A DNA stretch of 57,711 bases from a virus (taxonomy: Duplodnaviria > Caudoviricetes). The DNA is taken from positions 1-57,711 of the IMG/VR virus record IMGVR_UViG_3300009506_000037; one strand, given 5' to 3'. This document shows, piece after piece, positions 1 through 57,711 of the stretch. The position numbers were made by a program, and so were the translations under genes. Positions within the stretch are counted from its first letter, which is position 1. The number at the start of each line of letters is the position of its first letter. The notes under the pieces are model-generated. The model was given only the letters and a program-made list of their open reading frames with translations. It was not told the origin of the DNA and searched no databases.

Positions 1-144
1 CTGGCACGGCAGGAACTGGCCCAGTTACGACTCGTACTGGGTGACCAACAAGTTCAAGGCCGGGGCAACAGTCTCGGTGCTGGACATTGCTGGTCAGCGG
101 ATCAATGCAACCGTCGTTCAAAATGGCCGCGGCTACAAGATTGA
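1..144. repeat. Terminal direct repeat (copy 1); circular assembly overlap
   Basis: 1-144 is identical to 57568-57711, and an ORF reads through the junction. Confidence 0.95.
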
Positions 145-214
145 GGCAGAGAACGGCATCACTTACCGGGCGCACAAGAAGAATCCATTGCAGTATATCT
201 ATCGCCCGAACTGA

Positions 215-277
215 GTCGAAACGCCCTCCGGGGCGTCTGGGTACCGGTGGCTCCGGGCCCACTGATGAGACAAGCCA
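215..277 (+). ncRNA. Type II hammerhead ribozyme HH5 (predicted cleavage after C237)
   Basis: GTC-GAAA-CGCCC(TCCG)GGGCG-TC|stem I TGGG..CCCA-CTGATGA-GAC; loop TGGCT pairs with tail AGCCA. Confidence 0.93.
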
Positions 278-290
278 CAGGAGAATCACC

Positions 291-473
291 ATGAGCGAAC
301 CGATTGTTCTAACCCTGAGCGGGGGCGTCATTGAGCTGCTCGATGCCCCGGCTGGCACCGTGATTATAGTCCGTGACTATGACATCGATGACCCGGCCAA
401 CTATTACCCGGAGCAGATCATCTGTGACGAGTCTGGCCGGTACGTTGAGCGCGGTTTTCAGGTTCCGGACTGA
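291..473 (+). CDS. Small acidic hypothetical protein
   Basis: AGGAGA RBS then ATG 291 (MSEPIVL...). Confidence 0.7.
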   Translation: MSEPIVLTLSGGVIELLDAPAGTVIIVRDYDIDDPANYYPEQIICDESGRYVERGFQVPD

Positions 474-493
474 CTCTGCAACCGACTGCGAAT

Positions 494-528
494 TTGACAA
501 ATGTTAAATTATCGTCTACACTTGTAGA
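494..528 (+). promoter_or_regulatory. Sigma70-like promoter overlapped by two palindromic operator-like sites
   Basis: TTGACA-17nt-TACACT; TTGACAaaTGTTAA and TCTACActTGTAGA. Confidence 0.75.
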
Positions 529-555
529 GAACTTGCGAAAAATGAGGTACGCACA

Positions 556-861
556 ATGTCCGATATCAATGTCCATTCCGATGAAGCCCTTCGGAATCTA
601 ATGAAACAGTACCGTGACGGCATCGAGGCCCACCTGAACAGCGAGATTAAGGTGATCGTCAATCGGGCCATCAACGCATCCAGTCCGGTCATTACCGCCA
701 GCGCGGCCTACAAGCAGGTCGCTCCGGAAGTGGTTAAGCTGCTGTACGCCTATGTCCGGTCCAACCGGGCAGAGTGGAGCGGCGGACCTGACGTCTCGTC
801 TAACGTCGTCGAGGCCATGTGGCGGGAAACAGCCCTCGCCATGATGGGGAAGTGGGTCTAA
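556..861 (+). CDS. Hypothetical protein
   Basis: 101-aa ORF with GAGG RBS; its stop abuts a ribozyme. Confidence 0.75.
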   Translation: MSDINVHSDEALRNLMKQYRDGIEAHLNSEIKVIVNRAINASSPVITASAAYKQVAPEVVKLLYAYVRSNRAEWSGGPDVSSNVVEAMWRETALAMMGKWV

Positions 862-922
862 GTCGAAACGCCCCTCAGGGGGCGTCTGGCCGGGTGGTCC
901 CCGGTCACTGATGAGACAGCCA
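862..922 (+). ncRNA. Type II hammerhead ribozyme HH6 (predicted cleavage after C886)
   Basis: GTC-GAAA-CGCCCC(TCAG)GGGGCG-TC|TGGCCGGG..CCCGGTCA-CTGATGA-GAC; loop TGGT pairs with tail GCCA. Confidence 0.93.
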
Positions 923-937
923 ACAACAGGAGGCACC

Positions 938-1180
938 ATGCAAGTCGTCAGATATCGAACCGACCACGGCACGTGCTGTGCACTGGTCGAATCCGGGCGC
1001 AAGTGGCTGCAAGTGATCCAGATGGACTCGTCTGGTATCCGGGTCCGCAAGGTCCCATGCAGCGACGAGCGATACATGACCCCGATGGACTACCCGCTGG
1101 CCAAGGCCAAGAAGCGCTTCAGGCTGGCCGGTAGACGATTCGGGATCACCAAGGGCGCCAAGCAGTTACTGCGCGGCTAA
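938..1180 (+). CDS. Small basic hypothetical protein
   Basis: AGGAGG RBS, ATG 938 (MQVVRYRTDH...). Confidence 0.75.
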   Translation: MQVVRYRTDHGTCCALVESGRKWLQVIQMDSSGIRVRKVPCSDERYMTPMDYPLAKAKKRFRLAGRRFGITKGAKQLLRG

Positions 1181-1224
1181 TCACCGGGGGGCATTGCCCC
1201 CCCATCCTAAGAGAGGTAATCACA

Positions 1225-1599
1225 ATGAAATATACCGTCGTTTCTGTTGAAGATAATTGTGACGTGGTCCGATACATCGAGGCCAATAGCGTCGGCGAGG
1301 CCAAAGACAAGGTCCTGCGACTGATGGATAGCGTTGAGCTGTCCGACGCTCCAAAGACGAAGACCATTCGCATCTCCGCAGTGTTCGAGGGGGAGCAGAA
1401 AGATGTGGCTGACAACCCGTCGCTGGAGAGCGGCGCAGCTAAGATCGTTGTCACGCTCAGTCACGGGCACCTGTATGTCCATCATGGTTATACCAGTGAC
1501 ATGCTCTGGGAAGGCGAGCTGCCGCAGGGTGGATGGAATGAGCTGCTCTGCTCCATCAAGTCCGCCACCATGGAAGGCCGGGGGATTCTCGGGTCATAA
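1225..1599 (+). CDS. Hypothetical protein
   Basis: 124-aa ORF, GAGG RBS. Confidence 0.7.
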   Translation: MKYTVVSVEDNCDVVRYIEANSVGEAKDKVLRLMDSVELSDAPKTKTIRISAVFEGEQKDVADNPSLESGAAKIVVTLSHGHLYVHHGYTSDMLWEGELPQGGWNELLCSIKSATMEGRGILGS

Positions 1600-1656
1600 C
1601 TGCTACTGGCCATTCGCAAGAGTGGCCAGTGTCGGTTCAACGAGAGGAGCGAGCCA

Positions 1657-1821
1657 ATGTGGATACAAGCAACAGAAGTACCCAATGTTTACCCAGTCTA
1701 TGACTGGCAATATGGCGATGGGAGCGGCCGCTGGATGATTGTCGGCTGGAATGGCAACTACAATGTCACCCATTACTTCAGCAACGCGCATCTTGATCAA
1801 TACGCGCAGATCGGAGGTTAA
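1657..1821 (+). CDS. Small hypothetical protein (54 aa, not in ORF track)
   Basis: GAGGAG RBS; MWIQATEVPNVYPVYDWQYG...QIGG*. Confidence 0.6.
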   Translation: MWIQATEVPNVYPVYDWQYGDGSGRWMIVGWNGNYNVTHYFSNAHLDQYAQIGG

Positions 1822-1826
1822 TCATT

Positions 1827-2036
1827 ATGGCCTTTATCCCGCACGGCAATTTGTACCAGCTGCGCACGAAGCTGGCTTATCCGGTTGGCAGTTCATTCGT
1901 GGTGAACGGCCCCGATATGTTCGGCTACGTGGTAAAGCACATTGAAACAAACGAGTCCGGCACCCTGCATCTGGTCCGCGGCACTGGGAAAGTGCAGGCC
2001 CGGGTAAATTCACGTGGCATGTTGGAGGTGATCTGA
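1827..2036 (+). CDS. Hypothetical protein
   Basis: GGAGG RBS; coupled to next gene by TGATG. Confidence 0.65.
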   Translation: MAFIPHGNLYQLRTKLAYPVGSSFVVNGPDMFGYVVKHIETNESGTLHLVRGTGKVQARVNSRGMLEVI

Positions 2037-2299
2037 TGAGCACTCGCTACGAGGACTGCCCGAGATGTGGCGGCAATGGTATCGAACCCGGTACCGACGA
2101 CGATATCTGCACCCTGTGTCAGGGCGAACAGGTCATCGAGCAGAAACCTCGTCGCGAGGAGGTTACCGAGCAGGGTTCTTGTGACCATTGCGGCTTCAAC
2201 GGTCCGGTGCACGTGCTGTTTGACGTGTACACGGAGGAGGATGGCCGGGAGAACTGGGAGCACAAGATCTCCCTGTGCCATTCCTGCTATAACACTTAA
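2036..2299 (+). CDS. Zinc-finger hypothetical protein
   Basis: CPRC, CTLC, CDHC, CHSC motifs. Confidence 0.7.
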   Translation: MSTRYEDCPRCGGNGIEPGTDDDICTLCQGEQVIEQKPRREEVTEQGSCDHCGFNGPVHVLFDVYTEEDGRENWEHKISLCHSCYNT

Positions 2300-2311
2300 C
2301 CGAATTCGAAC

Positions 2312-2340
2312 TTGACTTCGGTTAAGTTTTCATCTACATT
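2312..2340 (+). promoter_or_regulatory. Sigma70-like promoter
   Basis: TTGACT-17nt-TACATT. Confidence 0.7.
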
Positions 2341-2370
2341 TTGTTTATACCAACGAGAGAGGTAATTCCC

Positions 2371-3135
2371 ATGACAAGCAAAGTAAACCTGATGTTACAC
2401 ACCGGCGGCTTCCACGTTGAGCGGGAAGAGCTGCACGCCAAGGACAATACACCCGCGTCAACCGACTCATGGGTGCCCATACCGCACTGGATGTTGACCG
2501 ATGAGGTCGAGCGCTCCCTGATTGCGGCCGGGTACGAGATCGTGGCACAGGAGCATGCCTTGGCTCGTGGTGGCAACCGCTACTTCGGCCTGTTCGAGCT
2601 GGCCTCAGCCAATAGTGACTACAACATGATCATGGGCGTTCGTAACAGCCATGACAAGTCCTTCCCGGCGGGTCTGGTGGTTGGGTCTGGCGTGTTCGTC
2701 TGCGACAATCTCTGCTTCTCTGGCGAGGTGAAAGTGGGCCGTCGTCATACCAGCAACATCAATCGTGACCTGCCCGGTCTGATTGACGCCGCCATTGGCA
2801 AGGTCAACACCATGAAGGTGTCGCAGGAAGCACGCCTCGAGGCCTACAAGACTACCGAGTTCAGCCAGTACCTGTCCGACCACCTGCTGGTCGAGCTGCT
2901 GCGGACCCGGGTCGTGACCGCCACCAAGATTCCGAAGATTCTCAAGTCGTACGAGAGTCCGGAGCACCCGGAGTTTCTGGTGGACGGCTTCACCGCATGG
3001 CGTTTCTTCAATGCCGTGACCGAGCACCTGAAGGGTGGTCTGGCTGACCTGCCTCGTGTAGGACAATCCTTACACGGGATTCTGGATGGCCAGTGCGGCA
3101 TCACCATCGATGGCGAGGGTAATATCGTCAAGTAA
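2371..3135 (+). CDS. DUF932-family protein
   Basis: VRNSHDKS...G..VFVCDN...RRHT motifs. Confidence 0.8.
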   Translation: MTSKVNLMLHTGGFHVEREELHAKDNTPASTDSWVPIPHWMLTDEVERSLIAAGYEIVAQEHALARGGNRYFGLFELASANSDYNMIMGVRNSHDKSFPAGLVVGSGVFVCDNLCFSGEVKVGRRHTSNINRDLPGLIDAAIGKVNTMKVSQEARLEAYKTTEFSQYLSDHLLVELLRTRVVTATKIPKILKSYESPEHPEFLVDGFTAWRFFNAVTEHLKGGLADLPRVGQSLHGILDGQCGITIDGEGNIVK

Positions 3136-3141
3136 TTCACC

Positions 3142-3166
3142 GGGGGCTACGGCCCCCATTTTTTTT
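3142..3166 (+). terminator. Rho-independent terminator
   Basis: GGGGGC-TACG-GCCCCC followed by a T run. Confidence 0.8.
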
Positions 3167-3180
3167 GAGAGGAGACCGAC

Positions 3181-3375
3181 ATGTACTGGGTATTCAAGCG
3201 CAAGGCATGGGTCCGCGATCCCACCTACCCGGGCGGCTGGAAACCGTTCGTCGGGAGAAAGACCCACGTGGCGTACGTCGATACGCCCGACGAGGCTCGT
3301 CGCATCTGCGGCGAGCATAACCGTAACCGCAAGAGCCGAGGTGAACCGTTCTGCGAATTCACCGCCGCTTATTGA
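3181..3375 (+). CDS. Hypothetical protein
   Basis: GAGGAG RBS, 64 aa. Confidence 0.65.
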   Translation: MYWVFKRKAWVRDPTYPGGWKPFVGRKTHVAYVDTPDEARRICGEHNRNRKSRGEPFCEFTAAY

Positions 3376-3388
3376 GAGAGGAGAACAC

Positions 3389-3737
3389 CGTGAGACAGAC
3401 AATAGAACTGCGACGTTACAATTCACACTACTACACCATGTTTGCCTATACCCCGACGCCGAAGGGCGTCAAGGGTGTGTCGCTGCTGTGCGAGAACCAC
3501 TTGACCGAGTTCATCGATATCCCGCGCAAGGCGCCGAGGCTGACGCTGGTGCTCTCTGACAAGCCCGTAAACAAGAACAGCTACTGGTTCGAATTCCGGA
3601 GGGGCCGGTTGTGGGTGCATTACGAGGGCAGCTGGCAAATGGTCCTGACTACCGTTGAATGTGACGAATGGGTCAAATGGAAGGGCCTGTATAACCGCCG
3701 CCTTTACGCTACGTTTTACTACCCGGTAGAGGCATAG
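3389..3737 (+). CDS. Hypothetical protein (start approximate)
   Basis: GAGGAG RBS near 3379; ORF track 3372..3737. Confidence 0.55.
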
Positions 3738-4143
3738 CCAGAATCCGCACCAGCGTGCGTTCGTGCTCGCCGTCCCCACAGATTGTCGGAAAGATTGTAG
3801 GGGTGGCGAGTATACATTCGACGGAATCGTCTTCGATTAACCCCACACCAGCAGGATGGCGCGCCGTCAGCGCGTCAATCAATCCCTTCATCCCCCCTAG
3901 CAAACCATCCCAGTCCCATGTCTGCACCTTGATCGGGTTCGCTTTGGCCCGGCGCTCAATGAACAGCAGGCACTGCTTCAGCGGTACCCGAGACCGGTCT
4001 ACCCCCACTGCTTGCATCACCATCCACGCCATGTCCTTGGTATGCTGCCGCTGCTTGGTCCAGTGCCACCGGATGAACTCATTGTTCATCGGGGTGACAC
4101 CGGGAAGCTCAAAGTCGTAGGCGTAATCGCCGTCGGTTAGCAT
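3709..4143 (-). CDS. rusA: RusA-like Holliday junction resolvase
   Basis: DWDGL..MK.LIDAL....G...DDS acidic catalytic pattern. Confidence 0.7.
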   Translation of the reverse strand: MLTDGDYAYDFELPGVTPMNNEFIRWHWTKQRQHTKDMAWMVMQAVGVDRSRVPLKQCLLFIERRAKANPIKVQTWDWDGLLGGMKGLIDALTARHPAGVGLIEDDSVECILATPTIFPTICGDGEHERTLVRILAMPLPGSKT

Positions 4144-4312
4144 TACGCAGCCCCCAGCCTGCGCCAGAAGTGGAACAGGGCTTCTGCCCGGGGCTTCACT
4201 TCCTGACAAAAGTACCGGCGGAATTTGGTGCCACGGCGACGGGTGACAAGCACCACGCACCCCTTGTTGTCGTGAAACATCTCCAATTCGAACGGCGGTT
4301 TCGGCTCCAGCA

Positions 4313-4897
4313 TCATAAGTATGCCCTCATGGTGGTTAGCGATGGAAAAGGACTTGCGTCCGGATCCTGATATTTTGCCGGGTTCCAGACCGCTACCACA
4401 GAGTCGAAGTCCGGCGTGCTCAATGGCTGCAGCTTACCATCAATCGGGGCTTCAAACCGCAGCCTGCCCTCGACGATGATCAGGCTCTGGGCCTGCATCA
4501 CGTACTTGTGCCACCACTGCGTGCTCCACGAGGATGGAAGCAAACCGACGACGAAGGCGCCGTTGATTGAAGACAGCCATGCCTTCTCGACCCATGCTTC
4601 GATGCCCGGGATATAGGTATCGATGTGGTGACCCCGCTCCACGCAGCGTTTCTTTTTGCAGTTCTTCTTGCAGGGAAACTCCGGGTTCCCGTAGGGCGGG
4701 TTCATCCAGCACACCTCCTGTCCCCAGTCCTGCTGCAAGGCATCGTCCGCCTCAGTGAAATACTTCTCACACTTGGCAGTCAATGGCTCGGCGCAGACAT
4801 CCAGCGTGAACCCGAACACGTGGTTCAGCCGCTGGTAGAAACTCGCCGGCGTGCCGTGCTTGCGCTTGTCGATATTAATTGTTCTCTCTCTTGGCAT
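4313..4897 (-). CDS. Phage DNA N6-adenine methyltransferase (Dam-like phage family)
   Basis: TP...F.LDVCA...KYFT..D.L.Q.W...WMNPPY...GRLRF. Confidence 0.9.
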   Translation of the reverse strand: MPRERTINIDKRKHGTPASFYQRLNHVFGFTLDVCAEPLTAKCEKYFTEADDALQQDWGQEVCWMNPPYGNPEFPCKKNCKKKRCVERGHHIDTYIPGIEAWVEKAWLSSINGAFVVGLLPSSWSTQWWHKYVMQAQSLIIVEGRLRFEAPIDGKLQPLSTPDFDSVVAVWNPAKYQDPDASPFPSLTTMRAYL

Positions 4898-5111
4898 GGA
4901 TAATTTTCCTTATGTCACGTCGTAGATTTTTACTGCCGCATCGATTGTCTGACGGAGTTACCGCGGCGAATATCTTCCGCAGCAATCCACATTTCAATCT
5001 GATCACGATTCGAAAATGTTTCTTGGTCTGTATCATCTGGATGATCTCGGCCCCTTCAGCCTCGATCATGGTCCTAATTTCTTTTTTCCACTTCCTGATT
5101 GTTGCCGCCAC
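4875..5111 (-). CDS. HicA-like small basic protein
   Basis: KHFR...TPSD.R..KN.RRDIR pattern. Confidence 0.5.
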   Translation of the reverse strand: MAATIRKWKKEIRTMIEAEGAEIIQMIQTKKHFRIVIRLKCGLLRKIFAAVTPSDNRCGSKNLRRDIRKIIHAKRENN

Positions 5112-5505
5112 GCTTGGTCTCCTTCACTAGGTGATTGAACTCCTCCTTCGGAATATAAACCTTGCCCTCGTGCGTCATCTCTTCGGGCTTGCCGGTCCGG
5201 CGAGATGTCAGACGGTACAACGTCGCGACATTCATCCAGATCTGGCGGTTACAGTAGCCCACTGCGACGATGGATGGTGCCTTGAAGAAATTCTCCAGCT
5301 GATACAGCCGCTTCACTATTTTCTCCTCCAGTACCACGTCCAGTGCTGCCTCATAATCTTCTTCGAAATTGAAGACGGCTATGATAGCCCGCGCTTCTGT
5401 GCTCCCCTCTGCAATATACACATGACAGTCAAGGTAATGCGTGTCCGGCAGCGGCATGGACCAGCCGCCCCAGATGGCCTTGATGTTGTCCATGATCTCG
5501 TTCAT
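5074..5505 (-). CDS. Hypothetical protein
   Basis: Overlapping operon ORF. Confidence 0.6.
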   Translation of the reverse strand: MNEIMDNIKAIWGGWSMPLPDTHYLDCHVYIAEGSTEARAIIAVFNFEEDYEAALDVVLEEKIVKRLYQLENFFKAPSIVAVGYCNRQIWMNVATLYRLTSRRTGKPEEMTHEGKVYIPKEEFNHLVKETKRGGNNQEVEKRN

Positions 5506-5930
5506 AGAAATAAAAGCTCCTTGATTTTCAACAGGACCTGCTGGTTGAGTTGAGTGATCAGCTGCTCGTGTACCGTGACGCTGAATGTCGATACCAGCAT
5601 GGTAGTCTTGGCCACCGTGTATTGGTTTGGCATCATCCAGATTTGCATGGCGCAGGTTCTGGTGTGCTGGTTTTCATCCCGGGTCACGTCACCACCGAAG
5701 AACACCTTGATGCGGTGCTCAATCTCGAGTTGCGGTGCGGAAGGGACGCGGCCCGGGCCGCCAGAGGCTACCACTGAGTATTCTGCATGCCGCTCATCCT
5801 CGGTCATGTCCCAGAATGGCCGCTCGATGGTCATCCGTCCCATGATCGGCACCTTCCAGACATACTCTGGATACCGACACGCGAACCCATCGACCTTCAG
5901 CTCTTTGATACCGAAAGGGATCCTGCTCAC
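5502..5930 (-). CDS. Hypothetical protein
   Basis: Overlapping operon ORF. Confidence 0.6.
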   Translation of the reverse strand: MSRIPFGIKELKVDGFACRYPEYVWKVPIMGRMTIERPFWDMTEDERHAEYSVVASGGPGRVPSAPQLEIEHRIKVFFGGDVTRDENQHTRTCAMQIWMMPNQYTVAKTTMLVSTFSVTVHEQLITQLNQQVLLKIKELLFL

Positions 5931-6514
5931 TTGTCCAGCCCGTCCATGCGGAACTTCAGCTCGTCGTATGCCTTCTGCAGCTCGGCGGTCTTCTCTTCGT
6001 GCACCGCCTGCGCCGTTTCGGTAATGAGCTTCAGTGCTTTATCGGCCATCTCGGATACCCATGGGTGCCATCCATTATCGTCGTCAGATTGGTCGTCGTC
6101 TGGCTTATCGAGATGATTGTCAAAGTAAGTGCACAGGGCCACAGCCAGCGTGTCACTGCTATTCGCTTCCACATCGGACCAGCCGAGCCGGGACCTGAAG
6201 TCCTTCATCTCGGCGGCACGTTGGGGTTTCGGGGGCTCAGCGTACCCACCAGCCCAGCCGCAGGGCTCAGCTGTGCCCAGTCTGTCATTGTCCTGCGAGT
6301 CGTAGATCAGGTGCAGTCGCTGGTCGACATCGGCACACTTGAACATCCGCCATTTATCCGGGTTCTCTTCTACCATCCGGCGGGCTCGCTCTTCCGGGAA
6401 GCGCTCCGCGCCCTGAATATAGGCGGTATACCCGCTCCCATTCCGGGCGTACCACCTCGGGGAATTCCCCAGATACCCGGCTTCCTTGTTCTGAATGTAA
6501 TACAGGTCTGTCAT
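5927..6514 (-). CDS. Hypothetical protein
   Basis: Start MTDLYYIQ overlaps helicase stop; GYLGNS.RWY motif. Confidence 0.65.
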   Translation of the reverse strand: MTDLYYIQNKEAGYLGNSPRWYARNGSGYTAYIQGAERFPEERARRMVEENPDKWRMFKCADVDQRLHLIYDSQDNDRLGTAEPCGWAGGYAEPPKPQRAAEMKDFRSRLGWSDVEANSSDTLAVALCTYFDNHLDKPDDDQSDDDNGWHPWVSEMADKALKLITETAQAVHEEKTAELQKAYDELKFRMDGLDK

Positions 6515-8055
6515 CGCTGCGCTCCTCTCTGTTTGTTTTTCGCCCATTTGATATTCAGGTACTTGATATAGTTGGTGAATTCAGGCGGGAACTCGCCGAC
6601 ATAGCGCCGATTCTCCAGCCCCCGGGGAGCCACCCCGAACTTTTCCTTGTACTTGTGGAAGGCCCAGCCGTGCTGATAGCCCTTGCGATTCGCCCACGTC
6701 AGGAAATAAGACCACCAGCGCTGCTTCTCTTCCTTGGTGGCCTTTTTCTTTTTCGGTTCCTTGGTCCCGGGCAGCTGTACCAGCTCGCCCCGGGCGGTTT
6801 CCATGTCCTTGGCAAACTTGGGTAGCGGGGTGCCACACTTCGGGCACAGCGCCTGCCTGCTGAAGACATACCCGCAGCTCTCGCAGATATATTCCTTGAC
6901 CGCCTTCTCCTGACCCTCTTCTTCTTCCTTGAGCTTGGCGTCCCGCTGCTGCACGGTCTCATTGATGGTCAGCGACCAGTCATGTTCCTCGTCGACCGGC
7001 CCATGGCGCAGGACATTCCCGGCATGGTCCAGTATCAGGCAGTCCCCGCCGTCCTCCTTCGGCCGCAACCCGCGCCCAGCCATCTGCAGGTACATGCGCA
7101 GGGACTTAGTGGGTCTGGCCAAGATCACCGCATCCACGGACGGCATGTCCACGCCCTCGGTGAACACCTCACAGTTACTGAGAATCTGGTATTTCCCTTC
7201 GATGTATTCCCGGATGATGCGCTCACGGTCATCCAGCTTGGTCTTACCGTCGATGTGAGCGGCCGGGATCCCGGCAGCGCTGAAGGCATTGGCGATATGT
7301 ACCGAGTGGGCCACGTTCACCGCGAAGACAATGCCCTTACGGTGCTCGGCGTGTTTCTTGTAATGATTGACGATGTCACCGACCAGCTTGGCGTCATCCA
7401 TCACCTCGGCCAGCTGGTCCTCCACATAATCACCACGGGCTACCCTGACCCCCTCCAGATCGGGGACGGCCGGCACAAAATAACTGGCCTCAGCCAGATA
7501 GCCAGCGTCCATCAGGTCCCGCACCCCGGCGCCATAGTCACGGGCCAGTATCAGGTCCTCGAAATATTCTCCCAGTCCCTTCCCGTCTTTACGGGTCGGC
7601 GTGGCGGTCACCGCCAGCACAAAGAAGTCGTCATAATATTTCAGGATTTCATCGAACATCTTGGAACCGACGTGATGTCCTTCGTCGATTACAACGAGGT
7701 CCGCCCGGGGAACCGGGATGAGGCCACGAGTGAAACATCGACTCCACAGGGTCTGGATACTGGCCAGCTGGTTGCGGTTATCGCGATCGGCCATGACTCC
7801 GGCCATGATAATGCCGTGCTCCACCGCCTCATTGTCGAGATGTTGCGATGCTTGGTTGATCAGCTCGCGACGGTGCACCAGAAACAGCATGTGCTTCTGT
7901 TTGGCATTCGAACCGCCGATGATTTTGGAGAAGATTACAGATTTACCGCCACCGGTTGGCAGTTGCACCAGAATCTTGCGGTTGCCGCGTCGATAGGACT
8001 CGCGGATGGCGTCTGTTATTCTGCCTTGGTATGGACGGAGAACTTTTGCACTCAT
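6511..8055 (-). CDS. SF2 DEAD/DEAH-box helicase with C-terminal Zn finger
   Basis: LRPYQ, PTGGGKS, DEGHH, TATP, QMAGRGLR, CESC..CPKC. Confidence 0.92.
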   Translation of the reverse strand: MSAKVLRPYQGRITDAIRESYRRGNRKILVQLPTGGGKSVIFSKIIGGSNAKQKHMLFLVHRRELINQASQHLDNEAVEHGIIMAGVMADRDNRNQLASIQTLWSRCFTRGLIPVPRADLVVIDEGHHVGSKMFDEILKYYDDFFVLAVTATPTRKDGKGLGEYFEDLILARDYGAGVRDLMDAGYLAEASYFVPAVPDLEGVRVARGDYVEDQLAEVMDDAKLVGDIVNHYKKHAEHRKGIVFAVNVAHSVHIANAFSAAGIPAAHIDGKTKLDDRERIIREYIEGKYQILSNCEVFTEGVDMPSVDAVILARPTKSLRMYLQMAGRGLRPKEDGGDCLILDHAGNVLRHGPVDEEHDWSLTINETVQQRDAKLKEEEEGQEKAVKEYICESCGYVFSRQALCPKCGTPLPKFAKDMETARGELVQLPGTKEPKKKKATKEEKQRWWSYFLTWANRKGYQHGWAFHKYKEKFGVAPRGLENRRYVGEFPPEFTNYIKYLNIKWAKNKQRGAQR

Positions 8056-8291
8056 GGTTTGAAAATCCTCACTTCATAGCCGCGGTACCGGTTTAGACTA
8101 TCGCCGGGTTCGATACCCAGTTTCTTGCGCAGCGTATTGTATTGCGCTGGACTCAAGCGAATGGTGTCAGGTTTAATTTTCTTCTTATTCAGGCGGTCGA
8201 TGTATTTATCGAGCGCGTCGAGCATGTCCTGATCAGCCTTTGATATTTTCAATATTGGATTTTGCATCCGCGTATTCCTCCAGCCAGCCAT
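8052..8291 (-). CDS. Hypothetical protein
   Basis: Operon ORF. Confidence 0.55.
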   Translation of the reverse strand: MAGWRNTRMQNPILKISKADQDMLDALDKYIDRLNKKKIKPDTIRLSPAQYNTLRKKLGIEPGDSLNRYRGYEVRIFKP

Positions 8292-8637
8292 TTTCCATCA
8301 GCCAATCCCAGTCAGCCACGTCGCCATTGAGATGTAACCCGGAAACCCCGTGTGACGACTCCATCAGGGTGGTAAATTCCAGCACAATCTTCTTCGCCTT
8401 GTACAAGGCGACGCTCATTTCGTCGTCGCTTAGCTGGTCTTTGATGGCGCAGACCGGGCAATACCAGTTCGCCCGCAGGGTCTGGTCTGCCAGCGGGTTG
8501 CATCGCAGGCGCTCACCGTGCTGTGGGCAGGTCAGGGTGGGATAATCTTTACAGTCTCCAACCTGTCTGCGGCAGATGGTACCCTCCGGAACGACGGTAC
8601 AGTTTTCTGGGTCGGCGCAGTTGCATAGTCTATCCAT
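8233..8637 (-). CDS. Cys-rich hypothetical protein
   Basis: Multiple Cys motifs; GVSGLHLNGDVA.W motif. Confidence 0.6.
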   Translation of the reverse strand: MDRLCNCADPENCTVVPEGTICRRQVGDCKDYPTLTCPQHGERLRCNPLADQTLRANWYCPVCAIKDQLSDDEMSVALYKAKKIVLEFTTLMESSHGVSGLHLNGDVADWDWLMENGWLEEYADAKSNIENIKG

Positions 8638-9124
8638 TTTGCAGCTCCACGATTTGTTTGCGGGCCCGGCCCAGCACTGCCACGATGTGGGAGACGTCCA
8701 CTTCTTGCGGCTTGCGGTTGATCAGTAGAATCAGATCTGTCAGGTAGGCGACCGAGTCATGGCGCTTCTGGAGGAATTCCAACAGTTCTCGCGGTGAACT
8801 CAGCTTGGCGGCCTTGCCTGAGGCTTTGGTTTTTTTGTACTTCCCGGTCGATGGCCACAGGTCGATGCCGTATTGCGGTAGACGCCAGTGATATTCTGAC
8901 AATTCGACAATGGTTACGCCGGCATCACGCAGGACTCTCCAGTAGCCTGCATGGGCATGGGCTCGCTTGGCCTGCTTCTCCATGCGCTTGATAGCCGCGG
9001 TATCGACGCTGCTTTCACCAACACAACCCGCACAGGAACGCGGGTAACCATCGCCTTCACCCAGATAGACACCGCACTCCTGACAGAGTGTGCCGTCCAG
9101 TATATCGTCAGCAACTTCGCCCAT
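8630..9124 (-). CDS. Zn-finger hypothetical protein
   Basis: MGEVADDILDG.LCQECG...PRSCAGC; GAGGA RBS. Confidence 0.7.
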   Translation of the reverse strand: MGEVADDILDGTLCQECGVYLGEGDGYPRSCAGCVGESSVDTAAIKRMEKQAKRAHAHAGYWRVLRDAGVTIVELSEYHWRLPQYGIDLWPSTGKYKKTKASGKAAKLSSPRELLEFLQKRHDSVAYLTDLILLINRKPQEVDVSHIVAVLGRARKQIVELQNG

Positions 9125-9148
9125 GATTCAGTCCTCTCAGAGTTATTA

Positions 9149-9311
9149 TGCCCTTAACGAGGAGGGCTGGCGATCAACCCCAGCCTTCCTCTAACCCCTC
9201 TTCCTACTCCGCCGTGGGAACACCGGCAGGGCTACGAGAGCTTAGATTTCGTGCGGCCTAGCAGGATGATCGTCTCCCCCTGAGTCGCACACATTCCCCT
9301 CGTTAAGGGCA
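9149..9311 (-). ncRNA. Candidate structured leader RNA closed by a 14-bp perfect stem
   Basis: TGCCCTTAACGAGG (9149-9162) is the reverse complement of CCTCGTTAAGGGCA (9298-9311); internal hairpins; - strand promoter just upstream. Confidence 0.55.
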
Positions 9312-9323
9312 CAGCGTCTTCAA

Positions 9324-9353
9324 AATGTAGAAGATGTTTCGACATTTTGCCAA
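9324..9353 (-). promoter_or_regulatory. Leftward promoter of the helicase operon
   Basis: TTGGCA-18nt-TACATT on - strand with operator-like half sites. Confidence 0.55.
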
Positions 9354-9710
9354 TCAAAATATTTTATGTGGCTATAAGCAAATACAAAACACATAGACAG
9401 ATCAGTCTTATTGACCGTTCGACATAGGGATCAGGTCAGGCCTGATACCTGTGTCGCGGAAAGGTCCGATTAATCCGCTTGCCTATCTACTGTCCACATA
9501 CTGGAATTGGGTGTTCGATTCCCACGGATCCAGCCACGCCGCTGAAGCATCCATGCCCCATGTCATAGTTGTGGTTTTAAGCGCCGGTCAAAGCGCAGGC
9601 TATTTCTTCTTCAAATTGTGACCCACGCAATCACCCTGCCGTTGGCTTACCCGTCGGGCTTGATATAGGGAATTCGAGGTTGACAGAACGTCGAGGTATG
9701 TAATAATAGA

Positions 9711-9792
9711 CGTGTCTAATCAACGGCTGGAACCCTGATCAAGACAATCAGAATAGCCCTTGCTCACTTCACGTGGCAAGGGCTTTTTTTTC
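9711..9792 (+). ncRNA. Candidate small RNA with its own promoter and terminator
   Basis: TTGACA 9680-9685 and AT-rich -10; hairpin TGTCT..AGACA; terminator AGCCCTTGC..GCAAGGGC-T8. Confidence 0.55.
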
Positions 9793-9820
9793 TTTTCCTC
9801 TATAGAAATTTTTAATGGGG

Positions 9821-10114
9821 TTATAAGCGAAGCTCATGCCACGGCACGTCGCCGCGGAGCTCCTCACGAGGGATGCCGGACTCTTCCTCGACATCTTCCA
9901 GATATTCCAAAGGGATACCGCGCTTGTCACGGTTCAGCCATGCCCAGATCTTGCTCGGGTCTACCTTGTGCCGGATACCACGACTGCGAAACCGCTCTGT
10001 CAGAGTCCGGCCCGCTTCGGCGAGCCCGCCCATCTTTTTGATGGCCTCGGCGCCCTTCAGCTGGTTTTGTTCAAAGACCTCGGACTGGTCCAGTGGTTTC
10101 AATTCATCGTTCAT
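9821..10114 (-). CDS. Cro/YdaS-like HTH transcriptional regulator
   Basis: AIKKMGG...IWAW....IP......EE.SGIPREELR.D pattern. Confidence 0.75.
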   Translation of the reverse strand: MNDELKPLDQSEVFEQNQLKGAEAIKKMGGLAEAGRTLTERFRSRGIRHKVDPSKIWAWLNRDKRGIPLEYLEDVEEESGIPREELRGDVPWHELRL

Positions 10115-10144
10115 TACTGCTTTTCCTCTGTTAGGGGTAAAAAA

Positions 10145-10187
10145 ATTGTAATCTACACTTGACGATTCGTCAATCGTCGATTATTAT
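10145..10187. promoter_or_regulatory. Back-to-back divergent sigma70 promoters sharing a palindrome
   Basis: + strand TTGACG(10159)-17-TATTAT; - strand TTGACG(10173)-17-TACAAT; palindrome TTGACGAtTCGTCAA. Confidence 0.8.
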
Positions 10188-10193
10188 TCCCAA

Positions 10194-10995
10194 CGTGCTC
10201 GGAACAATAAGCCATGGCGACATGGTGAATGGGGTAAAGCCAACATAGCCCCGCCTATTCGTAGGTGCCTCCGAGCAAGCTGAGTCCACGGGGTATGCCC
10301 CGGCCTTCGTTCCTGACGGGGGATAGTGACGAGTGATTAGGACTGCACTGGGCGTAATAATCAAAGGCCTTGGCCCATCGTGAGGTGGGCTGCAGTAGGA
10401 AAGCGAGTCATGATAGGACAAAGAGTAGGGCTGTAGTCAGAGCCGGCAGGTGAAGGCGAAGTCCAGACTGTTGCGGTCGAGGTCGAAGGATCTCAGTGGT
10501 CGCAGTAGAGCAGCTTAGTACCCGGCAGGAGAACAGCAGAAGGTGGGTGGCATATCGTCGGGGCAACCTGATGACACCACAGGGCAGCGCTCATCTTCGT
10601 TGGTTAGCAACGTAGCTCAATGGTAGAGCACACCCCTTGAAGGGTGCTGTTGCCGGTTCAAATCCGGTCGACGCATAAAAATGCAAAGACGCTGTCCGGC
10701 GTAGTGTGAAAGTGGCTTAAACCTGCGGCCTTCGGGTAACGCAGGGTCCCCAAAGTCGCAAGCTGAGGGGGCTCCGTGACGGAGAGCACTCGGGTCCTTT
10801 GGCCGGGAACCGGGGTATCGAGAGGGCGGAGTGGCGCTACGGAATAGGTCTATCGCCTGACCTGTAAACTAAACGGCAGTCATGATCTTGTACGCCAGCG
10901 TCACTTCGGTGGGTTGGCGTGGATAACCCGGCAACCGTGGGTCGCAAGCCTGCGGGTAATCTGGGGAAAGCGGGGCAATCGGAAATTGCTTAATC
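10194..10995 (+). ncRNA. Large structured ncRNA, GOLLD-like candidate
   Basis: About 800 nt with no credible ORF, directly behind a consensus promoter; many GNRA/UUCG-capped helices; embedded tRNA-like domain. Confidence 0.6.
10606..10676 (+). tRNA. Degenerate tRNA-like element (6-nt anticodon loop CTTGAA, mispaired acceptor stem)
   Basis: D arm TAGCTCAATGGTAGAGC; stem CACCC/GGGTG; T arm GCCGG-TTCAAAT-CCGGT; no CCA. Confidence 0.65.
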
Positions 10996-11021
10996 TCAGC
11001 ATTTCCATTTATACTAATCTC

Positions 11022-11549
11022 ATGGATAAATGTAAATCATCAATCTGTGAGAGAATGGCAGCGGCAGGATCTCGGGGGTATTGTAGGGGTCACTATCAGC
11101 GCCTACTACGCGGCACGTCACTGGATACGCCGGTAGGGAAAAACAACTATCAGCAGCCCGCGAGCACGCGCAGCTGCGAGGTCGATGGGTGCTCCCGCCC
11201 TCACTATGCGACCGGGTTATGCCGGCTACACTGGAGAAGGAAGCGGGAAGATAGAGATCTCAGCGCCCCGGTAAGGAAGTACGGGGAAGGCCGAAGCAAA
11301 ACAAGAGCCGGGTATATTTACGTGCTCGGCGACGACGGCAAGCGAGTTCTTGAACACCGCCTTGTGATGAGTCGGCATCTGGGTAGAGAGTTACTTGCCT
11401 CAGAAAACGTCCACCACATTAACGGAATCAAGGACGACAACAGGCTGGAGAACTTGGAGTTATGGACTACCTCCCAGCCATCTGGTCAGCGAGTCGCGGA
11501 TAGGCTTGAATGGGCTAAGAAATTCATCGAGCTGTATGACGTTTTTTGA
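11022..11549 (+). CDS. HNH endonuclease with N-terminal Zn-binding repeats
   Basis: EHRLVM...ENVHHINGIKDDNRLENLELW; two C-x4-C...GxC..H repeats. Confidence 0.9.
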   Translation: MDKCKSSICERMAAAGSRGYCRGHYQRLLRGTSLDTPVGKNNYQQPASTRSCEVDGCSRPHYATGLCRLHWRRKREDRDLSAPVRKYGEGRSKTRAGYIYVLGDDGKRVLEHRLVMSRHLGRELLASENVHHINGIKDDNRLENLELWTTSQPSGQRVADRLEWAKKFIELYDVF

Positions 11550-11700
11550 GTGTTTATGAAAGAGCGACGGGCACTGAAAAAAACCTTGTCCGCGCCATAC
11601 TACCGATAGCGCCCGGACGGCATGGCACACTTGGTGAGAGTTCTTCGGACAGCTCTGGCTAGGTAAACTCAAGGCGGGCAGCCGCTCTTTCATAAGCACT
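11549..11700 (+). ncRNA. Candidate structured RNA closed by an ~18-bp stem
   Basis: AGTGTTTATGAAAGAGCG pairs with CGCTCTTTCATAAGCACT. Confidence 0.5.
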
Positions 11701-11862
11701 TAATAGTTCGGAAGGCTGGCTGACATTCCTACTGTCGTTAAATCTTCCCACGCACGTGGAGAGCCTAAAGCGTGCCGCTGAGCTGGTAGCGTAATGAGAT
11801 GGTGCAGGGCCACGAGACGACCGGCAACCCTGCAAAACCTTTACAGAGAGAGGAGAAGAGAA

Positions 11863-12126
11863 ATGTTTCTCAAGTTCCACATCAGCGACAACACCAAGGT
11901 ACTGGTGTCTCATCGGAACGGGTTCACCAACCCGCGGATGGTCGACGTCGTTCATGAAGGCGACATCAAGACCTTTAACAAATTCCGGCAGAACCTGAGT
12001 CAAGGTGACTTCTGGTTGAACCTGTTGAGCGAAGGCGAAGGCCTGAACATCAACATCCCGGTTACCTTCCGCAATCATCAGATGGAATTCCCGCTGGGTA
12101 ACATGCCCCCGACTGCCAAAGTTTAA
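11863..12126 (+). CDS. Hypothetical protein
   Basis: AGGAGA RBS; MFLKFHISD... Confidence 0.65.
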   Translation: MFLKFHISDNTKVLVSHRNGFTNPRMVDVVHEGDIKTFNKFRQNLSQGDFWLNLLSEGEGLNINIPVTFRNHQMEFPLGNMPPTAKV

Positions 12127-12213
12127 TTTATACCCTCATAAAAAAATTTGGTTTGTATTATCTACACTTGTAGTACAGACTCAGAGGGTACTTAAACGAG
12201 AGAGGAGATCTAC

Positions 12214-12402
12214 ATGGCGCGTGCACGATATAAGACGTGGGGCGATTACCAGAAGCAGACCGTCCGCGAGTACAAACGAACCCCGACCCAGAGAAAAGCC
12301 AAACAGGTCATCATATCTCAGAATCGGGGGTCCGTGATTGTTAATCGAGAGGAGATCCCCAGCTTGATTAATGCTCTTCTCGCCATCGGAGATCTGAAAT
12401 AA
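12214..12402 (+). CDS. Hypothetical protein
   Basis: AGGAGA RBS; coupled to recT. Confidence 0.65.
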   Translation: MARARYKTWGDYQKQTVREYKRTPTQRKAKQVIISQNRGSVIVNREEIPSLINALLAIGDLK

Positions 12403-13343
12403 TGGCAGGACAAATTGTAGGCTGGAAACAGTCCATCGGCAAAGCGAAGCAGCGCTTCAAAGACATCTCCAAGATGGCCAACACCGGGATGGTGTGGGAG
12501 CGTGAGAGCATGTTCGCCCTGCAGGCTGTCAAGAAGAGTGACTTCCTGCAGAAGTGTAACACCGAGTCCATCCGTGATGCTGTGCTGAACGTGGCCAGCA
12601 TCGGTCTCTCCTTGAACCCGGCAGAGAAGCTGGCGTATTTGGTCCCGCGTGACGGTATCGCGGTACTGGATGTCAGCTATCAGGGCCTGCTCAAGCTGGC
12701 CACCGATTCCGGTTCGGTTATGTGGGCCAAGGTTGAGCTGGTCTACGAGAACGACGAGTTCGAATACCTCGGCATGAATACCATGCCACACTTCAAACCG
12801 TCTGACCCCTTCGATACTCACCGCGGTAAGCTGCGCGGCGCCTTCTGTGCCGCCCGCCTGTCGAATCAGGAAATGCTTATCGAGCTGATGGGGGTCGATG
12901 AAATCCACAAGGTTCGCGAGAAGTCCAAGGCCTACACCCGGAAGAAGGACGGCAAGCACAAGCCGTCCGGCCCATGGGTGGACTGGTACGAGGAGATGGT
13001 CAAGAAGACCGTCATCAAGCGCGCCTACAAGTCGTGGCCGAAGAGTATTCGCATGAGCGAGGCTATCGAGATCCTGAACCAGCACGAGGGTATCGACTTT
13101 GATACCTCCCCGGCCAGCAAGACAGAGGAAGCTGCTGTGCTGCTGGTCAATGATGCGCAGGCCAAGGAACTGACTGACCTCATAAACGCATCTCATGTGG
13201 ACATAAATAAAATTTATAAGGCGTTCGAGATTGAGCACCTGACCGATCTGCCTGCCGAGAAGTTCGGCGAGTGCAAGGCCCGGTTAAATGCCGCCAAAGA
13301 CGCATACGATAAGAAACATGCCAACAAGGGAGAACGACTCTGA
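12402..13343 (+). CDS. recT: RecT/Redbeta-family single-strand annealing protein
   Basis: GLSLNP...AYLVP...SYQGL; PW..WYEEM.KKTVIKR. Confidence 0.9.
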   Translation: MAGQIVGWKQSIGKAKQRFKDISKMANTGMVWERESMFALQAVKKSDFLQKCNTESIRDAVLNVASIGLSLNPAEKLAYLVPRDGIAVLDVSYQGLLKLATDSGSVMWAKVELVYENDEFEYLGMNTMPHFKPSDPFDTHRGKLRGAFCAARLSNQEMLIELMGVDEIHKVREKSKAYTRKKDGKHKPSGPWVDWYEEMVKKTVIKRAYKSWPKSIRMSEAIEILNQHEGIDFDTSPASKTEEAAVLLVNDAQAKELTDLINASHVDINKIYKAFEIEHLTDLPAEKFGECKARLNAAKDAYDKKHANKGERL

Positions 13344-14002
13344 TGCGCCAGCTGCAGGCGAGCAATCACCCTCAGGGAACTGAGGAATGGTTTCGTGACC
13401 GGCGTGGTCGTCTGACCGGGTCGGATATGCGGACCATCATGAACGGCGGCAACAGGTCGTGGATCACCCTGTTGGAGCGGAAGAAGCACGAAATCGAATT
13501 CCCCGATGAGGCGCTGGGGGACGAGGCTGATGCTCCGTCCTTGCGCTGGGGGAATGAGAACGAGCCCCGGGCCATTGCTCACTATGAGTTGATCTACAAC
13601 GTGGACGTGGAGCGGGTCGGCTTTGTCCCACATCCGACCGTGCCGTATGTTGGCTGCAGCCCGGACTTTCTGAACCGTGACGAGGGCGTGGTCGGCGAGA
13701 CGAAGTGCCCGTACAACGAGGAAGTGCATGCCATGACCGTGGTGCACGGCGCCGGGGTGCAGGAGTACAAACCCCAGATCCAGTGTGAAATCTGGGTGAC
13801 CGGCGCTGATGTGCTGCACTTCATCAGCTACGACCCACGGTACAGGGACCCGGCCAAGCAGCTGATCGTGATACCGGTCCTACCTGACGCGGCATACATC
13901 GAGAAGATGGAAGAAAAATGTGCCAAGTTCTGGGACTATCTGACCACTGATACCCGGCCGGCCGACTTCGGCGGGCTGGATGAAATACCGAAGCTGTTCT
14001 GA
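13343..14002 (+). CDS. YqaJ/lambda-exonuclease family nuclease
   Basis: QGTEEW...R.G.LT.S; WG...EP.A; SPD; ETKCP; QIQ. Confidence 0.9.
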   Translation: MRQLQASNHPQGTEEWFRDRRGRLTGSDMRTIMNGGNRSWITLLERKKHEIEFPDEALGDEADAPSLRWGNENEPRAIAHYELIYNVDVERVGFVPHPTVPYVGCSPDFLNRDEGVVGETKCPYNEEVHAMTVVHGAGVQEYKPQIQCEIWVTGADVLHFISYDPRYRDPAKQLIVIPVLPDAAYIEKMEEKCAKFWDYLTTDTRPADFGGLDEIPKLF

Positions 14003-14020
14003 AATCGAGAGGAGAGAAGA

Positions 14021-14713
14021 GTGGAAATTGTACCCCAAACGGCAGTAACCGAAGACCACGTGAACCCGCTGTCGGTGAATGCCGACCAGCTGGAAGAGCA
14101 GGTCAATCTGGCCGAAGTCAATAACGATGAGTCACTGTCCAAGGCTGGCGATCTGTACAAAATTATCGACACCCAGCTGAAGAAGGGTGAGGACGCACGC
14201 AAGAGTCTGGTGTCCCCGTTGAACAACCACGTGAAGTGGATCAACGCCCAGTTCAAGCCAATCAGTGACCGCCTGACCGCTATTAAGAATACCCTGAAGG
14301 GTAAGATGGACGGGTTCGTGGCCGAGCAGCGCAAGATCGCCGAGGCGAAGGCCGAAGAGGAGCGGCGCAAGGCTGAAGAAGAAGCCATGCAGCGGGCCTC
14401 CGAGCTCGAGCAACAGGGTGACGCTGAAGCCGCGGCCGCTGTGATTGACGCGGCCGCTGACCTGCCGACCACGGTTCCCAAGGGTGAAATCTCCCGCGGT
14501 AACTACGGCAGCTCCACATCCGCCCGGGTTGATTGGAAGGGCGAATGCGTGAACCTGCAAGAGATGTGTGCCGCCATTGGCCGTGGCGACCTGCCGACCG
14601 AGTTCGTGTCGGTGAATCAGGCCAAGCTGAATGCGTTTGCCACCAAGAAGAAGGTCGAGAAGACTAACTGGGGTGTGCGGTTGTACAAAAAGGTTTCCGC
14701 CTCTGTGCGGTAA
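14021..14713 (+). CDS. Coiled-coil protein of the recombination module
   Basis: Long helical ORF after the exonuclease; RK.LV.PLN motif. Confidence 0.7.
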   Translation: MEIVPQTAVTEDHVNPLSVNADQLEEQVNLAEVNNDESLSKAGDLYKIIDTQLKKGEDARKSLVSPLNNHVKWINAQFKPISDRLTAIKNTLKGKMDGFVAEQRKIAEAKAEEERRKAEEEAMQRASELEQQGDAEAAAAVIDAAADLPTTVPKGEISRGNYGSSTSARVDWKGECVNLQEMCAAIGRGDLPTEFVSVNQAKLNAFATKKKVEKTNWGVRLYKKVSASVR

Positions 14714-14721
14714 ATGGGTGT

Positions 14722-14839
14722 GTCGATTGTCTGGACCGAAAAACGAAGGGGTTCGAGTCCTCCGTCCTTGCTGAAGGTGAAGGGGTGAGTGTGAGCATTG
14801 CGCAACTATCACTCATCGGTATCAGCCCGGGCAATCGAC
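14722..14839 (+). ncRNA. Candidate structured intergenic RNA with a T-loop hairpin
   Basis: GTCGATTGTCTGG pairs with CCGGGCAATCGAC; internal GGGG-TTCGAGT-CCTC. Confidence 0.45.
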
Positions 14840-14859
14840 CTTAATTTTGGAGAATATTA

Positions 14860-15204
14860 ATGCGTGAAGTAACGGTCGAATCCAGCGCTCTGTTGGCGTC
14901 ATTGAAAGAAAATCGTGGTCAGCACGAGAAAGAATTCCGCCGCCTGAAACATGTCTACGTGGATACGGTGAAAGGCATCCTGACAAAGGCACTGGAAGAG
15001 CTGGGTGTCGGCGACATGCCTGTGTTGACGATTCCTGAGCAGCCACGCAGCCATCTGCGTGAATATGATCAGGCCATCCGGATGGTAGAAATGTCCACGG
15101 ACACCAAGATCACGCTGTCCAATCGCGAATTCGCTGAGTTCGTGATGGATGAGTGGGACTGGAAGCAGCAGTTTGACCTGATGAAGACCGCCTACGGCGT
15201 ATAA
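14860..15204 (+). CDS. Conserved phage hypothetical protein
   Basis: P.SH..EYD.AI.M.EMS...EF..FVMDEW.W motif. Confidence 0.75.
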   Translation: MREVTVESSALLASLKENRGQHEKEFRRLKHVYVDTVKGILTKALEELGVGDMPVLTIPEQPRSHLREYDQAIRMVEMSTDTKITLSNREFAEFVMDEWDWKQQFDLMKTAYGV

Positions 15205-15228
15205 GTATTTCATTAACTGGAGATATTC

Positions 15229-15687
15229 ATGACTACTAATGCAGATTTGCATGCCGCCTTGGAGCGTTTCGAAAGCGCCTATAACGAGGTGGCCGATATC
15301 ATCCACAGTACCGCCGTGGAAAAAGGCTGGTGGGAAAAGCCGCCGGGTTTCCATGAAATCGAACAGCTGATCATTGATGGGGCAGCAGATTCCAGCACCG
15401 CCAATCGGTTGCTCAAAGCGGTGCGCGACATGGCGGAGCGCAACGAGGCGGAAATGATTTGTCTGGAGCACTCAGAGCTGTCTGAGGCCCTCGAGGCAAT
15501 TCGTCATGGCAATCCCCCGGATGACAAGATCCCGGCCTTCACCAGCGTCTCCGTAGAGCTGGCGGATAACATCATCCGCATCATGGACCACGGTAAGGGC
15601 AAGGAACATGACGTCGCCGGTGCGCTGGTGGCCAAGATCCTGTTCAACATGACCCGTGCCTACAAGCATGGCGGGAAGAAATTCTGA
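15229..15687 (+). CDS. MazG-like NTP pyrophosphohydrolase
   Basis: HSELSEALEA.R...ELAD.IIRI.D...K..FN..R..KHGGK. Confidence 0.8.
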   Translation: MTTNADLHAALERFESAYNEVADIIHSTAVEKGWWEKPPGFHEIEQLIIDGAADSSTANRLLKAVRDMAERNEAEMICLEHSELSEALEAIRHGNPPDDKIPAFTSVSVELADNIIRIMDHGKGKEHDVAGALVAKILFNMTRAYKHGGKKF

Positions 15688-15962
15688 TGGAACAGTCCCG
15701 TATTGAGTCAATAGTCGAGCAAGTTTTGAACGTCGGTTCGGGGTGGATTCTGGCCCTGTTTATCTGGTCGTTCATCATTGCTCCGCGCTGGGGGTTTGCG
15801 GTCCACTTCGGTGACAACCTTGGAATCACCAGCATTTTCACTGTCGTTTCTGTGGTGCGTGGGTATGCGTGGCGTCGGTTCTTCAATGCGGGACTGCACC
15901 GTCTGGTTCATAAATTCGTAGGAGGTTTTTTTAATGGCCGGCGATCGACACAACGACGGTAA
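15687..15962 (+). CDS. Small membrane protein
   Basis: QSR.ES..E...N..G; IFTVVS.VRGY..RR.FN. Confidence 0.7.
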   Translation: MEQSRIESIVEQVLNVGSGWILALFIWSFIIAPRWGFAVHFGDNLGITSIFTVVSVVRGYAWRRFFNAGLHRLVHKFVGGFFNGRRSTQRR

Positions 15963-16275
15963 GCCGCGGCTCAGTTACGTGCTGGAAGCGCCTGACGCGA
16001 TCTCCGGCATTGCTGAGGTGATGCACCACTCAACCCTGAGCGGAAAGTATGCCCGGGGAAACTGGAAGCAGGGGCTGTCATGGACCGAGACCGCAGATAG
16101 TTTGCTGCGGCATCTGACAGCATTCGTTAACGGTGAGGACATTGATCCGGATAGCGGCAAGCCGCACGTGGATCACATTAGCTGTAACGCTCTGTTTCTC
16201 GGGCAGTTCCATCGGACTCACCGCCAATTTGACGACAGGACAAAGGTAATCGAGCATGATTCAGCCGGCGATTAA
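15934..16275 (+). CDS. dATP/dGTP diphosphohydrolase-domain protein (DUF5664-like)
   Basis: GK.R.S...KY...NW..G......SL.RH.....GE..D..SG..H..H..CN. Confidence 0.8.
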   Translation: MAGDRHNDGKPRLSYVLEAPDAISGIAEVMHHSTLSGKYARGNWKQGLSWTETADSLLRHLTAFVNGEDIDPDSGKPHVDHISCNALFLGQFHRTHRQFDDRTKVIEHDSAGD

Positions 16276-16951
16276 GGTACTGGACCACGGGCTGGTCCGA
16301 TTGGTGGACCATATGGGTAACGACCTGTCTATCGTGCGAAATGCACGAGTCTCCTACGACGCCGCGTGGCGGGCCGGGGAGAATAAGGACAGCGACACCC
16401 GTCTCATCAATTATCTGTACAAGAATGGGCACAATACCCCGTTCGAGGCGGTGACCTTCACCTTCGAAGTCAAGGCGCCGATCTTCGTATTCCGGCAATG
16501 GCATCGCCATCGGACCCAGTCCTATAACGAGGTGTCCGCCCGGTATAAGGAACTCCCTGAAGAGTTCTACGTGCCTGAACCGGAGAAGATCACCCATCAG
16601 TCCAGCGATAACAAGCAGATGCGTACCGACCAACCGGTCCAGCATGCTATTCAGGCGATGCAAATGATTCGCTTGCAGAACAAGAAGGCATTTGAGACAT
16701 ACCATGAGCTGCTGCAGCTGGGCGTGGCCCGAGAACTGGCCCGGTCCGTGCTACCGGTCGGCACATACTCGCACATGTTCGCTACCGTCAATCTGCACAA
16801 CCTGTTCAAGTTCATGCAGGAGCGCCTGCACGATCATGCGCAATACGAAATTCGGGTCTACGCCAAGGCGATGCTCGATCTCATCACGCCGATCGTCCCT
16901 GTGGCGACGAAGGCATTCATGGTACACACACTAGGCTGGAGGGAAAGCTAA
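16256..16951 (+). CDS. thyX: FAD-dependent thymidylate synthase
   Basis: [33 protein letters not shown]. Confidence 0.95.
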
Positions 16952-17397
16952 TGGCACGTGGTGTCAACAAGGTAATTCTTATTGGAAATCTGGGGCAGGA
17001 CCCCGAAGTACGCTACACGCCAAATAACACGGCGGTTGCCAACCTCAGTCTGGCCACATCGGAAAGCTGGAAAGATAAGAACACCGGCGAGCAGATGGAA
17101 AGGACCGAGTGGCACAAGGTCGTTTTCTTTGGCCGGATGGGTGAAGTCGCCGGTGAGTACCTGAAAAAGGGCTCCAAGATCTACGTCGAAGGCAAGCTGA
17201 CCACCGAGAAGTGGACTGACAAGGATGGTAATGACCGCTGGACCACCAAGATTATTGGTCAGAGCATGCAGATGCTGGACTCCCGTGGTAACGGCGGCGA
17301 TTCTGGCGGCGGCTACGGTGGTGGTCAGTCTGGTGGCGGGCAGGCAAGCGGTGGCCCGCCCCCGCAAACCGACTTTGACGATGACATTCCGTTCTAG
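16951..17397 (+). CDS. ssb: Single-stranded DNA-binding protein
   Basis: [19 protein letters not shown]...DFDDDIPF. Confidence 0.97.
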
Positions 17398-17531
17398 TCT
17401 TTGGTTAATCGCATTCACCATCACTGTTGTTTATCTGCTGTGGTGGTGGATGGGGTTATTCGGGGTGGTGTTCTCTTCCCCTGTGGTAGGGTTCACCGTC
17501 TCATATTTACTCACGAAGAGAGGTGACAATC

Positions 17532-17963
17532 ATGTGGTTTAAGAAGAAATTTGACTATGCAGAGCGCCAGCTCGAGCGGTTCTCTGCTCGCATCACAGAG
17601 CTGGAAGACATCGAGAAGGAGCGCGAGCGCCAGATCGATGAACTGATCGCCGAGAAGCGTAAGCTGAAAGAAGAAGTGGCCGGTCTCGAACTGCAGAAGA
17701 AGATTGAGCAGGAAGACATCGAGCACATGGTGACCATGCAGAAGGAAAAGCTCGAGCTCGAAAAAGAGCGGGCCATCATGGAATCCAAGCAGCAAGCGCA
17801 GGATGAAATCAAGTCCATCCGCGACGAATGCACAGAAAAACTGCAGGGTTATCTGGAGCAGTCCATCAAGCAGGGTGAAGAGCGTTACAAAGAAATCCTG
17901 TCCAAGCTGGCTGACGTAACCATCGCTGCCGACCTGTCGCCGGGCCGTCGCGACCGCGACTAA
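17532..17963 (+). CDS. Coiled-coil hypothetical protein
   Basis: GAGG RBS; E/K/Q-rich heptads. Confidence 0.65.
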   Translation: MWFKKKFDYAERQLERFSARITELEDIEKERERQIDELIAEKRKLKEEVAGLELQKKIEQEDIEHMVTMQKEKLELEKERAIMESKQQAQDEIKSIRDECTEKLQGYLEQSIKQGEERYKEILSKLADVTIAADLSPGRRDRD

Positions 17964-17966
17964 CCG

Positions 17967-18536
17967 ATGCCATTCGGCGCTATAGGGTTTGCTCTGGGGT
18001 TGGCTTCGGCCTTCCCCAGATCTTATGGGAGCTCGAAATCAATGGGATATAGTCATAATCGCAGGTTTCACGGCGACTCCAGAGACCCCAGAAATACTCA
18101 GGGGGTTGTCGCGGCATACCATGGCCGGCACGATAATTATGAAATGCGTATAGAACCAAGTCCGCAGACTCTTGGGCAAAAGTTGGTCGTCAGGTCACGG
18201 CGCTTCTCCCGGGTCATGACATTGGAATTACCCCCGTACATGTCCCCATATGAAATATTGCATGGCGCCACCCGGGAAGCCAAGCGTTTCGTGGAATATG
18301 CGTGCGACAGGATGGACCGTGATCTGGACAAACTGGAGATGGAATCTGCGCAGCACGTTCATATCAACATGTATATGGATGGCACTGAGCGAGTGGCCAA
18401 GGCGGAGACCAAGGCCCCGGGCAGGAAGGCAAAGTCCGTGGATTATGTAAAAAACGGCAGCGGATCCATACGAGAACGGCTACAGAAGAACACGGACCAC
18501 TGGCTGCGCGACGCCAAGAGGATGCTGCGTGGCTAA
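17967..18536 (+). CDS. Hypothetical protein
   Basis: 189-aa operon ORF. Confidence 0.6.
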   Translation: MPFGAIGFALGLASAFPRSYGSSKSMGYSHNRRFHGDSRDPRNTQGVVAAYHGRHDNYEMRIEPSPQTLGQKLVVRSRRFSRVMTLELPPYMSPYEILHGATREAKRFVEYACDRMDRDLDKLEMESAQHVHINMYMDGTERVAKAETKAPGRKAKSVDYVKNGSGSIRERLQKNTDHWLRDAKRMLRG

Positions 18537-19125
18537 CTGGGGCGACCATCTGATGCGTGACCCGATGCACAAATTATCAGAGCAACTGATGGACCACTTT
18601 ATGACACCATCAACGGTTGGATCATGGTTGAAAGAGTTAAAGGAATCGACGCCAGCACCGTCAACGATTAGGCAAAAGCTGCAGCAGGAAACGGATGAAT
18701 GGCTGGCAGATATCCAGAAAATCACCAGACCGAAGAAGAAATCGGAGTCGGTTAAAATGAAGGCCGTGGACTGGGCAAAGATAAGTGACCTTCCCAGTCA
18801 TGATCATTGCAGCATGGCGGACAAATATCGGGATGATATCGCACGATTCCGTCGCGAAATGCTGGAGAGTGATTTTATGCGTGACGAGCTGGTGTACGGT
18901 AATGCAGCACGACATACCGGTACCTCCGCGTCCGCCATTAACATAGAACGACAGCGGGCCAAGATGGACATTGACCGGGCCCGGGCAATGCTCAACCAGC
19001 ATATACAGATGGAACAGATGCGGCTTGAGCAAGAGTATATGAGGGTACAACCCAGCATGATGTACGGGGCAAAGCCACTGAAACCCGATAATTATTTTCT
19101 GCGTAACTTATTGGATGTCACATGA
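18529..19125 (+). CDS. Hypothetical protein
   Basis: 198-aa operon ORF. Confidence 0.6.
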   Translation: MANWGDHLMRDPMHKLSEQLMDHFMTPSTVGSWLKELKESTPAPSTIRQKLQQETDEWLADIQKITRPKKKSESVKMKAVDWAKISDLPSHDHCSMADKYRDDIARFRREMLESDFMRDELVYGNAARHTGTSASAINIERQRAKMDIDRARAMLNQHIQMEQMRLEQEYMRVQPSMMYGAKPLKPDNYFLRNLLDVT

Positions 19126-20048
19126 GCGAGAAGATTGAGCACTGGATTGGCGCAGCTGACCTGTCAGATTACGGGGAGTCCTCAGGAACTGGCCCGTGGA
19201 TCAAGCTACGCATGCAGATCGAGAGCATGCCGAAATGGCGTGGCGTCAAGGGAAACCTGTACCAGATACTGGCCTGCCTGCTGCGAGAAAACGCCGGCGG
19301 CGATCTGGAACTGGTGAAGGACATTATCTGGCGCAATGAAGGCCAGATGCTGGGGTTCGGCGAGTCAGACTCCAGCGGTTGCTGGATTAAATTCCGGGTC
19401 GACCCACGGGATCTGGACTTCTTCCGTGGCAACAAGGGTCAGGCCTACTTCTGGAAATTCATCGATACTGACAACCTCGAGGGGGTCGTGAATGCAGAAC
19501 GAGCTACGAAGACTGAGAAAGGTCCGTATGGCACAGAAGTTAAACGGCTGCACCAGTATGGTTTCTTTCGCGCCACGCCAGTATGGGAAGTACTTGGCAC
19601 AGATGAGTCTTATCAAAGCTGGACTCGCCGCCAACCGTGTATTGTTACTGGTGGCGTCGACTGGGATGAGAAAAAGGGTGAGGGCCGAACTGAGTACGCT
19701 CATGTCCGAAGGAGTAGTGATTCGGGAACGGCCTATAAACCCAGATATCGTGGGGTTCCTCTTGTCCATGAGATACACTCCCAGTACCAGCACCAGCATG
19801 GGGAAACGGCCGCCTACAAATACTACATCAACCGTAAGAGGCGGAAACTGGCGGTCACCCCTGAGTTGGCAAAAGCGTGGTTTGACAAAAAAGCTATCGA
19901 GAACGTGGAAGCATGGGCCCACGAGGCGCTCTGCAAGGAACTGGGCGTCCCGTCTCTCACGATGGCGTCGCCGGTGATGGTGCGCAAATGGGCCGAGGAG
20001 CACAACCTCACCCAGTACCTGCCGAAGGTGTACCGGGAAGCGCGATGA
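19122..20048 (+). CDS. Protein with duplicated N-terminal module and DUF968/HNH-like C-terminal domain
   Basis: Y.SW.RRQPC.VTG...AHVR...G.A.KP...VPL..EIH..QH. Confidence 0.65.
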   Translation: MSEKIEHWIGAADLSDYGESSGTGPWIKLRMQIESMPKWRGVKGNLYQILACLLRENAGGDLELVKDIIWRNEGQMLGFGESDSSGCWIKFRVDPRDLDFFRGNKGQAYFWKFIDTDNLEGVVNAERATKTEKGPYGTEVKRLHQYGFFRATPVWEVLGTDESYQSWTRRQPCIVTGGVDWDEKKGEGRTEYAHVRRSSDSGTAYKPRYRGVPLVHEIHSQYQHQHGETAAYKYYINRKRRKLAVTPELAKAWFDKKAIENVEAWAHEALCKELGVPSLTMASPVMVRKWAEEHNLTQYLPKVYREAR

Positions 20049-20437
20049 ACAAACGGGATCCGCAGGACAGCTGGATGATGTTCGCCTGTGAATGCGGTCA
20101 TATGCAGGTTTTTGATGCGGACTTCGAGGACCCGACCACGACGTCGGGTGCCTGCAAAGCCTGTGGTGGTACGAAATGGCAGATGCTCCCCCGGGATGAG
20201 TACAAGACATCAGACCATTGGCGGATGCAGTGTCTGGCGGATTATGTCCTGAAGATGGGCAGCTTCGAACGGATGCGCGCCTTCCTCGACCGGTTCGAGA
20301 AACGTAACGGCAAGGCAATCGGCGGTCGGTTACGTCAGATGTGCCGCCAGCAGTACGACTCGGCTAAAGGTAAGGGTCAGACGTCCCGAACAGGCGAACG
20401 ACAAACAGCAAGGCCAAGAACCCCCACAACGAAATAG
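20045..20437 (+). CDS. Zn-ribbon hypothetical protein
   Basis: CECGH...CKACGG. Confidence 0.6.
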   Translation: MNKRDPQDSWMMFACECGHMQVFDADFEDPTTTSGACKACGGTKWQMLPRDEYKTSDHWRMQCLADYVLKMGSFERMRAFLDRFEKRNGKAIGGRLRQMCRQQYDSAKGKGQTSRTGERQTARPRTPTTK

Positions 20438-20485
20438 TCCAGACCTTGCGCCACATGGTGGTCCGCTTGAATTTTTTCACCCGCA

Positions 20486-23400
20486 TTATTTGCTCAACCT
20501 CTCGTACCGTTTCTTCTTCATCTTGTTATAGATCCGGCTGAATTCCTGCATTACCTTCTCCCGGCGGGCTTTCAATGCCTTGATACGGTCATGCTTGACC
20601 CGCTTCGGCATGTCTTCCTTATTCTGCAGGTAGTGGATCTCAGTGTTCAGCTTCTTGATCTGCTCGTTAAACCGCTTCATCTGGTGCTCGCCCATCCAGA
20701 TCAGCTCGTAGTTATTGCGCTCGAAGTCCCGCACCAGCAGCGCGTCCTCCTTGCTGGCGACCTCCTTCTTCATTTTCTGGTGGGCCTTGGTGATCTGCTC
20801 GACCTCGGTGCGCTGGTCGTAGAAGGCACGCGGCACATCCCATTCGGTACGCTCGCCGATAACCTTCCGAGCAAATGGCACCTTGTTGTAGGGAATCTCA
20901 TCCCCATAGGCCAGCTTATTGTACATCAGGGTCGGGTATTCCACGCCCATGCGGGAAATGAATGCCCCGGCGCCACCGGTCACGAAGTTGATCCAGTGAT
21001 CCATTGTCTCCGGCGAGATATCGATGAGCCCGGATTCGTACTTGCTGCCACCGGTGAGGCTGTTCAGCTGCTCGGCGAACCACTTGGTGGCCGGGTTGAC
21101 GCTGCTCCAGTACCGCTGGCTGTCCGGAATCTGGGGACCGAAGGCCGGCTGGTCCGGCATGATCGGGGACCCCATGAAGTTCTCGTTGGTAGCCAAGTCG
21201 ACAATCGGGTCGGTGATGGTCGGGGAAATCATCTTCGCCAGCATGACCTCCATGTAGTCACTGTCCGAGTTGCCGATCGGGTTGAAGGAATCGATGAGAG
21301 TTACGGCGATGTTTACAGCTACCTTACCCAGTTTTTCGGGCGGCGCATGGATGGCGTCGCTGATGCTCATGCCGACCACGTGCGGTACGTTGTACCCGTA
21401 CGGCAGCGGGAACTGGAACCGGTCCTGACATTCTCCCAACGGGTTCATGACAATCAGGTTGCGGCGCTTAATCCAGTCCGGGATCTTGTCGTAGCAGTTC
21501 TCCCCGTCCTTATCGATGCCGGCCATCAGGCGGTTCAGCTCGGTCAGGCCGAACGCGGCGACCGCGATTCCGGCCAGCACTTTCTGCACCCGGGGGCTTT
21601 TGGCCGCCTTCCACATGGTGGCGGTGCCCTGAACGCTGGCGTTATAGAACAGGTACAGGGCGTTTGCCAGCGTACCCAGCTCGCCCTTCCGGTTGAAGTT
21701 CACGGTCAGGTTCTTGGCGATCGTGGCCGCCTGCTGGTCTGACATACCCATCTCAATGGCATTCTTGAATACAGCCAACCGGGCCGCATTTTCCACAGAG
21801 GCGTTGACATCCATGACATAGTCCTTAACGCCTTTCACGACGCGCAGGACCTTGGCGTAGTTGTCACCCTCCAGCATACGGATATCATTGTTCAGCCGGG
21901 CCCGCTTGGACTCAATAGTTTCCAGCCCGAAGAACCCGATCTTGCCACCAGACTCAGAGAACCGACGGAACCACTGGACCCACTCAGACCCATGCTCGGG
22001 GTTACGCAACCCCTGATAGATGCCCTTCACAGAACTCGGAATGTCCTTGATCATGCGCTTGGCCAGCTCTGACGGGTCCACTTCGGTACGAGCCTGCAGG
22101 TTGATCAGCGCGGTCTGGATGTCTCGGGCCGCGTTGGAGATAACGAACTCGGGGTTGTAAGCGGTATTAACCGCAGCGAGGAACCGGTTGAAGGCAGCCA
22201 GTGTCTGGACAATGGCGCCAGCTTTTTCGACGCCAACATTGGTCATCGCCCGGGCCAGCAGCGGGTCCTTGATTTTGATGTACTTTTCCTGCCCGTCGAT
22301 TTTCACGGACATAACGTCATCTGCCAGCTTGAAGAACGGGTCGCGACGGTAGGCCACCTCAGCGGTTCGCTCGTCATAGACCGGGCGAGTCGGCACGTCT
22401 TCAGGGTTTTCGATAACCTGCCACAGGTCCGGGTTAGGGTTATCCCGTACAAAATTCAGGAAAGCCTGACCGACGGTATTCTTTTCTGCCCGGATGATGG
22501 TCTCCTCCATCTGCAGAATACTGTAGATGATGGGGCTGTCAGCCCGTGAGCGGCGACCCAGAGCCCGTTTGGACTCCCGGCCCTTGATACTGAAGCCGCG
22601 ACCGATGCGCTGGAACAGGCCACCGTCTTCCTCGTAGAAGCCACGCAGCGGGACATAGTGGCCGTATTTCTCGCTCCACATGTCGATATTCTTCTGGGGT
22701 TCCAGTCCCGCTTTCTTCAGCAGCTTGAGGCGGGCGTTGTTGATCCGGTAGACCAGCTTGGCCAACTCCATCTTCTCGTTGTAGGTTCCGTCATTCTTGG
22801 CGATCTGGATGATGGCCTCGGCCTCGGCGTCGGTCATCCCGGATCCCATGACGCCCTGTTCGCGCAGGGTCGGGTTAATTTCCTGAATGTGCGCGTTACG
22901 TTCTGGGGCGTGCATGGCGTACAGAAACTCATCGAGCTGGTCCAGCGTGATGTCAGACTCACTGACAGCCTGCAGGAGCGGTTTCACGTACAGGTCCTCG
23001 AACTTCTCCAGCTCGTACTCTACTTTCCCGTGATACAGCTCCTCCTTCAGGTAGGCGTCGGTTTCTGGGTCAACGGTTACGTCCGGAAGCTCCTGTATCA
23101 CCCGGAGGCGGTCGTATTTGTCCTGCAGCTTGCGTACCAGAGAGCGCCACAATGTTTCACGTGGAACAGCGAACGGACCGTCTGACAGGTTGCCGCCCTC
23201 CTTGGAGCGGGACGCCATGGCCCGGCCTTCCTGCATCGCCTTGTTCCGGCCGGCACGTACCGCCAGTTTCATCCGGCCCAGAAGCCCGGTGATTTCGGTG
23301 TCGGTTACCTTCAGGCTTGGGAAAAACTTCCGCAGGAACTGGCGTACCAATGAGATGGCACGCTGTACCCACGAAGCGCGGGGATTGATTTCGGCTTCAT

Positions 23401-26400
23401 GGGCCAGAAATTCTTCGGCGGCGACCAGCCGTCCTTCCCGGGTGCGCAAGTCCAGATCATATTCCCGGGCAATCGAGCGCAGGCGCGGCTTGTTGACTTC
23501 CGCATTGAAGATCTGGAGCAGCAACGGCTCGATCTGCTTCGGTTCCAGCAGCTGGCGCAGGCCATAATGACCAATCATTTCATGGAACAGCAGGCGCTGC
23601 GCATGTTCAGGACTGCCAATCCGGTCGGCGATCATATAGACCTTGCCGGTATTGGTATCGAACAGGCCGTCGGTTTCGTCCTCGGCATTCTGAGACCGCA
23701 AGAAATCCTGCAAATGGTTGGGCAGCTGGTCGAAGCTATCCAGCACCTCAATGTCCGGGATATTGGTCCACGTGTTCATGATGTGACGCAGCGAGTCATA
23801 GATCTTGGAGACGCTCATGCCACGCTTGGCAGCCTTGCGGGCCATTTTCGGCTGATTCAGCCGCTGGGCATTGATGGCAGCCTGCAGCTCTTCACGGGAG
23901 GTCCGCTTCCAGCTGGTCAGGTCCACGCCCTTGGTGGGTTGGCGACCCTGCGTGCGAGCCATGTCCTGCTCGGTTGACTCCAGCATCTGCAGAATAGCTT
24001 TGACCTCTGGCAGCTTCCCGGACGGGTCGAAGCCAAATTCACCCGGGTCACCAAAATCTCCGGTCAGCACCCGGTACAGAGCATCGCTGATGTTCGTGTT
24101 GTATTCCCGGGCAAAATCCACCGGATTCACGTCGATGCCGAGCTCTTCCATCAGCATCCGTTGTACGCGGAAGGTGACGTCTTCCCATTCGACGGCGCGC
24201 TGTGCCTGAGCCAGTGTCAGCGGGGCCACCTCGAAGTCGATCTGTTTGGGCGGCTTGCCACGCTTTGAGACCCACGTGCGGCCCATACGGCCTTCACGGC
24301 GGCCATCGCCGTACTTGGCCTGCATGATGTCCTCGGTGATGCCGTGCGCCAGTTCGTGGACGATACGCCACTGACGGGTGTACTCGGTATCCTTGAAGGA
24401 CCCGTGCGCCACCCGGGGGTCGTAAATCCACAGTACCCCGTCCTTGTAGCCCTGTTTCTTCAGCTTGGGAATAGCAAATTCCACACCGGCCTCAGGGTCT
24501 TCGTGGAAGGCGAAGTATTTCACCTGATACCCGAAATCGTTCAGCAGATTTTCGACGAGGGTCGGGTCATCTACCAGCGTGTCGAGGTTGTAGATCTTGA
24601 GTGAGTCGGTGGAATCTTTCCCGGGATTGATGGCGCCGAACCGGCCATACACATCGGTCAGCGCGGCGTCCGGGTTGTTCAGTCGAGATAGGGGTACTGG
24701 TGCGGCAAGCGGCCCTTGGTACGACGTGTTCCATCCGTACTTTCTTGCGACGGTTTGGCCTGCTTCGATTGCGGCTTGGCGCCGATCACGAATCCACGGG
24801 AGTAAATCGGGTCGTCCGAGCTCGCTGATTTTAGCGGCGTATTCCTGACCTTCGGTAGCTTTTGTCCAGTCATTTGAGTGGTACCCTCCTTCTGCCTTGA
24901 ATTGTGTGAATTCAGGGATATCGAAACCAGTGAAAGTATGCACCACCTTGGTCATTTTGTCGATAAAATCTTTATCTGACGTCAGGAACGGCTTACCGTT
25001 TTCGTTCCGGAAATTGATAAACCGCAGCTTACCGTCGACCAAAGTGAATTCGACTCCGGGCAGGAACTGGTTTGAGTGGTCATAGAATTCCATCGCCATC
25101 TGGTCAGTAATCGGACGGTCGGCAGTAATTTGCAGACCGACGGCAGCTTTCTTACCAGTTAGCGTGGGGTCAGCGCGGTGCCACGGCACAGCGTCTTGGG
25201 TGAAAATCATGCCCACAATGTTGGCGTACAGGTCGGCCAGCTGAGGATCGTAGGCGCCTTCAATCTTCTCGGCCACGATGTGGGTCAACATGTTCGGGCT
25301 CACGGCCAGTTCGAAGCTGCCCATGGACTGCTCAGTCCGGGCCAGTGGTGCGCCCAGCTTCTCGATAACCATGTCCTGCCCATCACGGCCGGTGATCACA
25401 TCCAGCATAGCCTGATTGAAGTCAACGACTTCGTCGGTGCTGGCGGTATGGATACCCGGGAACATTCCGGATGAGACCGACGGACGGGCCTCCCATGTCA
25501 CGCTTTCGGTGGCACGGTTCAGGTATGTCGCAAAATCGACCGGCGCCGGCGGGACAAACTTGCCCTTAACCTTCTTGGCGGCATCGCTATTCCGGGCATA
25601 GAACCACAGCCCAGCCTGTACCTCACGCGGCAGATAGCTGGTGCCATGCTTGGCATTGTAGGCCTCGGTGATATCGATGGTCAGATCGTGGGCAAACGCA
25701 TACTGCCCGGCCCCGGCCCTGACACCGTCAGCGCTTTCCGGATAACCGAACAGGCGCAGCATCCAGCGGTCCTGCGTGCTGGCGTTGTCGAAATAATTGG
25801 TGCCGAAGGTGGCGTCGTGCAGGTTCATATAGAACGACATCAGCTTGTTATCGACGCCGGGCACAGAGACGTCCATGGTGGGCGCTTCCAGAATGCCACG
25901 CACCAGCTTTTTGGTGCGGTTCGGGAACCGTCCAGCCTCAGGCTCCATGTTGCCCCGGGAGATCTCGTAGATGGATTTTACGGCCGCGGTGGTATTACCG
26001 CCGACCTGATTGGCCTGTGAGTACAAGGACATCAGGCGCACCAGATTCTCAGCGGTCTGGCGATCGCCGTTGGCGGCCTTGCGGATGGCTTCCCCGGAAC
26101 GGTCGTACCACTCCATGGTGAACGGGGTCTGGGCCAGCGGGTCTTCCAGAATATTCAGCATGCGGCGAACCAGCCCGGCGCGCTTCTGCATCGAGTTGAT
26201 GCCCGGGGGAGCCCCTGACAGGTCGCCCTTCGCGTTGAACTTGCGGGGCTTGGCAGTGCGCCGGTAAAGGGTGTCTGCCTGAGATTTGGCGTGCTTCTCC
26301 GGAACGATCGTGATGCCCTCGGGACTGAACATAATCACGTCACCGGTGTCATCGGATATGGCAGCGTCGTAACCCTGCCGTTTCAGCTTCTTCAGCAGCT

Positions 26401-29400
26401 CCGGCTTGTCACGAAGCGTCCGCCAGTCCTCATCCATAATGGTGACCGGGTTCTTGTAGTCCAGCTTGGCCTTAATGACCCGCTTGCCATGCTGTTTCGC
26501 AACCGACCGGCTCCGGGTGAAGTGGCCAGCCACCCCTTCCTGAGTCTTAAACTGGTCAAATTCGGCGTTGGTTCCGTGATAGTAGGCCTTGTTGCCGCGG
26601 CTCATGCGCACGCCCACATCCTGACTAGCTTCGCCGAACTGCTGCTTGATGGCCTCGGAATTCGGGTAGGTGATATCAATCAGGCCGCTAATGAACGGGG
26701 ACTTCCCGGGCTGTTCCGCGTTGCGCTGGTCATACGACTGCGGCTGCAGATATGTTTCAGTAAAGCCCATGGTCTTGGTGCCATATTTGGCATCGACATT
26801 CTTGATAACAACCGGGACTTCCTTGATGCCGGCCCGGGCCAGTGCAGCCATACGGTGGCGGCCTTCATGCCCGACAATCTTCGGGATACCGCCATCCTCG
26901 GTGCTGATATGCAGGAACGGAGTCTGGATCTCGTTGGCCAGCTCCTCGGTATCTAGCGGGCCAGTTTCGCCATATATGGTTCGCGGGTTACCGGTGGCGC
27001 GTACAAAGTCATCCGGGTTGATGTAGGCCATTCCTGCGATCACCCGGCCGTCCGGGTACGCATATTCAGAAAAGATGTTCCGGATCCGGTCATCGGTCAG
27101 GCCTACCTTGTCCTGCCCCATCTGGATATTTTCTTCGGTGGTGCGCTGGGCGCCACGAGACAGCTTCGGTTCCTGCAGGCCATACTCGGCAGCAACGGGC
27201 TCAGTCTTCTGGCCGGTTTGCACCCAGTTCTTGAATTCCTCGATGGGCATGGCAACGATGGAGTCCAGCCCCTTCCAGTCCTTCGAGTAATTGTTCATGT
27301 AGACCTGACGGGCCTCTTCCTCACTGTTCACGCCGAGGACGGCCTTGTGCTCATCGAACTTCCCGGTGGTCGGGTTCTTCTGGTCCACCACGTATACGGT
27401 GTCAGTGTTCTCGGCATTCGGACCAAGGAAAACGTCGACCTCTTCGCCGTCGGCTCCCTTGGTCATCTTGATATGGCCGTAGGGATTCTCCATGGTGTTG
27501 TCCCAGACATTGCCATTCTTGTCAGAACCGGTGCGCACGGTGCCACGCGGGTTCTCAATGGCGATATCCAGTCCCTGCACGTTCACGACGCCGGGTTCCT
27601 GCGGGTTGGCTTTGGTCTGTTCCTCGGCCTTGGCGATGTTCAAGCCATATTTCTGTTCAGCTTGCTGGAAGGCAGCTTCCATGGCGGTCGGCTCTTTGCC
27701 GGTGACCTGACGCTCTGCGGCACGGTTTTCCAGCGCTGACTGGACCTTGTCCGGCGCGGTCTCAGGCCGGGCGTTGTCCTTCTCCAGCTGGGAGAATCCG
27801 AGGTCCTGCTCCAGCGCCTTCATGGTTTTCTGGTCAGCCTCGTAGATATCAAAGGCTTCTTTCACGGAGCGGCTATAGTCCTGCTGCGCTTCGCCAGCCG
27901 CATCGGTGGCCTGCTGCAGCTCGGAGTCTGGCGCATTCTCCTCGGCCAGCTTGTTCAGGCGGTCAATCGCTGCCTTCAGCCGGTTCCGGGAGGTATTGAT
28001 GCGCTGCTCATGGATGCCACCAACTGAGGCGGCAACCATGTCAACCGGGGCAGTGATCGCCTCGCCGGCTGCTTCAGCCAAAATCTGGCCCCATTCCAGC
28101 GGGCGGCCAGCAGCGAGCTCTCCACCACCTTCGCCGATAGCACCCATGGTGCCTTGCACGGCAGTCTGGACCGGGACATTAATGACATGGCGCGCAACCA
28201 CATTCGCAACAGCCTTCGGTACTAGGGTGCGGCCAGCCAAACCGAAGCTCAGGCCGTCCAGCAAACCAACAACGGCAGCATGGGCTCGAGCTTCCTTGGT
28301 GATCTGCTTGTACATCTGAGGGTCAAGCAGCGCGTTTCGGACAGCTTCAATATTGTTCGTGTCGACCCCGTTACGCTGCAGAGCTCCCTGCAATTCAGCG
28401 GCAAAGTCGACATTGTAGGAGCCTTGACCTGTGGCCAGCATGCCAAGCCACGGTCCACCAAGAGCGGCAGCCACGGAGCCCTTGGCCAGCGGCTCAGCCA
28501 TCATCGGCAAGGAGGTGGTTCCCACTTCACCGACAAACGAGACAGGGTCGCGCTTCACATAACCCCATGCGGTTTTGAAGTCGTTTGCTTTGAAGGCTTC
28601 TTCCGCTACGGGAGCGGTCTGGATCTTGGCGGCCTCAGCCCCCTTCTTCGTAGAAATAGTCAGCAGGCGGTCAATCTTGTCACGCTCACGCTGCAGGGCC
28701 TCACCCATAACCCGAGGGTTGGATGACATGGTCTTGCCGGTTTCACTGATTAGCGGACGGCCAGCTTCATCAGAAGGCTCGCCCGGGCGCGCACTAATGG
28801 CGCTGCGCATCAGTGGTTGGTTACGTTGTACGTCAGGCATTTGCGGGGCCAGCGAGGCGGAGCGGGTCTTCGCTGAGGTCTCGGCCTCATCAATCGAATT
28901 GAATCCCTCCAGCTTGCGACCGGTTTCCGGATCCACCCCACCATTCTCAATAATGATGCGTTCCGCTTCGCGCTGCGTAACCTGCTTCCCATTGTACATG
29001 GACGGGATATTGGTCGGCTTACCGCCATTAATTTTTGGGTTGGTTACCGTGATGGTGCGTTCGGTCGAGAACGACCCGTCCGGGTTGCGGACAATCGGGC
29101 GTCCTTCTGAGGTGTATTTCCCGGTCGGGACATCCTCAGCGGTCATGCGGTCGGTATAGTCTTCGCGCAGGCCGTGGTAACGGCTGGCAATATCCGCAGC
29201 GCCGCTCATGGCCTTGGCGCTTTCCAGCTGTTTCATACCGCGGGTCAGGCGCTCGTCGACCACCTCACCGGTCGGGCGGGCTTCATACTGTGCCTGACGA
29301 TAATCGAAGTCAGCATAACGGGTGTCCGCGTCGAACTTCTCCCGGACCAGATCCATCGACATCGGTTTCCCGGTCTGTTTCTGGAGTTCCTGTACCCGGG

Positions 29401-29506
29401 GAGCGACTACATCCTCGAAGTATTTCTGGCGGACTTTTTCTTTTGTCGCAGAATCGAGCTTCTGAAACCGCTCATCCTGCACCACTTCTGCCCAAGTTTT
29501 GGACAT
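20486..29506 (-). CDS. Giant (3006 aa) large polyvalent protein, probably virion-injected
   Basis: Inorganic-pyrophosphatase-like domain (IENPRG..R.G....W...M..PYG.I....GADG..VDVF), ParB-like EGRHR, ART-like YHGT..F..F, zincin motifs HELAH and HEMIGH, LPD38-like C-terminus. Confidence 0.85.
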   Translation of the reverse strand: MSKTWAEVVQDERFQKLDSATKEKVRQKYFEDVVAPRVQELQKQTGKPMSMDLVREKFDADTRYADFDYRQAQYEARPTGEVVDERLTRGMKQLESAKAMSGAADIASRYHGLREDYTDRMTAEDVPTGKYTSEGRPIVRNPDGSFSTERTITVTNPKINGGKPTNIPSMYNGKQVTQREAERIIIENGGVDPETGRKLEGFNSIDEAETSAKTRSASLAPQMPDVQRNQPLMRSAISARPGEPSDEAGRPLISETGKTMSSNPRVMGEALQRERDKIDRLLTISTKKGAEAAKIQTAPVAEEAFKANDFKTAWGYVKRDPVSFVGEVGTTSLPMMAEPLAKGSVAAALGGPWLGMLATGQGSYNVDFAAELQGALQRNGVDTNNIEAVRNALLDPQMYKQITKEARAHAAVVGLLDGLSFGLAGRTLVPKAVANVVARHVINVPVQTAVQGTMGAIGEGGGELAAGRPLEWGQILAEAAGEAITAPVDMVAASVGGIHEQRINTSRNRLKAAIDRLNKLAEENAPDSELQQATDAAGEAQQDYSRSVKEAFDIYEADQKTMKALEQDLGFSQLEKDNARPETAPDKVQSALENRAAERQVTGKEPTAMEAAFQQAEQKYGLNIAKAEEQTKANPQEPGVVNVQGLDIAIENPRGTVRTGSDKNGNVWDNTMENPYGHIKMTKGADGEEVDVFLGPNAENTDTVYVVDQKNPTTGKFDEHKAVLGVNSEEEARQVYMNNYSKDWKGLDSIVAMPIEEFKNWVQTGQKTEPVAAEYGLQEPKLSRGAQRTTEENIQMGQDKVGLTDDRIRNIFSEYAYPDGRVIAGMAYINPDDFVRATGNPRTIYGETGPLDTEELANEIQTPFLHISTEDGGIPKIVGHEGRHRMAALARAGIKEVPVVIKNVDAKYGTKTMGFTETYLQPQSYDQRNAEQPGKSPFISGLIDITYPNSEAIKQQFGEASQDVGVRMSRGNKAYYHGTNAEFDQFKTQEGVAGHFTRSRSVAKQHGKRVIKAKLDYKNPVTIMDEDWRTLRDKPELLKKLKRQGYDAAISDDTGDVIMFSPEGITIVPEKHAKSQADTLYRRTAKPRKFNAKGDLSGAPPGINSMQKRAGLVRRMLNILEDPLAQTPFTMEWYDRSGEAIRKAANGDRQTAENLVRLMSLYSQANQVGGNTTAAVKSIYEISRGNMEPEAGRFPNRTKKLVRGILEAPTMDVSVPGVDNKLMSFYMNLHDATFGTNYFDNASTQDRWMLRLFGYPESADGVRAGAGQYAFAHDLTIDITEAYNAKHGTSYLPREVQAGLWFYARNSDAAKKVKGKFVPPAPVDFATYLNRATESVTWEARPSVSSGMFPGIHTASTDEVVDFNQAMLDVITGRDGQDMVIEKLGAPLARTEQSMGSFELAVSPNMLTHIVAEKIEGAYDPQLADLYANIVGMIFTQDAVPWHRADPTLTGKKAAVGLQITADRPITDQMAMEFYDHSNQFLPGVEFTLVDGKLRFINFRNENGKPFLTSDKDFIDKMTKVVHTFTGFDIPEFTQFKAEGGYHSNDWTKATEGQEYAAKISELGRPDLLPWIRDRRQAAIEAGQTVARKYGWNTSYQGPLAAPVPLSRLNNPDAALTDVYGRFGAINPGKDSTDSLKIYNLDTLVDDPTLVENLLNDFGYQVKYFAFHEDPEAGVEFAIPKLKKQGYKDGVLWIYDPRVAHGSFKDTEYTRQWRIVHELAHGITEDIMQAKYGDGRREGRMGRTWVSKRGKPPKQIDFEVAPLTLAQAQRAVEWEDVTFRVQRMLMEELGIDVNPVDFAREYNTNISDALYRVLTGDFGDPGEFGFDPSGKLPEVKAILQMLESTEQDMARTQGRQPTKGVDLTSWKRTSREELQAAINAQRLNQPKMARKAAKRGMSVSKIYDSLRHIMNTWTNIPDIEVLDSFDQLPNHLQDFLRSQNAEDETDGLFDTNTGKVYMIADRIGSPEHAQRLLFHEMIGHYGLRQLLEPKQIEPLLLQIFNAEVNKPRLRSIAREYDLDLRTREGRLVAAEEFLAHEAEINPRASWVQRAISLVRQFLRKFFPSLKVTDTEITGLLGRMKLAVRAGRNKAMQEGRAMASRSKEGGNLSDGPFAVPRETLWRSLVRKLQDKYDRLRVIQELPDVTVDPETDAYLKEELYHGKVEYELEKFEDLYVKPLLQAVSESDITLDQLDEFLYAMHAPERNAHIQEINPTLREQGVMGSGMTDAEAEAIIQIAKNDGTYNEKMELAKLVYRINNARLKLLKKAGLEPQKNIDMWSEKYGHYVPLRGFYEEDGGLFQRIGRGFSIKGRESKRALGRRSRADSPIIYSILQMEETIIRAEKNTVGQAFLNFVRDNPNPDLWQVIENPEDVPTRPVYDERTAEVAYRRDPFFKLADDVMSVKIDGQEKYIKIKDPLLARAMTNVGVEKAGAIVQTLAAFNRFLAAVNTAYNPEFVISNAARDIQTALINLQARTEVDPSELAKRMIKDIPSSVKGIYQGLRNPEHGSEWVQWFRRFSESGGKIGFFGLETIESKRARLNNDIRMLEGDNYAKVLRVVKGVKDYVMDVNASVENAARLAVFKNAIEMGMSDQQAATIAKNLTVNFNRKGELGTLANALYLFYNASVQGTATMWKAAKSPRVQKVLAGIAVAAFGLTELNRLMAGIDKDGENCYDKIPDWIKRRNLIVMNPLGECQDRFQFPLPYGYNVPHVVGMSISDAIHAPPEKLGKVAVNIAVTLIDSFNPIGNSDSDYMEVMLAKMISPTITDPIVDLATNENFMGSPIMPDQPAFGPQIPDSQRYWSSVNPATKWFAEQLNSLTGGSKYESGLIDISPETMDHWINFVTGGAGAFISRMGVEYPTLMYNKLAYGDEIPYNKVPFARKVIGERTEWDVPRAFYDQRTEVEQITKAHQKMKKEVASKEDALLVRDFERNNYELIWMGEHQMKRFNEQIKKLNTEIHYLQNKEDMPKRVKHDRIKALKARREKVMQEFSRIYNKMKKKRYERLSK

Positions 29507-29518
29507 GACCTACTCCTG

Positions 29519-30346
29519 TTACCAGAGATTGCCCCATGTAGCCGGGTCATCCGGAATAATCGGTTTTGATTCTTGTGCTACGCCACCTGCGCCACCAGCG
29601 TCCGCGCCCGGTGCGGGTACCGGTGCCGGGGTCCCGTCATCAATACCGTACATGGACTTGCCGACGGCCTTTTGTGCGTCGATTACCATTTCCTTCGCTT
29701 TTGCCCACAGCTGATCTTCTGTCATTTTGTCAGGGGCATCGAACATCTTGGCCTCATTAGCCTTAGCCAGAGTAGCATAAACCCGGGCGGTAGCTGCAGC
29801 GGGATTGGTCTTCGACATGTTCAGAATGTAAGCGGCTTTCTTCCGGTCCCCGAAGATTTCCGTGTACCGGTCCAGCAACTGGATGGAAGCCGGAGCCTGC
29901 CCACTCTTTCCGGTGGCGTCAGTCCAGCGTACGCCGGCGATCGCCGCCAGCATCTTGTCCTTGGCTTCGCCCGGGATTTCTTCCCCATTCGGGCCGACCT
30001 CGGTCCAGCGCACAATCCCGGTCTTCTGGTTGTAGTTCAGGCTGCCCGGTTTGATTTTCTGGCTACCACGGGAATTCCATGCAGCTTCGGCGTCGCTTAA
30101 GCGACCCGACAGAAGGAGCTTGGTGGCTTCGGTCATCCCTTCGGCGGCAGCCTTGCGACGCATCGCGTCCAGCTGCTGTTTGCGGGCTTCCATGGTTACG
30201 CCATGCAGGTCGGTGGTGCGCTGCTCTTGTGCTTGAGCACGTTGTTCCTGCGCATCGTAACGGCGCTGGCCTTCGGCCTCCTTCTCGGCGCCACGAATAC
30301 CGGCGGTCACGTCGGCTGCGGCTTGTCCCAGTCCATACTGTGCCAT
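29519..30346 (-). CDS. Putative internal virion/ejection protein
   Basis: Ala/Gln-rich; position upstream of the giant protein. Confidence 0.6.
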   Translation of the reverse strand: MAQYGLGQAAADVTAGIRGAEKEAEGQRRYDAQEQRAQAQEQRTTDLHGVTMEARKQQLDAMRRKAAAEGMTEATKLLLSGRLSDAEAAWNSRGSQKIKPGSLNYNQKTGIVRWTEVGPNGEEIPGEAKDKMLAAIAGVRWTDATGKSGQAPASIQLLDRYTEIFGDRKKAAYILNMSKTNPAAATARVYATLAKANEAKMFDAPDKMTEDQLWAKAKEMVIDAQKAVGKSMYGIDDGTPAPVPAPGADAGGAGGVAQESKPIIPDDPATWGNLW

Positions 30347-30360
30347 GTCAGTTCTCCTGA

Positions 30361-31149
30361 TTAATAATTGAGGCCGTAATTCTGCTCGGCCAGCTGCAGA
30401 TCCTGCTGGGATCCGGTGTCGACACCAGAGATACCGCTGACATTTTGGCCAGTGTTGTCTCCGTAGCTGTCAACTGCCCGGCCTGCCCAGTACCCGGCGG
30501 CGCCCATGGCGTTGCCTGCTTGCATTCCGTACTGAGTCGCTTGTTCTCCGTAGGTCTTAGCCTGCTCCCCATAGGTCTGTCCGGCCTGACCCAGCGTGGA
30601 GGTAGCGGTTGCCGGCAAGCCACGCCCCAGACTGGATGCGGCGATCTTTCGCGCCCACATCTTATCGTCTTCCTGTTGTCGGGCGGCGTTTCGTGCCCCG
30701 ACCTCTGCCTTGGCCCGGTCCAGCTCGGTGACCCGACGCATGTCGGAGTAACGACCGGATGACGGGTCCAGACCATAACGTCCCGCTGCGCGGGCCGTGG
30801 CGGCTTCACTCTGAGCGAATGCCTTGTTGACATCCGATGTTGCCCAGCCTTCAGCCTTGGCGTAGTCAGGCGCCTGCTGCGCTTCAGCGACAATCTGGTC
30901 TTCAAGTGGCGCATAAACATCCAAGAACCGTTGCCATTGCTCATCGGCGATATTCTGTTGCTTCTCAGCGACCGCGGTTTGCCGGTCCATGTATTGTCCC
31001 TGCTGGGCCTGCGCCGACTTACTGGCATCGGAGGCCTGCTTCGCCCCGATCAGTGAGAGAGCCCCACCAATTACGGCGCCCCAGAACCCGAACTCAATCA
31101 GCGTATGAGGAAAGATCAGGTACTGAAACAGTTTCTTTGTGGTCAACAT
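30361..31149 (-). CDS. Putative DNA pilot/ejection protein
   Basis: Gly/Ala/Gln-rich; GAVIGGALSLIGA..ASDAS N-terminus. Confidence 0.65.
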   Translation of the reverse strand: MLTTKKLFQYLIFPHTLIEFGFWGAVIGGALSLIGAKQASDASKSAQAQQGQYMDRQTAVAEKQQNIADEQWQRFLDVYAPLEDQIVAEAQQAPDYAKAEGWATSDVNKAFAQSEAATARAAGRYGLDPSSGRYSDMRRVTELDRAKAEVGARNAARQQEDDKMWARKIAASSLGRGLPATATSTLGQAGQTYGEQAKTYGEQATQYGMQAGNAMGAAGYWAGRAVDSYGDNTGQNVSGISGVDTGSQQDLQLAEQNYGLNY

Positions 31150-31157
31150 TGCGCTTC

Positions 31158-31352
31158 CTACCTTGGGATATCTGTTTCATTAATTAAACCCAGATCGACG
31201 AGGTCCTGATACGTCACTACCGCATCAGTCTTCCTGCCGGTCACTTTCCTCTCTCCTCGCCAGACCTCGAGCGTTTCTTTTATCGGGTCCAGAATATCTT
31301 TCTGTGGAGTACCAAGCGGTATCTCCGGTATCGATGGCAGCTTAAGGGCCAT
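31158..31352 (-). CDS. Small virion-module protein
   Basis: IKETLEV..G.R....AV...DL..LGL pattern following tail tube genes. Confidence 0.6.
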   Translation of the reverse strand: MALKLPSIPEIPLGTPQKDILDPIKETLEVWRGERKVTGRKTDAVVTYQDLVDLGLINETDIPR

Positions 31353-33381
31353 TGTCCATTAACTCCCTGATTGAGGTCGCCAGTGTCACGGTCTGAATCG
31401 GGTAGATCCCTGACAGTTCGACCTCGTATTCGTCGTATCGCGTAATCGACGGCAGCCTCAGCGGCAGATTATTCGATACAGTAACATTATGAATGAGGTT
31501 ACCATTCCCGTATACCTTCAAGATGTATTCTGCTGACTGCGGAATATCCGGCAGCAGGTACAGCTCGTCACCATTCACTGGCAGCGTATTGATCGCGGTG
31601 GCATTGATGGCACCATTCACCTCACCGGCGGCGATCTTGTCGGCGTTTAAGCCGCTCAGGTAGGCGCGCTCAGCGTTGATGGCGTCAATTTCAGCCTGTG
31701 TCAGGGCGGCATCGAAAGTAGCGTATATCCGGGCCGCCGTGAATTTCATCTTGGTCGGCAGCTTGAAGACCTTCGACCGCCATGTGTACACCAGCCGGCT
31801 ACCGCCGCTATTGAATTTCTTGATGTTGGTCTGATTCGTCGCCGCGTCGTAGATGGCGAAATACATCAGGTCCGTTTCAGGATCCACCCAGACCGCCACC
31901 ACGGAATACTGCAGCGTGGTCGGGCCAGACAGCTCCGGGTCGAACACCATGCCAATGTCGCTGTTTTCGAAGAAGATTACATACTTTTCGTCATACTGTT
32001 CCGCAACCGTGGCCAATGGGGTCAGGTCCTGCCACTCTTCCCGGGTAAACAGCTTGTCAGTGATCAGCTTGGTGCCGCTCTGGCCAACGTAGAACAGGCC
32101 ATCTGGGCAGGCATAGGTCACCCCGTCCCCCATGTTGACCATGCTCCGCTTGGAGATACAGGGCTGGCGATGCGGGATCTTGATAACCGACATCGACCCC
32201 GGCGTCAGACCGGTAACAAGGTACGGGTTTGACGTGGTGGTCACGACCAGAGAACTACCGAAAGACTTGATGGCGACAATGTCATACGGGAAGGTTAGGC
32301 GGTACTTGCTGGGCCACGCATACGGAAGGTACGGCTCGCTGAACATGACCTCGTTTCCGTAGAATCCGGCCATGATGCCGTTCGCCATTGAGTCCAGCCC
32401 AATCATATTGGTATCAGGCGGCGCCCAGTCTGTCGTGATCAGCGCCTCACCGAGACTGCCATTGGCGATGGCGTCATTATACTGCGGGGTGGATCCGTTG
32501 ATGGTCACCTCGGCAACGAACAAATATTCTGCCCCGGTCACACCAGATGACACGCGGTAAATGCGCCATTTTGTGATGTTCTTGTAATATCCGACCCACG
32601 TCTGGTCCATGGTGGTCAGGTCCACGGAACCGGTGGAGAAGTCGGCGGCCACGATATTGGATACCGGGCTCGGTGCGCTTTCCTCGCCCCACTCGTTGAC
32701 GAAGGTGTACACGTAAGCGGTGTTGACTGGGGTGGTATGGGTACCGCTCAGCGCAGCAGTAGGTGCCGTGGTTGGCGTCGGTACGCCAGCAAGGTAAGAC
32801 TCGGTCGGGTATTCGGCCGCATTCCGGGACCATGTGCCACCACTGGTGTATGCGGTATACGTGGTGCCATCTTCATTATCAAGGGTGAAGTTGTCTTCAT
32901 CCACATAGGTAATCGTGAACCAGCGCCCATTGAGCTCTGTCATTCCGACAATCCCGGAAATATAGACATGGCACCCGGTGTACAGGCCGTGCTTGGCGCT
33001 GGTGATCTTTACCGGGTTAGTGGTGGTGGCGGCGGTAATGCTGCCAGTTCGTGTAGCCGCATTAACCAGCGTATTATCAGTAACGCGCATCCCCGGGGCC
33101 AGCCCGGTAAAATAGGTACGCTCAGTCAGGTCGCCGGCAATCGGGGTCTTTTCGATGTCCAGTTCCTGATTCCACTGCAGCCAGTACCCGGCAAGGTTGT
33201 AGATGGAACGGACTTCGCCAGTGATAGCGAGTGTGGTTTCTTGGGAGTTATTTTTCCAAGAATGCAGGGCGCCAGACGTCAGCTTGCAATTTTCTGCCAG
33301 CTGCGCCTGATTCGAATTGAGGTACTGCGGGTCTACCTTCGGAGCAATCCCGCTAAACCCCCTCACCTTTATCACTGCCAT
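31342..33381 (-). CDS. Podovirus tail nozzle/stabilisation protein with inserted FCCH-like domain
   Basis: F.GIAP...A..A.N; FSEPYLPYAWP; C.SKRS; TWRSK.F; HGL..G..V.ISGI.GMTELNG. Confidence 0.8.
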   Translation of the reverse strand: MAVIKVRGFSGIAPKVDPQYLNSNQAQLAENCKLTSGALHSWKNNSQETTLAITGEVRSIYNLAGYWLQWNQELDIEKTPIAGDLTERTYFTGLAPGMRVTDNTLVNAATRTGSITAATTTNPVKITSAKHGLYTGCHVYISGIVGMTELNGRWFTITYVDEDNFTLDNEDGTTYTAYTSGGTWSRNAAEYPTESYLAGVPTPTTAPTAALSGTHTTPVNTAYVYTFVNEWGEESAPSPVSNIVAADFSTGSVDLTTMDQTWVGYYKNITKWRIYRVSSGVTGAEYLFVAEVTINGSTPQYNDAIANGSLGEALITTDWAPPDTNMIGLDSMANGIMAGFYGNEVMFSEPYLPYAWPSKYRLTFPYDIVAIKSFGSSLVVTTTSNPYLVTGLTPGSMSVIKIPHRQPCISKRSMVNMGDGVTYACPDGLFYVGQSGTKLITDKLFTREEWQDLTPLATVAEQYDEKYVIFFENSDIGMVFDPELSGPTTLQYSVVAVWVDPETDLMYFAIYDAATNQTNIKKFNSGGSRLVYTWRSKVFKLPTKMKFTAARIYATFDAALTQAEIDAINAERAYLSGLNADKIAAGEVNGAINATAINTLPVNGDELYLLPDIPQSAEYILKVYGNGNLIHNVTVSNNLPLRLPSITRYDEYEVELSGIYPIQTVTLATSIRELMDNGP

Positions 33382-33685
33382 CTTTTGTCAGCGCCTTCTT
33401 AATAGATTCGTTGCCGATCATCAGGCCGTCCCCGATAACCGCTGCCAATTTGGTGACGTTATCCGATACCTGATCCCGCATCGCGCTAATTTCTTCAGCG
33501 GGACGGTTGGCCGCCCTGATCACTTCTGTCAGGAACACAGGCAATGCCGCCTTGCCGCATTGCTTCTGCACCCGCTCTTCCCCGGTCTGGAGGTTCGTTT
33601 GGACAAACTCCCACCACCACGGGCACCCGTTCTCATCATTTGATTTCGGGCATTTATGGCACTTCTCCGCATTCTTGTAGATCAT
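33353..33685 (-). CDS. Cys-containing hypothetical protein
   Basis: CHKC...CPWW...CG. Confidence 0.65.
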   Translation of the reverse strand: MIYKNAEKCHKCPKSNDENGCPWWWEFVQTNLQTGEERVQKQCGKAALPVFLTEVIRAANRPAEEISAMRDQVSDNVTKLAAVIGDGLMIGNESIKKALTKDGSDKGEGV

Positions 33686-34263
33686 GCGCTTTTCCTCTCT
33701 CTCGATTCCCACTCTTCAACTGGCACATGCAGGCGATAAATCCACATATACCGATTCTTTGTGCCAGTATTCTCTGACACCCGGTGACGATTCAGGCATG
33801 GGTTATAGGCATGCAGGTCGCCCTCATCACAAACCCGGTCGGTATCATTTAATTCCAGAATACCGCCGCCACCAGAGTCCTGAATCAGGATATTAAATGT
33901 CACGATATCTTCACCGGGATCCTGATGCAGGTAGGTGTCTCCACCGGGCATGGTCGCCACAGCAATCATGCCATCTTTGGCTCCGTACCCGGGGTTCGTG
34001 ACCTGATGTCTCTTGTCCTGATAGCCGTATAAATATTTGATTCTGTTAAAAACATCATACGCGACTGGCGGAAAATCCATATCGCTCCAGTCTGCATTGC
34101 GCCGGGTTGTCTTCCTGAAAGTTGCATCCTGTGTCCGCCCATTAATTTTGGTTATCCCATCGACGAGATTCTTGCCGTCACGCAGGCTCGCCTCGAACCA
34201 GCTCAGAAACTGCAATCGTTCATCTTCGGTAATAAATCCCTTAATCAGGTCAAACCGGCACAT
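33682..34263 (-). CDS. 2OG-Fe(II) oxygenase-like protein
   Basis: HQD...H.V......R facial triad pattern. Confidence 0.7.
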   Translation of the reverse strand: MCRFDLIKGFITEDERLQFLSWFEASLRDGKNLVDGITKINGRTQDATFRKTTRRNADWSDMDFPPVAYDVFNRIKYLYGYQDKRHQVTNPGYGAKDGMIAVATMPGGDTYLHQDPGEDIVTFNILIQDSGGGGILELNDTDRVCDEGDLHAYNPCLNRHRVSENTGTKNRYMWIYRLHVPVEEWESRERKSA

Positions 34264-34265
34264 TG

Positions 34266-34829
34266 TTATACCTTCAGTTTTTTCACCACGAACTGCCGTT
34301 CACGTGGGGCATCACTTCCCCATGCCAGACGCCGCAATTCCGCTGGGTCCGCATTCGGGTCGAATGGCAGCGGGACGCCATCAATGAACTCAGGGATTTC
34401 CCCATTCTCGTCACGTATAGCCCAGACACAAAACTGCGTGGTGCCATCTTCCAGCGCCACGAAGGAATGCTCCAGACCCTTATGTACCGGGATAAACTGG
34501 CCGGCATGATAGACCTGCGGTTCCTGTCCCTCGATGTACGCCATCACCGACCCATGTCCAATCAGGCTCTGGTGGTGGTGATGGTGGGTATGGGTTTCCA
34601 TCTGGTCCCCGGCCTTCTTATAAATATGACCGTGCACCCAGACATTACCGTAGACACCGCTCAGCCCGGTCAGGCTGACATTCCGGGCCTCGATAAACTG
34701 CGCAGCCTCAACCAGCTGTTCCGGTGTCAGGTCCGGGTTGCTGACCGCGGCCCCCAACATAACCATCCGCAGAGAGAACGGCATATCTGGGGTGACCAGC
34801 AGGTCATACAGGTCTTCTTTCCTGCTCAT
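34266..34829 (-). CDS. Cupin-domain protein
   Basis: G....HTHHHHH.S....G.V...FI.V..G.EH.F.ALED.T..FCV. Confidence 0.7.
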   Translation of the reverse strand: MSRKEDLYDLLVTPDMPFSLRMVMLGAAVSNPDLTPEQLVEAAQFIEARNVSLTGLSGVYGNVWVHGHIYKKAGDQMETHTHHHHHQSLIGHGSVMAYIEGQEPQVYHAGQFIPVHKGLEHSFVALEDGTTQFCVWAIRDENGEIPEFIDGVPLPFDPNADPAELRRLAWGSDAPRERQFVVKKLKV

Positions 34830-35146
34830 CAGACTACCTCGGTCCAGACTGGCAGGGTCTCACCAATCTGCAGAGGATGGCCAAACGAGATGACGTCCTT
34901 CTTGGATCCCTGCAGCCATGACCATGCCGCCGCCTTGACGGAATCGTACACATTCGCTGCTGCGGCCGCTGAGGCCAGCTGAGCAAATTCTGCCGGGGTC
35001 GTAATGAAGGTCATCCGCTCAATACCGAACGTGGCCTTGTTGGTTTTGGCGATATCGACGGTAATATTTTGCTCCATCAGGTCGATGTTGATGGCGGTCA
35101 CGGCTACATGGAAATCATCCGCGCCGACTGTGAACTGGTAAGCCAT
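34829..35146 (-). CDS. Hypothetical tail-associated protein
   Basis: Follows tail fibre gene; RBS AGGAG. Confidence 0.6.
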   Translation of the reverse strand: MAYQFTVGADDFHVAVTAINIDLMEQNITVDIAKTNKATFGIERMTFITTPAEFAQLASAAAAANVYDSVKAAAWSWLQGSKKDVISFGHPLQIGETLPVWTEVV

Positions 35147-35162
35147 TGTTTTATCTCCTTAA

Positions 35163-35948
35163 TTAATCTTTGCTGCACGCAATGACATCAACGTAAGCCG
35201 GACGCCATGCGCTACCAATGGTCATGGTATGGCTATGACCACCACCACTACCAGCATTATTCACCGTAATGGTATGGGTATGAGCCCCGGCATTGGACAT
35301 ATCCGTGCCGGGGTCAACAACACTCACCGTGCTGATCAAGTCAGTCATCTGGATGAAGGTATCAGAGGTCTTACCTGAGCTATTCCGCTTCGCAACATTG
35401 TGCCGGTGAGACCCATCGGATGACGTACTGGCAACGTGAGTATGGACCGGCATTTCCGCGGACGTCAGGGTATGACTGTCGACACTGATGCCGCTGATGG
35501 TCCAGCTACCCCCGGTGCCGGCGCCGGCGCTATTAACCACACGCAACACCTTATCGTTGAGCGTGGTGTCCTGCGTCCAGCCCTGCGGCGCCGCGGCTTG
35601 CGGGAAGATCATCTTGGTCGTGGACGGGATGTTGTCATAGCTCTGCATGAAGGAGTTCAGCACCCCTTGGGTAACGCGCAGCTCGATGGAATCCCCGGCC
35701 GCAAAGGCCCGCTGGGTGGTACTCTCTTGCCCACGGGTCACCGTCAGGGTGTCCCCGGTTCGCGACGTACAGTACGCGATTTCGAGGTTCCCGGCGGAGT
35801 CCTTCAGTGTGACAGGGAATTGCTGTCCAGCTGCCGGGCTCGGAAACAGTGCGCCATCCCCAGTATTGAGGAAGATCGAGGTCGCCGTGCTGGTGATGCC
35901 AGAGGCAAGCGTGGATGACCCATTATTGGCAAATAGGAACTTCGGCAT
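35163..35948 (-). CDS. Tail fibre protein
   Basis: F.NN..S.LA..I...; RGQE.T; collar-like F.QAAAP.GW; repeated H.H motifs. Confidence 0.8.
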   Translation of the reverse strand: MPKFLFANNGSSTLASGITSTATSIFLNTGDGALFPSPAAGQQFPVTLKDSAGNLEIAYCTSRTGDTLTVTRGQESTTQRAFAAGDSIELRVTQGVLNSFMQSYDNIPSTTKMIFPQAAAPQGWTQDTTLNDKVLRVVNSAGAGTGGSWTISGISVDSHTLTSAEMPVHTHVASTSSDGSHRHNVAKRNSSGKTSDTFIQMTDLISTVSVVDPGTDMSNAGAHTHTITVNNAGSGGGHSHTMTIGSAWRPAYVDVIACSKD

Positions 35949-35956
35949 GTGTCACC

Positions 35957-36406
35957 TCAGGTTACAGTGATATCCCAGTCGATTGACAGGGTGTCGCCGG
36001 CCGCCTTGTTGACCACGGAGAAAGTAACCCGTGACAGCAGGGTGCCGCCGGTGACGTTATTGAAAATACCGGCCTCGACAATGGCGCCAGTCCCTGTGCC
36101 AGCCCCGAAGGTAGCAGAGAAGGTGACAACTGCTCCGGCGCGTACCGTGCCGCTGAGGGATACGCGAGCCGCCTCAGCGCCAAGCGTGGTATCGCCTACG
36201 GCGGGGGCCGTGCTGCTGGTCCCAATGGCCATGTGGCTCATCTTGGCCAGCGAGCTGACGTCGTCCATCTGGTCGGCGACCCATTGCTTTCCGGCGGTCA
36301 CCACAAGGTTGGGGATAGTGAACTTGCCCTTGACCTTGCCATCCTTGTCACGGTGCGTGACGTGCACGGTGCCCTTGATCTTGATGTCTTCTTTGATCTT
36401 GCTCAT
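35957..36406 (-). CDS. Tail/baseplate structural protein
   Basis: NLVVTAG...MAIGT...EAGIFN...L.I.W.IT. Confidence 0.75.
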   Translation of the reverse strand: MSKIKEDIKIKGTVHVTHRDKDGKVKGKFTIPNLVVTAGKQWVADQMDDVSSLAKMSHMAIGTSSTAPAVGDTTLGAEAARVSLSGTVRAGAVVTFSATFGAGTGTGAIVEAGIFNNVTGGTLLSRVTFSVVNKAAGDTLSIDWDITVT

Positions 36407-37221
36407 ATTACATATACCTCAGCGATTTCGCCGTTGACTGCTTTTGTATTGATACTAGAGCCATTCAGGGCCCCGCTTCCTACCTGCTGCAGCACCATCA
36501 ACAGGCCTTCACTAAATGCCACAGTGTCGCCAGAGATGGGCTTATTAATCGTTTTGTAGATCCCTTCACTCAGCACGAACGATTCACTGATCGCCTTGTT
36601 GACGCTGAAGGTCTGGGCCTCAGTAAACGACACTGAATCCGAAGCCGCTTTCGTGAATGTCTTGTGCAAAACATCGTTACCGACCGAGAAACTATCTGCG
36701 AACGGTTTGTTAACGGTCTTGTAAACGACGTCGGTTATACCAAACGAGTCAGCCAGCGGCTTATTCATATTCATCACCAATGACTCACTGAACCCGATAC
36801 TGTCCGTCAGCGCCTTGCCAAAGCTGAACACAGTGGCTTCCGTAAAGCCGACACTGTCACCAGTAATCGACTTGTTCAGCGTCAAATAGGCCTGATCCGA
36901 GAGCGGTACATCATCTGCCAGCGCCTTGTTGAAGTTGAATGTCAGCGACTCCAAGAAGGCGATGACATCATCCGGCTTCACCCGCAGCGCGTTCTTCAGG
37001 TACAGGTCCTGTACCGTCAGTTTGCGATAGTTAATGTCAGCATACAGGCGGGTGTATCCCACCAGCCGGCGCGCATTCGGGACCACGGCGTACACCGCCC
37101 GCGGGTTGCGGTAAGTCACGAACGGCCGCGGATCCACGGTCGTCGCCACAACCGGAATAACGTCTGTTGCCAGAGGTTTCCGGTAGGTGATGACAGCCTT
37201 AAGCAGCCTGCTAGAACTCAT
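36403..37221 (-). CDS. Repetitive structural protein (~19-aa K.L.DS..F.E repeats)
   Basis: NKALADD, NKSITGDS, GKALTDS, NKPLADS, NKPFADS repeats. Confidence 0.65.
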   Translation of the reverse strand: MSSSRLLKAVITYRKPLATDVIPVVATTVDPRPFVTYRNPRAVYAVVPNARRLVGYTRLYADINYRKLTVQDLYLKNALRVKPDDVIAFLESLTFNFNKALADDVPLSDQAYLTLNKSITGDSVGFTEATVFSFGKALTDSIGFSESLVMNMNKPLADSFGITDVVYKTVNKPFADSFSVGNDVLHKTFTKAASDSVSFTEAQTFSVNKAISESFVLSEGIYKTINKPISGDTVAFSEGLLMVLQQVGSGALNGSSINTKAVNGEIAEVYVI

Positions 37222-37564
37222 CTGCGATCCTGAATGTTAAAACCTCGGTCACGGTCTGCACCGTGCCATTCTCGTCGATACTGATTTCGCCTTCATACAC
37301 CCCGGCGTCCACGCTCAAGCTGAGCGGGTTCCACGTATGCAGCAATTTTCCCGTGCTACCGCCGTCAACCTTGGCGAGGGTAAACGTCTCCAGCACCGTG
37401 GTGCTGCCACGCAACCGAAACTTCATGGTGACGGTCGTGGTGCCCGGGGACAGGTCTATCGGGTCCCATGAGTCCGGATCAGCCGGGTCACCGGTATTCG
37501 CGTCTTTCAGCGTGATGTTCAGGTCCGGGCCGCTGTCACCCTTTACCAGCCGGATAATGCTCAT
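37211..37564 (-). CDS. BppU-like structural protein
   Basis: LVKGD..P.L...L.D...IDL...G.YEGEI. Confidence 0.6.
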   Translation of the reverse strand: MSIIRLVKGDSGPDLNITLKDANTGDPADPDSWDPIDLSPGTTTVTMKFRLRGSTTVLETFTLAKVDGGSTGKLLHTWNPLSLSVDAGVYEGEISIDENGTVQTVTEVLTFRIADEF

Positions 37565-38211
37565 GCCATGGGCCTCATTGCTACGCTACGCTGCGCCCGG
37601 GTATGGCTACGGGTCGCAGCATTACGAATGGTCTGAATGGAGTCATAGAACTTCTGTTTCTCAAGCAGCGCCTTATTCGGGTCGTACCACGGGCGGCCCT
37701 TCATATCCAACAGCTTGGAGATGGCGCCCTGTGCGACCTTGTCGTGGTACTGGTTGTAAATAAAGTCCGGAGCCTCATACGAATCCGGCGTCGGTTTCAG
37801 CACCACGCCCACGTAGGCGGTGTATGCTGCTTCCGGAATCTTGACCAGTCGGAGCGTCTCCGGGTTCGACATGTAGAAAAACGCCGGGGCACCGGTCATG
37901 GTGCGCCAGCCCTGTAGCCGGTACTGGGCGTCAAGGTGATCCTCGGAGGTGTCCACCAGATCCAACTGGTTGCCATTGGCATCAATCAGGGTGACGTAAT
38001 TCACCATGGACAGCTGCTGCCCGGTATCGAAGATGAGCGGGTATTCGGCGACATTAATCGATACCACAAACGGCAGCAGTTCGGTACGCCACACGGTAGT
38101 GGCCTGACACAGGTCGATGACCGCGTCCCGGATCTTCTCAACCACGACGATCTCGGGGCAGTTATCCACCTCTGATAGGACGTCAGGAATATAGCGTTCG
38201 TACTCAATCAC
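37561..38211 (-). CDS. Head-tail adaptor/tail tubular protein A-like
   Basis: CP......IR..VI.LC..T.VWR; GA...L....G.PW.DP. Confidence 0.7.
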   Translation of the reverse strand: MIEYERYIPDVLSEVDNCPEIVVVEKIRDAVIDLCQATTVWRTELLPFVVSINVAEYPLIFDTGQQLSMVNYVTLIDANGNQLDLVDTSEDHLDAQYRLQGWRTMTGAPAFFYMSNPETLRLVKIPEAAYTAYVGVVLKPTPDSYEAPDFIYNQYHDKVAQGAISKLLDMKGRPWYDPNKALLEKQKFYDSIQTIRNAATRSHTRAQRSVAMRPMA

Positions 38212-38870
38212 TTAATACCTTCCTGTTTCAGTTCGACGCTTGGCGAGGCGGACACGTCCACCTTGGTCTTGATGCCAAGCGCGGCATAAAAGGCCTGACG
38301 ATGACTCGCAGCTAATGACCGACTTTCTGAGGAGTCAGTTTCCTTGCTGTAAGCACGGTGCAACATCCAGTCACGGATGGGGGAGATGTACACATCGTTC
38401 AGGGAAATGGCGTCAATGTCGACGTTGGTTATCTCGGTCGGGTTGTTCGCCAGCTTGGCTTCAACCACGGTCCCGACCACCGCCGGTGGGTAGACATAAA
38501 ATGTGTCCGGGGTCCGCTCATCGTAGGTGTAGTTCTTGATGACGGATTTTTCGGTGTCAGAGTGCCATGTCGGCCGGAACAGATTGAGACTTTCCTCTTC
38601 GACGACACGAATGGGTTTGCCCGGGGTAGCGCCGGCGCCCATATTGCGCACAATATCAAGCAGCCGACGAGCAGTGGTCGGGATAGCTTGCTTAGTCCCA
38701 GCCACCAAAGTGATGTTCTCGATGGAGCTTGCTGCATCCGGGCGTACCAGCGCAATCTGGCGCTGGGCGTCGTTAAGGTATTCCGTCAATTCAGCCTTTG
38801 ACCACAAAATATATGTGGAATCTGACAGTTCAGAGGCTACCTCTACAACAATATCGATTGCCTGCGCCAA
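38208..38870 (-). CDS. Head-tail adaptor (DUF6682-like)
   Basis: W...EL..YLNDAQ......RPDA; LVAGTKQ; FYVYPP; RAYSK. Confidence 0.75.
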   Translation of the reverse strand: MAQAIDIVVEVASELSDSTYILWSKAELTEYLNDAQRQIALVRPDAASSIENITLVAGTKQAIPTTARRLLDIVRNMGAGATPGKPIRVVEEESLNLFRPTWHSDTEKSVIKNYTYDERTPDTFYVYPPAVVGTVVEAKLANNPTEITNVDIDAISLNDVYISPIRDWMLHRAYSKETDSSESRSLAASHRQAFYAALGIKTKVDVSASPSVELKQEGIK

Positions 38871-38892
38871 GTTGTTCCCCTATGGCCGGGGA

Positions 38893-39204
38893 TTATTCTC
38901 CGGCCTCTGCTACCTGTTTCTCCTGCAGGCGTTTGAATTCGCTGCGGAGTTCCTTCAGATCCGATGTCGGATCCAGCTCAAAGTCGAATAACTCTTTCGC
39001 CTTTTTCACGATCTGCACCTTGGTGGCCTTCTTGTAGTCGAACGGCGCCGGTGCGGCTGCCTTGTTCGGGTTGTCAGCAGGGACCAAATCCCCACGGGCC
39101 AGCAGTGCATCAGTGGTCACAAATACTTTGCCGGTTGCCGGGTTCTTCAAAAACGCCGGGCGGACGGTGTATTGCTGTTCACCTTCTTTGTCGCGTAAAG
39201 CCAT
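38893..39204 (-). CDS. Hypothetical protein
   Basis: Follows capsid gene. Confidence 0.6.
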   Translation of the reverse strand: MALRDKEGEQQYTVRPAFLKNPATGKVFVTTDALLARGDLVPADNPNKAAAPAPFDYKKATKVQIVKKAKELFDFELDPTSDLKELRSEFKRLQEKQVAEAGE

Positions 39205-39224
39205 AACTCACCTCTCTCGTTAAA

Positions 39225-39254
39225 TTAAAAAGGGTGGGTCAAAATGACCCACCC
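39225..39254 (-). terminator. Terminator after major capsid gene
   Basis: GGGTGGGTCA/TGACCCACCC hairpin followed by TTTT on - strand. Confidence 0.75.
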
Positions 39255-39263
39255 CATCAGGGC

Positions 39264-40205
39264 TTAGCCCTTGTAGGCGTACAGGTGAGCGAGGTACTTG
39301 CCCTCGATTACCTTGTAGCCGTAGACGTTCAACCCGCGAACCAGCTGCCCGAAGGAGTTCGGGTTCTTCAGGGTTTCCATCTTGGTCATCTGAGCGGCGA
39401 AGGCCAAACCAGCCTTGTGACCCGCCAGAATGTTGTACACGGTGAACGAGCCGTCAGTGGTGGTGGCCACGTTATTGCTCAGGTACAGCGTGAACCGGTC
39501 GATCATGCCGACGCGGCCGTTACGCATGATAGACTGACCGTCACCAGACAGGCTGGCATCTTTCAGGTCAGACTTCTTGATCATGCCGATGGCCCATGCC
39601 GGCAGTACCAGCCAGCGACCAGCTTCCGGCAGGTTCTGTTCGTCAAGAACCGTGCCCAGATCGACGATGTAGTCGAGGATGTTGGCCTTGTTCAGCGCAA
39701 CCGGGGTGCCAGTGGTACCCAGATTGAAGGCGCTGGACTTACGACCGGCGGTAGCACCAGAGTTCTGGGTGCTGACGTCAGCGTAAATGGCGGCCAACAT
39801 GTCGGTATCGACGGCGATCTTCATCTGTTCGCCACCGTCACCGGCCCAGTCGTCCATGATGTCGATATCAGCCTGATATTCGTCGACATCATCCACTTCG
39901 AAGGCAAAATACTTGCCCTTGTCGATCTGCAGCTCAACTGCAGGATTGGTCGGCTGTTCGTAGTTCAGAGAAGCGCCAATCTTGTAGTCACGAATGGTCA
40001 GTGACGGGGTGGTACGAATGTGGACGGTATCGCCCATATTCTTGATTTCGCCTTCGTAGTCGGTATTCGCGATTTCACCGAAGACGGTCGCGTCGTAGAA
40101 CTTCTCGACGAGCTTCCCAGACCAGATCTGGGGAATAAACTTACCGGTACTGGTAGAACTGAGGTCAGTATAACCAGTCTGACGAGTAATGCCGTTCATT
40201 GTCAT
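39264..40205 (-). CDS. Major capsid protein (HK97 fold)
   Basis: FIPQIWSG...N.DYEGEI...GDTV.I; GL.VYG.KV. Confidence 0.9.
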   Translation of the reverse strand: MTMNGITRQTGYTDLSSTSTGKFIPQIWSGKLVEKFYDATVFGEIANTDYEGEIKNMGDTVHIRTTPSLTIRDYKIGASLNYEQPTNPAVELQIDKGKYFAFEVDDVDEYQADIDIMDDWAGDGGEQMKIAVDTDMLAAIYADVSTQNSGATAGRKSSAFNLGTTGTPVALNKANILDYIVDLGTVLDEQNLPEAGRWLVLPAWAIGMIKKSDLKDASLSGDGQSIMRNGRVGMIDRFTLYLSNNVATTTDGSFTVYNILAGHKAGLAFAAQMTKMETLKNPNSFGQLVRGLNVYGYKVIEGKYLAHLYAYKG

Positions 40206-40241
40206 GTCTCCTTAACAACAGAGACATCCGTCGGTTCTTAT

Positions 40242-41339
40242 TTAGGCGGAAGCGAATCGCGGTTTGTCGTCAACGATCCGGCCTTCGCGGCCTGCAGCGA
40301 GGATGTCTTTCTCAATATCTCTCGCTTCTTTTTCACGGCCCTTGTACTTCCCGCGGCGTTTGTCCTGATAGAACTGGTTAATATACGCAGAGGTATAAAC
40401 TTCCTTCTCACCAGCCAGTGGCGCCCCAGCTCCCGTGGAAGCTGGCATGACAATCTCATCCGGGACAGCGTCGGGGCCTTCATTAGAAGCGCCCGTGTCC
40501 GTAGATGGCTTTTTCGGGGTTACCGTGCCCGCAAAGTCAATGAAGAACTGTGCTGCCCGGTTGACATCAAGGTTATCCCGCGCCTCGTTCAGGTAATGCT
40601 GGCGCTCATGCTGTGTGTACGGCACAGTTTCAGCCAAAAAGACATGAAACTCAGGGTCCTTATTGATGTCCCGCCAGTTTTTCCCGGTGGCATCTTGTAC
40701 CACCCGTTCCAACTGCGACCAGAAATCACGGTCGGTTGTGACCTTGACGGTCTCAATCACCTGCTTCTGGTTTTCTTGCAGTGAAGCTACTGTGTTCTGC
40801 AGGGCCATAATCTGCTTGGCCAGATCCGCGTTTGATTGAGCAGAAATCTTGGAAACGAGTTCGATATACCCTTCTCCGTACTGCTCGATTTCCTCATCGG
40901 AAATCTCAATCTTCGGTACTGGCGCCGGCGTATTCTGTTGCGCCTGCTGTGACCGGAGCTGATTCTGCAGATCTTCAAGCTGCGCAGCTAACCAGTCATT
41001 GCGCTGGAGCGATTCATCCAGCTGTCCGCGGAGCTTCGGCAATTCACGGTCATAGAGCTGTTTCATGCCCTTGAACCGTTTTTCCCAGTCCGTGGCCTGA
41101 TCCGGAGTAAGTTCCTCACTTATCTCGGGGGCCGTCAGTCCGGGCTGTGCAGTACCAGCTTCTGCTGTCTGCTGCTCTACAGCCTTCTGGCGGGCTTCTT
41201 CTGCCGCCTTCTGCGCTGCTGCCTGTTCTTCCGGGGTTTGGACCTGTGCCGGACCGGTGTCTTCCGGTGATTGGTTCAGGGCCGTTTGAAGCCGTACGGC
41301 TTCGCTCGCTTGTTTCTTCACTGCCTTTGGTAAAGCCAT
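40242..41339 (-). CDS. Scaffolding protein
   Basis: Acidic coiled coil upstream of capsid; C-terminal I.AA.REGRI. Confidence 0.75.
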   Translation of the reverse strand: MALPKAVKKQASEAVRLQTALNQSPEDTGPAQVQTPEEQAAAQKAAEEARQKAVEQQTAEAGTAQPGLTAPEISEELTPDQATDWEKRFKGMKQLYDRELPKLRGQLDESLQRNDWLAAQLEDLQNQLRSQQAQQNTPAPVPKIEISDEEIEQYGEGYIELVSKISAQSNADLAKQIMALQNTVASLQENQKQVIETVKVTTDRDFWSQLERVVQDATGKNWRDINKDPEFHVFLAETVPYTQHERQHYLNEARDNLDVNRAAQFFIDFAGTVTPKKPSTDTGASNEGPDAVPDEIVMPASTGAGAPLAGEKEVYTSAYINQFYQDKRRGKYKGREKEARDIEKDILAAGREGRIVDDKPRFASA

Positions 41340-41454
41340 CGTTTTCCTCTCGGTCTGCAAACCGTCTGATGGTGAGCTTTCGCGCCATAGAGCGGGACTT
41401 GCGGTTGAACCTACAAAGCGACATAACTCGGTTCTATAGGCCAATAAAATTCAC

Positions 41455-41667
41455 TTATGTTGAGTGTAGACGTTCCCGGCTGTTTTTTGCAAGTGCTACC
41501 AGCTCTTTTAATTCCAGAGCCGCACCTTGCGCCCGGTACACGCCGGGGACATCGGTCTCCAATGCCTCGGCCATCTTGGCGTCCAGACACTCCTGCAGGA
41601 ACTGCTGGATCATAATTCCATCCAACGAGGCGAATGCCTGCATCACTCGGTCGCCCGCTTTAACCAT
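41455..41667 (-). CDS. Small portal-adjacent protein
   Basis: RAQG.A..L.EL motif. Confidence 0.6.
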   Translation of the reverse strand: MVKAGDRVMQAFASLDGIMIQQFLQECLDAKMAEALETDVPGVYRAQGAALELKELVALAKNSRERLHST

Positions 41668-41687
41668 CCCCTCTCTCCTTGTGCGCG

Positions 41688-41954
41688 TTAGTTAACGTCG
41701 ACAGAAATATCACTGCCCGAGGTCAACGTGACCCGCAGCTGGTACCCAGCTTCCGGGGCCAAGAACTGCGTGGTGAAATTGTTACTGCCGCTGAACTGTA
41801 CGACCTGTTCCCACGTGGTACCGCCGTCCGGGCTGATTTCCAGCGCAGCGTTGGTAAATGTTCCCCACGCCAGCACCATGTAATTCCGGGCTTCACCGTT
41901 ATCAAACGGGACAGCGGCGCTGCTGCCGGAAGCGAGATTAATTGCGATGTGCAT
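41688..41954 (-). CDS. Hypothetical beta-rich protein
   Basis: GTF.NA.LE.S.DGGTTW. Confidence 0.6.
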   Translation of the reverse strand: MHIAINLASGSSAAVPFDNGEARNYMVLAWGTFTNAALEISPDGGTTWEQVVQFSGSNNFTTQFLAPEAGYQLRVTLTSGSDISVDVN

Positions 41955-44293
41955 CAGGTTTCTCCTGAGTTCATGTCGACCTGCTCTTTCTTGACGGTGC
42001 CATTTTGAGCGTCGATATACAGATTGATAATCGGGGCTTTCTCTGTTTCGGTCTCCCCGGCGTTGGTTTTGGATTCGGTCTGTGCCCGGATCTTCTCGAT
42101 TTCCAGTTCCCGCTTGCGCTGTTCCGCTTCACGCTGGATGTCGGCCTGCAGCTCATCGGTCCGAGCCTGCTCTTCCATAAGCTGACGCTTATATTCGTAC
42201 TCGCGTGACAGCTTGGCCATGTCGTAGCGTTCCTTGATGGCGGTCTTCTCTTTCTCTGCCTGCATCTCGGCCTGCAGCTTCTTCTGGAAATTGGCCTCTT
42301 CCTGCGCCAGCCTGTCCTTGTCGGTCTGGGCTTTCAGCTTGGCGGCGATAACCTCGGGCGGTTCCTTCTGGCTCTGCTGTGCCTGCTCCTGCTGGCGCCG
42401 TGCGAACTCGTCTTGGTCCGGCACAATCTTGTCGACGTTCAGGTCCAGCAGGTCGGCAGCGGCGCGCAGAATCTCGATGCGGCCCTCGGATCCGATAATC
42501 TGCATGTCAATCGGGTTGTTGGTCATGTTCAGGAACTCGGCCCGGCGCATCTGTGCCTGCTCACGGGTGAGCATGGCGGTGGCGCCACGAGCCACGATCT
42601 GGACGTCGCCCTTGATGGTGATGTCCGGGTCGTACAGCATGTTGAAGGTGAAGGTCTGCTCAATCACTGGCTGAATGACCCCGGTGTCGATACTGGAGAT
42701 GGCCAGCTTGATGCCCTTGGAGGCGTTGTTCATCAGCATGGACAGGCCTGAAGCGGTGTTACCGGCGCCCCCAACCCGTTCATTACCATAGGCGTAGCGC
42801 GGGATACTGGTCGCGTCGTCGGCCCGGCGCTCGAATTGCTCGTAGACTGCCAGCAGCTCATTCGCGTTCGACTTCGGTTGGAAAAACCTTACCGCTTCGC
42901 GGCCACGGCCACTGACATCCGACTTGGTCTGGATGATCTTCCACGGGTACAGCTGCTCCACCACTTCCCCGTCAGCCAGACGATTGGCCTCGACCTCGAT
43001 CATTGGCCCGGAGGCAATACCGAGGTTATTCGACAGGGCGCGGGCGGTGGCATTACACATCCGCTGGTGGTCACGCATCAGTTTCGGGATAGAGATACCC
43101 CAGAACCCGCCCGGGATCTTCTGGAAGCAGGCCTTGTGGTACCCACGGCGACGCAGCGGGTCACGGTTCAGCACCGCACGCACCACGTGCCGGCCGATCT
43201 TGATGGCGTCAATCTCATACTCGGCCAGCGGGTCCGGGATCTGGTCGGGGTTTACGCCCCATTCCAGCAGGGACAGGCCGATCGCGCTACCGAAATAGTG
43301 CAGGCCGTCGATTGTGCCGTCACTCTGGCGCATCCAGTATTTGTCCTTGCCTTCGACCCGGGCGCGTTCGTAGTCGCGCCACAGCCAGTCTCGCAGTCCG
43401 CCACGGCCGTATTCTTCCAGCACGGCCCGTAGGGCGTCGTCGTTATAGCCTTTCATCCCAATCAGGTTGTGGATTTCGCGACGGCTGAACCGGATACGCT
43501 CGATGAAATCGCCGTCGTTTACGTCGCTGGCATGCGGTGCCGGGTAGACATCAAACGGGGACACCCGCTTGTATTCGAGGATGACCTCCTGCGACACGAT
43601 CGGCTGGCCACCCGGACCCCATTTCAGGCGGGTCTTCTTGCGCGGAATGGGCCCCTTCATGATGGCGGCCGGGAAGGTACAGAAGTCCTCGATGAATTCA
43701 CCCATAGATTCTTCCCAGTTCCCTTCGGTCAGCTGATCCTCAATCTTATTCTCCATACGTTCGGCGGAGTCGTCAGCGATTTCCTTGAGAGATTTCATGA
43801 TCTCATCGCGCATTTTGGCGGCGCGCTGGGTGATGTAGGCATCGTAGCCCTGTTCAGGGGGCTGTTCCGGCAGGGTCTGGGCGATGCGGTCAGATATCGC
43901 GCCAATCAGTTCCTCGGGGAGGTCTGGCATTGGTGTCGGGCTCAGGCCCCATGCCTTGTCGCCGGACGGCAGCAGGATGTCACGGATCCACGACACAGCG
44001 GCCCGGATCTTGGTGGCCGTCAGCATCATGTAAATTTCGGAACCACCCTGTGACCGGATGGCGGTCAGGGTTTCGTTGTCGTACTCGCCATTGCGCTGGC
44101 GCATGCACTCCAGCATCTCATCCATCCAGACCTCTTTGGCCCAGCGGTTGAGTTCCCACGCCTTGGAAATGTGGGCAGCTAGTTGGGATTCATATTCTGA
44201 GATGTCACGGTTGTCGGCTTCGGTTTTGGCCGCTTCTTCTTTGTTGATTTCCTCGTTACTTTTTACCCGGATCAGTCCGTAACTCGCCATCAT
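41954..44293 (-). CDS. Portal protein
   Basis: 779 aa; VSPFDVYPAP, FWG.SIP, TASGLSMLM; coiled-coil barrel; downstream of TerL. Confidence 0.88.
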   Translation of the reverse strand: MMASYGLIRVKSNEEINKEEAAKTEADNRDISEYESQLAAHISKAWELNRWAKEVWMDEMLECMRQRNGEYDNETLTAIRSQGGSEIYMMLTATKIRAAVSWIRDILLPSGDKAWGLSPTPMPDLPEELIGAISDRIAQTLPEQPPEQGYDAYITQRAAKMRDEIMKSLKEIADDSAERMENKIEDQLTEGNWEESMGEFIEDFCTFPAAIMKGPIPRKKTRLKWGPGGQPIVSQEVILEYKRVSPFDVYPAPHASDVNDGDFIERIRFSRREIHNLIGMKGYNDDALRAVLEEYGRGGLRDWLWRDYERARVEGKDKYWMRQSDGTIDGLHYFGSAIGLSLLEWGVNPDQIPDPLAEYEIDAIKIGRHVVRAVLNRDPLRRRGYHKACFQKIPGGFWGISIPKLMRDHQRMCNATARALSNNLGIASGPMIEVEANRLADGEVVEQLYPWKIIQTKSDVSGRGREAVRFFQPKSNANELLAVYEQFERRADDATSIPRYAYGNERVGGAGNTASGLSMLMNNASKGIKLAISSIDTGVIQPVIEQTFTFNMLYDPDITIKGDVQIVARGATAMLTREQAQMRRAEFLNMTNNPIDMQIIGSEGRIEILRAAADLLDLNVDKIVPDQDEFARRQQEQAQQSQKEPPEVIAAKLKAQTDKDRLAQEEANFQKKLQAEMQAEKEKTAIKERYDMAKLSREYEYKRQLMEEQARTDELQADIQREAEQRKRELEIEKIRAQTESKTNAGETETEKAPIINLYIDAQNGTVKKEQVDMNSGET

Positions 44294-44531
44294 TTACCCC
44301 TGTGTCCTTCACTTCGGACTCAATGTGGTCTGCGAGCGCTCGCAGACCTACCACGAAATCGTCTGGCGGCATTCCGTTCATGAAGGTCATATTGACAGTG
44401 CGGCCATTGGCAATAATGTTATGGCCTTTCCCGTCAACGATCGGGCTACCAAATACCATGGAGAGCTGATACATCATCGTCCCTTCCATGTTGGTAGCAC
44501 GCTCCATCTTCGCGTGCACCAGTTCGCTCAT
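44256..44531 (-). CDS. Hypothetical protein
   Basis: GAGGAG RBS. Confidence 0.6.
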   Translation of the reverse strand: MSELVHAKMERATNMEGTMMYQLSMVFGSPIVDGKGHNIIANGRTVNMTFMNGMPPDDFVVGLRALADHIESEVKDTGVNDGELRTDPGKK

Positions 44532-44557
44532 AAATTCTCTCCTCTCTCGTGATAAAA

Positions 44558-44896
44558 TTATTTTATCAGGTTGTCGGTCAATTTATATACCAAATCCATG
44601 GCCCTGTCATTATTCTTCCGCAAATCATCAATATGCGAAAGCAGGGCGTTCTGTGGCAATTCGCGGCCTTCTGACGGGCGGATCCCATGCCGCCAGAGCT
44701 CGTTCATCAGCTCCTGCATGTCGTCCCGGGACAGGTCCAGACCGTGCGCAACCGGGTCGGCGATAACGTGCCCGGGCTCAATCCGGACAAATTTCGGCAC
44801 TTCCATCACGTTATAGGAATGGTCATCGTTGCGGATATAGGGCGTCATGCGGTACGTCCCATTGAAGTTCAATTCATCGAAGATCTTGAATAACAT
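44558..44896 (-). CDS. Hypothetical protein
   Basis: MQELM.ELW..GIRPS...H..DLR motif. Confidence 0.65.
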   Translation of the reverse strand: MLFKIFDELNFNGTYRMTPYIRNDDHSYNVMEVPKFVRIEPGHVIADPVAHGLDLSRDDMQELMNELWRHGIRPSEGRELPQNALLSHIDDLRKNNDRAMDLVYKLTDNLIK

Positions 44897-44909
44897 GGTG
44901 TTTCCTCTC

Positions 44910-46397
44910 TCAGGCTGCCCAGCCTTTAGAGCTGCGGCGTTGCACGGGTTTGGCGGAGACCCGCTCGATCTTGAGACCCTCCAGCGTTTCCATCACGCCA
45001 TACTGCAGGCCCTCGTGGATATGGGAATAGATGTTCTTTTTCGGCGCGTCCTTGTAGCGCTCCTCACTGGCGACCTGTACCCGTTCGTACTGGTAGGCAC
45101 CATTGAATCCCTTCCGCAAATAACGGCACCGAGGGCTCAGCAGGAAGGCTGGCTCGCCGTCGGAGTCGTAGGTGGTCAGATACTTGGCCACAGACTCCCG
45201 GCGCTTCACGTATTCCTGCGTGCTGGCGGGTTCGGTGGGAACCCCCTCCTCTGCCAGAATCTCCATGCAGGTGTCTTCCGTGGACTGAGCGCGCTGCGTT
45301 CCCGCTGGGTCGCCCCATGCCCGGATGGACATGCCGGCGTACTCGTTGTTCAGCTTGGGTCGCAGTACCTCGGTAACAAAACGACGCACCCCCATGTCCA
45401 GCGCGACGACTTCATCAAGGACACGGATCTGGCCCTTGGGCGATATCTGGAAGATTGCACAGGCTGGCGTTAGCCCGAAATCGAATCCCAGCATCAGCGG
45501 CATGCCGCGCATCGGCTCAATGTCTTCGGTTGCGCAATGGAGGTGGTCGTTATACTCAGGATATACCGGCTTGCCATCGTAGACGGTGGCGTACTCACCC
45601 ATGATGTAGCCCCGGATCCAGTCCTCAGACTTGCCCGGGACGAGGTTCAGCCAGTAATCGTATCCAAGTTGCTGGTTGCCTACGTTCTCCGCCCGCGGGT
45701 TCGGCACATATAGCGTCATCCCGTTGGCGTCCATGGTCTTCAGGAGGGCGCCGGGTTGGCGGAAAAAGGCGTGGTTGCTGGGCTTCTCGACCTCAGCGAG
45801 GTTATACCACCAGTGGTCATCGTCTGGCGGGTTGGTGTCCATGATCAAACCGGTGAAGGTAATCGGTGCCCCGTCACGTTTGGAGGGGTAACGAGCCAGA
45901 CGAGAGCTAACCGCCTCCACAATCGCGTACGGTATCTCTCGAGCTTCGTTGATCCACGCCATGGTCAGCTCCATGGATAGGACCTTTTTCACGTCCTTGG
46001 GTTTATCCAGTGACATGAATAGGACTTCGAATTCCAGCAGCGTGCCGTTCGGGAAGTCTTCGGTCGGCGGGGCAGGGAGCTTGGCGGTACCGGTGATCGG
46101 CGCACCCCAGTTGATATTGACGACATTCGGCGGGAACCATTCCTGCCATGTCTTGATGGTCGTCGACTTCAATTCTGGGTAAGAGTTACGAATCACCGCG
46201 CAGCGGAACTTGCGAATCCCGTGGCGGTTGGGGGCCTGCTGCATACCGCGAGCCATCAGCTCGATGCAGCAGGCGACGGACTTGCCGGACCCGATGGGGC
46301 CCATGAGCCCCCTCACATAGGCATTGGAGGAGTGAAACTGCGCCGGGGTGTGCTCGGCGACATAAGTAATATCTATGGGCTCTGGGGCTTCACTCAC
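44910..46397 (-). CDS. terL: Terminase large subunit
   Basis: GPIGSGKS Walker A, WINEARE, DTNPP, GFDFGLTPA, SHIHEGLQY. Confidence 0.93.
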   Translation of the reverse strand: MSEAPEPIDITYVAEHTPAQFHSSNAYVRGLMGPIGSGKSVACCIELMARGMQQAPNRHGIRKFRCAVIRNSYPELKSTTIKTWQEWFPPNVVNINWGAPITGTAKLPAPPTEDFPNGTLLEFEVLFMSLDKPKDVKKVLSMELTMAWINEAREIPYAIVEAVSSRLARYPSKRDGAPITFTGLIMDTNPPDDDHWWYNLAEVEKPSNHAFFRQPGALLKTMDANGMTLYVPNPRAENVGNQQLGYDYWLNLVPGKSEDWIRGYIMGEYATVYDGKPVYPEYNDHLHCATEDIEPMRGMPLMLGFDFGLTPACAIFQISPKGQIRVLDEVVALDMGVRRFVTEVLRPKLNNEYAGMSIRAWGDPAGTQRAQSTEDTCMEILAEEGVPTEPASTQEYVKRRESVAKYLTTYDSDGEPAFLLSPRCRYLRKGFNGAYQYERVQVASEERYKDAPKKNIYSHIHEGLQYGVMETLEGLKIERVSAKPVQRRSSKGWAA

Positions 46398-46705
46398 AAC
46401 AGACCATGCTTTATCAGCTCACCCGGTGATGCGGTCACCGTGGGCTGACGGACGCCCTCACAGATCACGACCGGCAGGCCGTTGACGCTATCCCGGTCGG
46501 AGTTATGGCGGGCAGCAGTGAACTGCTCAGCATAGTCTACCATCCGATGATAGTCTGCGACGTTCATCAGCACGTACTGCGGTTCGATATTGTGCTCACG
46601 GAACCGCTCCATCTGTGCGCGGATTGCTTCCAACATGTCTTCACCCTTGCAGCCGTAACAAACCCCATTTCCGAAGTTTTTTACCTCACGAATTTGCGGT
46701 TGCAT
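46394..46705 (-). CDS. Hypothetical protein
   Basis: Coupled to terL. Confidence 0.55.
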   Translation of the reverse strand: MQPQIREVKNFGNGVCYGCKGEDMLEAIRAQMERFREHNIEPQYVLMNVADYHRMVDYAEQFTAARHNSDRDSVNGLPVVICEGVRQPTVTASPGELIKHGLL

Positions 46706-46741
46706 TTGGCTCTCCAGTTCTACAGGTGTCTATTTGTTGGA

Positions 46742-46770
46742 AGTATAGAATCTGTTTATGGGTATATCAA
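46742..46770 (-). promoter_or_regulatory. Promoter upstream of the terL operon, flanked by operator-like palindromes
   Basis: TTGATA-17-TATACT on - strand; TCTACAggTGTCTA 46719-46732 and TCAACAggTGTCGA 46781-46794. Confidence 0.6.
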
Positions 46771-47075
46771 TGAATTTTTATCAACAGGTGTCGAATTCCG
46801 AGCACAATCCCAAAGAACAGTACGCTGAAAATCAGGAAGAAAATCAATGGGTGGTCATTGCTTTTCAGGTTGTCGATCTTCTCCCGGGCCTCCGCGCAGT
46901 GGTCCTTGGTGAAGAAGATGACGTTCAGGATCTTGCAGGTCAGCAGGATGGCGCCCTTGCGTGACTGGCGGCCTAAGCGGGAGCTGATAGTTTCACGTGG
47001 GTCCCCGAGCAGTAACCAGTTCGCCAGCTGGTCCAGTGCAAGAAATGGTTGTAACAACAGTTCTTTGGCTTTCAT
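46767..47075 (-). CDS. Conserved membrane-associated phage protein
   Basis: ALDQLAN.LL.GDP.ETISSR.G...DHC. Confidence 0.7.
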   Translation of the reverse strand: MKAKELLLQPFLALDQLANWLLLGDPRETISSRLGRQSRKGAILLTCKILNVIFFTKDHCAEAREKIDNLKSNDHPLIFFLIFSVLFFGIVLGIRHLLIKIH

Positions 47076-47134
47076 AGTCCCTCTCTCAAAATTGAAGGGT
47101 GGGCAGCGTTAACTGCCCACCGACAGGACGATTA

Positions 47135-47554
47135 TTACGCGAAGGTAATAGCGCCTGAGATTGCCAGACCACCGGTCGGTAATACCAGAACCAGATAGAA
47201 GGTCGGGGTGCCCACGTCAGTCAATGCGACATTGACCACGCCATTGGCATCCGTTACCAGCTTCCCTGACAAATCAGCGACCGATTCGATGATGGCACCA
47301 GCTGCGCCTGCAGCTACACCACCGGTCGGCGCGACGGTACTGGGGGTGGCCCCAGCCGCGTCATCTGCCAGATAGAAGTCAAGAACAGCGACTTCGCTCA
47401 GGTTCTTCCCTTCGGCGTCCTTCAGCTGAACAGCAACGTCAATCACATTCGTAGCTTCCGCGCCTACGGTCTGAACCGCTTTGACGGGCTTCATCTGAAT
47501 GGATTCGTTGCCAAAGAACAGCTGACCTACGTTTAACACTTCACGCCATGACAT
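47135..47554 (-). CDS. Putative capsid decoration/Ig-like structural protein
   Basis: Ala/Val/Thr-rich beta protein. Confidence 0.55.
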   Translation of the reverse strand: MSWREVLNVGQLFFGNESIQMKPVKAVQTVGAEATNVIDVAVQLKDAEGKNLSEVAVLDFYLADDAAGATPSTVAPTGGVAAGAAGAIIESVADLSGKLVTDANGVVNVALTDVGTPTFYLVLVLPTGGLAISGAITFA

Positions 47555-47640
47555 AGCGATTCTCCTGTAGGTTGCTCACCAGCCAATCCATGGCCCCTTT
47601 GGTAAGATTAAACACGGAAGCGGGACTCAGCCCGCTTCAA

Positions 47641-47835
47641 TTACGATACGATTGCGCCAGTATCTGCCCGCAGCCAGTTGGTGCCGTTGCTAAATGCCAA
47701 GCAGGCATTGGTAGCAGCATCACTGACCATGATCACCGGGGTATAACCATCGGTGACGGCAGGTACGGTAGGCAAAGTCGCAACGGTGTAGACAGGAACC
47801 AGATTCCCGCCCTTGCTTTCGTTAAACAGTCCCAT
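47641..47835 (-). CDS. Small head-fibre-like protein
   Basis: AGGAGA RBS; YTVATLP...VSDA...AFSNGTNW.R.DTGA. Confidence 0.6.
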   Translation of the reverse strand: MGLFNESKGGNLVPVYTVATLPTVPAVTDGYTPVIMVSDAATNACLAFSNGTNWLRADTGAIVS

Positions 47836-47970
47836 TCGACTATCTCCTATAACGACGTTGAAGTTCCCATACGGGTCCCATTCCACTCTCGATAGGGTGG
47901 CCCTTGTTGTTCCACCCACCGGCCTCGAGAGAGGAGAAGAGAAACCAGCGTGCGGCAAGGGCCATAAAAT

Positions 47971-48213
47971 CTACTCATTAACTGAGTTTATAACATCCTC
48001 AAGCGTTTTAATACGCTCACGACACAGGGTGTCACGCCACACCAGCCGCTCATAGGCTGACTGTGACAGGCAGGACAGCTCGCTCGCCTTGACCGACGGG
48101 TAGGCCGGCTCCGGCGGGATCTTGTCCTTCAGGTTCGGGAGCTCGCTGACATGGCAGCAAGCGCTACTCAAAATGGCGGCGGTCGCCAGTACGAGCACGT
48201 TTAACGGCTTCAC
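47971..48213 (-). CDS. Outer-membrane spanin (Rz1-like lipoprotein)
   Basis: Hydrophobic signal, lipobox Cys (LSSAC) and Pro-rich segment; overlaps i-spanin. Confidence 0.65.
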   Translation of the reverse strand: MKPLNVLVLATAAILSSACCHVSELPNLKDKIPPEPAYPSVKASELSCLSQSAYERLVWRDTLCRERIKTLEDVINSVNE

Positions 48214-48403
48214 GGACCTTCTCCTCCTCCCGGCGCAGGCCATGCTTGATGGCGACGTCTGCGCGATGCTCAGCCGCTCTGGCGGCCTTCTGGCGCTGTG
48301 TGGCCTCCTTGGCCCGCTTCAGCTGCTCAGAGCGCAGCAGGAAGCCGAGGAGACCGATGATAGCCGCGATGGCGGCGTAGAAATAAACCTTAAGTTGTCC
48401 CAC
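48164..48403 (-). CDS. Inner-membrane spanin (Rz-like)
   Basis: N-terminal TM helix plus coiled coil. Confidence 0.65.
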   Translation of the reverse strand: MGQLKVYFYAAIAAIIGLLGFLLRSEQLKRAKEATQRQKAARAAEHRADVAIKHGLRREEEKVREAVKRARTGDRRHFE

Positions 48404-48626
48404 TGACTTTGACCTGTGGCGCCTTGCGTTTCTTTTCGCCCAGCGGGGTGGTGGTCACCCGGCGCAGGACATAGAAGACCACGGCCAACACGACGTAGCT
48501 CAGGCCATACCACTTGCCCAGCAGGTCCTGCAGCAGGTGGAAATTGGCCTCAAGCAGCCCCAGTGCCCCCACGATCACGGTGACGTCCACGGTGCGGGAC
48601 CCCTGTACAATACCGGTATATTTCAT
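48390..48626 (-). CDS. Putative holin
   Basis: Two TM segments; LR..TT.PL..K tail. Confidence 0.65.
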   Translation of the reverse strand: MKYTGIVQGSRTVDVTVIVGALGLLEANFHLLQDLLGKWYGLSYVVLAVVFYVLRRVTTTPLGEKKRKAPQVKVSGTT

Positions 48627-48922
48627 GTCATCTCCTCGATGTGCCGGACCAGCCCGCAGCGGATGCACTGGCAGCGCTGTTCCGGTAATACGTAATGGGC
48701 GTCGCCGCCACAGGTACAGACCCATCGGGTATCGTCCACGGCCGCCGTGCGGTAGTGCCAGACGCCCTTGTTCGTGCCACAGTTCGGACAGTCCATGTAA
48801 TCGACGCCAACCGGCACGACGGCTGTCCAGCGATGTTGGCATTCCAGACAGACCGCTTCCCCACTCAGGTGGTGGTCATTGTCCTTGATGCGTTGGAACT
48901 TGATGATCTCCGCCAAGCTCAC
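48623..48922 (-). CDS. Zn-finger hypothetical protein
   Basis: CLEC..CPNC..CTC..CIRC. Confidence 0.6.
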   Translation of the reverse strand: MSLAEIIKFQRIKDNDHHLSGEAVCLECQHRWTAVVPVGVDYMDCPNCGTNKGVWHYRTAAVDDTRWVCTCGGDAHYVLPEQRCQCIRCGLVRHIEEMT

Positions 48923-49091
48923 ACCCCGAGTAGTAGTAATTGACCACCGTGGTCAGTTGTTTCTTGTTTGCCGCGATCTGCTCGCTCTTGTCGACACTGT
49001 CATACCCCAGATACCCGGCCAATGCGGTAATCAGGGCCAGTAACATGCCCATCAGCTTGACCGCGTCAATCCAGTCAGTCAGTGCTGACAT
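48876..49091 (-). CDS. Small membrane protein
   Basis: Single TM; overlaps endolysin end. Confidence 0.5.
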   Translation of the reverse strand: MSALTDWIDAVKLMGMLLALITALAGYLGYDSVDKSEQIAANKKQLTTVVNYYYSGCELGGDHQVPTHQGQ

Positions 49092-49563
49092 GGCCCTGTA
49101 ACTCGCTGTAGTACCACTCCCGCACGTCGAAGCTGGGGCAGGCCTTCATCCACTCGTTTTCCTCGATCACGCCATCGTGATTCAGGTCCGGGGATAGGTC
49201 GCGGTGGCCCAGTAACTGGGCATTTGGGAAGATTTCGAGCAGAGTTTGCAGGTAAGCGCGCAAAGTCGCCATTTGTGGGGGCTCAAAGTTATTCTCCGGG
49301 TCCCCGCTCTCGTTAATACCGCCCACCACGCAGATACCAATGCTGTTGGTATTGTAGCCGTGGACGTGGGCACCGATGCGGCGCATGTCGCGGCCGTGCT
49401 CCAGTACCCCGTTACGACGAATCACGCTCTGGTAGCCGATGTCGCTCCAGCCTCGGCCGACCGGCTTGGGGTCGGTATGCCATTTGCGGATTTCGGCGGC
49501 GCCGATGTCCATGCTGGGGGGTGTGGCGCTGCAATGCACCACTATCAGGTCAATCTCTCTCAT
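49075..49563 (-). CDS. Endolysin, N-acetylmuramoyl-L-alanine amidase (T7 lysozyme-like)
   Basis: VVHCSAT, GWSDIGY, IGAH..G.N..SIGIC..GG, GHRD, KACPSF. Confidence 0.93.
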   Translation of the reverse strand: MREIDLIVVHCSATPPSMDIGAAEIRKWHTDPKPVGRGWSDIGYQSVIRRNGVLEHGRDMRRIGAHVHGYNTNSIGICVVGGINESGDPENNFEPPQMATLRAYLQTLLEIFPNAQLLGHRDLSPDLNHDGVIEENEWMKACPSFDVREWYYSELQGHVSTD

Positions 49564-49880
49564 TATTTTGGCCAGTGTCCGTTACTCAGTAGGTACCAGA
49601 AGGAACCCAGAACCGCCCCGACGGCGGTGATCCACTTCGCGGCGGTGCCTATCCAGCCCAGTACACGGAAAAATCCCCGCGCCGACCGGAAGATGTGAAG
49701 CATGTCGCTGAAATCTTCGCGGAACTTTTGCCAGTCTTGGTTCATCTGGTCGAAGGCCGTCATGTGGTCCTCGACCTTGATGTTCAGCTTCTCGACTTGC
49801 TGCCCGACTTCGGTCTTACACTCCAGTAGATCCTTGGCCACACTTTCCGCTGTATGCACGGCTTTCTCCGACTCACCCAT
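49563..49880 (-). CDS. Coiled-coil plus TM protein (holin/antiholin-like)
   Basis: C-terminal TM; coupled to endolysin. Confidence 0.6.
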   Translation of the reverse strand: MGESEKAVHTAESVAKDLLECKTEVGQQVEKLNIKVEDHMTAFDQMNQDWQKFREDFSDMLHIFRSARGFFRVLGWIGTAAKWITAVGAVLGSFWYLLSNGHWPK

Positions 49881-50250
49881 TGCTCGACTTTTTGTGTTTA
49901 TGGCCGCGGAACATCCTGTCCCCCAGAAAGCACACCTTGATGAACTCTCCGGCCTCTAAGTTGAACTGCTTACTGGGGCCAGATATCGTTCGGACCCGAT
50001 GTCCCTTGGTGTTTAAGCAGCGCTCAAAGTCTCTCGGCATCGCCCTTCTCCCGGGGTACCAGTTTGCTATCAATTTCCTTCATAAGCAAGCCTAATACCC
50101 CTATAGGAAATGTCAATGACAATAACACCGTTTCGGCATAGGTTTTGCTATCTGCGTCCAGCAGGTACAGGATCAGCAGACCGAGGCACCCCCATAACGA
50201 AAAAGCGGCCAGAAGGCCGACCATGAACATCACACCCATCATAAAATCAA

Positions 50251-50883
50251 TCACTTGCTCTCTCCTCCCATGTCGATGGTCACGCCGGCGATCTTCTCGC
50301 CCTGTACCGTCTTCGGTTGTGGCGCCGGTTGTACCGGGCCACCCATGTTGAAATTCAGGTTGACGATGAGCTTGTCCCCGGCGCTCTCGGTCTTCTCGTT
50401 CCACATGGCCAGCGCGTGGTATTTGCCCAGCTGTTCCAGTGCCTGCTTGGCGACGGGCAGATTGGCGACGGCGACGGAGCGCTCTTCGATGATATTGCCG
50501 TTCTTGTCGACGGTGTAGACCGGGGTGTCCTTGCGGCCCATGGCCATTTCCTTGACCTCGATGAGGTCGCGGATGATGTCTTCCTGCTTCAGCTCCAGTT
50601 TCTCGGATAACTGCTTGGAGCGCAGGTGGATGTAGCGGCGGACTTTGGCTTGCTTGAAGAACCGGGTGGCAGCGGCACTGGCAGACTCGTTGCTCTTGTA
50701 GGTACGCACGGCCTGCACGGCGCAGCGCTGGTCAAACTGGCACTCGCCCAGATAGATATCGCAGATTTCTTTTTGCTGCTGGTTTAGCCACCACTCGGAA
50801 TTGAACGGCTCGATGGTCTCCGGGAAGGGCGCCTCTTCGATGTTGGCGTCGGCGATGGTCGGGATCTTGTACTCGCCCGTCAC
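50251..50883 (-). CDS. terS: Terminase small subunit
   Basis: Q..IC..YL....A...A.R.....V..YI...E.II..L......ALEQLGK. Confidence 0.75.
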   Translation of the reverse strand: MTGEYKIPTIADANIEEAPFPETIEPFNSEWWLNQQQKEICDIYLGECQFDQRCAVQAVRTYKSNESASAAATRFFKQAKVRRYIHLRSKQLSEKLELKQEDIIRDLIEVKEMAMGRKDTPVYTVDKNGNIIEERSVAVANLPVAKQALEQLGKYHALAMWNEKTESAGDKLIVNLNFNMGGPVQPAPQPKTVQGEKIAGVTIDMGGESK

Positions 50884-51254
50884 TGCATCATCGCGGGCGC
50901 TTCGAGCAGCCCGGCCCCCGTGATATCCAAGCCAATCCCCCCGGTAATATTATGCGGGTTCAGAGTTTCCTGCTGGATGGGCATGGACAACACGGTGACC
51001 ATGGGGATGGCGTCATTCTCATCCTCACCTTGGAGGTGCGGCTGCATCTCCATCTGTGACATGAAGTAGACGATCAGCTTGAGCAGCGCCTCGTCCGGAC
51101 TGCGGGCCTCGAAACTCATGTCGCCCTTAACGGAGAATGTCATCATTTTCTGTGCTTCCTTCCAGCTCTTTCTCACAGTATACAACATTCTGTTTACCGC
51201 ATTTGCGACAGGTATGGCAACAGGCAGTGACGTGAATCGCGGCGCAGTCGCCAT
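50880..51254 (-). CDS. Hypothetical protein
   Basis: Operon ORF; start uncertain. Confidence 0.5.
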   Translation of the reverse strand: MATAPRFTSLPVAIPVANAVNRMLYTVRKSWKEAQKMMTFSVKGDMSFEARSPDEALLKLIVYFMSQMEMQPHLQGEDENDAIPMVTVLSMPIQQETLNPHNITGGIGLDITGAGLLEAPAMMQ

Positions 51255-51308
51255 GGTGACAACTGCAGTTGCAGGGGATATCCCGGTCGCAGCGGGTCAG
51301 GTTCTGGG

Positions 51309-51569
51309 TCATGCGAACAGGTCAAGCGGCCATTCGTTGATGTCTTCCGGCAGTCGCTCATAGCCACGGTGCTGGAGCAGGCTGGTCAGGTCGCCCCCAT
51401 TGCGGGGCCATGACACCGTGGCAAAGTACCCGCCCCGGGGCATCCCTTCGATGGCGCGCTCATCCCGGGCCCAGCGGATATTGCTGTGGCGCAGCAGGTC
51501 GATCTGGTGCGCCCGGGCCCAGTTGCGGATGTGCTGCAGGTTCTCGGCGAGCAGGAAGATCGGCTTCAT
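51309..51569 (-). CDS. Hypothetical protein
   Basis: Operon ORF. Confidence 0.55.
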   Translation of the reverse strand: MKPIFLLAENLQHIRNWARAHQIDLLRHSNIRWARDERAIEGMPRGGYFATVSWPRNGGDLTSLLQHRGYERLPEDINEWPLDLFA

Positions 51570-51886
51570 GCGGCCGCTCCATCCGGGGACGGGGTCTGCG
51601 GTGGCGTGCCTTCCGGCAGCAGCTTGTAGCCGCTCTCGAACGGCTGGCTGTGGGAATAGGAGCAGTACCCGTCCGAGTAGCTCACCAGATAGCCGCCTTC
51701 CTCGGGCTGGTGCTTGGCCAGAAAGGTGCGGTCCGGGGTGACCTGCATCGGGCCCTGTTGGCCTTCGACGGTCATTCGCACCATACGGCTCGCCTTGTCC
51801 AGTGTGATGGACAGTATCTTCGCTGCCCGGACGATCTTGTGGCTCTGGTAGGGGGCCATGTTTTTAATCTGCGCCATGCTCAGCAT
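51566..51886 (-). CDS. Conserved phage hypothetical protein
   Basis: Y.SHK.V.A.KI...P..GGYLV.Y.DGY.SYS...FE.GY. Confidence 0.7.
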   Translation of the reverse strand: MLSMAQIKNMAPYQSHKIVRAAKILSITLDKASRMVRMTVEGQQGPMQVTPDRTFLAKHQPEEGGYLVSYSDGYCSYSHSQPFESGYKLLPEGTPPQTPSPDGAAA

Positions 51887-52311
51887 CGGTTCGTTATCCT
51901 CGTTGTTGTTGGATGAGATCGCCCATGGTGGGATAGGGCTTGTCGTGGGGGAGGGCCAGTTTCTTCAGCACTGCCAGCACAAAGGCTTGGCTCATCCCCT
52001 CGGTGTCGAAGCCGTCTTCCTCGCTGAAGGTCAGCTGCCCGAAACCGATACCCTGACAGGACCAGCCAATCGTCATGCCGGTGTCCCAGTGGTTGAGGTA
52101 CTCGATCTCGATGTTTTCGTAGTGCTGAGACAGGTTCATTACATCAGACCCTTCAGCCACAAAATGACGGCCAGTATCTTTGCGCCATCGAAAATGCCCT
52201 GTAAAACAGACCAGAGCCCCGGTTGCATGGTCGGGCCAAAGCCCACCAGCATACGCACCAGACTCCAGTGGTCGTGCGTGTAGTTCAGTCGCATGAATGT
52301 CTCCCGCGCCA

Positions 52312-52860
52312 TCACGTCGTGCCCTCGTCGTTGGTCGGCGCAGGCTTACGCGGCGCATTTGGGTTCGGTAACACACTGCCCCGGGTTGTCATTTCGTCGT
52401 TCTCGCCCTTGATATCGTAAAACGCAAAAGGCAGGACGGCGGTGTGGGTGTAGGTGGGGTCGGCTACGCCCATGAGGATTCCGGCACAGTCCCATTCGTG
52501 GCCCGGGCCGCAAGAATTCGGATATGCCAGCCCATAGCCACAGTCACAGCGCTTGTCACGGGAAAAGTATAGCTCATCTTCTGTGTACGGCTGCAAGCCC
52601 TTGCGGTAGCGCTCGTGCCGCGCTTCGAAGGCGGACTGCTGCTGCACGTGCCAGCGTTGTATCACCTCCCGGGTGTCCCGCTCGAACTGGTTGGCAAGGT
52701 CCACGTCCATCTGGACGATCATGTCATCCTTGGGAATCTTCAGGACGTTCATCCCTGCCACGAAGGCGTCTTCCAGCTGGGACCGGCTGAAGGCTTGCCC
52801 GGTTTCTTTGCACCATCGCTCGAGCCAGCGCTCGAACATGACTTCCTGCGTTTTGGTCAT
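52312..52860 (-). CDS. Hypothetical protein
   Basis: RC.CG.GLAY...WDC...H...PFAFY.IK.E motif. Confidence 0.65.
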   Translation of the reverse strand: MTKTQEVMFERWLERWCKETGQAFSRSQLEDAFVAGMNVLKIPKDDMIVQMDVDLANQFERDTREVIQRWHVQQQSAFEARHERYRKGLQPYTEDELYFSRDKRCDCGYGLAYPNSCGPGHEWDCAGILMGVADPTYTHTAVLPFAFYDIKGENDEMTTRGSVLPNPNAPRKPAPTNDEGTT

Positions 52861-53489
52861 AGTTGTGATTCCTTGAACCGTTCCACGACGTTATCAGCCC
52901 ATTGCTGCATGCTGAAGTCTACCGCGTCGTTGTGGGTCCGGTAAATCGTTCCGGTGCCCGTGCTCTGCCAGAGAGTACCGTCGTCCAGCATGCCGGCCCA
53001 GATCATCCGGTTTAACCAGCAGGCGCGGGGCCACCCCCACGAGGGGCAGAGTGGCCAGTGCCTTGAGGAACCCGCGACGGTTCATCGCAGGATCAGGTCC
53101 ACAACGCTGCCCTGACTCGGCAACCCGTCGGGAATCTGCTTGATGGTCCCGTTACGCAGGCGACGGCGCAGACGTTTGCGCAGACGGCGGGACAGAGCCA
53201 CTTGGTGGTAGCTATGCCCGGCCCGGTAGAACCGGGTGGAGCGGATGTACTGGCGTACCAGTTGTTCGTTAGACTGCATCTTTTCCTCCGTGTAGGTCCT
53301 TTCTCTATCCCAGCCCGCAGTTGTAGTTCTTGCCGTCCGGCCCGGGTGGGTAAGGGTAACAACCGGTCGGCATGGGAATGGTGACCGGCTCGGCCTGCGC
53401 GGGGGTGGAAACCGCCAGCGCAAACAAGGCCAGCCCGGCGATAATCAACAGGATGGCGGCGACATGCACCATGGCACCATACCAGCGCC

Positions 53490-54032
53490 TCATGATGACA
53501 TCCCCCTGCCAGCGCCACAGTGCACCGTCAGCAGGCCTGCAAGGTGCTTGGCTTCGCATTCCCGGGCTTCCCATGACACGGTTTTCGGGTATTTCAGGGC
53601 GCGCTCATGCAGCCAGTCAATGCGGGCCTTCAGGGCTTCCATGTAGGCGTCGATGCGGTCCAGACTAATCGTGGGGCCTGCTGCCTCAACAGCGTTGAAC
53701 ATTTCGGCCTCGCGCTGTCCCCAGCCCTTGTCGAACCCGGCCATGAAGGACTTGTGGTCGTACTGCTCGGGCACGGCGTCAAGGCGGTCCATGCGGTCCT
53801 TGGCCTTGGCCAGTGAGGCGGTCATCTCGTCCACGTCAATGCCGCTCACGCTGTTCCAGTCAGCGAGACTGACGACAATCCCGAAGGCGATTAGGTCCAT
53901 CGGGTCGCTCAGGTCGATGGCCTCGGTCATCTCTTCAACCCGGAAGTCAATGATGCGCTTGGCATCTCCGGGCAGCTCGGCGGCGATGCCCTTGAGCATA
54001 TAGCCCAGCATCTTCATGTCGGTATCGGTCAT
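53490..54032 (-). CDS. Hypothetical protein
   Basis: GAGGAG RBS, 180 aa. Confidence 0.65.
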   Translation of the reverse strand: MTDTDMKMLGYMLKGIAAELPGDAKRIIDFRVEEMTEAIDLSDPMDLIAFGIVVSLADWNSVSGIDVDEMTASLAKAKDRMDRLDAVPEQYDHKSFMAGFDKGWGQREAEMFNAVEAAGPTISLDRIDAYMEALKARIDWLHERALKYPKTVSWEARECEAKHLAGLLTVHCGAGRGMSS

Positions 54033-54056
54033 GTGGCTCTCCTCTCTCTGGTGGAC

Positions 54057-54548
54057 CTAGTCCTTGGTGTCGTGGCGGTTGGTGGTCTCGGTCTCGCTGC
54101 TCTGGTGCTGGCTGATGCCGTATTGGTCAGCGACCGGGACGTTGCCTGACTTGTAGGTCGTCACGCTCACACCCGGGTGGCCGAAGACCTTCTCGACCAG
54201 CCGCTCGATGGTGTCAATGTGGCTCTTCATCATGTCCATCTTGGTGGTATTGACCGCCATGTCGATGCGGTCCTCGCGCTTCTTGAGCTGGTGGTCCAGC
54301 GTGTCCAGTTCGATGGCCTTGGCCTCGAGATCGTCGGCCAGTCTCAGGTTCTCCTGCAACAGGTCTACCTGTGCCCGCAGGTCGGCAACCTGAATGTCAC
54401 GCTGCTCGATGGCGACACGGCGTTCCTCGGCGACTTGCTCCAGATGTTCCAGACGGTCCAGCGCGGCTTTCAGTTGCCCGGCGGTCTGGGATGGCAGGTG
54501 CTTGCGGATAACCTCAAGCATGTCTTGCGTCAGTTCCAGTGATGACAT
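54057..54548 (-). CDS. Coiled-coil hypothetical protein
   Basis: GAGGA RBS, 163 aa. Confidence 0.7.
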   Translation of the reverse strand: MSSLELTQDMLEVIRKHLPSQTAGQLKAALDRLEHLEQVAEERRVAIEQRDIQVADLRAQVDLLQENLRLADDLEAKAIELDTLDHQLKKREDRIDMAVNTTKMDMMKSHIDTIERLVEKVFGHPGVSVTTYKSGNVPVADQYGISQHQSSETETTNRHDTKD

Positions 54549-54790
54549 GTAGCGTTCCTCTCTCTGTGTGTAAGGTTTGAGTAGTCCCGGCCTGACGGAC
54601 CGCGCAGCAACGCGGTTTGATGGACAGGTGGAGCAGGTTCTCAGCGCCTCCCAGCACGTCGCTACACGTGCCGCTGCTCTGCCGACTACTCTCGGCCGCT
54701 CTCGGGGTGTATCAGAAACCTAAAGCCACCCCACCGGTCCCATGCAGACCGGTGCCGTACTGGGTGGCCACCTATGGTTAAGGTTCACAG

Positions 54791-54819
54791 AGTATAGGTG
54801 ATTCTCAACAATCTGTCGA
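54791..54819 (-). promoter_or_regulatory. Leftward promoter heading the long late transcription unit, with operator palindrome
   Basis: TCGACA-17-TATACT on - strand; TCAACAatcTGTCGA. Confidence 0.65.
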
Positions 54820-54869
54820 GAAAAACCTGAGAAAAATCACTCAGTTACCGACGCCAAGAGCGACGTCGA

Positions 54870-55169
54870 TTACTCGTCGTGATGCTGGTCTCGGGGCCCG
54901 TAGATATCTTCTCGCGGACCGCGTGCGGGCTCTACTGCCCGGCCCATGCCGTCATCCTTGTTGCACAGCCCCATGGACCGCAGCTCGGGGTTGTTGCACG
55001 GGTCGCTCTGTTCCCGGCCCTGTCGCAGCATACCGGCTGCAGAATCCGGCCCGGCGACTTGGTCAACGTCGCGCTCACCCTGCCATGTTTCGCCGGTTTC
55101 TTCATCTTTGTACGTGGTACTGCCCATCGTGTTCTCTCCTATGTCGGGCCCTCTCTCATCTATGGCCAT
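54870..55169 (-). CDS. Acidic hypothetical protein
   Basis: AGGAGA RBS before internal ATG (MGSTTY). Confidence 0.5.
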   Translation of the reverse strand: MAIDERGPDIGENTMGSTTYKDEETGETWQGERDVDQVAGPDSAAGMLRQGREQSDPCNNPELRSMGLCNKDDGMGRAVEPARGPREDIYGPRDQHHDE

Positions 55170-55257
55170 AAGTGTAGCTTATTCCTTCCCGGGACGTCGT
55201 CATAAATTGAACTTATCCTGCTATAAAAAACTTTCATGAACATTTGTCGATAATTTC

Positions 55258-55286
55258 TTGACTTCGACAAAACGTCGAACTATCGT
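55258..55286 (+). promoter_or_regulatory. Early-operon promoter with operator palindrome in the spacer
   Basis: TTGACT-17-TATCGT; TCGACAaaaCGTCGA; upstream TGAACAttTGTCGA. Confidence 0.7.
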
Positions 55287-55554
55287 TACACCATACCGAC
55301 GACGAAATTGACTTCGATTAGGACAGTCGGAAACAGGGAAGTCCAGCAGGAAGCTGGCGATTGAAAGGGATGAACCGCACGGCCCGGTATAAGAGTCGGC
55401 ACCCAGAGATACTGCACGAAGGGGCAGAAGCAACGGGGGCAAGCCAAAGGGCTTTCGCTGAGAGTCCTTTGCCTTGTCAACCAATGGGACGCGATTGACA
55501 GTGCACGCTGAGTCAACACTCAGTCACCACTGAGTTCACACTGAGAGCCAACTA

Positions 55555-55616
55555 GTCGAAACCCCGGGCGACCGGGGTCAGCAGGAACTGGCCTACCTGC
55601 TCTGATGAGACAGGCC
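55555..55616 (+). ncRNA. Type II hammerhead ribozyme HH1 (predicted cleavage after C55579)
   Basis: GTC-GAAA-CCCCGG(GCGA)CCGGGG-TC|AGCAGG..CCTGCT-CTGATGA-GAC; loop GGCCT pairs with tail AGGCC. Confidence 0.95.
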
Positions 55617-55635
55617 CAACCAACAGGAGATCGAC

Positions 55636-55779
55636 ATGTACGCATCTATCGCAGACATCATCGCTAATGCCAACGCCAGCGCAGAAGAGTCCATGGAATC
55701 CATGGACGACGACATGCTGGAGCGCTGGGAAAGCTGGGAAATCGACGCCGAATCCGAGCTCGATTTTAACTCACATTAA
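55636..55779 (+). CDS. 47-aa highly acidic peptide (not in ORF track)
   Basis: AGGAGA RBS; MYASIADIIANANASAEESMESMDDDMLERWESWEIDAESELDFNSH*. Confidence 0.7.
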   Translation: MYASIADIIANANASAEESMESMDDDMLERWESWEIDAESELDFNSH

Positions 55780-55816
55780 TCATCAATCGTTCACACCCGA
55801 TTGATAGGAGGTACCT

Positions 55817-56083
55817 ATGAATCCACATTACTGGAGAGTAGAGCGGGTTGAGTTCCAACGGCTCAATGACTATGGGCTGACCAAGGTCAAGCTGGTGGGG
55901 GATATTCTGAACCCGGAGGACCACAGTCCCCTGTATCTATGCCGCACCCTGCAGACGGCGCTGTTTCCCACTACGGAGGCAGCTGACCTATGGGCGCGTA
56001 ACGCAGCGGTCATCCATGGCCTCAAGGCGGTCCACGAGATACAACGTCCAGCCAAGCGAGGTCCAGCATGGTCACGTTCCTGA
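55817..56083 (+). CDS. Hypothetical protein
   Basis: AGGAGG RBS. Confidence 0.7.
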   Translation: MNPHYWRVERVEFQRLNDYGLTKVKLVGDILNPEDHSPLYLCRTLQTALFPTTEAADLWARNAAVIHGLKAVHEIQRPAKRGPAWSRS

Positions 56084-56124
56084 TTGTCTGGGCCCTGTCC
56101 CTTGGTGTCATCGCATTCCTGTAA
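56068..56124 (+). CDS. 18-aa hydrophobic micropeptide
   Basis: GAGG RBS; MVTFLIVWALSLGVIAFL*; its TAA abuts HH2. Confidence 0.5.
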   Translation: MVTFLIVWALSLGVIAFL

Positions 56125-56185
56125 GTCGAAACGCCCTTCGGGGCGTCTTCCCGGGGTAGGTTCCCGGGAACTGATGAGACAACCT
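56125..56185 (+). ncRNA. Type II hammerhead ribozyme HH2 (predicted cleavage after C56147)
   Basis: GTC-GAAA-CGCCC(TTCG)GGGCG-TC|TTCCCGGG..CCCGGGAA-CTGATGA-GAC; loop AGGTT pairs with tail AACCT. Confidence 0.95.
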
Positions 56186-56202
56186 GAGAGAGGAGACCCA
56201 TC

Positions 56203-56631
56203 ATGACCAAGCGTTACGATAAACTGTGCCGCTCAGTTACCAAGCGGCAAAAGCGAGACTGTTCGGTCGTCGCGGTAGCCATCGCCGGTCGCGTGTCCTA
56301 CCAGAAGGCGGAGGCGGCGCTGACTCAGGCCGGTAAACGCATCAATGGCGGTGCCTATGACCATGAAATCCGCAACGCCCTGATCTTTCTAGGCTGTGAG
56401 GTTACCGTGGTCCGTGACACGCACGGCTCGCCGTTCCTGAGCCAGCCCAACGATTCACGCTACACCATGTCCACCATTGGCAAGCTCTGCAAGCGCGGCT
56501 ATTACGTCGCCTTTGTTCGCGGTCACGTGGCTGCCGTGGTGAATGGCGAAGTCGAAGACTGGACCGATGGTCGACGCCATCAAGTCTACATGGCCTACAA
56601 GGTCACCGTTCCAAAGGGCTCACGCTCATAG
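56203..56631 (+). CDS. Papain/C39-like peptidase-fold protein
   Basis: DCSVVAVAIA...Y...GHVAAVVNG.VEDW (Cys-His-Asp). Confidence 0.6.
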   Translation: MTKRYDKLCRSVTKRQKRDCSVVAVAIAGRVSYQKAEAALTQAGKRINGGAYDHEIRNALIFLGCEVTVVRDTHGSPFLSQPNDSRYTMSTIGKLCKRGYYVAFVRGHVAAVVNGEVEDWTDGRRHQVYMAYKVTVPKGSRS

Positions 56632-56641
56632 GAGGCAAGCC

Positions 56642-56839
56642 ATGCACCATCCATCCAATAAACCGAACTGCGACTACCCCACCCCGGACTGGCAGCTCTT
56701 CAGCATGATGAGTGAGCTGTCACCCATCCGGCGCCAGCAGGCCAAGGCCCGTCACATGCGTCGCTGGGGTCACGTGTTCGCCACCAAGGTTCACCTGCAC
56801 CATGCAGACTACCTGCGTGAATACGAGCGCTCCCTATAG
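56642..56839 (+). CDS. Hypothetical protein
   Basis: AGGAGG RBS; its TAG overlaps HH3. Confidence 0.65.
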   Translation: MHHPSNKPNCDYPTPDWQLFSMMSELSPIRRQQAKARHMRRWGHVFATKVHLHHADYLREYERSL

Positions 56840-56900
56840 TCGAAACCGGCTCCGGCCGGTCTGCGGGATCCCGGTCCTACCCGCACTGATGAGACAGGAC
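56839..56900 (+). ncRNA. Type II hammerhead ribozyme HH3 (predicted cleavage after C56861)
   Basis: GTC-GAAA-CCGGC(TCCG)GCCGG-TC|TGCGGG..CCCGCA-CTGATGA-GAC; loop GTCCT pairs with tail AGGAC. Confidence 0.95.
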
Positions 56901-56921
56901 CCACAACATAGGAGCAACATC

Positions 56922-57230
56922 ATGGCCAACATATCTACCTCCAACCTCATCGACCAGCTGGGCGAACTGAAAGCCCAGATCGCGGACCTCGAAAACCAGA
57001 AGAAGGTCATCGAGGGACGCCTGAAGAAGAGAATCCTGCCCCATGGCGAGGGCGAGGGCGAGCTCTTCAGGGTGGTCCGTGTCATCCAGAACAACACCCG
57101 CGTCAACTGGAAGGGTATTGCCATCAAGCTGAAGGCATCCAAGCAGCTGATAGAGAGCTTCACGGAGCACCACGATGACAAGGACTTCTTCAAGGTGTCC
57201 GCCCGTCGAGGCCTCGAAAAGGTTGCGTAA
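56922..57230 (+). CDS. Conserved phage hypothetical protein
   Basis: AGGAG RBS; IDQLGELKAQIADL...EGELF...VNWK. Confidence 0.75.
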   Translation: MANISTSNLIDQLGELKAQIADLENQKKVIEGRLKKRILPHGEGEGELFRVVRVIQNNTRVNWKGIAIKLKASKQLIESFTEHHDDKDFFKVSARRGLEKVA

Positions 57231-57233
57231 TCC

Positions 57234-57296
57234 GTCGAAACCGGGCTCCGGCCCGGTCCATGGGACCTTACCTACCCATGCTGATGAGACAGGTAA
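57234..57296 (+). ncRNA. Type II hammerhead ribozyme HH4 (predicted cleavage after C57258)
   Basis: GTC-GAAA-CCGGGC(TCCG)GCCCGG-TC|CATGGG..CCCATG-CTGATGA-GAC; loop TTACCT pairs with tail AGGTAA. Confidence 0.95.
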
Positions 57297-57337
57297 AATC
57301 CTTTCAATTCAGACATTTAACTATAGCACAGGAGGCC

Positions 57338-57711
57338 ATGATGGTCACTAAAAATCGCACCATGATCAGCGATTCTGGCCATGGCTGGTTGTCGGTCCCG
57401 ATCGACGATCTGGTCAAGCTGGACATCGTCGACAAGATCACCCGGTACAGCTATATCAGCCCCACCCGGGTCTATCTCGAGGAAGACTGCGACGCCGGTA
57501 CCTACCTGCGGGCAGCTGAGGAGATCGGCTGGAAGGTCAATGTGAAGCACTCCTTCACTGGTGACCACTGGCACGGCAGGAACTGGCCCAGTTACGACTC
57601 GTACTGGGTGACCAACAAGTTCAAGGCCGGGGCAACAGTCTCGGTGCTGGACATTGCTGGTCAGCGGATCAATGCAACCGTCGTTCAAAATGGCCGCGGC
57701 TACAAGATTGA
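57338..57711 (+). CDS. Conserved phage hypothetical protein (SGHGWL...YLEEDCD motif); continues across the origin to TGA at 212-214
   Basis: AGGAGG RBS before ATG 57338; manual translation MMVTKNRTMISDSGHGWLSV...YLEEDCDAG...QYIYRPN*. Confidence 0.8.
   Translation, partial: MMVTKNRTMISDSGHGWLSVPIDDLVKLDIVDKITRYSYISPTRVYLEEDCDAGTYLRAAEEIGWKVNVKHSFTGDHWHGRNWPSYDSYWVTNKFKAGATVSVLDIAGQRINATVVQNGRGYKI
57568..57711. repeat. Terminal direct repeat (copy 2)
   Basis: Identical to 1-144. Confidence 0.95.

What the first reader, a model, noticed from the sequence alone, without database searches (positions are those of the whole stretch)
10194..10995. ~800-nt giant structured ncRNA (GOLLD-like candidate)
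Seen: a near-consensus promoter (10159-10187) is followed by about 800 nt lacking a credible ORF in an otherwise gene-dense genome. The region is packed with tetraloop helices (TCGTCGGG-GCAA-CCTGATGA, CC-TTCG-GG, CAC-TTCG-GTG, CCTGCG..CGCAGG, GGTC-GCAA-GCC) and contains a tRNA-like domain. Known: GOLLD RNAs are about 800 nt, phage-associated, often adjacent to or containing tRNAs, and of unknown function. Inference: this is a GOLLD member or a new class of large ornate RNA. I cannot confirm the family by eye.
Basis: partly seen in the sequence, partly recalled or inferred. Interest (0 to 1): 0.8.

Follow-up and report, generated by a model that had tools for sequence, protein, structure and literature searches.

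The report
Divergent phage GOLLD RNA, decayed tRNA
This roughly 810-base non-coding stretch of a complete phage genome encodes a GOLLD RNA, a known kind of giant phage RNA that builds RNA-only cages; this copy belongs to a divergent branch that the standard database threshold misses and carries a decayed tRNA-like insert.

Summary
Window 10194-11002 (+) is a GOLLD RNA.

- **Family match:** the Rfam GOLLD model matches 10538-11002 over its full length (112.7 bits, E 1.4e-30). That is below the curated cut-off of 150, so a default scan misses it.
- **A clade below the cut-off:** four relatives (L146, L161, L160, L085) also score 102-135 bits.
- **5' half:** 10194-10537, which Rfam does not model, is homologous to the 5' domain of 47 other GOLLD loci.
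- **Covariation:** on a six-sequence alignment not fitted to structure, 84% of cells pair against 37-43% in slid controls. Compensatory changes occur in 108 of 194 pairs against 30-36.
- **Not coding:** there is no coding signal.
- **tRNA-like module:** the linker holds one at 10606-10676. Its D, anticodon and T stems covary, but it has a 6-nt anticodon loop, a 4/7 acceptor stem and no CCA, so it is unlikely to decode.
- **Context:** the gene is the first element of an early rightward operon. It starts at back-to-back sigma-70-like promoters shared with a Cro/YdaS-like gene, and this layout recurs in two related phages.
- **Mechanism:** assembly into a homo-oligomeric cage with the tRNA-like module inside is inferred by homology only.

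Verdict: a new member of a known kind, of modest interest.

The parts
10159..10187 (+). Sigma-70-like promoter of the GOLLD gene (TTGACG, 17 nt, TATTAT). The predicted start is about 10193-10195.
   Evidence: 10 of 12 matches. An equivalent site lies directly upstream of the GOLLD in L146, L161 and L160 (10 of 12 each); none was found by the scan in L085. Shared DNA with L146 begins at 10194.
10145..10173 (-). Divergent sigma-70-like promoter for the Cro/YdaS-like gene. Its -35 box overlaps that of the GOLLD promoter inside the palindrome TTGACGA-T-TCGTCAA (10159-10173), a possible operator.
   Evidence: 10 of 12 matches. The palindrome was read. The same back-to-back layout is seen in L161 and L160. 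The operator role is inference.
10194..10537 (+). GOLLD 5' domain (the 'cap' domain in the solved structure), not covered by the Rfam model.
   Evidence: An iterated nhmmer profile gave 48 hits including the window (E 2.7e-33, window 10228-10548). RNAalifold predicted 83 pairs, 26 of them compensatory, in three sequences. Core helices covary across 45 distinct sequences. Helices 1-16 also support it.
10538..10599 (+). First long hairpin of the Rfam GOLLD model, tipped by a GCAA tetraloop (10563-10566).
   Evidence: Helices 17-18 are 87-88% paired, and 12 of their 23 pairs carry compensatory changes.
10600..10697 (+). Variable linker, which is disordered and lies inside the cage in the solved GOLLD. 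It includes the conserved AAAATGCAAAGACG motif (10679-10692).
   Evidence: alignment. The motif is invariant in 6 of 6 sequences. The interior position comes from PMC12286853 (passages read).
10606..10676 (+). tRNA-like module. The D, anticodon and T arms are intact, the anticodon loop is 6 nt (CUUGAA, 10636-10641), the acceptor stem has 4 of 7 pairs, and there is no CCA.
   Evidence: The D, anticodon and T stems are 100% paired in 6 sequences, with 9 of 14 pairs compensatory; the acceptor is 20-60% paired apart from its two innermost pairs (92%). Contigs of three runs cover the 6-nt loop with no difference.
10698..11002 (+). GOLLD 3' core domain (the 'ring' domain), ending in the GUGGAUAA ... 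UAAUCUCAG motifs.
   Evidence: helices 26-37. A pattern built from these motifs retrieved contigs of which 46 of 50 pass Rfam's GOLLD cut-off.
9821..10114 (-). Context: a 97-aa Cro/YdaS-like helix-turn-helix gene transcribed divergently from the GOLLD.
   Evidence: Pfam YdaS_toxin, E 5.9e-6, 26.4 bits, below its cut-off of 30. Homologues of about 40% identity sit at the same divergent position in L161 and L160.
11022..11549 (+). Context: an HNH endonuclease gene between the GOLLD and the RecT/YqaJ recombination genes (12402-14002). It is absent at this position in L161 and L160.
   Evidence: Pfam HNH_3 E 7.5e-10 and PHROG HNH families. tblastn found no HNH homologue in 0 of 166 loci at E up to 1e-4. 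RecT follows the GOLLD in L161 and L160.

Best explanation
Window 10194-11002 (+) encodes an RNA of about 809 nt of the GOLLD family, from a divergent clade that scores below Rfam's gathering cut-off.

Shown by sequence analysis:
- It has the two-domain GOLLD architecture: a 5' domain (10194-10537), a long hairpin (10538-10599), a linker (10600-10697) and a 3' core (10698-11002). The structure is kept by compensatory substitutions.
- The linker holds a tRNA-like module whose three arms are under structural selection. Its acceptor stem and anticodon loop are not those of a decoding tRNA.
- The gene sits directly behind a near-consensus sigma-70-type promoter, back to back with the promoter of a Cro/YdaS-like regulator gene. 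It is the first element of the early rightward operon: GOLLD, then an inserted HNH gene, then RecT and YqaJ.

Inferred by homology with the two solved GOLLD RNAs (a 14-mer and a 12-mer):
- The transcript self-assembles without protein into a dihedral cage of about 12-14 copies.
- The 5' domains form the two caps and the 3' domains form the rings.
- The linkers, here each with a tRNA-like module, point into the interior.

Inferred from the anatomy of the module: it stays tethered inside the cage as a tRNA mimic and is not matured into a translating tRNA.

The biological role of GOLLD cages is unknown. My best guess is that the cage displays or sequesters tRNA-shaped modules to engage a host factor that recognises tRNA during early infection.
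For: Family membership:
- Rfam GOLLD matches 10538-11002 at 112.7 bits, E 1.4e-30, model positions 1-416 of 416 (confirmed).
- 79 of 98 model pairs are canonical in the window.
- With the Rfam structure laid on three relatives, 82.5% of cells pair against 34.2-41.2% when slid, and 30 of 90 pairs are compensatory against 2-6.
- With the full structure laid on six relatives aligned by MAFFT, 84.2% pair against 37.1-43.4%. Compensatory changes are in 108 of 194 pairs against 30-36, and 0 of 500 shuffles reach the observed values.
- The 5' domain is homologous to 47 other GOLLD loci, with covarying core helices.
- Specificity controls: 47 of 50 motif-selected viral records hit the GOLLD model at E up to 0.001 (46 over the cut-off). 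0 of 38 unrelated viral records did.

A discrete module:
- The only DNA shared with the L146 locus is 10194-11000 (74.6% identity over 833 columns). No flanking protein is shared.

Not coding:
- Substitutions against four relatives show no 3-base periodicity, and open frames are at most 107 aa.

Hint of expression:
- Contigs identical to the window in two libraries labelled metatranscriptomic (10205-10834 and 10414-10890) lie wholly inside the RNA. So does one contig from an RNA-seq run of another study (10281-10525).

Cage model:
- PMC12286853 (passages read) and PMC12990946 (passages read).
Against: - The Rfam score is below the curated cut-off (112.7 against 150). 11 of 98 model pairs are non-canonical and 8 fall in gaps; two small hairpins of the model are replaced.
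- Folding energy is only weakly better than shuffles (z -2.47; 1 of 20 shuffles as good).
- No tRNA island lies nearby. ARAGORN finds only the linker module in the whole 57.7-kb genome, whereas GOLLDs are described as often lying near tRNA islands.
- Oligomerisation, the in vivo ends of the transcript and any function are untested.
- The two best RNA-library holders are flagged 'probably DNA', and contigs cannot show ends or levels.
- No intrinsic terminator follows 11002, so the RNA could be the 5' part of a longer early transcript.
Confidence: 0.92

Rival explanations
1. The embedded element is a working tRNA gene, and the GOLLD acts as its precursor or store (the 'inhibited storage' idea). 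The tRNA would be released by RNase P and 3' processing and used in translation.
For: - The review PMC12990946 (passages read) proposes this for a tRNA-Phe embedded in a Mycolicibacterium GOLLD.
- Some linker modules look like true tRNAs. L085 has 7 of 7 acceptor pairs. Three linker modules end in an encoded CCA.
- Linker anticodons include ones typical of phage tRNAs, such as UCU, UAG and UAU.
- The D, anticodon and T stems are conserved by compensatory change.
Against: - In the window the anticodon loop has 6 nt. This is confirmed in contigs of three runs.
- The acceptor stem has 4 of 7 pairs with two adjacent mismatches, and there is no CCA.
- Its tRNA-model score (43.3 bits) is the lowest of the clade, whose other members score 54.5-65.
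- Across 43 linker modules only 3 have 7 of 7 acceptor pairs and 3 have CCA. Among 411 scorable neighbouring phage tRNAs, 341 have 7 of 7 pairs and 327 have CCA.
- 5 of 43 linker modules have 8-nt loops.
- Behra et al. (PMC6582537, passages read) call the module in M. aubagnense a pseudo-tRNA and detected no separate expression.
Confidence: 0.07
2. It is a separate, new class of large RNA that merely shares some motifs with GOLLD, since it fails the Rfam gathering score.
For: The window scores 112.7 bits against 150. The whole clade scores 102.3-134.8 bits. Parts of the 5' domain and two 3' hairpins are clade-specific.
Against: - The model match is full length with E 1.4e-30.
- Both domains are homologous to GOLLDs that pass the cut-off. 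L163 passes at 190.2 bits and aligns along the whole length.
- The helix order, linker position, linker motif and 3' terminal motifs are the same.
- 0 of 38 unrelated viral records reach even E 0.001.
Confidence: 0.03
3. It is a long structured 5' leader that regulates the downstream early genes in cis (HNH, RecT, YqaJ), not a free-standing RNA.
For: There is no terminator-like site after 11002. The HNH start codon is only 20 nt downstream. The GOLLD-RecT order is conserved in L161 and L160.
Against: - The same RNA occurs in L146 and L085 with unrelated neighbours.
- In L146 the last GOLLD hairpin is followed by a T-run that scores as a terminator.
- GOLLDs in general lie in many contexts, often among tRNA genes.
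- RNA-library contigs stay within the element (a weak hint).
Confidence: 0.03
4. The region encodes one or more small conserved proteins.
For: ORFs of 83, 52 and 43 aa exist on the minus strand.
Against: - Substitutions are evenly spread over the three codon positions: 68/76/61 against L146, and 102/100/94, 125/118/99 and 107/109/106 against L161, L160 and L085.
- Changes are compensatory in stems.
- No frame longer than 107 aa is open in any of the six relatives.
Confidence: 0.005

Closest known systems
GOLLD RNA (Rfam RF02032). Solved examples: env-38 (833 nt, 14-mer) and Streptococcus agalactiae GOLLD (about 700 nt, 12-mer), as described in PMC12286853 and PMC12990946.
   Same: - Similar size: 809 nt against 833 nt.
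- Encoded by a phage.
- A less conserved 5' domain and a conserved 3' domain, separated by a hairpin and a variable linker.
- The same 3' helices and terminal motifs, with a full-length Rfam match.
- Domain lengths are alike. The window has a 344-nt 5' domain, a 62-nt hairpin, a 98-nt linker and a 305-nt core. In env-38 the 5' region is 1-420, the linker 497-538 and the 3' region ends at 833.
   Different: - It scores below the Rfam gathering score and belongs to a clade of at least five that all do (window, L146, L161, L160, L085).
- The window region is about 56% G+C.
- Two small hairpins of the model are replaced.
- The first hairpin ends in a GCAA tetraloop instead of the model's A-rich loop.
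- There is no tRNA island in the genome.
- It sits at an early divergent promoter next to a Cro-like gene.
- Its oligomeric state is unknown.
Mycobacterial GOLLDs with an embedded tRNA or pseudo-tRNA: M. aubagnense (Behra et al. 2019, PMC6582537), and a Mycolicibacterium tRNA-Phe in J13/15, cited in PMC12990946 from Morgado et al. 2020, which is not held in the library.
   Same: A tRNA-shaped element lies inside the GOLLD linker. In M. aubagnense it is called a pseudo-tRNA with no separate expression detected, and an HNH endonuclease gene lies in the same cluster.
   Different: Those copies lie inside large tRNA arrays of bacterial chromosomes. This one is in a complete phage genome with no other tRNA, and its module has a 6-nt anticodon loop.
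ROOL RNA (the other phage-borne RNA that forms cages).
   Same: A large ornate phage RNA with a disordered internal linker that assembles into an RNA-only cage.
   Different: It is unrelated in sequence and structure. No ROOL match was found in 10000-11200 even at E up to 10.
tRNA-like modules inside larger non-coding RNAs, for example bacterial Y-RNA-like YrlA.
   Same: A D/T 'elbow' mimic is embedded in a larger RNA and is not used for decoding. The YrlA model gives a weak match across the module (21.1 bits, E 0.13, below its cut-off of 69).
   Different: There is no significant match and the surrounding architecture differs. This is only an analogy for how the module might be read by proteins that bind tRNA.

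Membership tests
GOLLD (RF02032) | Score at or above Rfam's curated gathering score (150 bits). | tested here: not met
   112.7 bits, although E is 1.4e-30 and all 416 model positions are matched. This is a curators' threshold, not a biological feature. Four relatives also fall below it at 102.3-134.8 bits.
GOLLD (RF02032) | Conserved secondary structure of the 3' domain, kept by covariation. | tested here: met
   79 of 98 model pairs are canonical. 82.5% of cells pair against 34-41% when slid, and 30 of 90 pairs are compensatory. Helices 17-18 and 26-37 agree.
GOLLD (RF02032) | Conserved sequence motifs of the 3' domain (GUGGAUAA ... AAAG ... UAAUCUCAG, CGCAAG loops). | tested here: met
   The motifs are present at 10921-11000. 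The pattern built from them retrieved at least 119 viral contigs. 50 of these were tested, and 46 pass the Rfam cut-off.
GOLLD (RF02032) | A large, less conserved 5' domain upstream, giving a total of about 800 nt. | tested here: met
   The 5' domain is 344 nt and the total 809 nt. It is homologous to the 5' domains of 47 other loci, with covarying helices.
GOLLD (RF02032) | Encoded in a phage or prophage. | tested here: met
   The window is a complete virus record with direct terminal repeats. It carries terminase, a head-tail adaptor/portal-like protein, RecT and other phage genes.
GOLLD (RF02032) | Often next to tRNA genes, or with a tRNA in the linker. | tested here: inconclusive
   There is a tRNA-like module in the linker but no other tRNA in the 57.7-kb genome. 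This is a frequent association rather than a defining feature.
GOLLD (RF02032) | Assembly into a protein-free homo-oligomeric cage (12- to 14-mer). | not testable with these tools
   Known for env-38 and S. agalactiae GOLLD only.
ROOL | Match to the ROOL covariance model. | tested here: not met
   No ROOL match among the 5 matches listed at E up to 10 in 10000-11200, nor at gathering level in the whole window.
Canonical tRNA (for 10606-10676) | A 7-nt anticodon loop, a 7-bp acceptor stem, and a 3' end that can carry CCA. | tested here: not met
   The loop is 6 nt and the acceptor has 4 of 7 pairs in the best register. The MFE fold keeps only 2 acceptor pairs. There is no CCA. The D, anticodon and T arms are intact.

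The most novel reading that the evidence does not exclude
The tRNA-shaped element in the GOLLD linker may not be a passenger tRNA gene. It could be an integral, caged tRNA mimic whose anticodon loop is free to vary or is under diversifying selection.

- Across 43 linker modules the body and elbow are conserved at a fixed distance from the 3' end.
- Acceptor stems are degenerate and CCA is missing.
- Loops differ in sequence and in length (6, 7 or 8 nt), even between near-identical bodies.
- The window's 6-nt loop shows that decoding is dispensable.

One mechanism that fits is a multivalent decoy or sponge, about 12-14 copies per cage, for host factors that recognise tRNA. Anticodon nucleases of anti-phage defence are one candidate, and an early promoter suits such a role.
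Probability: 0.15. Interest if true: 0.75.

Novelty: new member of a known kind. Interest (0 to 1): 0.33.

Why it matters
**Annotation:** a default Rfam scan leaves this 800-nt gap unexplained, and at least five phage GOLLDs share the problem. The family's cut-off or seed therefore misses a G+C-rich clade.

**Biology, two modest points:**
- This copy sits at a defined regulatory position. It is the first product of an early promoter, back to back with a Cro-like gene, and the layout is conserved in three phages. That gives a testable handle on when GOLLD acts.
- Its linker module cannot be a normal tRNA, and a survey of 43 such modules shows the same tendency. This argues against 'tRNA storage' as the general purpose of the cage and for a structural or decoy role.

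Neither point changes what GOLLD is known to be.

Tried and rejected
**Searches that found nothing or nothing useful**
- The default Rfam scan of the whole window found no GOLLD. Only the E-value mode did.
- blastn of 10100-11100 against 50,697 GenBank phage records gave one 56-nt match, to the tRNA-like part.
- The 16-mer CGTAATAATCAAAGGC from the 5' domain hit 40 viral contigs, but only 2 (L146, L085) are related. The other 38 hold no GOLLD. It is not a GOLLD hallmark.
- A stricter 3' pattern found only L085.

**Tests that came out negative**
- I looked for a partner of the anticodon loop within the same RNA, using reverse-complement 5-mers mapped to alignment bins in 33 distinct GOLLDs. The best bin had 5 sequences, against a mean of 4.5 and a maximum of 7 in 200 permutations. 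There is no support for an in-cis kissing partner.
- HNH adjacency is not a general feature: 0 of 166 loci hold a homologue of this HNH.
- Folding energy alone is weak evidence.

**Expression evidence that cannot be used**
- Flanking genes have no contig cover in the four runs laid, but holes in contig cover prove nothing.
- Small-share soil and other runs were not used to infer habitat.

**Sources not available**
- Morgado et al. 2020 and Weinberg et al. 2009 are not held in the library. What I say about them is second-hand, from papers that cite them.
- The supplementary GOLLD alignment and covariation table of PMC12286853 could not be seen. They may already include this clade and the linker modules.

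Full report
**1. What is in the sequence**

The window is a complete 57,711-bp virus record with direct terminal repeats.

Between a 97-aa minus-strand gene (9821-10114) and an HNH endonuclease gene (11022-11549) lie about 900 bases without a credible ORF. The longest ORF inside 10194-10995 is 83 aa.

A sigma-70-like promoter, TTGACG-17-TATTAT, lies at 10159-10187 (10 of 12 matches). It is back to back with a minus-strand promoter at 10173-10145. The two -35 boxes share the palindrome TTGACGA-T-TCGTCAA.

Rfam's tRNA model matches 10606-10676 at 43.3 bits. ARAGORN calls it 'tRNA-???' with a two-base anticodon, which means a 6-nt loop.

**2. Family**

At Rfam's gathering thresholds the window shows only three type II hammerheads and this tRNA match.

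In E-value mode the GOLLD model (RF02032) matches 10538-11002 on the plus strand. The score is 112.7 bits with E 1.4e-30, and all 416 model positions are matched. The curated cut-off is 150 bits. No ROOL match appears even at E up to 10.

I mapped the model's consensus structure onto the window. Of 98 pairs, 79 are canonical, 11 are non-canonical and 8 fall in gaps.

I checked that sub-threshold scores of this size are not noise.
- A motif pattern taken from the window's 3' end retrieved at least 119 viral contigs.
- I tested 50 of them. 47 match GOLLD at E up to 0.001 and 46 exceed the cut-off.
- 0 of 38 unrelated viral records match at all.

**3. Relatives and the clade below the cut-off**

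The closest relative is L146. nhmmer gives 415.9 bits, and blastn gives 74.6% identity over 833 columns.

The shared DNA runs exactly from 10194 to 11000. No flanking protein is shared. The conserved unit therefore begins at the predicted transcription start and ends at the end of the Rfam model.

Further relatives are L161, L160, L085 and L163.

Rfam scores within the group:

| Locus | GOLLD bits |
|---|---|
| L085 | 102.3 |
| window | 112.7 |
| L161 | 122.2 |
| L160 | 128.4 |
| L146 | 134.8 |
| L163 | 190.2 |

Five members fall below the cut-off of 150. L163 passes and aligns along the whole length. This is a divergent clade of GOLLD, not a separate class.

**4. Structure and covariation**

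The six sequences were aligned by MAFFT without any fitting to structure. On that alignment I tested a combined structure:
- the Rfam 3' structure;
- an RNAalifold 5' structure derived from three sequences;
- the tRNA cloverleaf.

Results:
- 84.2% of 1,133 cells form standard pairs, against 37.1-43.4% when the partners are slid by 1-3 columns.
- 108 of 194 pairs carry changes on both sides, against 30-36 in the slid controls.
- 0 of 500 shuffles reach any of the observed measures.

The Rfam structure alone on three sequences gives 82.5% paired against 34-41%, and 30 of 90 compensatory pairs against 2-6.

The 5' half is not modelled by Rfam. An iterated sequence-only profile links window 10228-10548 (E 2.7e-33) with 47 other loci.

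On that alignment of 45 distinct rows, 69 of the 83 predicted pairs could be scored. 64.6% of cells pair against 37.6-45.0% when slid. Seven helices are strongly covarying. For example, 10231-10235 with 10248-10252 and 10436-10439 with 10454-10457 pair in 88-100% of sequences, with two to four pair types in all but one invariant position. Other predicted helices are specific to the clade.

Folding energy alone is weak evidence. The z-score is -2.47, and 1 of 20 shuffles folds as well.

Substitutions show no codon periodicity: 68/76/61 against L146, with similar figures for three others. No frame above 107 aa is open in any relative. The region is not translated.

**5. The linker module**

The tRNA-like element lies in the variable linker between the first hairpin and the 3' core. 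This is where embedded tRNAs are known to occur in some GOLLDs.

In the six relatives its D, anticodon and T stems are 100% paired, with 9 of 14 pairs compensatory. The arms are therefore under selection. Apart from its two innermost pairs (92%), the acceptor stem is 20-60% paired.

In the window:
- the acceptor has 4 of 7 pairs, with two adjacent mismatches;
- the MFE fold keeps only 2 acceptor pairs;
- there is no CCA;
- the loop CUUGAA has 6 nt.

The 6-nt loop is not an assembly error. Contigs from three runs cover it without a difference.

I surveyed the fetched loci for comparison. ARAGORN finds 611 tRNAs in 158 loci. Of these, 43 lie in a GOLLD linker at a nearly fixed distance, starting about 390-415 nt before the 3' end.

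| Feature | Linker modules | Other tRNAs in the same loci (411 of 568 scorable) |
|---|---|---|
| 7/7 acceptor pairs | 3 | 341 |
| 6/7 acceptor pairs | 16 | 53 |
| 5/7 acceptor pairs | 24 | 15 |
| Encoded CCA | 3 | 327 |
| Anticodon not 3 nt | 5 of 43 (4-base, i.e. 8-nt loop) | 2 of 568 |

For every tRNA I took the best of several registers. That favours pairing, so the contrast is conservative.

In several pairs the tRNA body is 94-98% identical while the GOLLD 3' domains are 73-90% identical, yet the loops differ in sequence and length. Examples are L018, L036 and L041.

One pair goes the other way. L069 and L072 have GOLLD domains 98% identical but bodies only 94% identical.

I found no site elsewhere in the RNA that is complementary to the loop beyond a permutation control.

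Behra et al. already called the module in M. aubagnense a pseudo-tRNA with no separate expression. The idea is therefore not new, but the breadth of the pattern may be. I could not see the supplementary files of the structural paper, which may cover it.

**6. Context**

- The upstream divergent gene is a Cro/YdaS-like helix-turn-helix protein (Pfam E 5.9e-6, below its cut-off).
- Homologues of about 40% identity occupy the same divergent position in L161 and L160. They carry the same weak Pfam match.
- Both of those loci have the same back-to-back promoter pair and a RecT gene after the GOLLD.
- In the window an HNH endonuclease gene lies between the GOLLD and RecT/YqaJ. It has no homologue in any of 166 loci, so it looks like a mobile insertion.
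- A promoter-like site also precedes the L146 copy. There the last GOLLD hairpin plus a T-run scores as a terminator. The window has no such terminator.
- The phage's terminase is 40-44% identical to those of phages of Proteobacteria. The host is unknown.

**7. Expression**

The best DNA holders are runs labelled marine sediment metagenome; one may be the source of the record.

- Two libraries labelled metatranscriptomic, but flagged 'probably DNA', hold contigs identical to 10205-10834 and 10414-10890.
- An RNA-seq run of another study holds 10281-10525 with one difference.
- All of these lie inside the element.

This is a weak hint of an abundant transcript and no more.

**8. How it most likely works**

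Shown here: this is a GOLLD-family RNA gene with both domains, a conserved promoter and a non-decoding tRNA-like module.

Inferred from the solved GOLLDs (passages of PMC12286853 and PMC12990946):
- The RNA self-assembles into a dihedral cage of 12-14 copies.
- The 5' domains form the caps and the 3' domains the rings.
- The linker, and hence the tRNA-like module, lies inside.

I put cage assembly at about 0.7.

The function of GOLLD is unknown in the literature I read. Because the module here cannot be a normal tRNA, 'storage of a usable tRNA' is unlikely for this phage (about 0.07). A tethered tRNA mimic that engages a tRNA-recognising host factor is my preferred guess, but it is speculative (about 0.15).

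**9. Verdict**

This is a new member, within a small divergent clade, of a known family. Its interest is modest.

Noticed in passing
window 861-925, 55554-55619, 56124-56188 (all + strand): Three type II hammerhead ribozymes score above Rfam's gathering score (60.1, 39.2 and 51.8 bits against 37). They lie near the two ends of this terminally repetitive phage genome. Their relation to the terminal repeats or to transcript processing was not examined.
   Followed up: no
43 GOLLD linkers among loci L002-L159 (for example L018, L036, L041, L077, L098) and window 10606-10676: tRNA-like modules sit at a fixed place in the GOLLD linker. As a class they have degenerate acceptor stems (3 of 43 with 7/7 pairs, against 341 of 411 neighbouring tRNAs), rarely encode CCA (3 of 43 against 327 of 411), and have loops of variable sequence and length on conserved bodies.
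   Followed up: partly
window 10145-10187; L161 11517-11559; L160 2876-2918: A back-to-back promoter pair with overlapping -35 boxes lies between a Cro/YdaS-like gene and the GOLLD, and is conserved in three phages. In the window the overlap is a perfect 15-nt palindrome, followed by a second palindrome, AATCG-T-CGATT (10172-10182). Both could be operators.
   Followed up: partly
window 11022-11549 (+): An HNH endonuclease gene with no obvious Shine-Dalgarno sequence is inserted between the GOLLD and RecT. It is absent at this position in the syntenic L161 and L160. An HNH gene next to a GOLLD was also reported in mycobacterial tRNA clusters.
   Followed up: partly
window 20486-29506 (-): A single 3,006-aa ORF takes up 9 kb of a 57.7-kb phage genome. 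It was not analysed.
   Followed up: no
L085 2302-2376 (-), L164 97-169 (-): ARAGORN reads the linker tRNA of L085, and one tRNA beside the linker motif in L164, as tRNA-His with the unusual anticodon AUG. L085's module is the only one in the window's clade with a perfect acceptor stem.
   Followed up: no
L146 7204-7230 (+): In L146 the terminal GOLLD hairpin (UAAUCUCA loop) has a longer stem and is followed by a T-run, so it scores as an intrinsic terminator. The window and the other relatives lack the T-run.
   Followed up: partly

Follow-up and report, generated by a model that had tools for sequence, protein, structure and literature searches.

Six intergenic elements in the genome of a tailed phage are strongly supported as type II hammerhead ribozymes by their core, topology, covarying stems, copy-specific pseudoknots and Rfam scores, and they probably cut the transcript or transcripts of a run of small genes into units of one to three genes each, with the first copy (HH1) trimming the leader. 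This reading draws on motifs, structure, covariation and placement observed directly in the sequence, and on the tested behaviour of the hammerhead family, from which we infer that the six copies would cleave themselves. The window, by which we mean the whole stretch of DNA analysed, is the 57,711-nt record IMGVR_UViG_3300009506_000037, identified as a phage by matches to capsid, portal, terminase and internal virion protein. It carries a 144-nt terminal direct repeat, position 1 being equivalent to position 57568, and forms a complete 57,567-nt unit. Gene F reads through this repeat, and the array does cross the origin as a first-pass annotation had claimed (Table 1). A blastn search with 55400-57711 against 50,697 phage records returned zero matches.

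Bacterial and phage hammerheads number in the thousands, and a 2019 review considers further work necessary to define their purpose (PMC6765202). Multiple prophage hammerheads that flank single genes or short gene blocks were described by Perreault et al. (2011; PLoS Comput Biol, PMC3088659), who proposed that long phage transcripts are processed in this way, showed that triple arrays cleave both in vitro and inside E. coli cells, and found the pseudoknot to be required for fast cleavage. In Desulfovibrio vulgaris, cleavage in vivo is reported for three type II hammerheads (PMC8782182). Transcript processing as a role for the present array is, in other words, an already published hypothesis for clustered prophage hammerheads and not a new one.

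Table 1. Features of the hammerhead array and its surroundings, in window coordinates.
Feature	Coordinates	Strand	Basis	Predicted cleavage after	Details
HH1	55555..55619	+	RF02276 39.2 bits, pattern, parsed structure	55579	stem III 7 bp, stem I 6 bp; pseudoknot GGCCU:AGGCC
HH2	56125..56188	+	RF02276 51.8 bits, pattern, parsed structure	56147	stem III 6 bp, stem I 9 bp; 5-bp pseudoknot
HH3	56839..56903	+	RF02276 33.9 bits (<37 cut-off), pattern, parsed structure	56861	pseudoknot GGUCCU:AGGACC
HH4	57234..57298	+	RF02276 36.8 bits (<37 cut-off), pattern, parsed structure	57258	pseudoknot UUACCU:AGGUAA
HH5	215..280	+	RF02276 33.1 bits (<37 cut-off), pattern, parsed structure	237	pseudoknot GUGGCU:AGCCAC
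HH6	862..925	+	RF02276 60.1 bits, pattern, parsed structure	886	pseudoknot UGGU:GCCA
Gene A	55636-55779	+	ORF		47 aa, acidic
Gene B	55817-56083	+	ORF		88 aa
Hydrophobic ORF	56068-56124	+	ORF		18 codons
Gene C	56203-56631	+	ORF, PHROGs		142 aa, phrog_3754 (function unknown)
Gene D	56642-56839	+	ORF, no Pfam family		65 aa
Gene E	56922-57230	+	ORF, no Pfam family		102 aa
Gene F	57338..57711, through terminal repeat to 214	+	ORF		147 aa
Gene G	291..473	+	ORF		60 aa
Gene H	556-861	+	ORF		101 aa, 5' side of HH6
Gene I	938-1180	+	ORF		80 aa, 3' side of HH6
Terminal direct repeat	1..144		identical to 57568-57711		
Sigma-70-like promoter candidate	55258..55286	+	consensus match only		TTGACT-17-TATCGT (9/12)
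Sigma-70-like promoter candidate	494..522	+	consensus match		TTGACA-17-TACACT (10/12), inside array, between genes G and H
Intrinsic-terminator-like hairpin	3142..3167	+	6 G-C pairs then T run		after ORF 2341-3135

Identification of the hammerheads

A strict search pattern, GTCGAAAC-N10-30-GTC-N15-45-CTGATGAGAC, has six matches in the window, all on the + strand (215-271, 862-917, 55555-55611, 56125-56180, 56839-56895 and 57234-57290), and they begin exactly where the first-pass annotation had placed its six elements; none of 100 dinucleotide-preserving shuffles contains a match. Exact copies of CTGATGAGAC are confined within the window to the six hammerhead sites, with four more sites at one mismatch. 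The Rfam type II model (RF02276, Hammerhead_II), proposed earlier as a check, matches all six elements over model positions 1-66, with scores of 33.1-60.1 bits and per-genome E-values of 1.3e-13 to 1.5e-6, though only three exceed its curated gathering cut-off of 37 bits (60.1 at 861-925, 51.8 at 56124-56188 and 39.2 at 55554-55619) and the other three fall 0.2-3.9 bits under it (36.8 at 57233-57298, 33.9 at 56838-56903 and 33.1 at 214-280). The copy at 57234 is absent from the cmscan list at E<=1, its score coming from the whole-record profile search. No seventh copy emerged among 23 candidates scored with RF02276 over the whole record.

The conserved core (CUGAUGA, GAAA and GUC) is present in every copy, following the definition given in the Methods of Perreault et al. 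(2011; PMC3088659), namely C3 U4 G5 A6 N7 G8 A9, G12 A13 A14, an A15.1-U16.1 pair and H17. The pairs adjoining the core are likewise standard throughout (G10.1-C11.1, A15.1-U16.1, and A-U, U-A or C-G at 1.1-2.1). [quoted passage not shown] RF02276 shares with these elements the core, the strand order, the hairpin form of stems I and III, an open stem II and the conserved 3' tail; the difference lies in stem II, of which the model annotates two pairs and treats the third as an insertion.

Stems, pseudoknots and predicted product ends

Stem pairs were counted from the core outward, the MAFFT alignment of the copies not being structure-aware. Stem III measures 6-7 bp and stem I 5-9 bp over the six copies, and at stem III positions 3-6 and stem I positions 1-6 there are G-C/C-G and other double changes with pairing kept in all six, a covariation count that agrees with the earlier remark that these stems differ between copies yet remain paired. 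Loop I can pair with the 3' tail in a pseudoknot of 4-6 bp in every copy, beginning 0-1 nt after GAC. The cognate pseudoknots total 32 bp, a sum attained by one of the 720 loop-tail permutations, the true pairing, and by none of 5000 tail shuffles. Fold z-scores of the copies are modest (-0.9 to -2.5), and the minimum-free-energy fold of HH1, taken as the element alone, does not include stem I. By identity the copies form two groups, HH1/3/4 (69-75%) and HH2/5/6 (77-78%), which suggests duplication inside the genome.

The parsed structures exactly reproduce the cleavage positions of the first-pass annotation (Table 1) and their spacings of 568, 714, 397, 546 and 649 nt. The predicted upstream pieces would end in 3' hairpins of -11 to -15 kcal/mol and the downstream pieces would open with 5' hairpins that begin at nucleotide 1 (-6.5 to -15.3 kcal/mol), energies that fit the proposal of units capped by hairpins on both sides of the cut.

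Placement among genes and transcription signals

The array holds its six copies within 2.9 kb, all on the + strand, with one to three ORFs between neighbours. HH3, HH4, HH5 and HH6 start -1, 3, 0 and 0 nt after the stop codons of ORFs of 65-147 aa: the first G of HH3 is the G of the gene D TAG, HH4 starts 3 nt past the gene E TAA, and HH5 and HH6 adjoin the gene F TGA and the gene H TAA. The claim that five copies start at or within 3 nt of an upstream stop holds for these four; the fifth, HH2, adjoins only the TAA of an 18-codon ORF, the gene B stop being 41 nt upstream. HH1 lies in the leader, ahead of the first gene, with no ORF of at least 30 aa directly upstream. A Shine-Dalgarno-like motif and a start codon do follow every copy, 19-47 nt past GAC, as had been noted.

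The flanked genes are orphans for the most part. A Pfam search found no family for any of their ten proteins; PHROGs matched gene C (phrog_3754 and phrog_15863, both of unknown function) and, weakly, gene E (RecE-like, E 0.0068), and returned nothing for the rest. The 14 further homologues of gene C are without exception hypothetical proteins, and genes F and H match only unnamed viral clusters in a protein atlas. No paralogy was detected among the flanked genes (best E-value 0.032). A hammerhead adjoins the gene C homologue in only six of the 48 records that have one, and single-protein queries with gene C or ORF 2341-3132 recovered no related loci.

One promoter candidate (55258-55286) lies about 270 nt upstream of HH1 and, if used, would have HH1 cut off a leader of about 290 nt. 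A good sigma-70-like match also lies within the array (494-522), so that more than one transcript may cover the region and some units may arise without processing. The terminator-like hairpin at 3142-3167 is likely the end of the + strand transcription unit. Position and small orphan genes suggest the label "early operon" applied to the region. A sequencing-run search for the record gave a sole match, a contig-only run covering 0.07 of words, and no RNA run; from that run a single 199-nt contig corresponds to 56459-56656, inside genes C and D, and is uninformative about cleavage.

Occurrence in other genomes

Bacterial and archaeal genomes of great diversity also contain this motif, in at least 120 stretches, as do other viral contigs. 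In the latter, 103 of 138 copies begin no more than 3 nt from the stop of an ORF on the same strand, compared with 143 of 4800 random positions, and 114 of 138 are followed by a Shine-Dalgarno motif, a start codon and an open frame. A hammerhead between stop codon and ribosome-binding site is a common design in viral contigs. Two IMG/VR contigs carry dense arrays like the present one: G012 (locus L047) has seven matches in 3.2 kb, with the stop-to-start-codon placement seen here (ribozymes beginning -1 to 3 nt from a stop, start codons 18-34 nt downstream of the ribozyme), and G013 has eight in 2.9 kb, all eight under the Rfam cut-off. A capsid search gave no match in either contig, and their phages therefore appear unrelated to that of this record.

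Three capsid relatives (G002, G004 and G005; 55-58% identity) carry one type II hammerhead each, so the array is not needed by such phages; no other Rfam ribozyme was found in them at E<=0.1 in the 51.8 kb examined. They have no early-region protein in common with the window at E<=1e-3, and, apart from the terminase, the regions examined match it only at about 11.2-11.5, 15.9-16.2 and 44.0-44.2 kb (E<=1e-5), none of these few short matches falling inside the array.

Proposed processing and alternative readings

In the reading that we favour, the six hammerheads would be transcribed together with the small + strand genes that leave a divergent control region of the 57.6-kb phage. Each copy would fold co-transcriptionally, with stem II open and 3 bp long, stems I and III as hairpins and a loop I:3' tail pseudoknot, and would cut itself after GUC, 22-25 nt past the upstream stop codon, so that each piece of the transcript or transcripts would hold one to three genes. 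On the upstream side of a cut, the piece would retain its stop codon, and its 3' end would be the G+C-rich hairpin of stem III, bearing a 2',3'-cyclic phosphate. The downstream piece would carry a 5'-OH directly on the stem I hairpin, at the head of a 51-79 nt leader equipped with a ribosome-binding site. At HH1, the cut would take off the primary 5' leader. The purpose, we infer, would be to give each gene unit a stability and translation of its own, independent of its neighbours.

Two familiar systems help to frame this proposal. In the early transcript of T7, host RNase III cuts at double-stranded sites and leaves 5'-phosphate and 3'-OH ends. The likeness suggested by the first-pass annotation is that cuts between early genes would give units with 3' hairpin ends, whereas here the RNA is predicted to cut itself, leaving 5'-OH and 2',3'-cyclic phosphate, and the analogy is one of outcome only; in place of the long imperfect hairpin of an RNase III site, each element is a three-way junction in which stems of 3-9 bp meet at a conserved single-stranded core. 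That comparison, and the accompanying argument that a 5'-OH would be a poor substrate for RNase E decay, are best taken as analogies. RiboJ-type insulators, engineered from a satellite-RNA ribozyme and placed before a ribosome-binding site, similarly use self-cleavage to produce a defined hairpin 5' end regardless of upstream sequence, but are engineered parts, and the arrangement here is natural and repeated.

Active ribozymes might also be gated or tuned: cleavage would then hinge on whether the preceding gene is being translated, or on a condition such as Mg2+, and the array would set relative expression instead of merely stabilising the units. Because the 5' strand of stem II begins at the stop codon or within it, a ribosome terminating there would mask stem II along with some of stem III. 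Four copies here lie -1 to 3 nt past the stop codon of an ORF of realistic size, which, like the 103 of 138 in other viral contigs, accords with such coupling; regulated cleavage of phage hammerheads was indeed raised by Perreault et al. (PMC3088659). We nevertheless regard gating as unlikely: compact intergenic regions explain the abutment more simply, ribozyme and ribosome-binding site filling the entire gap, no ORF precedes HH1 and one of just 18 codons precedes HH2, and the short loops show no visible ligand-binding or sensor domain.

It is quite unlikely that the copies are selfish or neutral passengers, spread by duplication or recombination with little harm and no benefit to the phage. 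The two similarity groups suggestive of within-genome duplication, the single copy in each capsid relative, the wide scatter of the motif over bacterial and archaeal genomes and the rarity of hammerheads beside gene C homologues would all suit passengers. Set against this, all six cores are intact, compensatory stem changes and copy-specific pseudoknots show continued selection for the active fold after divergence, and every copy lies on the sense strand in register with stop codon and ribosome-binding site.

A further step, in which cut units would be rejoined by reverse cleavage or a host RtcB-type ligase into circular or spliced and reordered RNAs, would, if real, make single-gene units into exonuclease-proof circular phage messages. 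The possibility was named by Perreault et al. (PMC3088659), and identical stem II (GUC/GAC) and core with self-contained stems I and III make any two unit ends compatible halves. We judge it highly improbable, however, since only 3 bp of stem II would hold ends 397-714 nt apart, GUC/GAC is a widespread form of the motif and nothing particular to this array, and Perreault et al. report having detected no circular or spliced products (PMC3088659).

That the elements are mere intergenic hairpin repeats (terminators, RNase or protein-binding sites) with a chance likeness to hammerheads is scarcely tenable, for although each has two G+C-rich hairpins, matches are absent from the shuffles, Rfam E-values are as low as 1.3e-13, both 7-10 nt core strings are invariant where the hairpin sequences vary, and terminators are rejected by the lack of a T run past the hairpins and by a terminator scan that calls none of them.

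Significance of the array

The array, clustered, co-oriented with phage genes and flanking single genes or short blocks, fits the description of Perreault et al. (2011) and resembles their prophage clusters in its type II fold with a loop I:3' tail pseudoknot, its location on the coding strand and its association with unrelated small phage genes. It differs in that triple arrays from bacterial prophages were tested there, whereas here six copies, one of them in the leader before the first gene, lie within 2.9 kb in the complete genome of a free, uncultured phage. A literature search found no arrays of six or more copies and no stop-codon abutment, which the supplements of Perreault et al. (2011; Figures S1-S3, Dataset S1) and Olzog et al. 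(2021) may show.

The array is genuine and adds another case to an arrangement already described, with a copy number towards the upper end, and as one more copy-rich case it leaves the known picture unchanged. The survey of viral contigs, where 103 of 138 copies begin at a stop, adds the general point that this form of hammerhead almost always occupies the gap between a stop codon and the next ribosome-binding site. With six intact copies that divide small orphan genes and trim a leader in a complete phage genome, the array offers a compact natural test case for asking whether cuts made by ribozymes determine how stable an mRNA is, shield translation from the sequence upstream, or do neither.

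Six type II hammerhead elements in a phage genome

The strict pattern GTCGAAAC-N10-30-GTC-N15-45-CTGATGAGAC matches the window six times, always on the + strand and at the six starts listed in a first-pass annotation, and matches nothing in any of 100 dinucleotide-preserving shuffles; the 10-nt CTGATGAGAC has no further exact occurrence in the window. The Rfam search proposed in that annotation bears out the family assignment of these elements, denoted HH1 to HH6: the type II hammerhead model RF02276 covers its full length in every copy, with three scores above its 37-bit cut-off (60.1, 51.8 and 39.2 bits) and three narrowly under it (36.8, 33.9 and 33.1 bits). Among 23 candidates scored over the whole record there was no seventh copy and, hammerheads aside, a tRNA-like gene is the sole match in the window at Rfam gathering thresholds. 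Apart from the three narrow misses of the score cut-off, HH1 to HH6 are type II hammerheads by each sequence-level criterion tested, and they are predicted to be active.

The record is 100% complete by CheckV, and the 144 nt at its start are identical to the 144 nt at its end, leaving a unit of 57,567 nt. Because of this terminal repeat, window position 1 equals 57568, and the array is therefore, as had been proposed, one unbroken stretch that leaves the window at its end and resumes at its start. PHROGs matches to a major head protein, a portal or adaptor protein, a large terminase, an internal virion protein, a helicase, RecT, and a 3006-aa virion protein with a lysozyme-like segment show what is, by predicted protein content, a tailed phage. 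Structural genes occupy the minus strand from ~54548 down to 20486, and small + strand genes depart from the opposite side of a 1.1-kb gap separating these divergent gene blocks.

Positions of the array elements and other features, with script-parsed pseudoknots (loop I : tail) for HH1 to HH6
Feature	Position	Strand	Details
HH1	start 55555; predicted cleavage after 55579	+	pseudoknot GGCCU:AGGCC
HH2	start 56125; predicted cleavage after 56147	+	pseudoknot UAGGU:ACCUG
HH3	start 56839; predicted cleavage after 56861	+	pseudoknot GGUCCU:AGGACC
HH4	start 57234; predicted cleavage after 57258	+	pseudoknot UUACCU:AGGUAA
HH5	start 215; predicted cleavage after 237	+	pseudoknot GUGGCU:AGCCAC
HH6	start 862; predicted cleavage after 886	+	pseudoknot UGGU:GCCA
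Promoter-like site	55258-55286	+	consensus match only; ~270 nt upstream of HH1
Promoter-like site	494-522	+	TTGACA-17-TACACT, 10 of 12; consensus match only; between genes G and H
Gap between gene blocks	54549-55635
Possible ORF in gap	54870-55169	-	85-99 aa
A+T-rich stretch in gap	~55200-55300		promoter-like sites on both strands
Repeated words	55497-55548	+	four ACTCAGT/ACTGAGT words (6-7 nt)
18-codon ORF	56068-56124	+	MVTF...AFL; GAGG motif 7 nt upstream
Hairpin between genes I and J	1181-1205	+	CCGGGGGGC ATT GCCCCCCC
tRNA-like gene	10606-10676	+	Rfam tRNA, 43.3 bits; ARAGORN 'tRNA-???' with two-letter anticodon '(tg)'; anticodon loop shortened in Rfam alignment
3006-aa single ORF	20486-29506	-	C-terminal 900 aa match giant virion proteins phrog_14770 and phrog_616 (function unknown)
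3006-aa ORF, residues ~500-775	within 20486-29506	-	match lysozyme-like or DarB-like segments

Structure and selection for the fold

Parsed by script, each copy has a 3-bp GUC/GAC helix as stem II, a stem III of 6-7 bp with a 4-nt closing loop, and a stem I of 5-9 bp, and the predicted cuts lie 568, 714, 397, 546 and 649 nt apart; the cleavage positions, spacings and 3-bp stem II of the first-pass annotation are identical to these parsed values. With stem pairs counted outward from the core, both C-G and G-C are present at stem III positions 3-6 across the six copies, and A-U, U-A, C-G, G-C and G-U at stem I positions 1-6, with stem I pairing kept over at least five positions in all six, in agreement with the earlier claim that stems I and III differ between copies yet remain paired.

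In every copy, loop I also pairs with the nucleotides directly after stem II in a copy-specific pseudoknot. The cognate pseudoknots total 32 bp, a sum equalled by just one of the 720 tail-on-loop permutations, the true assignment, and reached by none of 5000 tail shuffles. They represent the same tertiary contact, between loop I and the 3′ tail, that Perreault et al. describe in type II hammerheads, a type common in bacteria, and that they find fast type II cleavage to require (Perreault et al., 2011, PMC3088659). Pairwise identity among the copies is 58-78%, with two groups (HH1/3/4 and HH2/5/6), and these sequences fit an origin by within-genome duplication, after which the copies diverged while the fold stayed under selection. 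When each element is folded in isolation, the minimum-free-energy structure contains stem III in all six and stem I in five, HH1 favouring an alternative pairing instead, and the z-scores are modest (-0.9 to -2.5); in these models, the loss of stem I from HH1 and the modest z-scores count against a clean fold picture.

Placement among genes and transcription signals

Relative to genes A to I, the small + strand ORFs around the array, HH3, HH4, HH5 and HH6 start -1, 3, 0 and 0 nt past the stops of D, E, F and H. HH2 adjoins the TAA of an 18-codon ORF, the stop of gene B being 41 nt upstream, and HH1 lies in the leader, with no ORF of at least 30 aa directly before it. The proposal that five copies lie within 3 nt of an upstream gene's stop thus stands for HH3 to HH6 but not for HH2, which adjoins the stop of the 18-codon ORF only; a Shine-Dalgarno-like motif and start codon follow all six copies, 19-47 nt past GAC, as had also been stated. 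HH2's upstream ORF detail excepted, the original observation is confirmed. The 18-codon ORF is entirely hydrophobic, overlaps the end of gene B, stops exactly at the HH2 start, and may encode a small membrane peptide.

The promoter-like sites and a strong terminator-like hairpin after ORF 2341-3135 (consensus match only) suggest a transcription unit of ~5.4 kb with the array in its first 2.9 kb and at least one possible internal start, which we infer to be early from its position and small orphan genes. The repeated words just 5′ of HH1 alternate in orientation, forming overlapping inverted repeats, and could be DNA operator sites or alternative hairpins in a leader RNA that HH1 would remove. 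Searched against Rfam at E≤1, this leader of ~270 nt gave no hit. The first intergenic gap past the array without a hammerhead, between genes I and J, holds a G+C-rich hairpin that lacks a T run.

A Pfam scan of 10 proteins assigned a family to none, and no paralogy was found among the flanked genes. Gene C belongs to phrog_3754 (function unknown), its 14 homologues all being hypothetical and one a gammaproteobacterial MAG protein, a weak hint of a gammaproteobacterial host; F and H resemble unnamed viral clusters only.

Hammerheads in other genomes

At least 120 stretches of IMG/VR contigs contain the strict motif, as do at least 120 stretches from a wide diversity of bacterial and archaeal genomes. 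Among the IMG/VR matches listed, 138 copies are 200 nt or more from either end of their locus; 103 of these start within 3 nt of the same-strand stop of an ORF of at least 40 aa (143 of 4800 for random positions), and 114 have a Shine-Dalgarno motif, start codon and 40 open codons within the next 80 nt. Copies per locus among these matches, undercounted because of the strict motif and limited flanks, number one in 95, two in 13, three in 2, four in 1 and seven in 1.

Two unrelated viral contigs exceed HH1 to HH6 in copy number: G012 (L132 / L047, G012:C1:32339-35541), with seven RF02276 matches in 3.2 kb, four above cut-off, and G013 (G013:C1:11368-14304), with eight in 2.9 kb, all under it. 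Arrays of at least six copies are uncommon, though not unique, among the records sampled. The stop-ribozyme-start design recurs in the unrelated G012. The first-pass annotation suggested a survey of related phages for alternating genes and ribozymes; the three complete phages related through the capsid (55-58% identity, among 15 records examined) have one type II hammerhead apiece, even at E≤10. These three share no early-region proteins with the window, their examined regions have no match to the array sequence, and the 51.8 kb examined from them contains no further Rfam ribozymes at E≤0.1. The sole hammerhead of one of them, G005 (L127 6212-6300; G005:C1:52219-52290), has a small ORF before it and is followed by a gene encoding a P-loop ATPase-like protein, and its loop I and tail (GGUGGCU / AAGCCAAC) are akin to those of HH5 and HH6. 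Gene C homologues occur in 48 viral records, six of which carry one type II hammerhead, each 80-120 nt downstream of the homologue; four of these six look like one lineage.

Proposed processing of the operon RNA

Triple arrays of three bacteria cleaved in vitro, one also in E. coli, and circular or spliced products were considered by the same authors, who report none detectable (Perreault et al., 2011, PMC3088659); cleavage at three type II hammerheads was detected in Desulfovibrio vulgaris RNA (Olzog et al., 2021, PMC8782182). A 2019 review restates the polycistronic-processing hypothesis and describes the purpose of such ribozymes as yet to be defined (PMC6765202). The ribozyme cutting of an early operon mRNA put forward in the first-pass annotation is hence a standing hypothesis and not new, since this literature already proposes it (PMC3088659, PMC6765202).

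In the phage, transcripts would self-cleave co-transcriptionally at HH1 to HH6, dividing the operon RNA into units that each begin and end with a hairpin. Each upstream product would retain the stop codon plus 22-25 nt and terminate in a hairpin (-11.1 to -15.4 kcal/mol) that leaves a single 3′ nucleotide unpaired, and each downstream product would have a leader of 51-79 nt that opens on a hairpin (-6.5 to -15.3 kcal/mol). Such processing can be likened to that by RNase III in T7, and the array to synthetic ribozyme insulators; RNase E, which prefers 5′-monophosphate ends, offers a further comparison. Judged from sequence, self-cleavage with segmentation of the operon RNA is probably the mechanism at work, and an adaptive purpose for the cleavage is about evenly balanced. 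The array is a further copy-rich case of a known hammerhead arrangement.

Follow-up and report, generated by a model that had tools for sequence, protein, structure and literature searches.

Six type II hammerhead ribozymes with loop I/tail pseudoknots in the spacers of a small-gene block of a marine-sediment phage

The defining contact of type II hammerhead ribozymes is a pseudoknot between loop I and the 3' tail, which was described by Perreault et al. 2011 (PMC3088659). The main text of that paper reports that the pseudoknot is found in the majority of the type II family and that, at 0.5 mM Mg2+, its disruption causes a loss of activity that compensation rescues. It also describes clustered hammerheads that flank small prophage genes, reports that tandem arrangements cleave in vitro and in E. 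coli, and proposes the processing of long transcripts as the role of the prophage clusters (Perreault et al. 2011, PMC3088659). In Desulfovibrio vulgaris, cyPhyRNA-seq experiments showed in vivo activity of type II hammerheads situated close to phage-like genes (PMC8782182).

The window, meaning the whole stretch of 57,711 nucleotides that was analyzed, is the complete genome (57.6 kb) of a phage from marine sediment and carries, among other phage genes, those for terminase, major head and portal/adaptor. Sister marine-sediment samples (X1-X4) contain the same phage with three single-base differences, none of which falls within a hammerhead. We found exactly six type II hammerhead ribozymes (Rfam RF02276) in the window, all on the + strand, occupying the spacers of one small-gene block of approximately 3.3 kb that spans the window ends; the interval 56125-57296, to which the original prediction was assigned, includes just three of them. 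The sequence GTCGAAAC occurs 7 times in the window against 1.76 expected, with six occurrences at 215, 862, 55555, 56125, 56839 and 57234 (+), and CTGATGAG occurs 8 times against 2.4 expected, with six occurrences belonging to the hammerhead copies. The remaining two CTGATGAG sites (2033 on the + strand and 34825 on the - strand) were rejected as hammerheads, as they lie in coding sequence and have no hammerhead surroundings. Neither a seventh hammerhead nor any other self-cleaving ribozyme family was detected in the whole window at E values up to 1.

The catalytic core (CUGAUGA, GAAA and the GUC cleavage triplet) is intact in all six copies, and the Rfam alignments are consistent with the three-stem type II permutation. 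In five copies the MFE fold is that of a three-stem type II hammerhead, in which loops close stems I and III while stem II is open, and in the sixth, hammerhead 4, it retains stems I and III together with an alternative outer helix, the GUC/GAC pairing still being possible. Hammerhead 6 (861-925) is the best match of the six to RF02276 at 60.1 bits, and hammerheads 2 (56124-56188; 51.8 bits) and 1 (55554-55619; 39.2 bits) also exceed the gathering score of 37 bits. Hammerheads 4 (57233-57298; 36.8 bits, just short of the threshold), 3 (56838-56903; 33.9 bits) and 5 (214-280; 33.1 bits) score below it, with E values of 1.7e-7 to 1.5e-6 in the own-genome search, because their stem I loops are longer or bulged. 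Since their core and stems are intact, these three are still counted as RF02276 members. The position of three copies under the Rfam threshold is an observation that counts against a canonical reading.

The ORFs that flank the ribozymes are all on the + strand, small and without a Pfam family, and the six copies separate blocks of one to three of them. Hammerhead 1 lies in a leader, 3' of a promoter-like site and 5' of a 47-aa ORF (55636-55779). The first base of hammerhead 2 is the last stop-codon base of an 18-codon mini-ORF, and a 142-aa ORF (56203-56631) follows downstream; the first G of stem II in hammerhead 3 is overlapped by the TAG of a 65-aa ORF, with a 102-aa ORF (56922-57230) downstream. 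Hammerhead 5 adjoins the TGA of a 147-aa ORF spanning the window end and is followed by a 60-aa ORF (291-473), and hammerhead 6 adjoins the TAA of a 101-aa ORF and is followed by an 80-aa ORF (938-1180). Overall, in five of the six copies a stop codon is found -1 to 3 nt 5' of the ribozyme. The distance from stem II to the RBS is 8-15 nt, likewise in five of six, the sole exception to this tight spacing being hammerhead 4 (40 nt), and the tail does lie just upstream of most RBSs, as had been proposed.

A consensus scan gave a candidate sigma-70-like promoter (TTGACT-17-TATCGT, 55258-55286, + strand) approximately 270 nt 5' of hammerhead 1. Downstream of the block, the first strong candidate terminator is a hairpin followed by a T run that resembles an intrinsic terminator, located at 3142-3167 (+ strand), 3' of a DUF932 gene. 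Judging from the common strand and these consensus matches, the six hammerheads are probably carried on one transcript. Similar promoter-like candidates from the same kind of scan were seen at 494-522 and 2312-2340; the match at 494 falls within the hammerhead block, which counts against a single transcript.

The original prediction held that the stem I loop is complementary to the bases after the final GAC in every copy, and this was borne out: the loop pairs with the bases after stem II in all six, over 4-6 bp, and the helix starts 0-1 nt after GAC. In hammerhead 1 (predicted cleavage 55579/55580), loop 55590-55594 (GGCCU) pairs with tail 55612-55616 (AGGCC) over 5 bp (-9.0 kcal/mol). Hammerhead 2 (predicted cleavage 56147/56148) has loop 56158-56162 (AGGUU) and tail 56181-56185 (AACCU), which form 5 bp, or 6 counting a U.G pair (-5.2 kcal/mol), and in hammerhead 3 (56861/56862) the helix GUCCU/AGGAC is extended to 6 bp between loop 56873-56878 (GGUCCU) and tail 56896-56901 (AGGACC; -10.5 kcal/mol). 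Six pairs also join loop 57268-57273 (UUACCU) to tail 57291-57296 (AGGUAA) in hammerhead 4 (predicted cleavage 57258/57259; -6.4 kcal/mol), and five join loop 248-252 (UGGCU) to tail 273-277 (AGCCA) in hammerhead 5 (predicted cleavage 237/238; -6.6 kcal/mol). The helix of hammerhead 6 (predicted cleavage 886/887), between loop 895-898 (UGGU) and tail 919-922 (GCCA), has 4 bp including one U.G (-4.3 kcal/mol), and its loop and tail correspond to the Rfam consensus UGGu/AGCCa. By energy, its loop slightly favours the tail of hammerhead 3 (-4.6 kcal/mol) over its own; the short, wobble-containing helix and this preference are observations that count against the canonical reading. The further statement that the pair differs each time holds in so far as five different pseudoknot sequences are present, but hammerheads 5 and 6 have a common tail, AGCCA, and the loop of hammerhead 5 fits the tail of hammerhead 6 over 5 bp.

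The six own loop/tail helices total 31 bp, a value that only 2 of the 720 permutations of the six tails reach. Summed over the own pairs, the duplex energy is -42.0 kcal/mol; permuted tails average -21.8 kcal/mol, and only 1/720, the identity itself, attains the observed value. When tails of other phages were drawn instead, none of 20,000 draws reached 31 bp (maximum 29). One could suppose that the complementarity is a chance outcome of G+C-rich, RBS-like sequence next to gene starts, considering that the tails are RBS-like, that AGG opens three of the six, and that 4 bp is reached in 21% of non-self pairs among the matches listed. The permutation and foreign-tail controls speak against chance, as do the loss of pairing in slid registers and the compensatory double changes found at four of the six pseudoknot pairs among the phage hammerheads of the matches listed (see below). 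We therefore rejected a chance origin, to which we give practically no weight.

For comparison, we assembled 133 phage hammerheads among the matches listed, using an exact-pattern scan followed by a regular expression and stem checks; this set comprises forms with GUC/GAC-like stem II pairing and misses others, and one of seven pattern matches in viral contig L047 failed the filter. Among these matches, the own helix is at least 5 bp in 47% of the 133 hammerheads, compared with 7.7% of non-self loop x tail pairs, and loop/tail pairing is shorter than 4 bp in approximately 40%. Pairs were counted in segments of equal length, running from stem I to the tail and aligned without gaps; the rows had been chosen to have a stem I of 6 bp and a hairpin of 22 nt, so that the stem I pairing in them holds by construction, and the pseudoknot helix alone serves as evidence. 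A MAFFT alignment of the six full copies brought the stems out of register and was therefore excluded from the pair counts. In the 31 distinct phage hammerheads among the matches listed whose stem I has 6 bp and whose loop has 10 nt, 86% of the pseudoknot cells are paired, compared with 67.7% after shuffling (0 of 500 shuffles as high), and pairing is 21-47% when the register is slid. The same hammerheads contain 30 double changes against 5.8 expected, counts that are drawn from paralogues together with unrelated phage copies. Mutual information among the matches listed is 0.64-0.86 at pseudoknot pairs 3-5, and none of 2,000 shuffles was as high.

Searches for close relatives found none. In a blastn search, positions 55400-57711 matched none of 50,697 phage records, and relatives of the 142-aa ORF were found neither in viral contigs nor in metagenome contigs, in which 0 of 229 pattern matches were confirmed. 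Aligned by blastn with 120 hammerhead-bearing loci among the matches listed, the window gave short hammerhead matches and structural-gene matches of 64-73% only. At the level of sequence, the loop/tail pseudoknot complementarity exceeds chance and covaries across phage relatives. The permutation results in the window and the covariation in the 31 phage hammerheads of the matches listed together support the proposed selection on the loop I/tail contact. Going by Perreault et al. 2011 (PMC3088659), breaking the helix would be predicted to lower the cleavage rate at 0.5 mM Mg2+ by 20-fold to more than 100-fold.

It had also been suggested that the pseudoknots and stems of neighboring ribozymes are held different by selection, which would prevent a loop from pairing with the wrong tail on one transcript and would reduce recombination between repeats. 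Within the window, only 1 of the 30 non-self combinations reaches 5 bp or more, compared with 5.7 expected from sextets drawn from different genomes (P about 0.05, among the matches listed). This was one of three measures, and the other two gave P = 0.40 and 0.49. Pairs of the six copies have at most 11-14 nt of identical sequence in a row, barely more than the conserved core, which fits distinctness; the tail common to hammerheads 5 and 6 does not, nor do the stem III helices, which are identical in hammerheads 5 and 2 (CGCCC/GGGCG) and nearly so in hammerhead 6. Among the matches listed, cross-fits of at least 5 bp make up 16.7% of the 120 pairs within genomes and 18.2% of those between genomes (label-permutation P = 0.42), and the mean cross-fit within genomes is, if anything, higher than between them. 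Cross-fit is above expectation in loci L013 and L045, the latter of which carries two adjacent hammerheads with identical stem I and tail. Runs of at least 20 nt are common to 9% of within-genome pairs against 0.9% of between-genome pairs among the matches listed, and of the seven arrays from these matches that were tested singly, the window alone was nominally low in cross-fit. Moreover, each loop has its own tail approximately 20 nt away, while the next tail is 400-700 nt away, and local folding should therefore win anyway. Thus, the window by itself gives a weak hint of pseudoknot distinctness (P about 0.05), and the suggestion that distinct pseudoknots guard against cross-pairing or recombination was not upheld by the arrays, the identical neighbors of L045 and the longer within-genome runs; we consider it improbable. 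Compensatory drift, in which the pairing alone is constrained, is the simplest explanation of the differing pseudoknot sequences.

Taken together, these data favor, with a probability of roughly 0.85, a reading in which six canonical type II self-cleaving hammerheads, each held active by the Watson-Crick loop I/tail pseudoknot of the family, fill the spacers of the + strand small-gene block. By analogy with the published behavior of the family, each ribozyme would fold during transcription and cut after GUC, so that a long transcript would be split into mRNAs of one to three genes. The stem III hairpin and a 2',3'-cyclic phosphate would form the end of the upstream pieces, and the downstream pieces would begin with a 5'-OH, the stem I hairpin and a pseudoknot that could still form a few bases before the RBS. 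A stem II of 3 bp would allow the two products to separate immediately.

The fate of the downstream piece raises the possibility that the pseudoknot also serves the mRNA, as a compact 5'-terminal knot that protects the 5'-OH end and fixes the context of translation initiation. Loop and tail are both carried by the 3' product because cleavage is 5' of stem I, and such a knot would therefore form before the RBS; according to the main text of Perreault et al. 2011 (PMC3088659), the pseudoknot forms without the other strand. The short distance from stem II to the RBS in five of the six copies agrees with this additional role, and among the matches listed an RBS-like motif and a start codon are found within 150 nt in 114 of the 133 hammerheads, with the start codon a median of 25 nt past stem II. 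However, close spacing may merely reflect compact phage genomes, the RBS of hammerhead 4 is distant, and the approximately 40% of the 133 that have less than 4 bp of pairing are placed similarly. We regard a service to the mRNA as possible, with the odds against it.

An upstream frame ends -1 to +3 nt from stem II in 94 of the 133 hammerheads among the matches listed. A stop codon, a type II hammerhead, a pseudoknot tail, an RBS and a start codon may constitute a cassette of fixed geometry that couples RNA cutting to translation, which is a speculative and rather unlikely proposal. If it were true, a ribosome that terminates on the upstream frame would occlude both stem II and the GAAA strand and would thereby gate folding, while the pseudoknot, kept on the 3' product, would form a cap at the new 5'-OH end and define the context of the RBS. 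We did not find this stop-ribozyme-RBS geometry stated in the passages of the hammerhead papers that were consulted; the main text of Perreault et al. 2011, supplements aside, does not contain "stop codon", "Shine" or "ribosome". The 142-aa ORF is the only flanking protein with a homologue (31% identity, in locus L049, likewise near hammerheads) among the matches listed, and no conserved pairing of gene and ribozyme was found among the loci compared there.

A further alternative is that the ribozymes do not process mRNA but are part of selfish or mobile cassettes of ribozyme and small ORF, or else give rise to circular or spliced RNAs. The flanked genes are small, unrelated and without assigned function, other contigs from the same samples carry, with unrelated flanks, a sequence nearly identical to the stem I/tail part of hammerhead 1, and within-genome copies are somewhat more alike than between-genome copies among the matches listed. 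On the other hand, the window has no repeats or integrase-type features around the units, and spliced or circular products of such clusters were sought and none found, as stated in the main text of Perreault et al. 2011 (PMC3088659). Mobility or RNA circularization is accordingly very improbable, and the processing of mRNA by canonical type II hammerheads remains the reading that we prefer.

A publication of 2011 already covered the pseudoknot, its contribution to rapid cleavage at low Mg2+ and the clustering of hammerheads at small phage genes, and there is little new here in these respects; since the copies lie between small early genes and each has the loop-tail pairing known to make type II ribozymes fast, the window is a clear but ordinary example. 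It offers a clean natural test set of six ribozymes that look active from their sequence, with five pseudoknot sequences and two stem I architectures, and it suits experiments on the purpose of phage hammerheads, which reviews, in the passages on this subject, call an open question. Small additions are the lack of support for "orthogonal" pseudoknots and the close spacing of stop codon, ribozyme and RBS over the 133 phage copies of the matches listed.

Compared with type II hammerheads of RF02276 as presented in the main text of PMC3088659, the window copies are alike in core, permutation (an open 3-bp stem II) and pseudoknot position, and there is no difference in kind. Three of them differ from the RF02276 model in a 6-bp stem I, a loop of 10-12 nt ending in CCUA and slightly lower scores, a form that is common in phage contigs (34 of the 133 among the matches listed). 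The Desulfovibrio vulgaris ribozymes are of the same type, lie near hypothetical or phage-like genes, two of them close together, and are described in PMC8782182 as cleaving in vivo, whereas the window copies are known from sequence alone. Like the prophage clusters in the main text of Perreault et al. 2011 (PMC3088659), namely the Agrobacterium tumefaciens triple around ardA and those of Clostridium scindens and Azorhizobium caulinodans, the window has several hammerheads on one strand with flanking genes, and its six copies in approximately 3.3 kb exceed the triple arrangements of that paper. Six copies are not unique: among the matches listed, 7 that fit the pattern lie in a 3-kb stretch of viral contig L047. 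The A. tumefaciens cluster flanks ardA, whereas the genes flanked in the window match neither ardA nor any named family. In phage T7, the early polycistronic mRNA is cut by RNase III at intergenic hairpins; as in the model proposed for the window, a long early transcript is cut between genes and hairpins are left at the new ends, but T7 depends on a host protein enzyme acting at double-stranded sites, whereas the window RNA would cut itself without a host nuclease. RiboJ is an engineered insulator derived from a type III satellite-RNA hammerhead. Insulators of this type place a hammerhead between the upstream sequence and the RBS and give a defined hairpin 5' end, a layout that the window resembles, with the difference that RiboJ is engineered and type III-derived whereas the window copies are natural, of type II and equipped with pseudoknots.

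In all six hammerheads of the window, the stem I loop pairs with the bases lying 0–1 nt past the final GAC of stem II. The resulting pseudoknots (all on the + strand) are GGCCU/AGGCC in the copy starting at 55554, AGGUU/AACCU at 56124, GGUCCU/AGGACC at 56838, UUACCU/AGGUAA at 57233, UGGCU/AGCCA at 214 and, including a wobble, UGGU/GCCA at 861. Together, these helices comprise 31 bp, a total that was reached by only 2 of the 720 re-assignments of tails among the copies and by none of 20,000 sets of tails drawn from other phage hammerheads (maximum 29). Summed duplex energy was −42.0 kcal/mol for the own pairs, compared with a permutation mean of −21.8, and the observed sum was reached by the identity permutation only. 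The complementarity that the original prediction described in every copy is therefore borne out and exceeds chance. Its further statement that the pair differs each time holds in part: six loop/tail pairs can be listed, but copies 214 and 861 have the same tail, AGCCA. The loop of copy 861 showed a slightly better energy fit with the tail of 56838 than with its own.

The identity of these elements was examined at the level of motif and fold. The strand GTCGAAAC occurs 7 times in the window against 1.76 expected, and CTGATGAG occurs 8 times against 2.4 expected. Six occurrences of each pair up on the + strand, at 215, 862, 55555, 56125, 56839 and 57234, and the surroundings of the surplus matches (9336−, 2033+ and 34825−) contain no hammerhead. 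The Rfam type II hammerhead model matched all six copies, three of them above the gathering score of 37 (60.1, 51.8 and 39.2 bits) and three below it (36.8, 33.9 and 33.1 bits); no other ribozyme family was found in the window at E values up to 1. The minimum-energy fold has the exact type II shape in five of the six copies, with an open 3-bp stem II (GUC/GAC) and capped stems III and I, and that of the sixth retains stems I and III. Stem III is essentially one and the same in copies 214, 56124 and 861. All six can be counted as further examples of a ribozyme kind that is already well known.

IMG/VR was scanned for exact matches to the pattern of the two core strands, which gave at least 120 stretches. 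Extraction by regular expression and stem checks yielded a set of 133 hammerheads, of which 6 lie in the window and 127 in the matches listed. Within this set, a loop formed a helix of at least 5 bp with its own tail in 47% of the hammerheads, compared with 7.7% of non-self combinations, and a helix of at least 4 bp in 60% compared with 21%. Two architectures recur: a 6-bp stem I with a loop of 10–12 nt ending in CCUA (window copies 55554, 56838 and 57233), and a longer stem I with a loop of 4–7 nt (copies 214, 861 and 56124). For the first, covariation was counted in the pseudoknot helix alone, using 31 distinct sequences, 2 of them window copies, aligned without gaps and picked on stem I rather than on the pseudoknot. 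In these rows, which are paralogues and unrelated copies with no dated tree, 86% of the pseudoknot cells were paired, compared with 67.7% after shuffling (0 of 500 shuffles as high) and 21–47% when the partner was slid as a control. Cells changed on both sides numbered 30, against 5.8 expected (0 of 500 as high); four of the six pseudoknot pairs showed compensatory change, and mutual information for the three central pairs was 0.64–0.86 (0 of 2,000 shuffles as high).

Loci other than the window also supply a subclass of about 28 of the 133 listed hammerheads, which combine a 7-bp stem I with a 3-nt loop and whose tails start with CAAC or CACA. No loop/tail pairing was found in this subclass, which presumably uses another tertiary contact; thus the pseudoknot is widespread in the family without being universal. 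Hammerhead arrays also occur on other viral contigs, including L045 (6831–7458), L047 (8402–11317, with 7 pattern matches within 3 kb) and L013. Marine-sediment metagenome runs carry DNA near-identical to the window. In two coded sediment-sample runs, X1 and X2, contigs of, for example, 24 kb and 51 kb match only 55573–55618, which spans hammerhead 1 from stem I to the tail; they do so with 3–6 differences and have unrelated flanks, which indicates similar hammerheads in other phages of the same sediment community.

The original prediction held that distinct pseudoknots and stems would prevent cross-pairing between neighboring ribozymes and reduce recombinational deletion. Under selection for mutual distinctness in a genome, a loop would be expected to fit the tail of another copy less often when the two share a genome than when they come from different ones. 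Among the matches listed, and counting only hammerheads with an own helix of at least 4 bp, non-self fits of at least 5 bp made up 16.7% of 120 pairs within genomes and 18.2% of 6,200 pairs between genomes; the label-permutation P was 0.42, and the within-genome mean was slightly higher. When seven arrays were tested singly, the window fell nominally below expectation on one measure out of three, with 1 fit in 30 where 5.7 were expected (P about 0.05 without correction). L047, L119, L123 and L049 were unremarkable, and L013, which has four copies, and L045, in which two neighboring copies have an identical stem I and tail, were above expectation. Avoidance of cross-pairing is thus unsupported by these tests, which have modest power and draw on the sample of one scan (at least 120 stretches). 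Dissimilarity as a guard against recombination fared no better, because identical runs of at least 20 nt were found in 9% of 78 within-genome pairs and in 0.9% of pairs between genomes, among the matches listed. In the window, pairs of copies share identical runs of 11–14 nt. The excess of long identical runs within genomes suggests that copies were duplicated locally and then drifted, rather than being kept dissimilar.

The record, of 57,711 bases, is classified as 100% complete with direct terminal repeats, and bases 1–144 are identical to 57568–57711. Because this repeat falls within an ORF of 147 aa that runs from 57338 through the end to 214, it appears to be an overlap in a circular or permuted assembly rather than a pair of true physical ends, and the hammerhead region would thus be contiguous across the window ends. 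The genome encodes a terminase, major head protein, portal/adaptor, internal virion protein, RecT, helicase and a polyvalent protein of 3,006 aa. The last (20489–29506, −) contains InPase (PF18823) and LPD38 (PF18857) domains and a weak ART-PolyVal domain, with matches to giant PHROG families of unknown function over its C-terminal 900 aa. At 10538–11002 (+) there is a strong match to GOLLD RNA (RF02032) over the full model length, with E = 6.9e-29, although its 112.7 bits fall short of the gathering score of 150. Embedded in it at 10606–10676 is a tRNA-like element (RF00005, 43.3 bits) that ARAGORN reports as 'tRNA-???' with a two-base 'anticodon (tg)', a shortened anticodon loop. This GOLLD-like RNA in a marine-sediment phage is among the most interesting side results and is possibly worth separate study.

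From 55636 to beyond 3135, every ORF lies on the + strand. Most of them are 18–147 aa long and have no Pfam family; one matches a PHROG of unknown function, and a DUF932 gene follows at 2371. On consensus matches only, promoter-like sites lie at 55258, 494 and 2312, and position 3142 has a strong terminator-like site. The ribozyme starts at, or at most 3 nt from, the upstream stop codon in five of the six copies, the first copy lying in the leader, and an AGGAG-type RBS follows the ribozyme end by 8–15 nt in five of six, the distance being 40 nt for 57233. Among the 133 hammerheads listed, an upstream open frame of at least 40 codons, counted stop to stop, ends within 60 nt in 122, and an RBS-like motif with a start codon is found within 150 nt in 114 (median 25 nt after stem II), these being raw counts. 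The gap from stop to ribozyme is −1 in 38 of them, where the G of TAG is shared with stem II, 0 in 22 and 1–3 in 34. This tight geometry of stop codon, ribozyme and RBS across the listed phage copies is also among the most interesting side results.

A putative hydrophobic mini-ORF of 18 codons (MVTFLIVWALSLGVIAFL; 56068–56124, +) overlaps the end of an 88-aa ORF, and its stop codon abuts hammerhead 2. Directly 5′ of hammerhead 1, at 55499–55542 (+), a unit of roughly 22 nt occurs three times at 11-nt spacing (…AGTCA(A/C)CACT…) and also makes an imperfect inverted repeat. Two copies of the decamer TTGACTTCGA lie 50 nt from each other (55258 and 55308, +), one being the −35 element of a promoter-like match. 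The units and decamers are possible sites for regulator binding in the leader.

In the mechanism we propose, each ribozyme would fold during transcription, and the pseudoknot would hold stems I and II next to each other. The cut would fall after GUC, and the 3-bp stem II would allow the cleavage products to separate. From the predicted cleavage sites, the transcript would be divided into pieces of about 570, 710, 400, 550 and 650 nt and a downstream piece. Upstream pieces would have the stem III hairpin as their 3′ end, and downstream pieces would start with a 5′-OH followed by the stem I hairpin and the pseudoknot. What is known of RNases that depend on the 5′ end, and of RNase III processing in phage T7, suggests that such ends might alter stability or translation.

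Perreault et al. 2011 (PMC3088659) state that the majority of type II motifs can form at least 4 pairs directly 3′ of stem II, that shortening or mutating the pseudoknot lowers k_obs by 20-fold to more than 100-fold at 0.5 mM Mg2+, and that a compensatory mutation regains activity. The same paper describes tandem hammerhead arrangements that cleave in vitro, and one in E. coli. For this family, then, the experiment put forward in the original prediction already exists in published form, as does a description of the arrangement; selection for the loop/tail contact was rightly proposed but is established knowledge. According to a 2019 review, a role in processing polycistronic transcripts has been suggested, with the purpose not yet defined (PMC6765202). 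Cleavage in vivo is documented for three D. vulgaris type II hammerheads located close to phage-like genes (PMC8782182).
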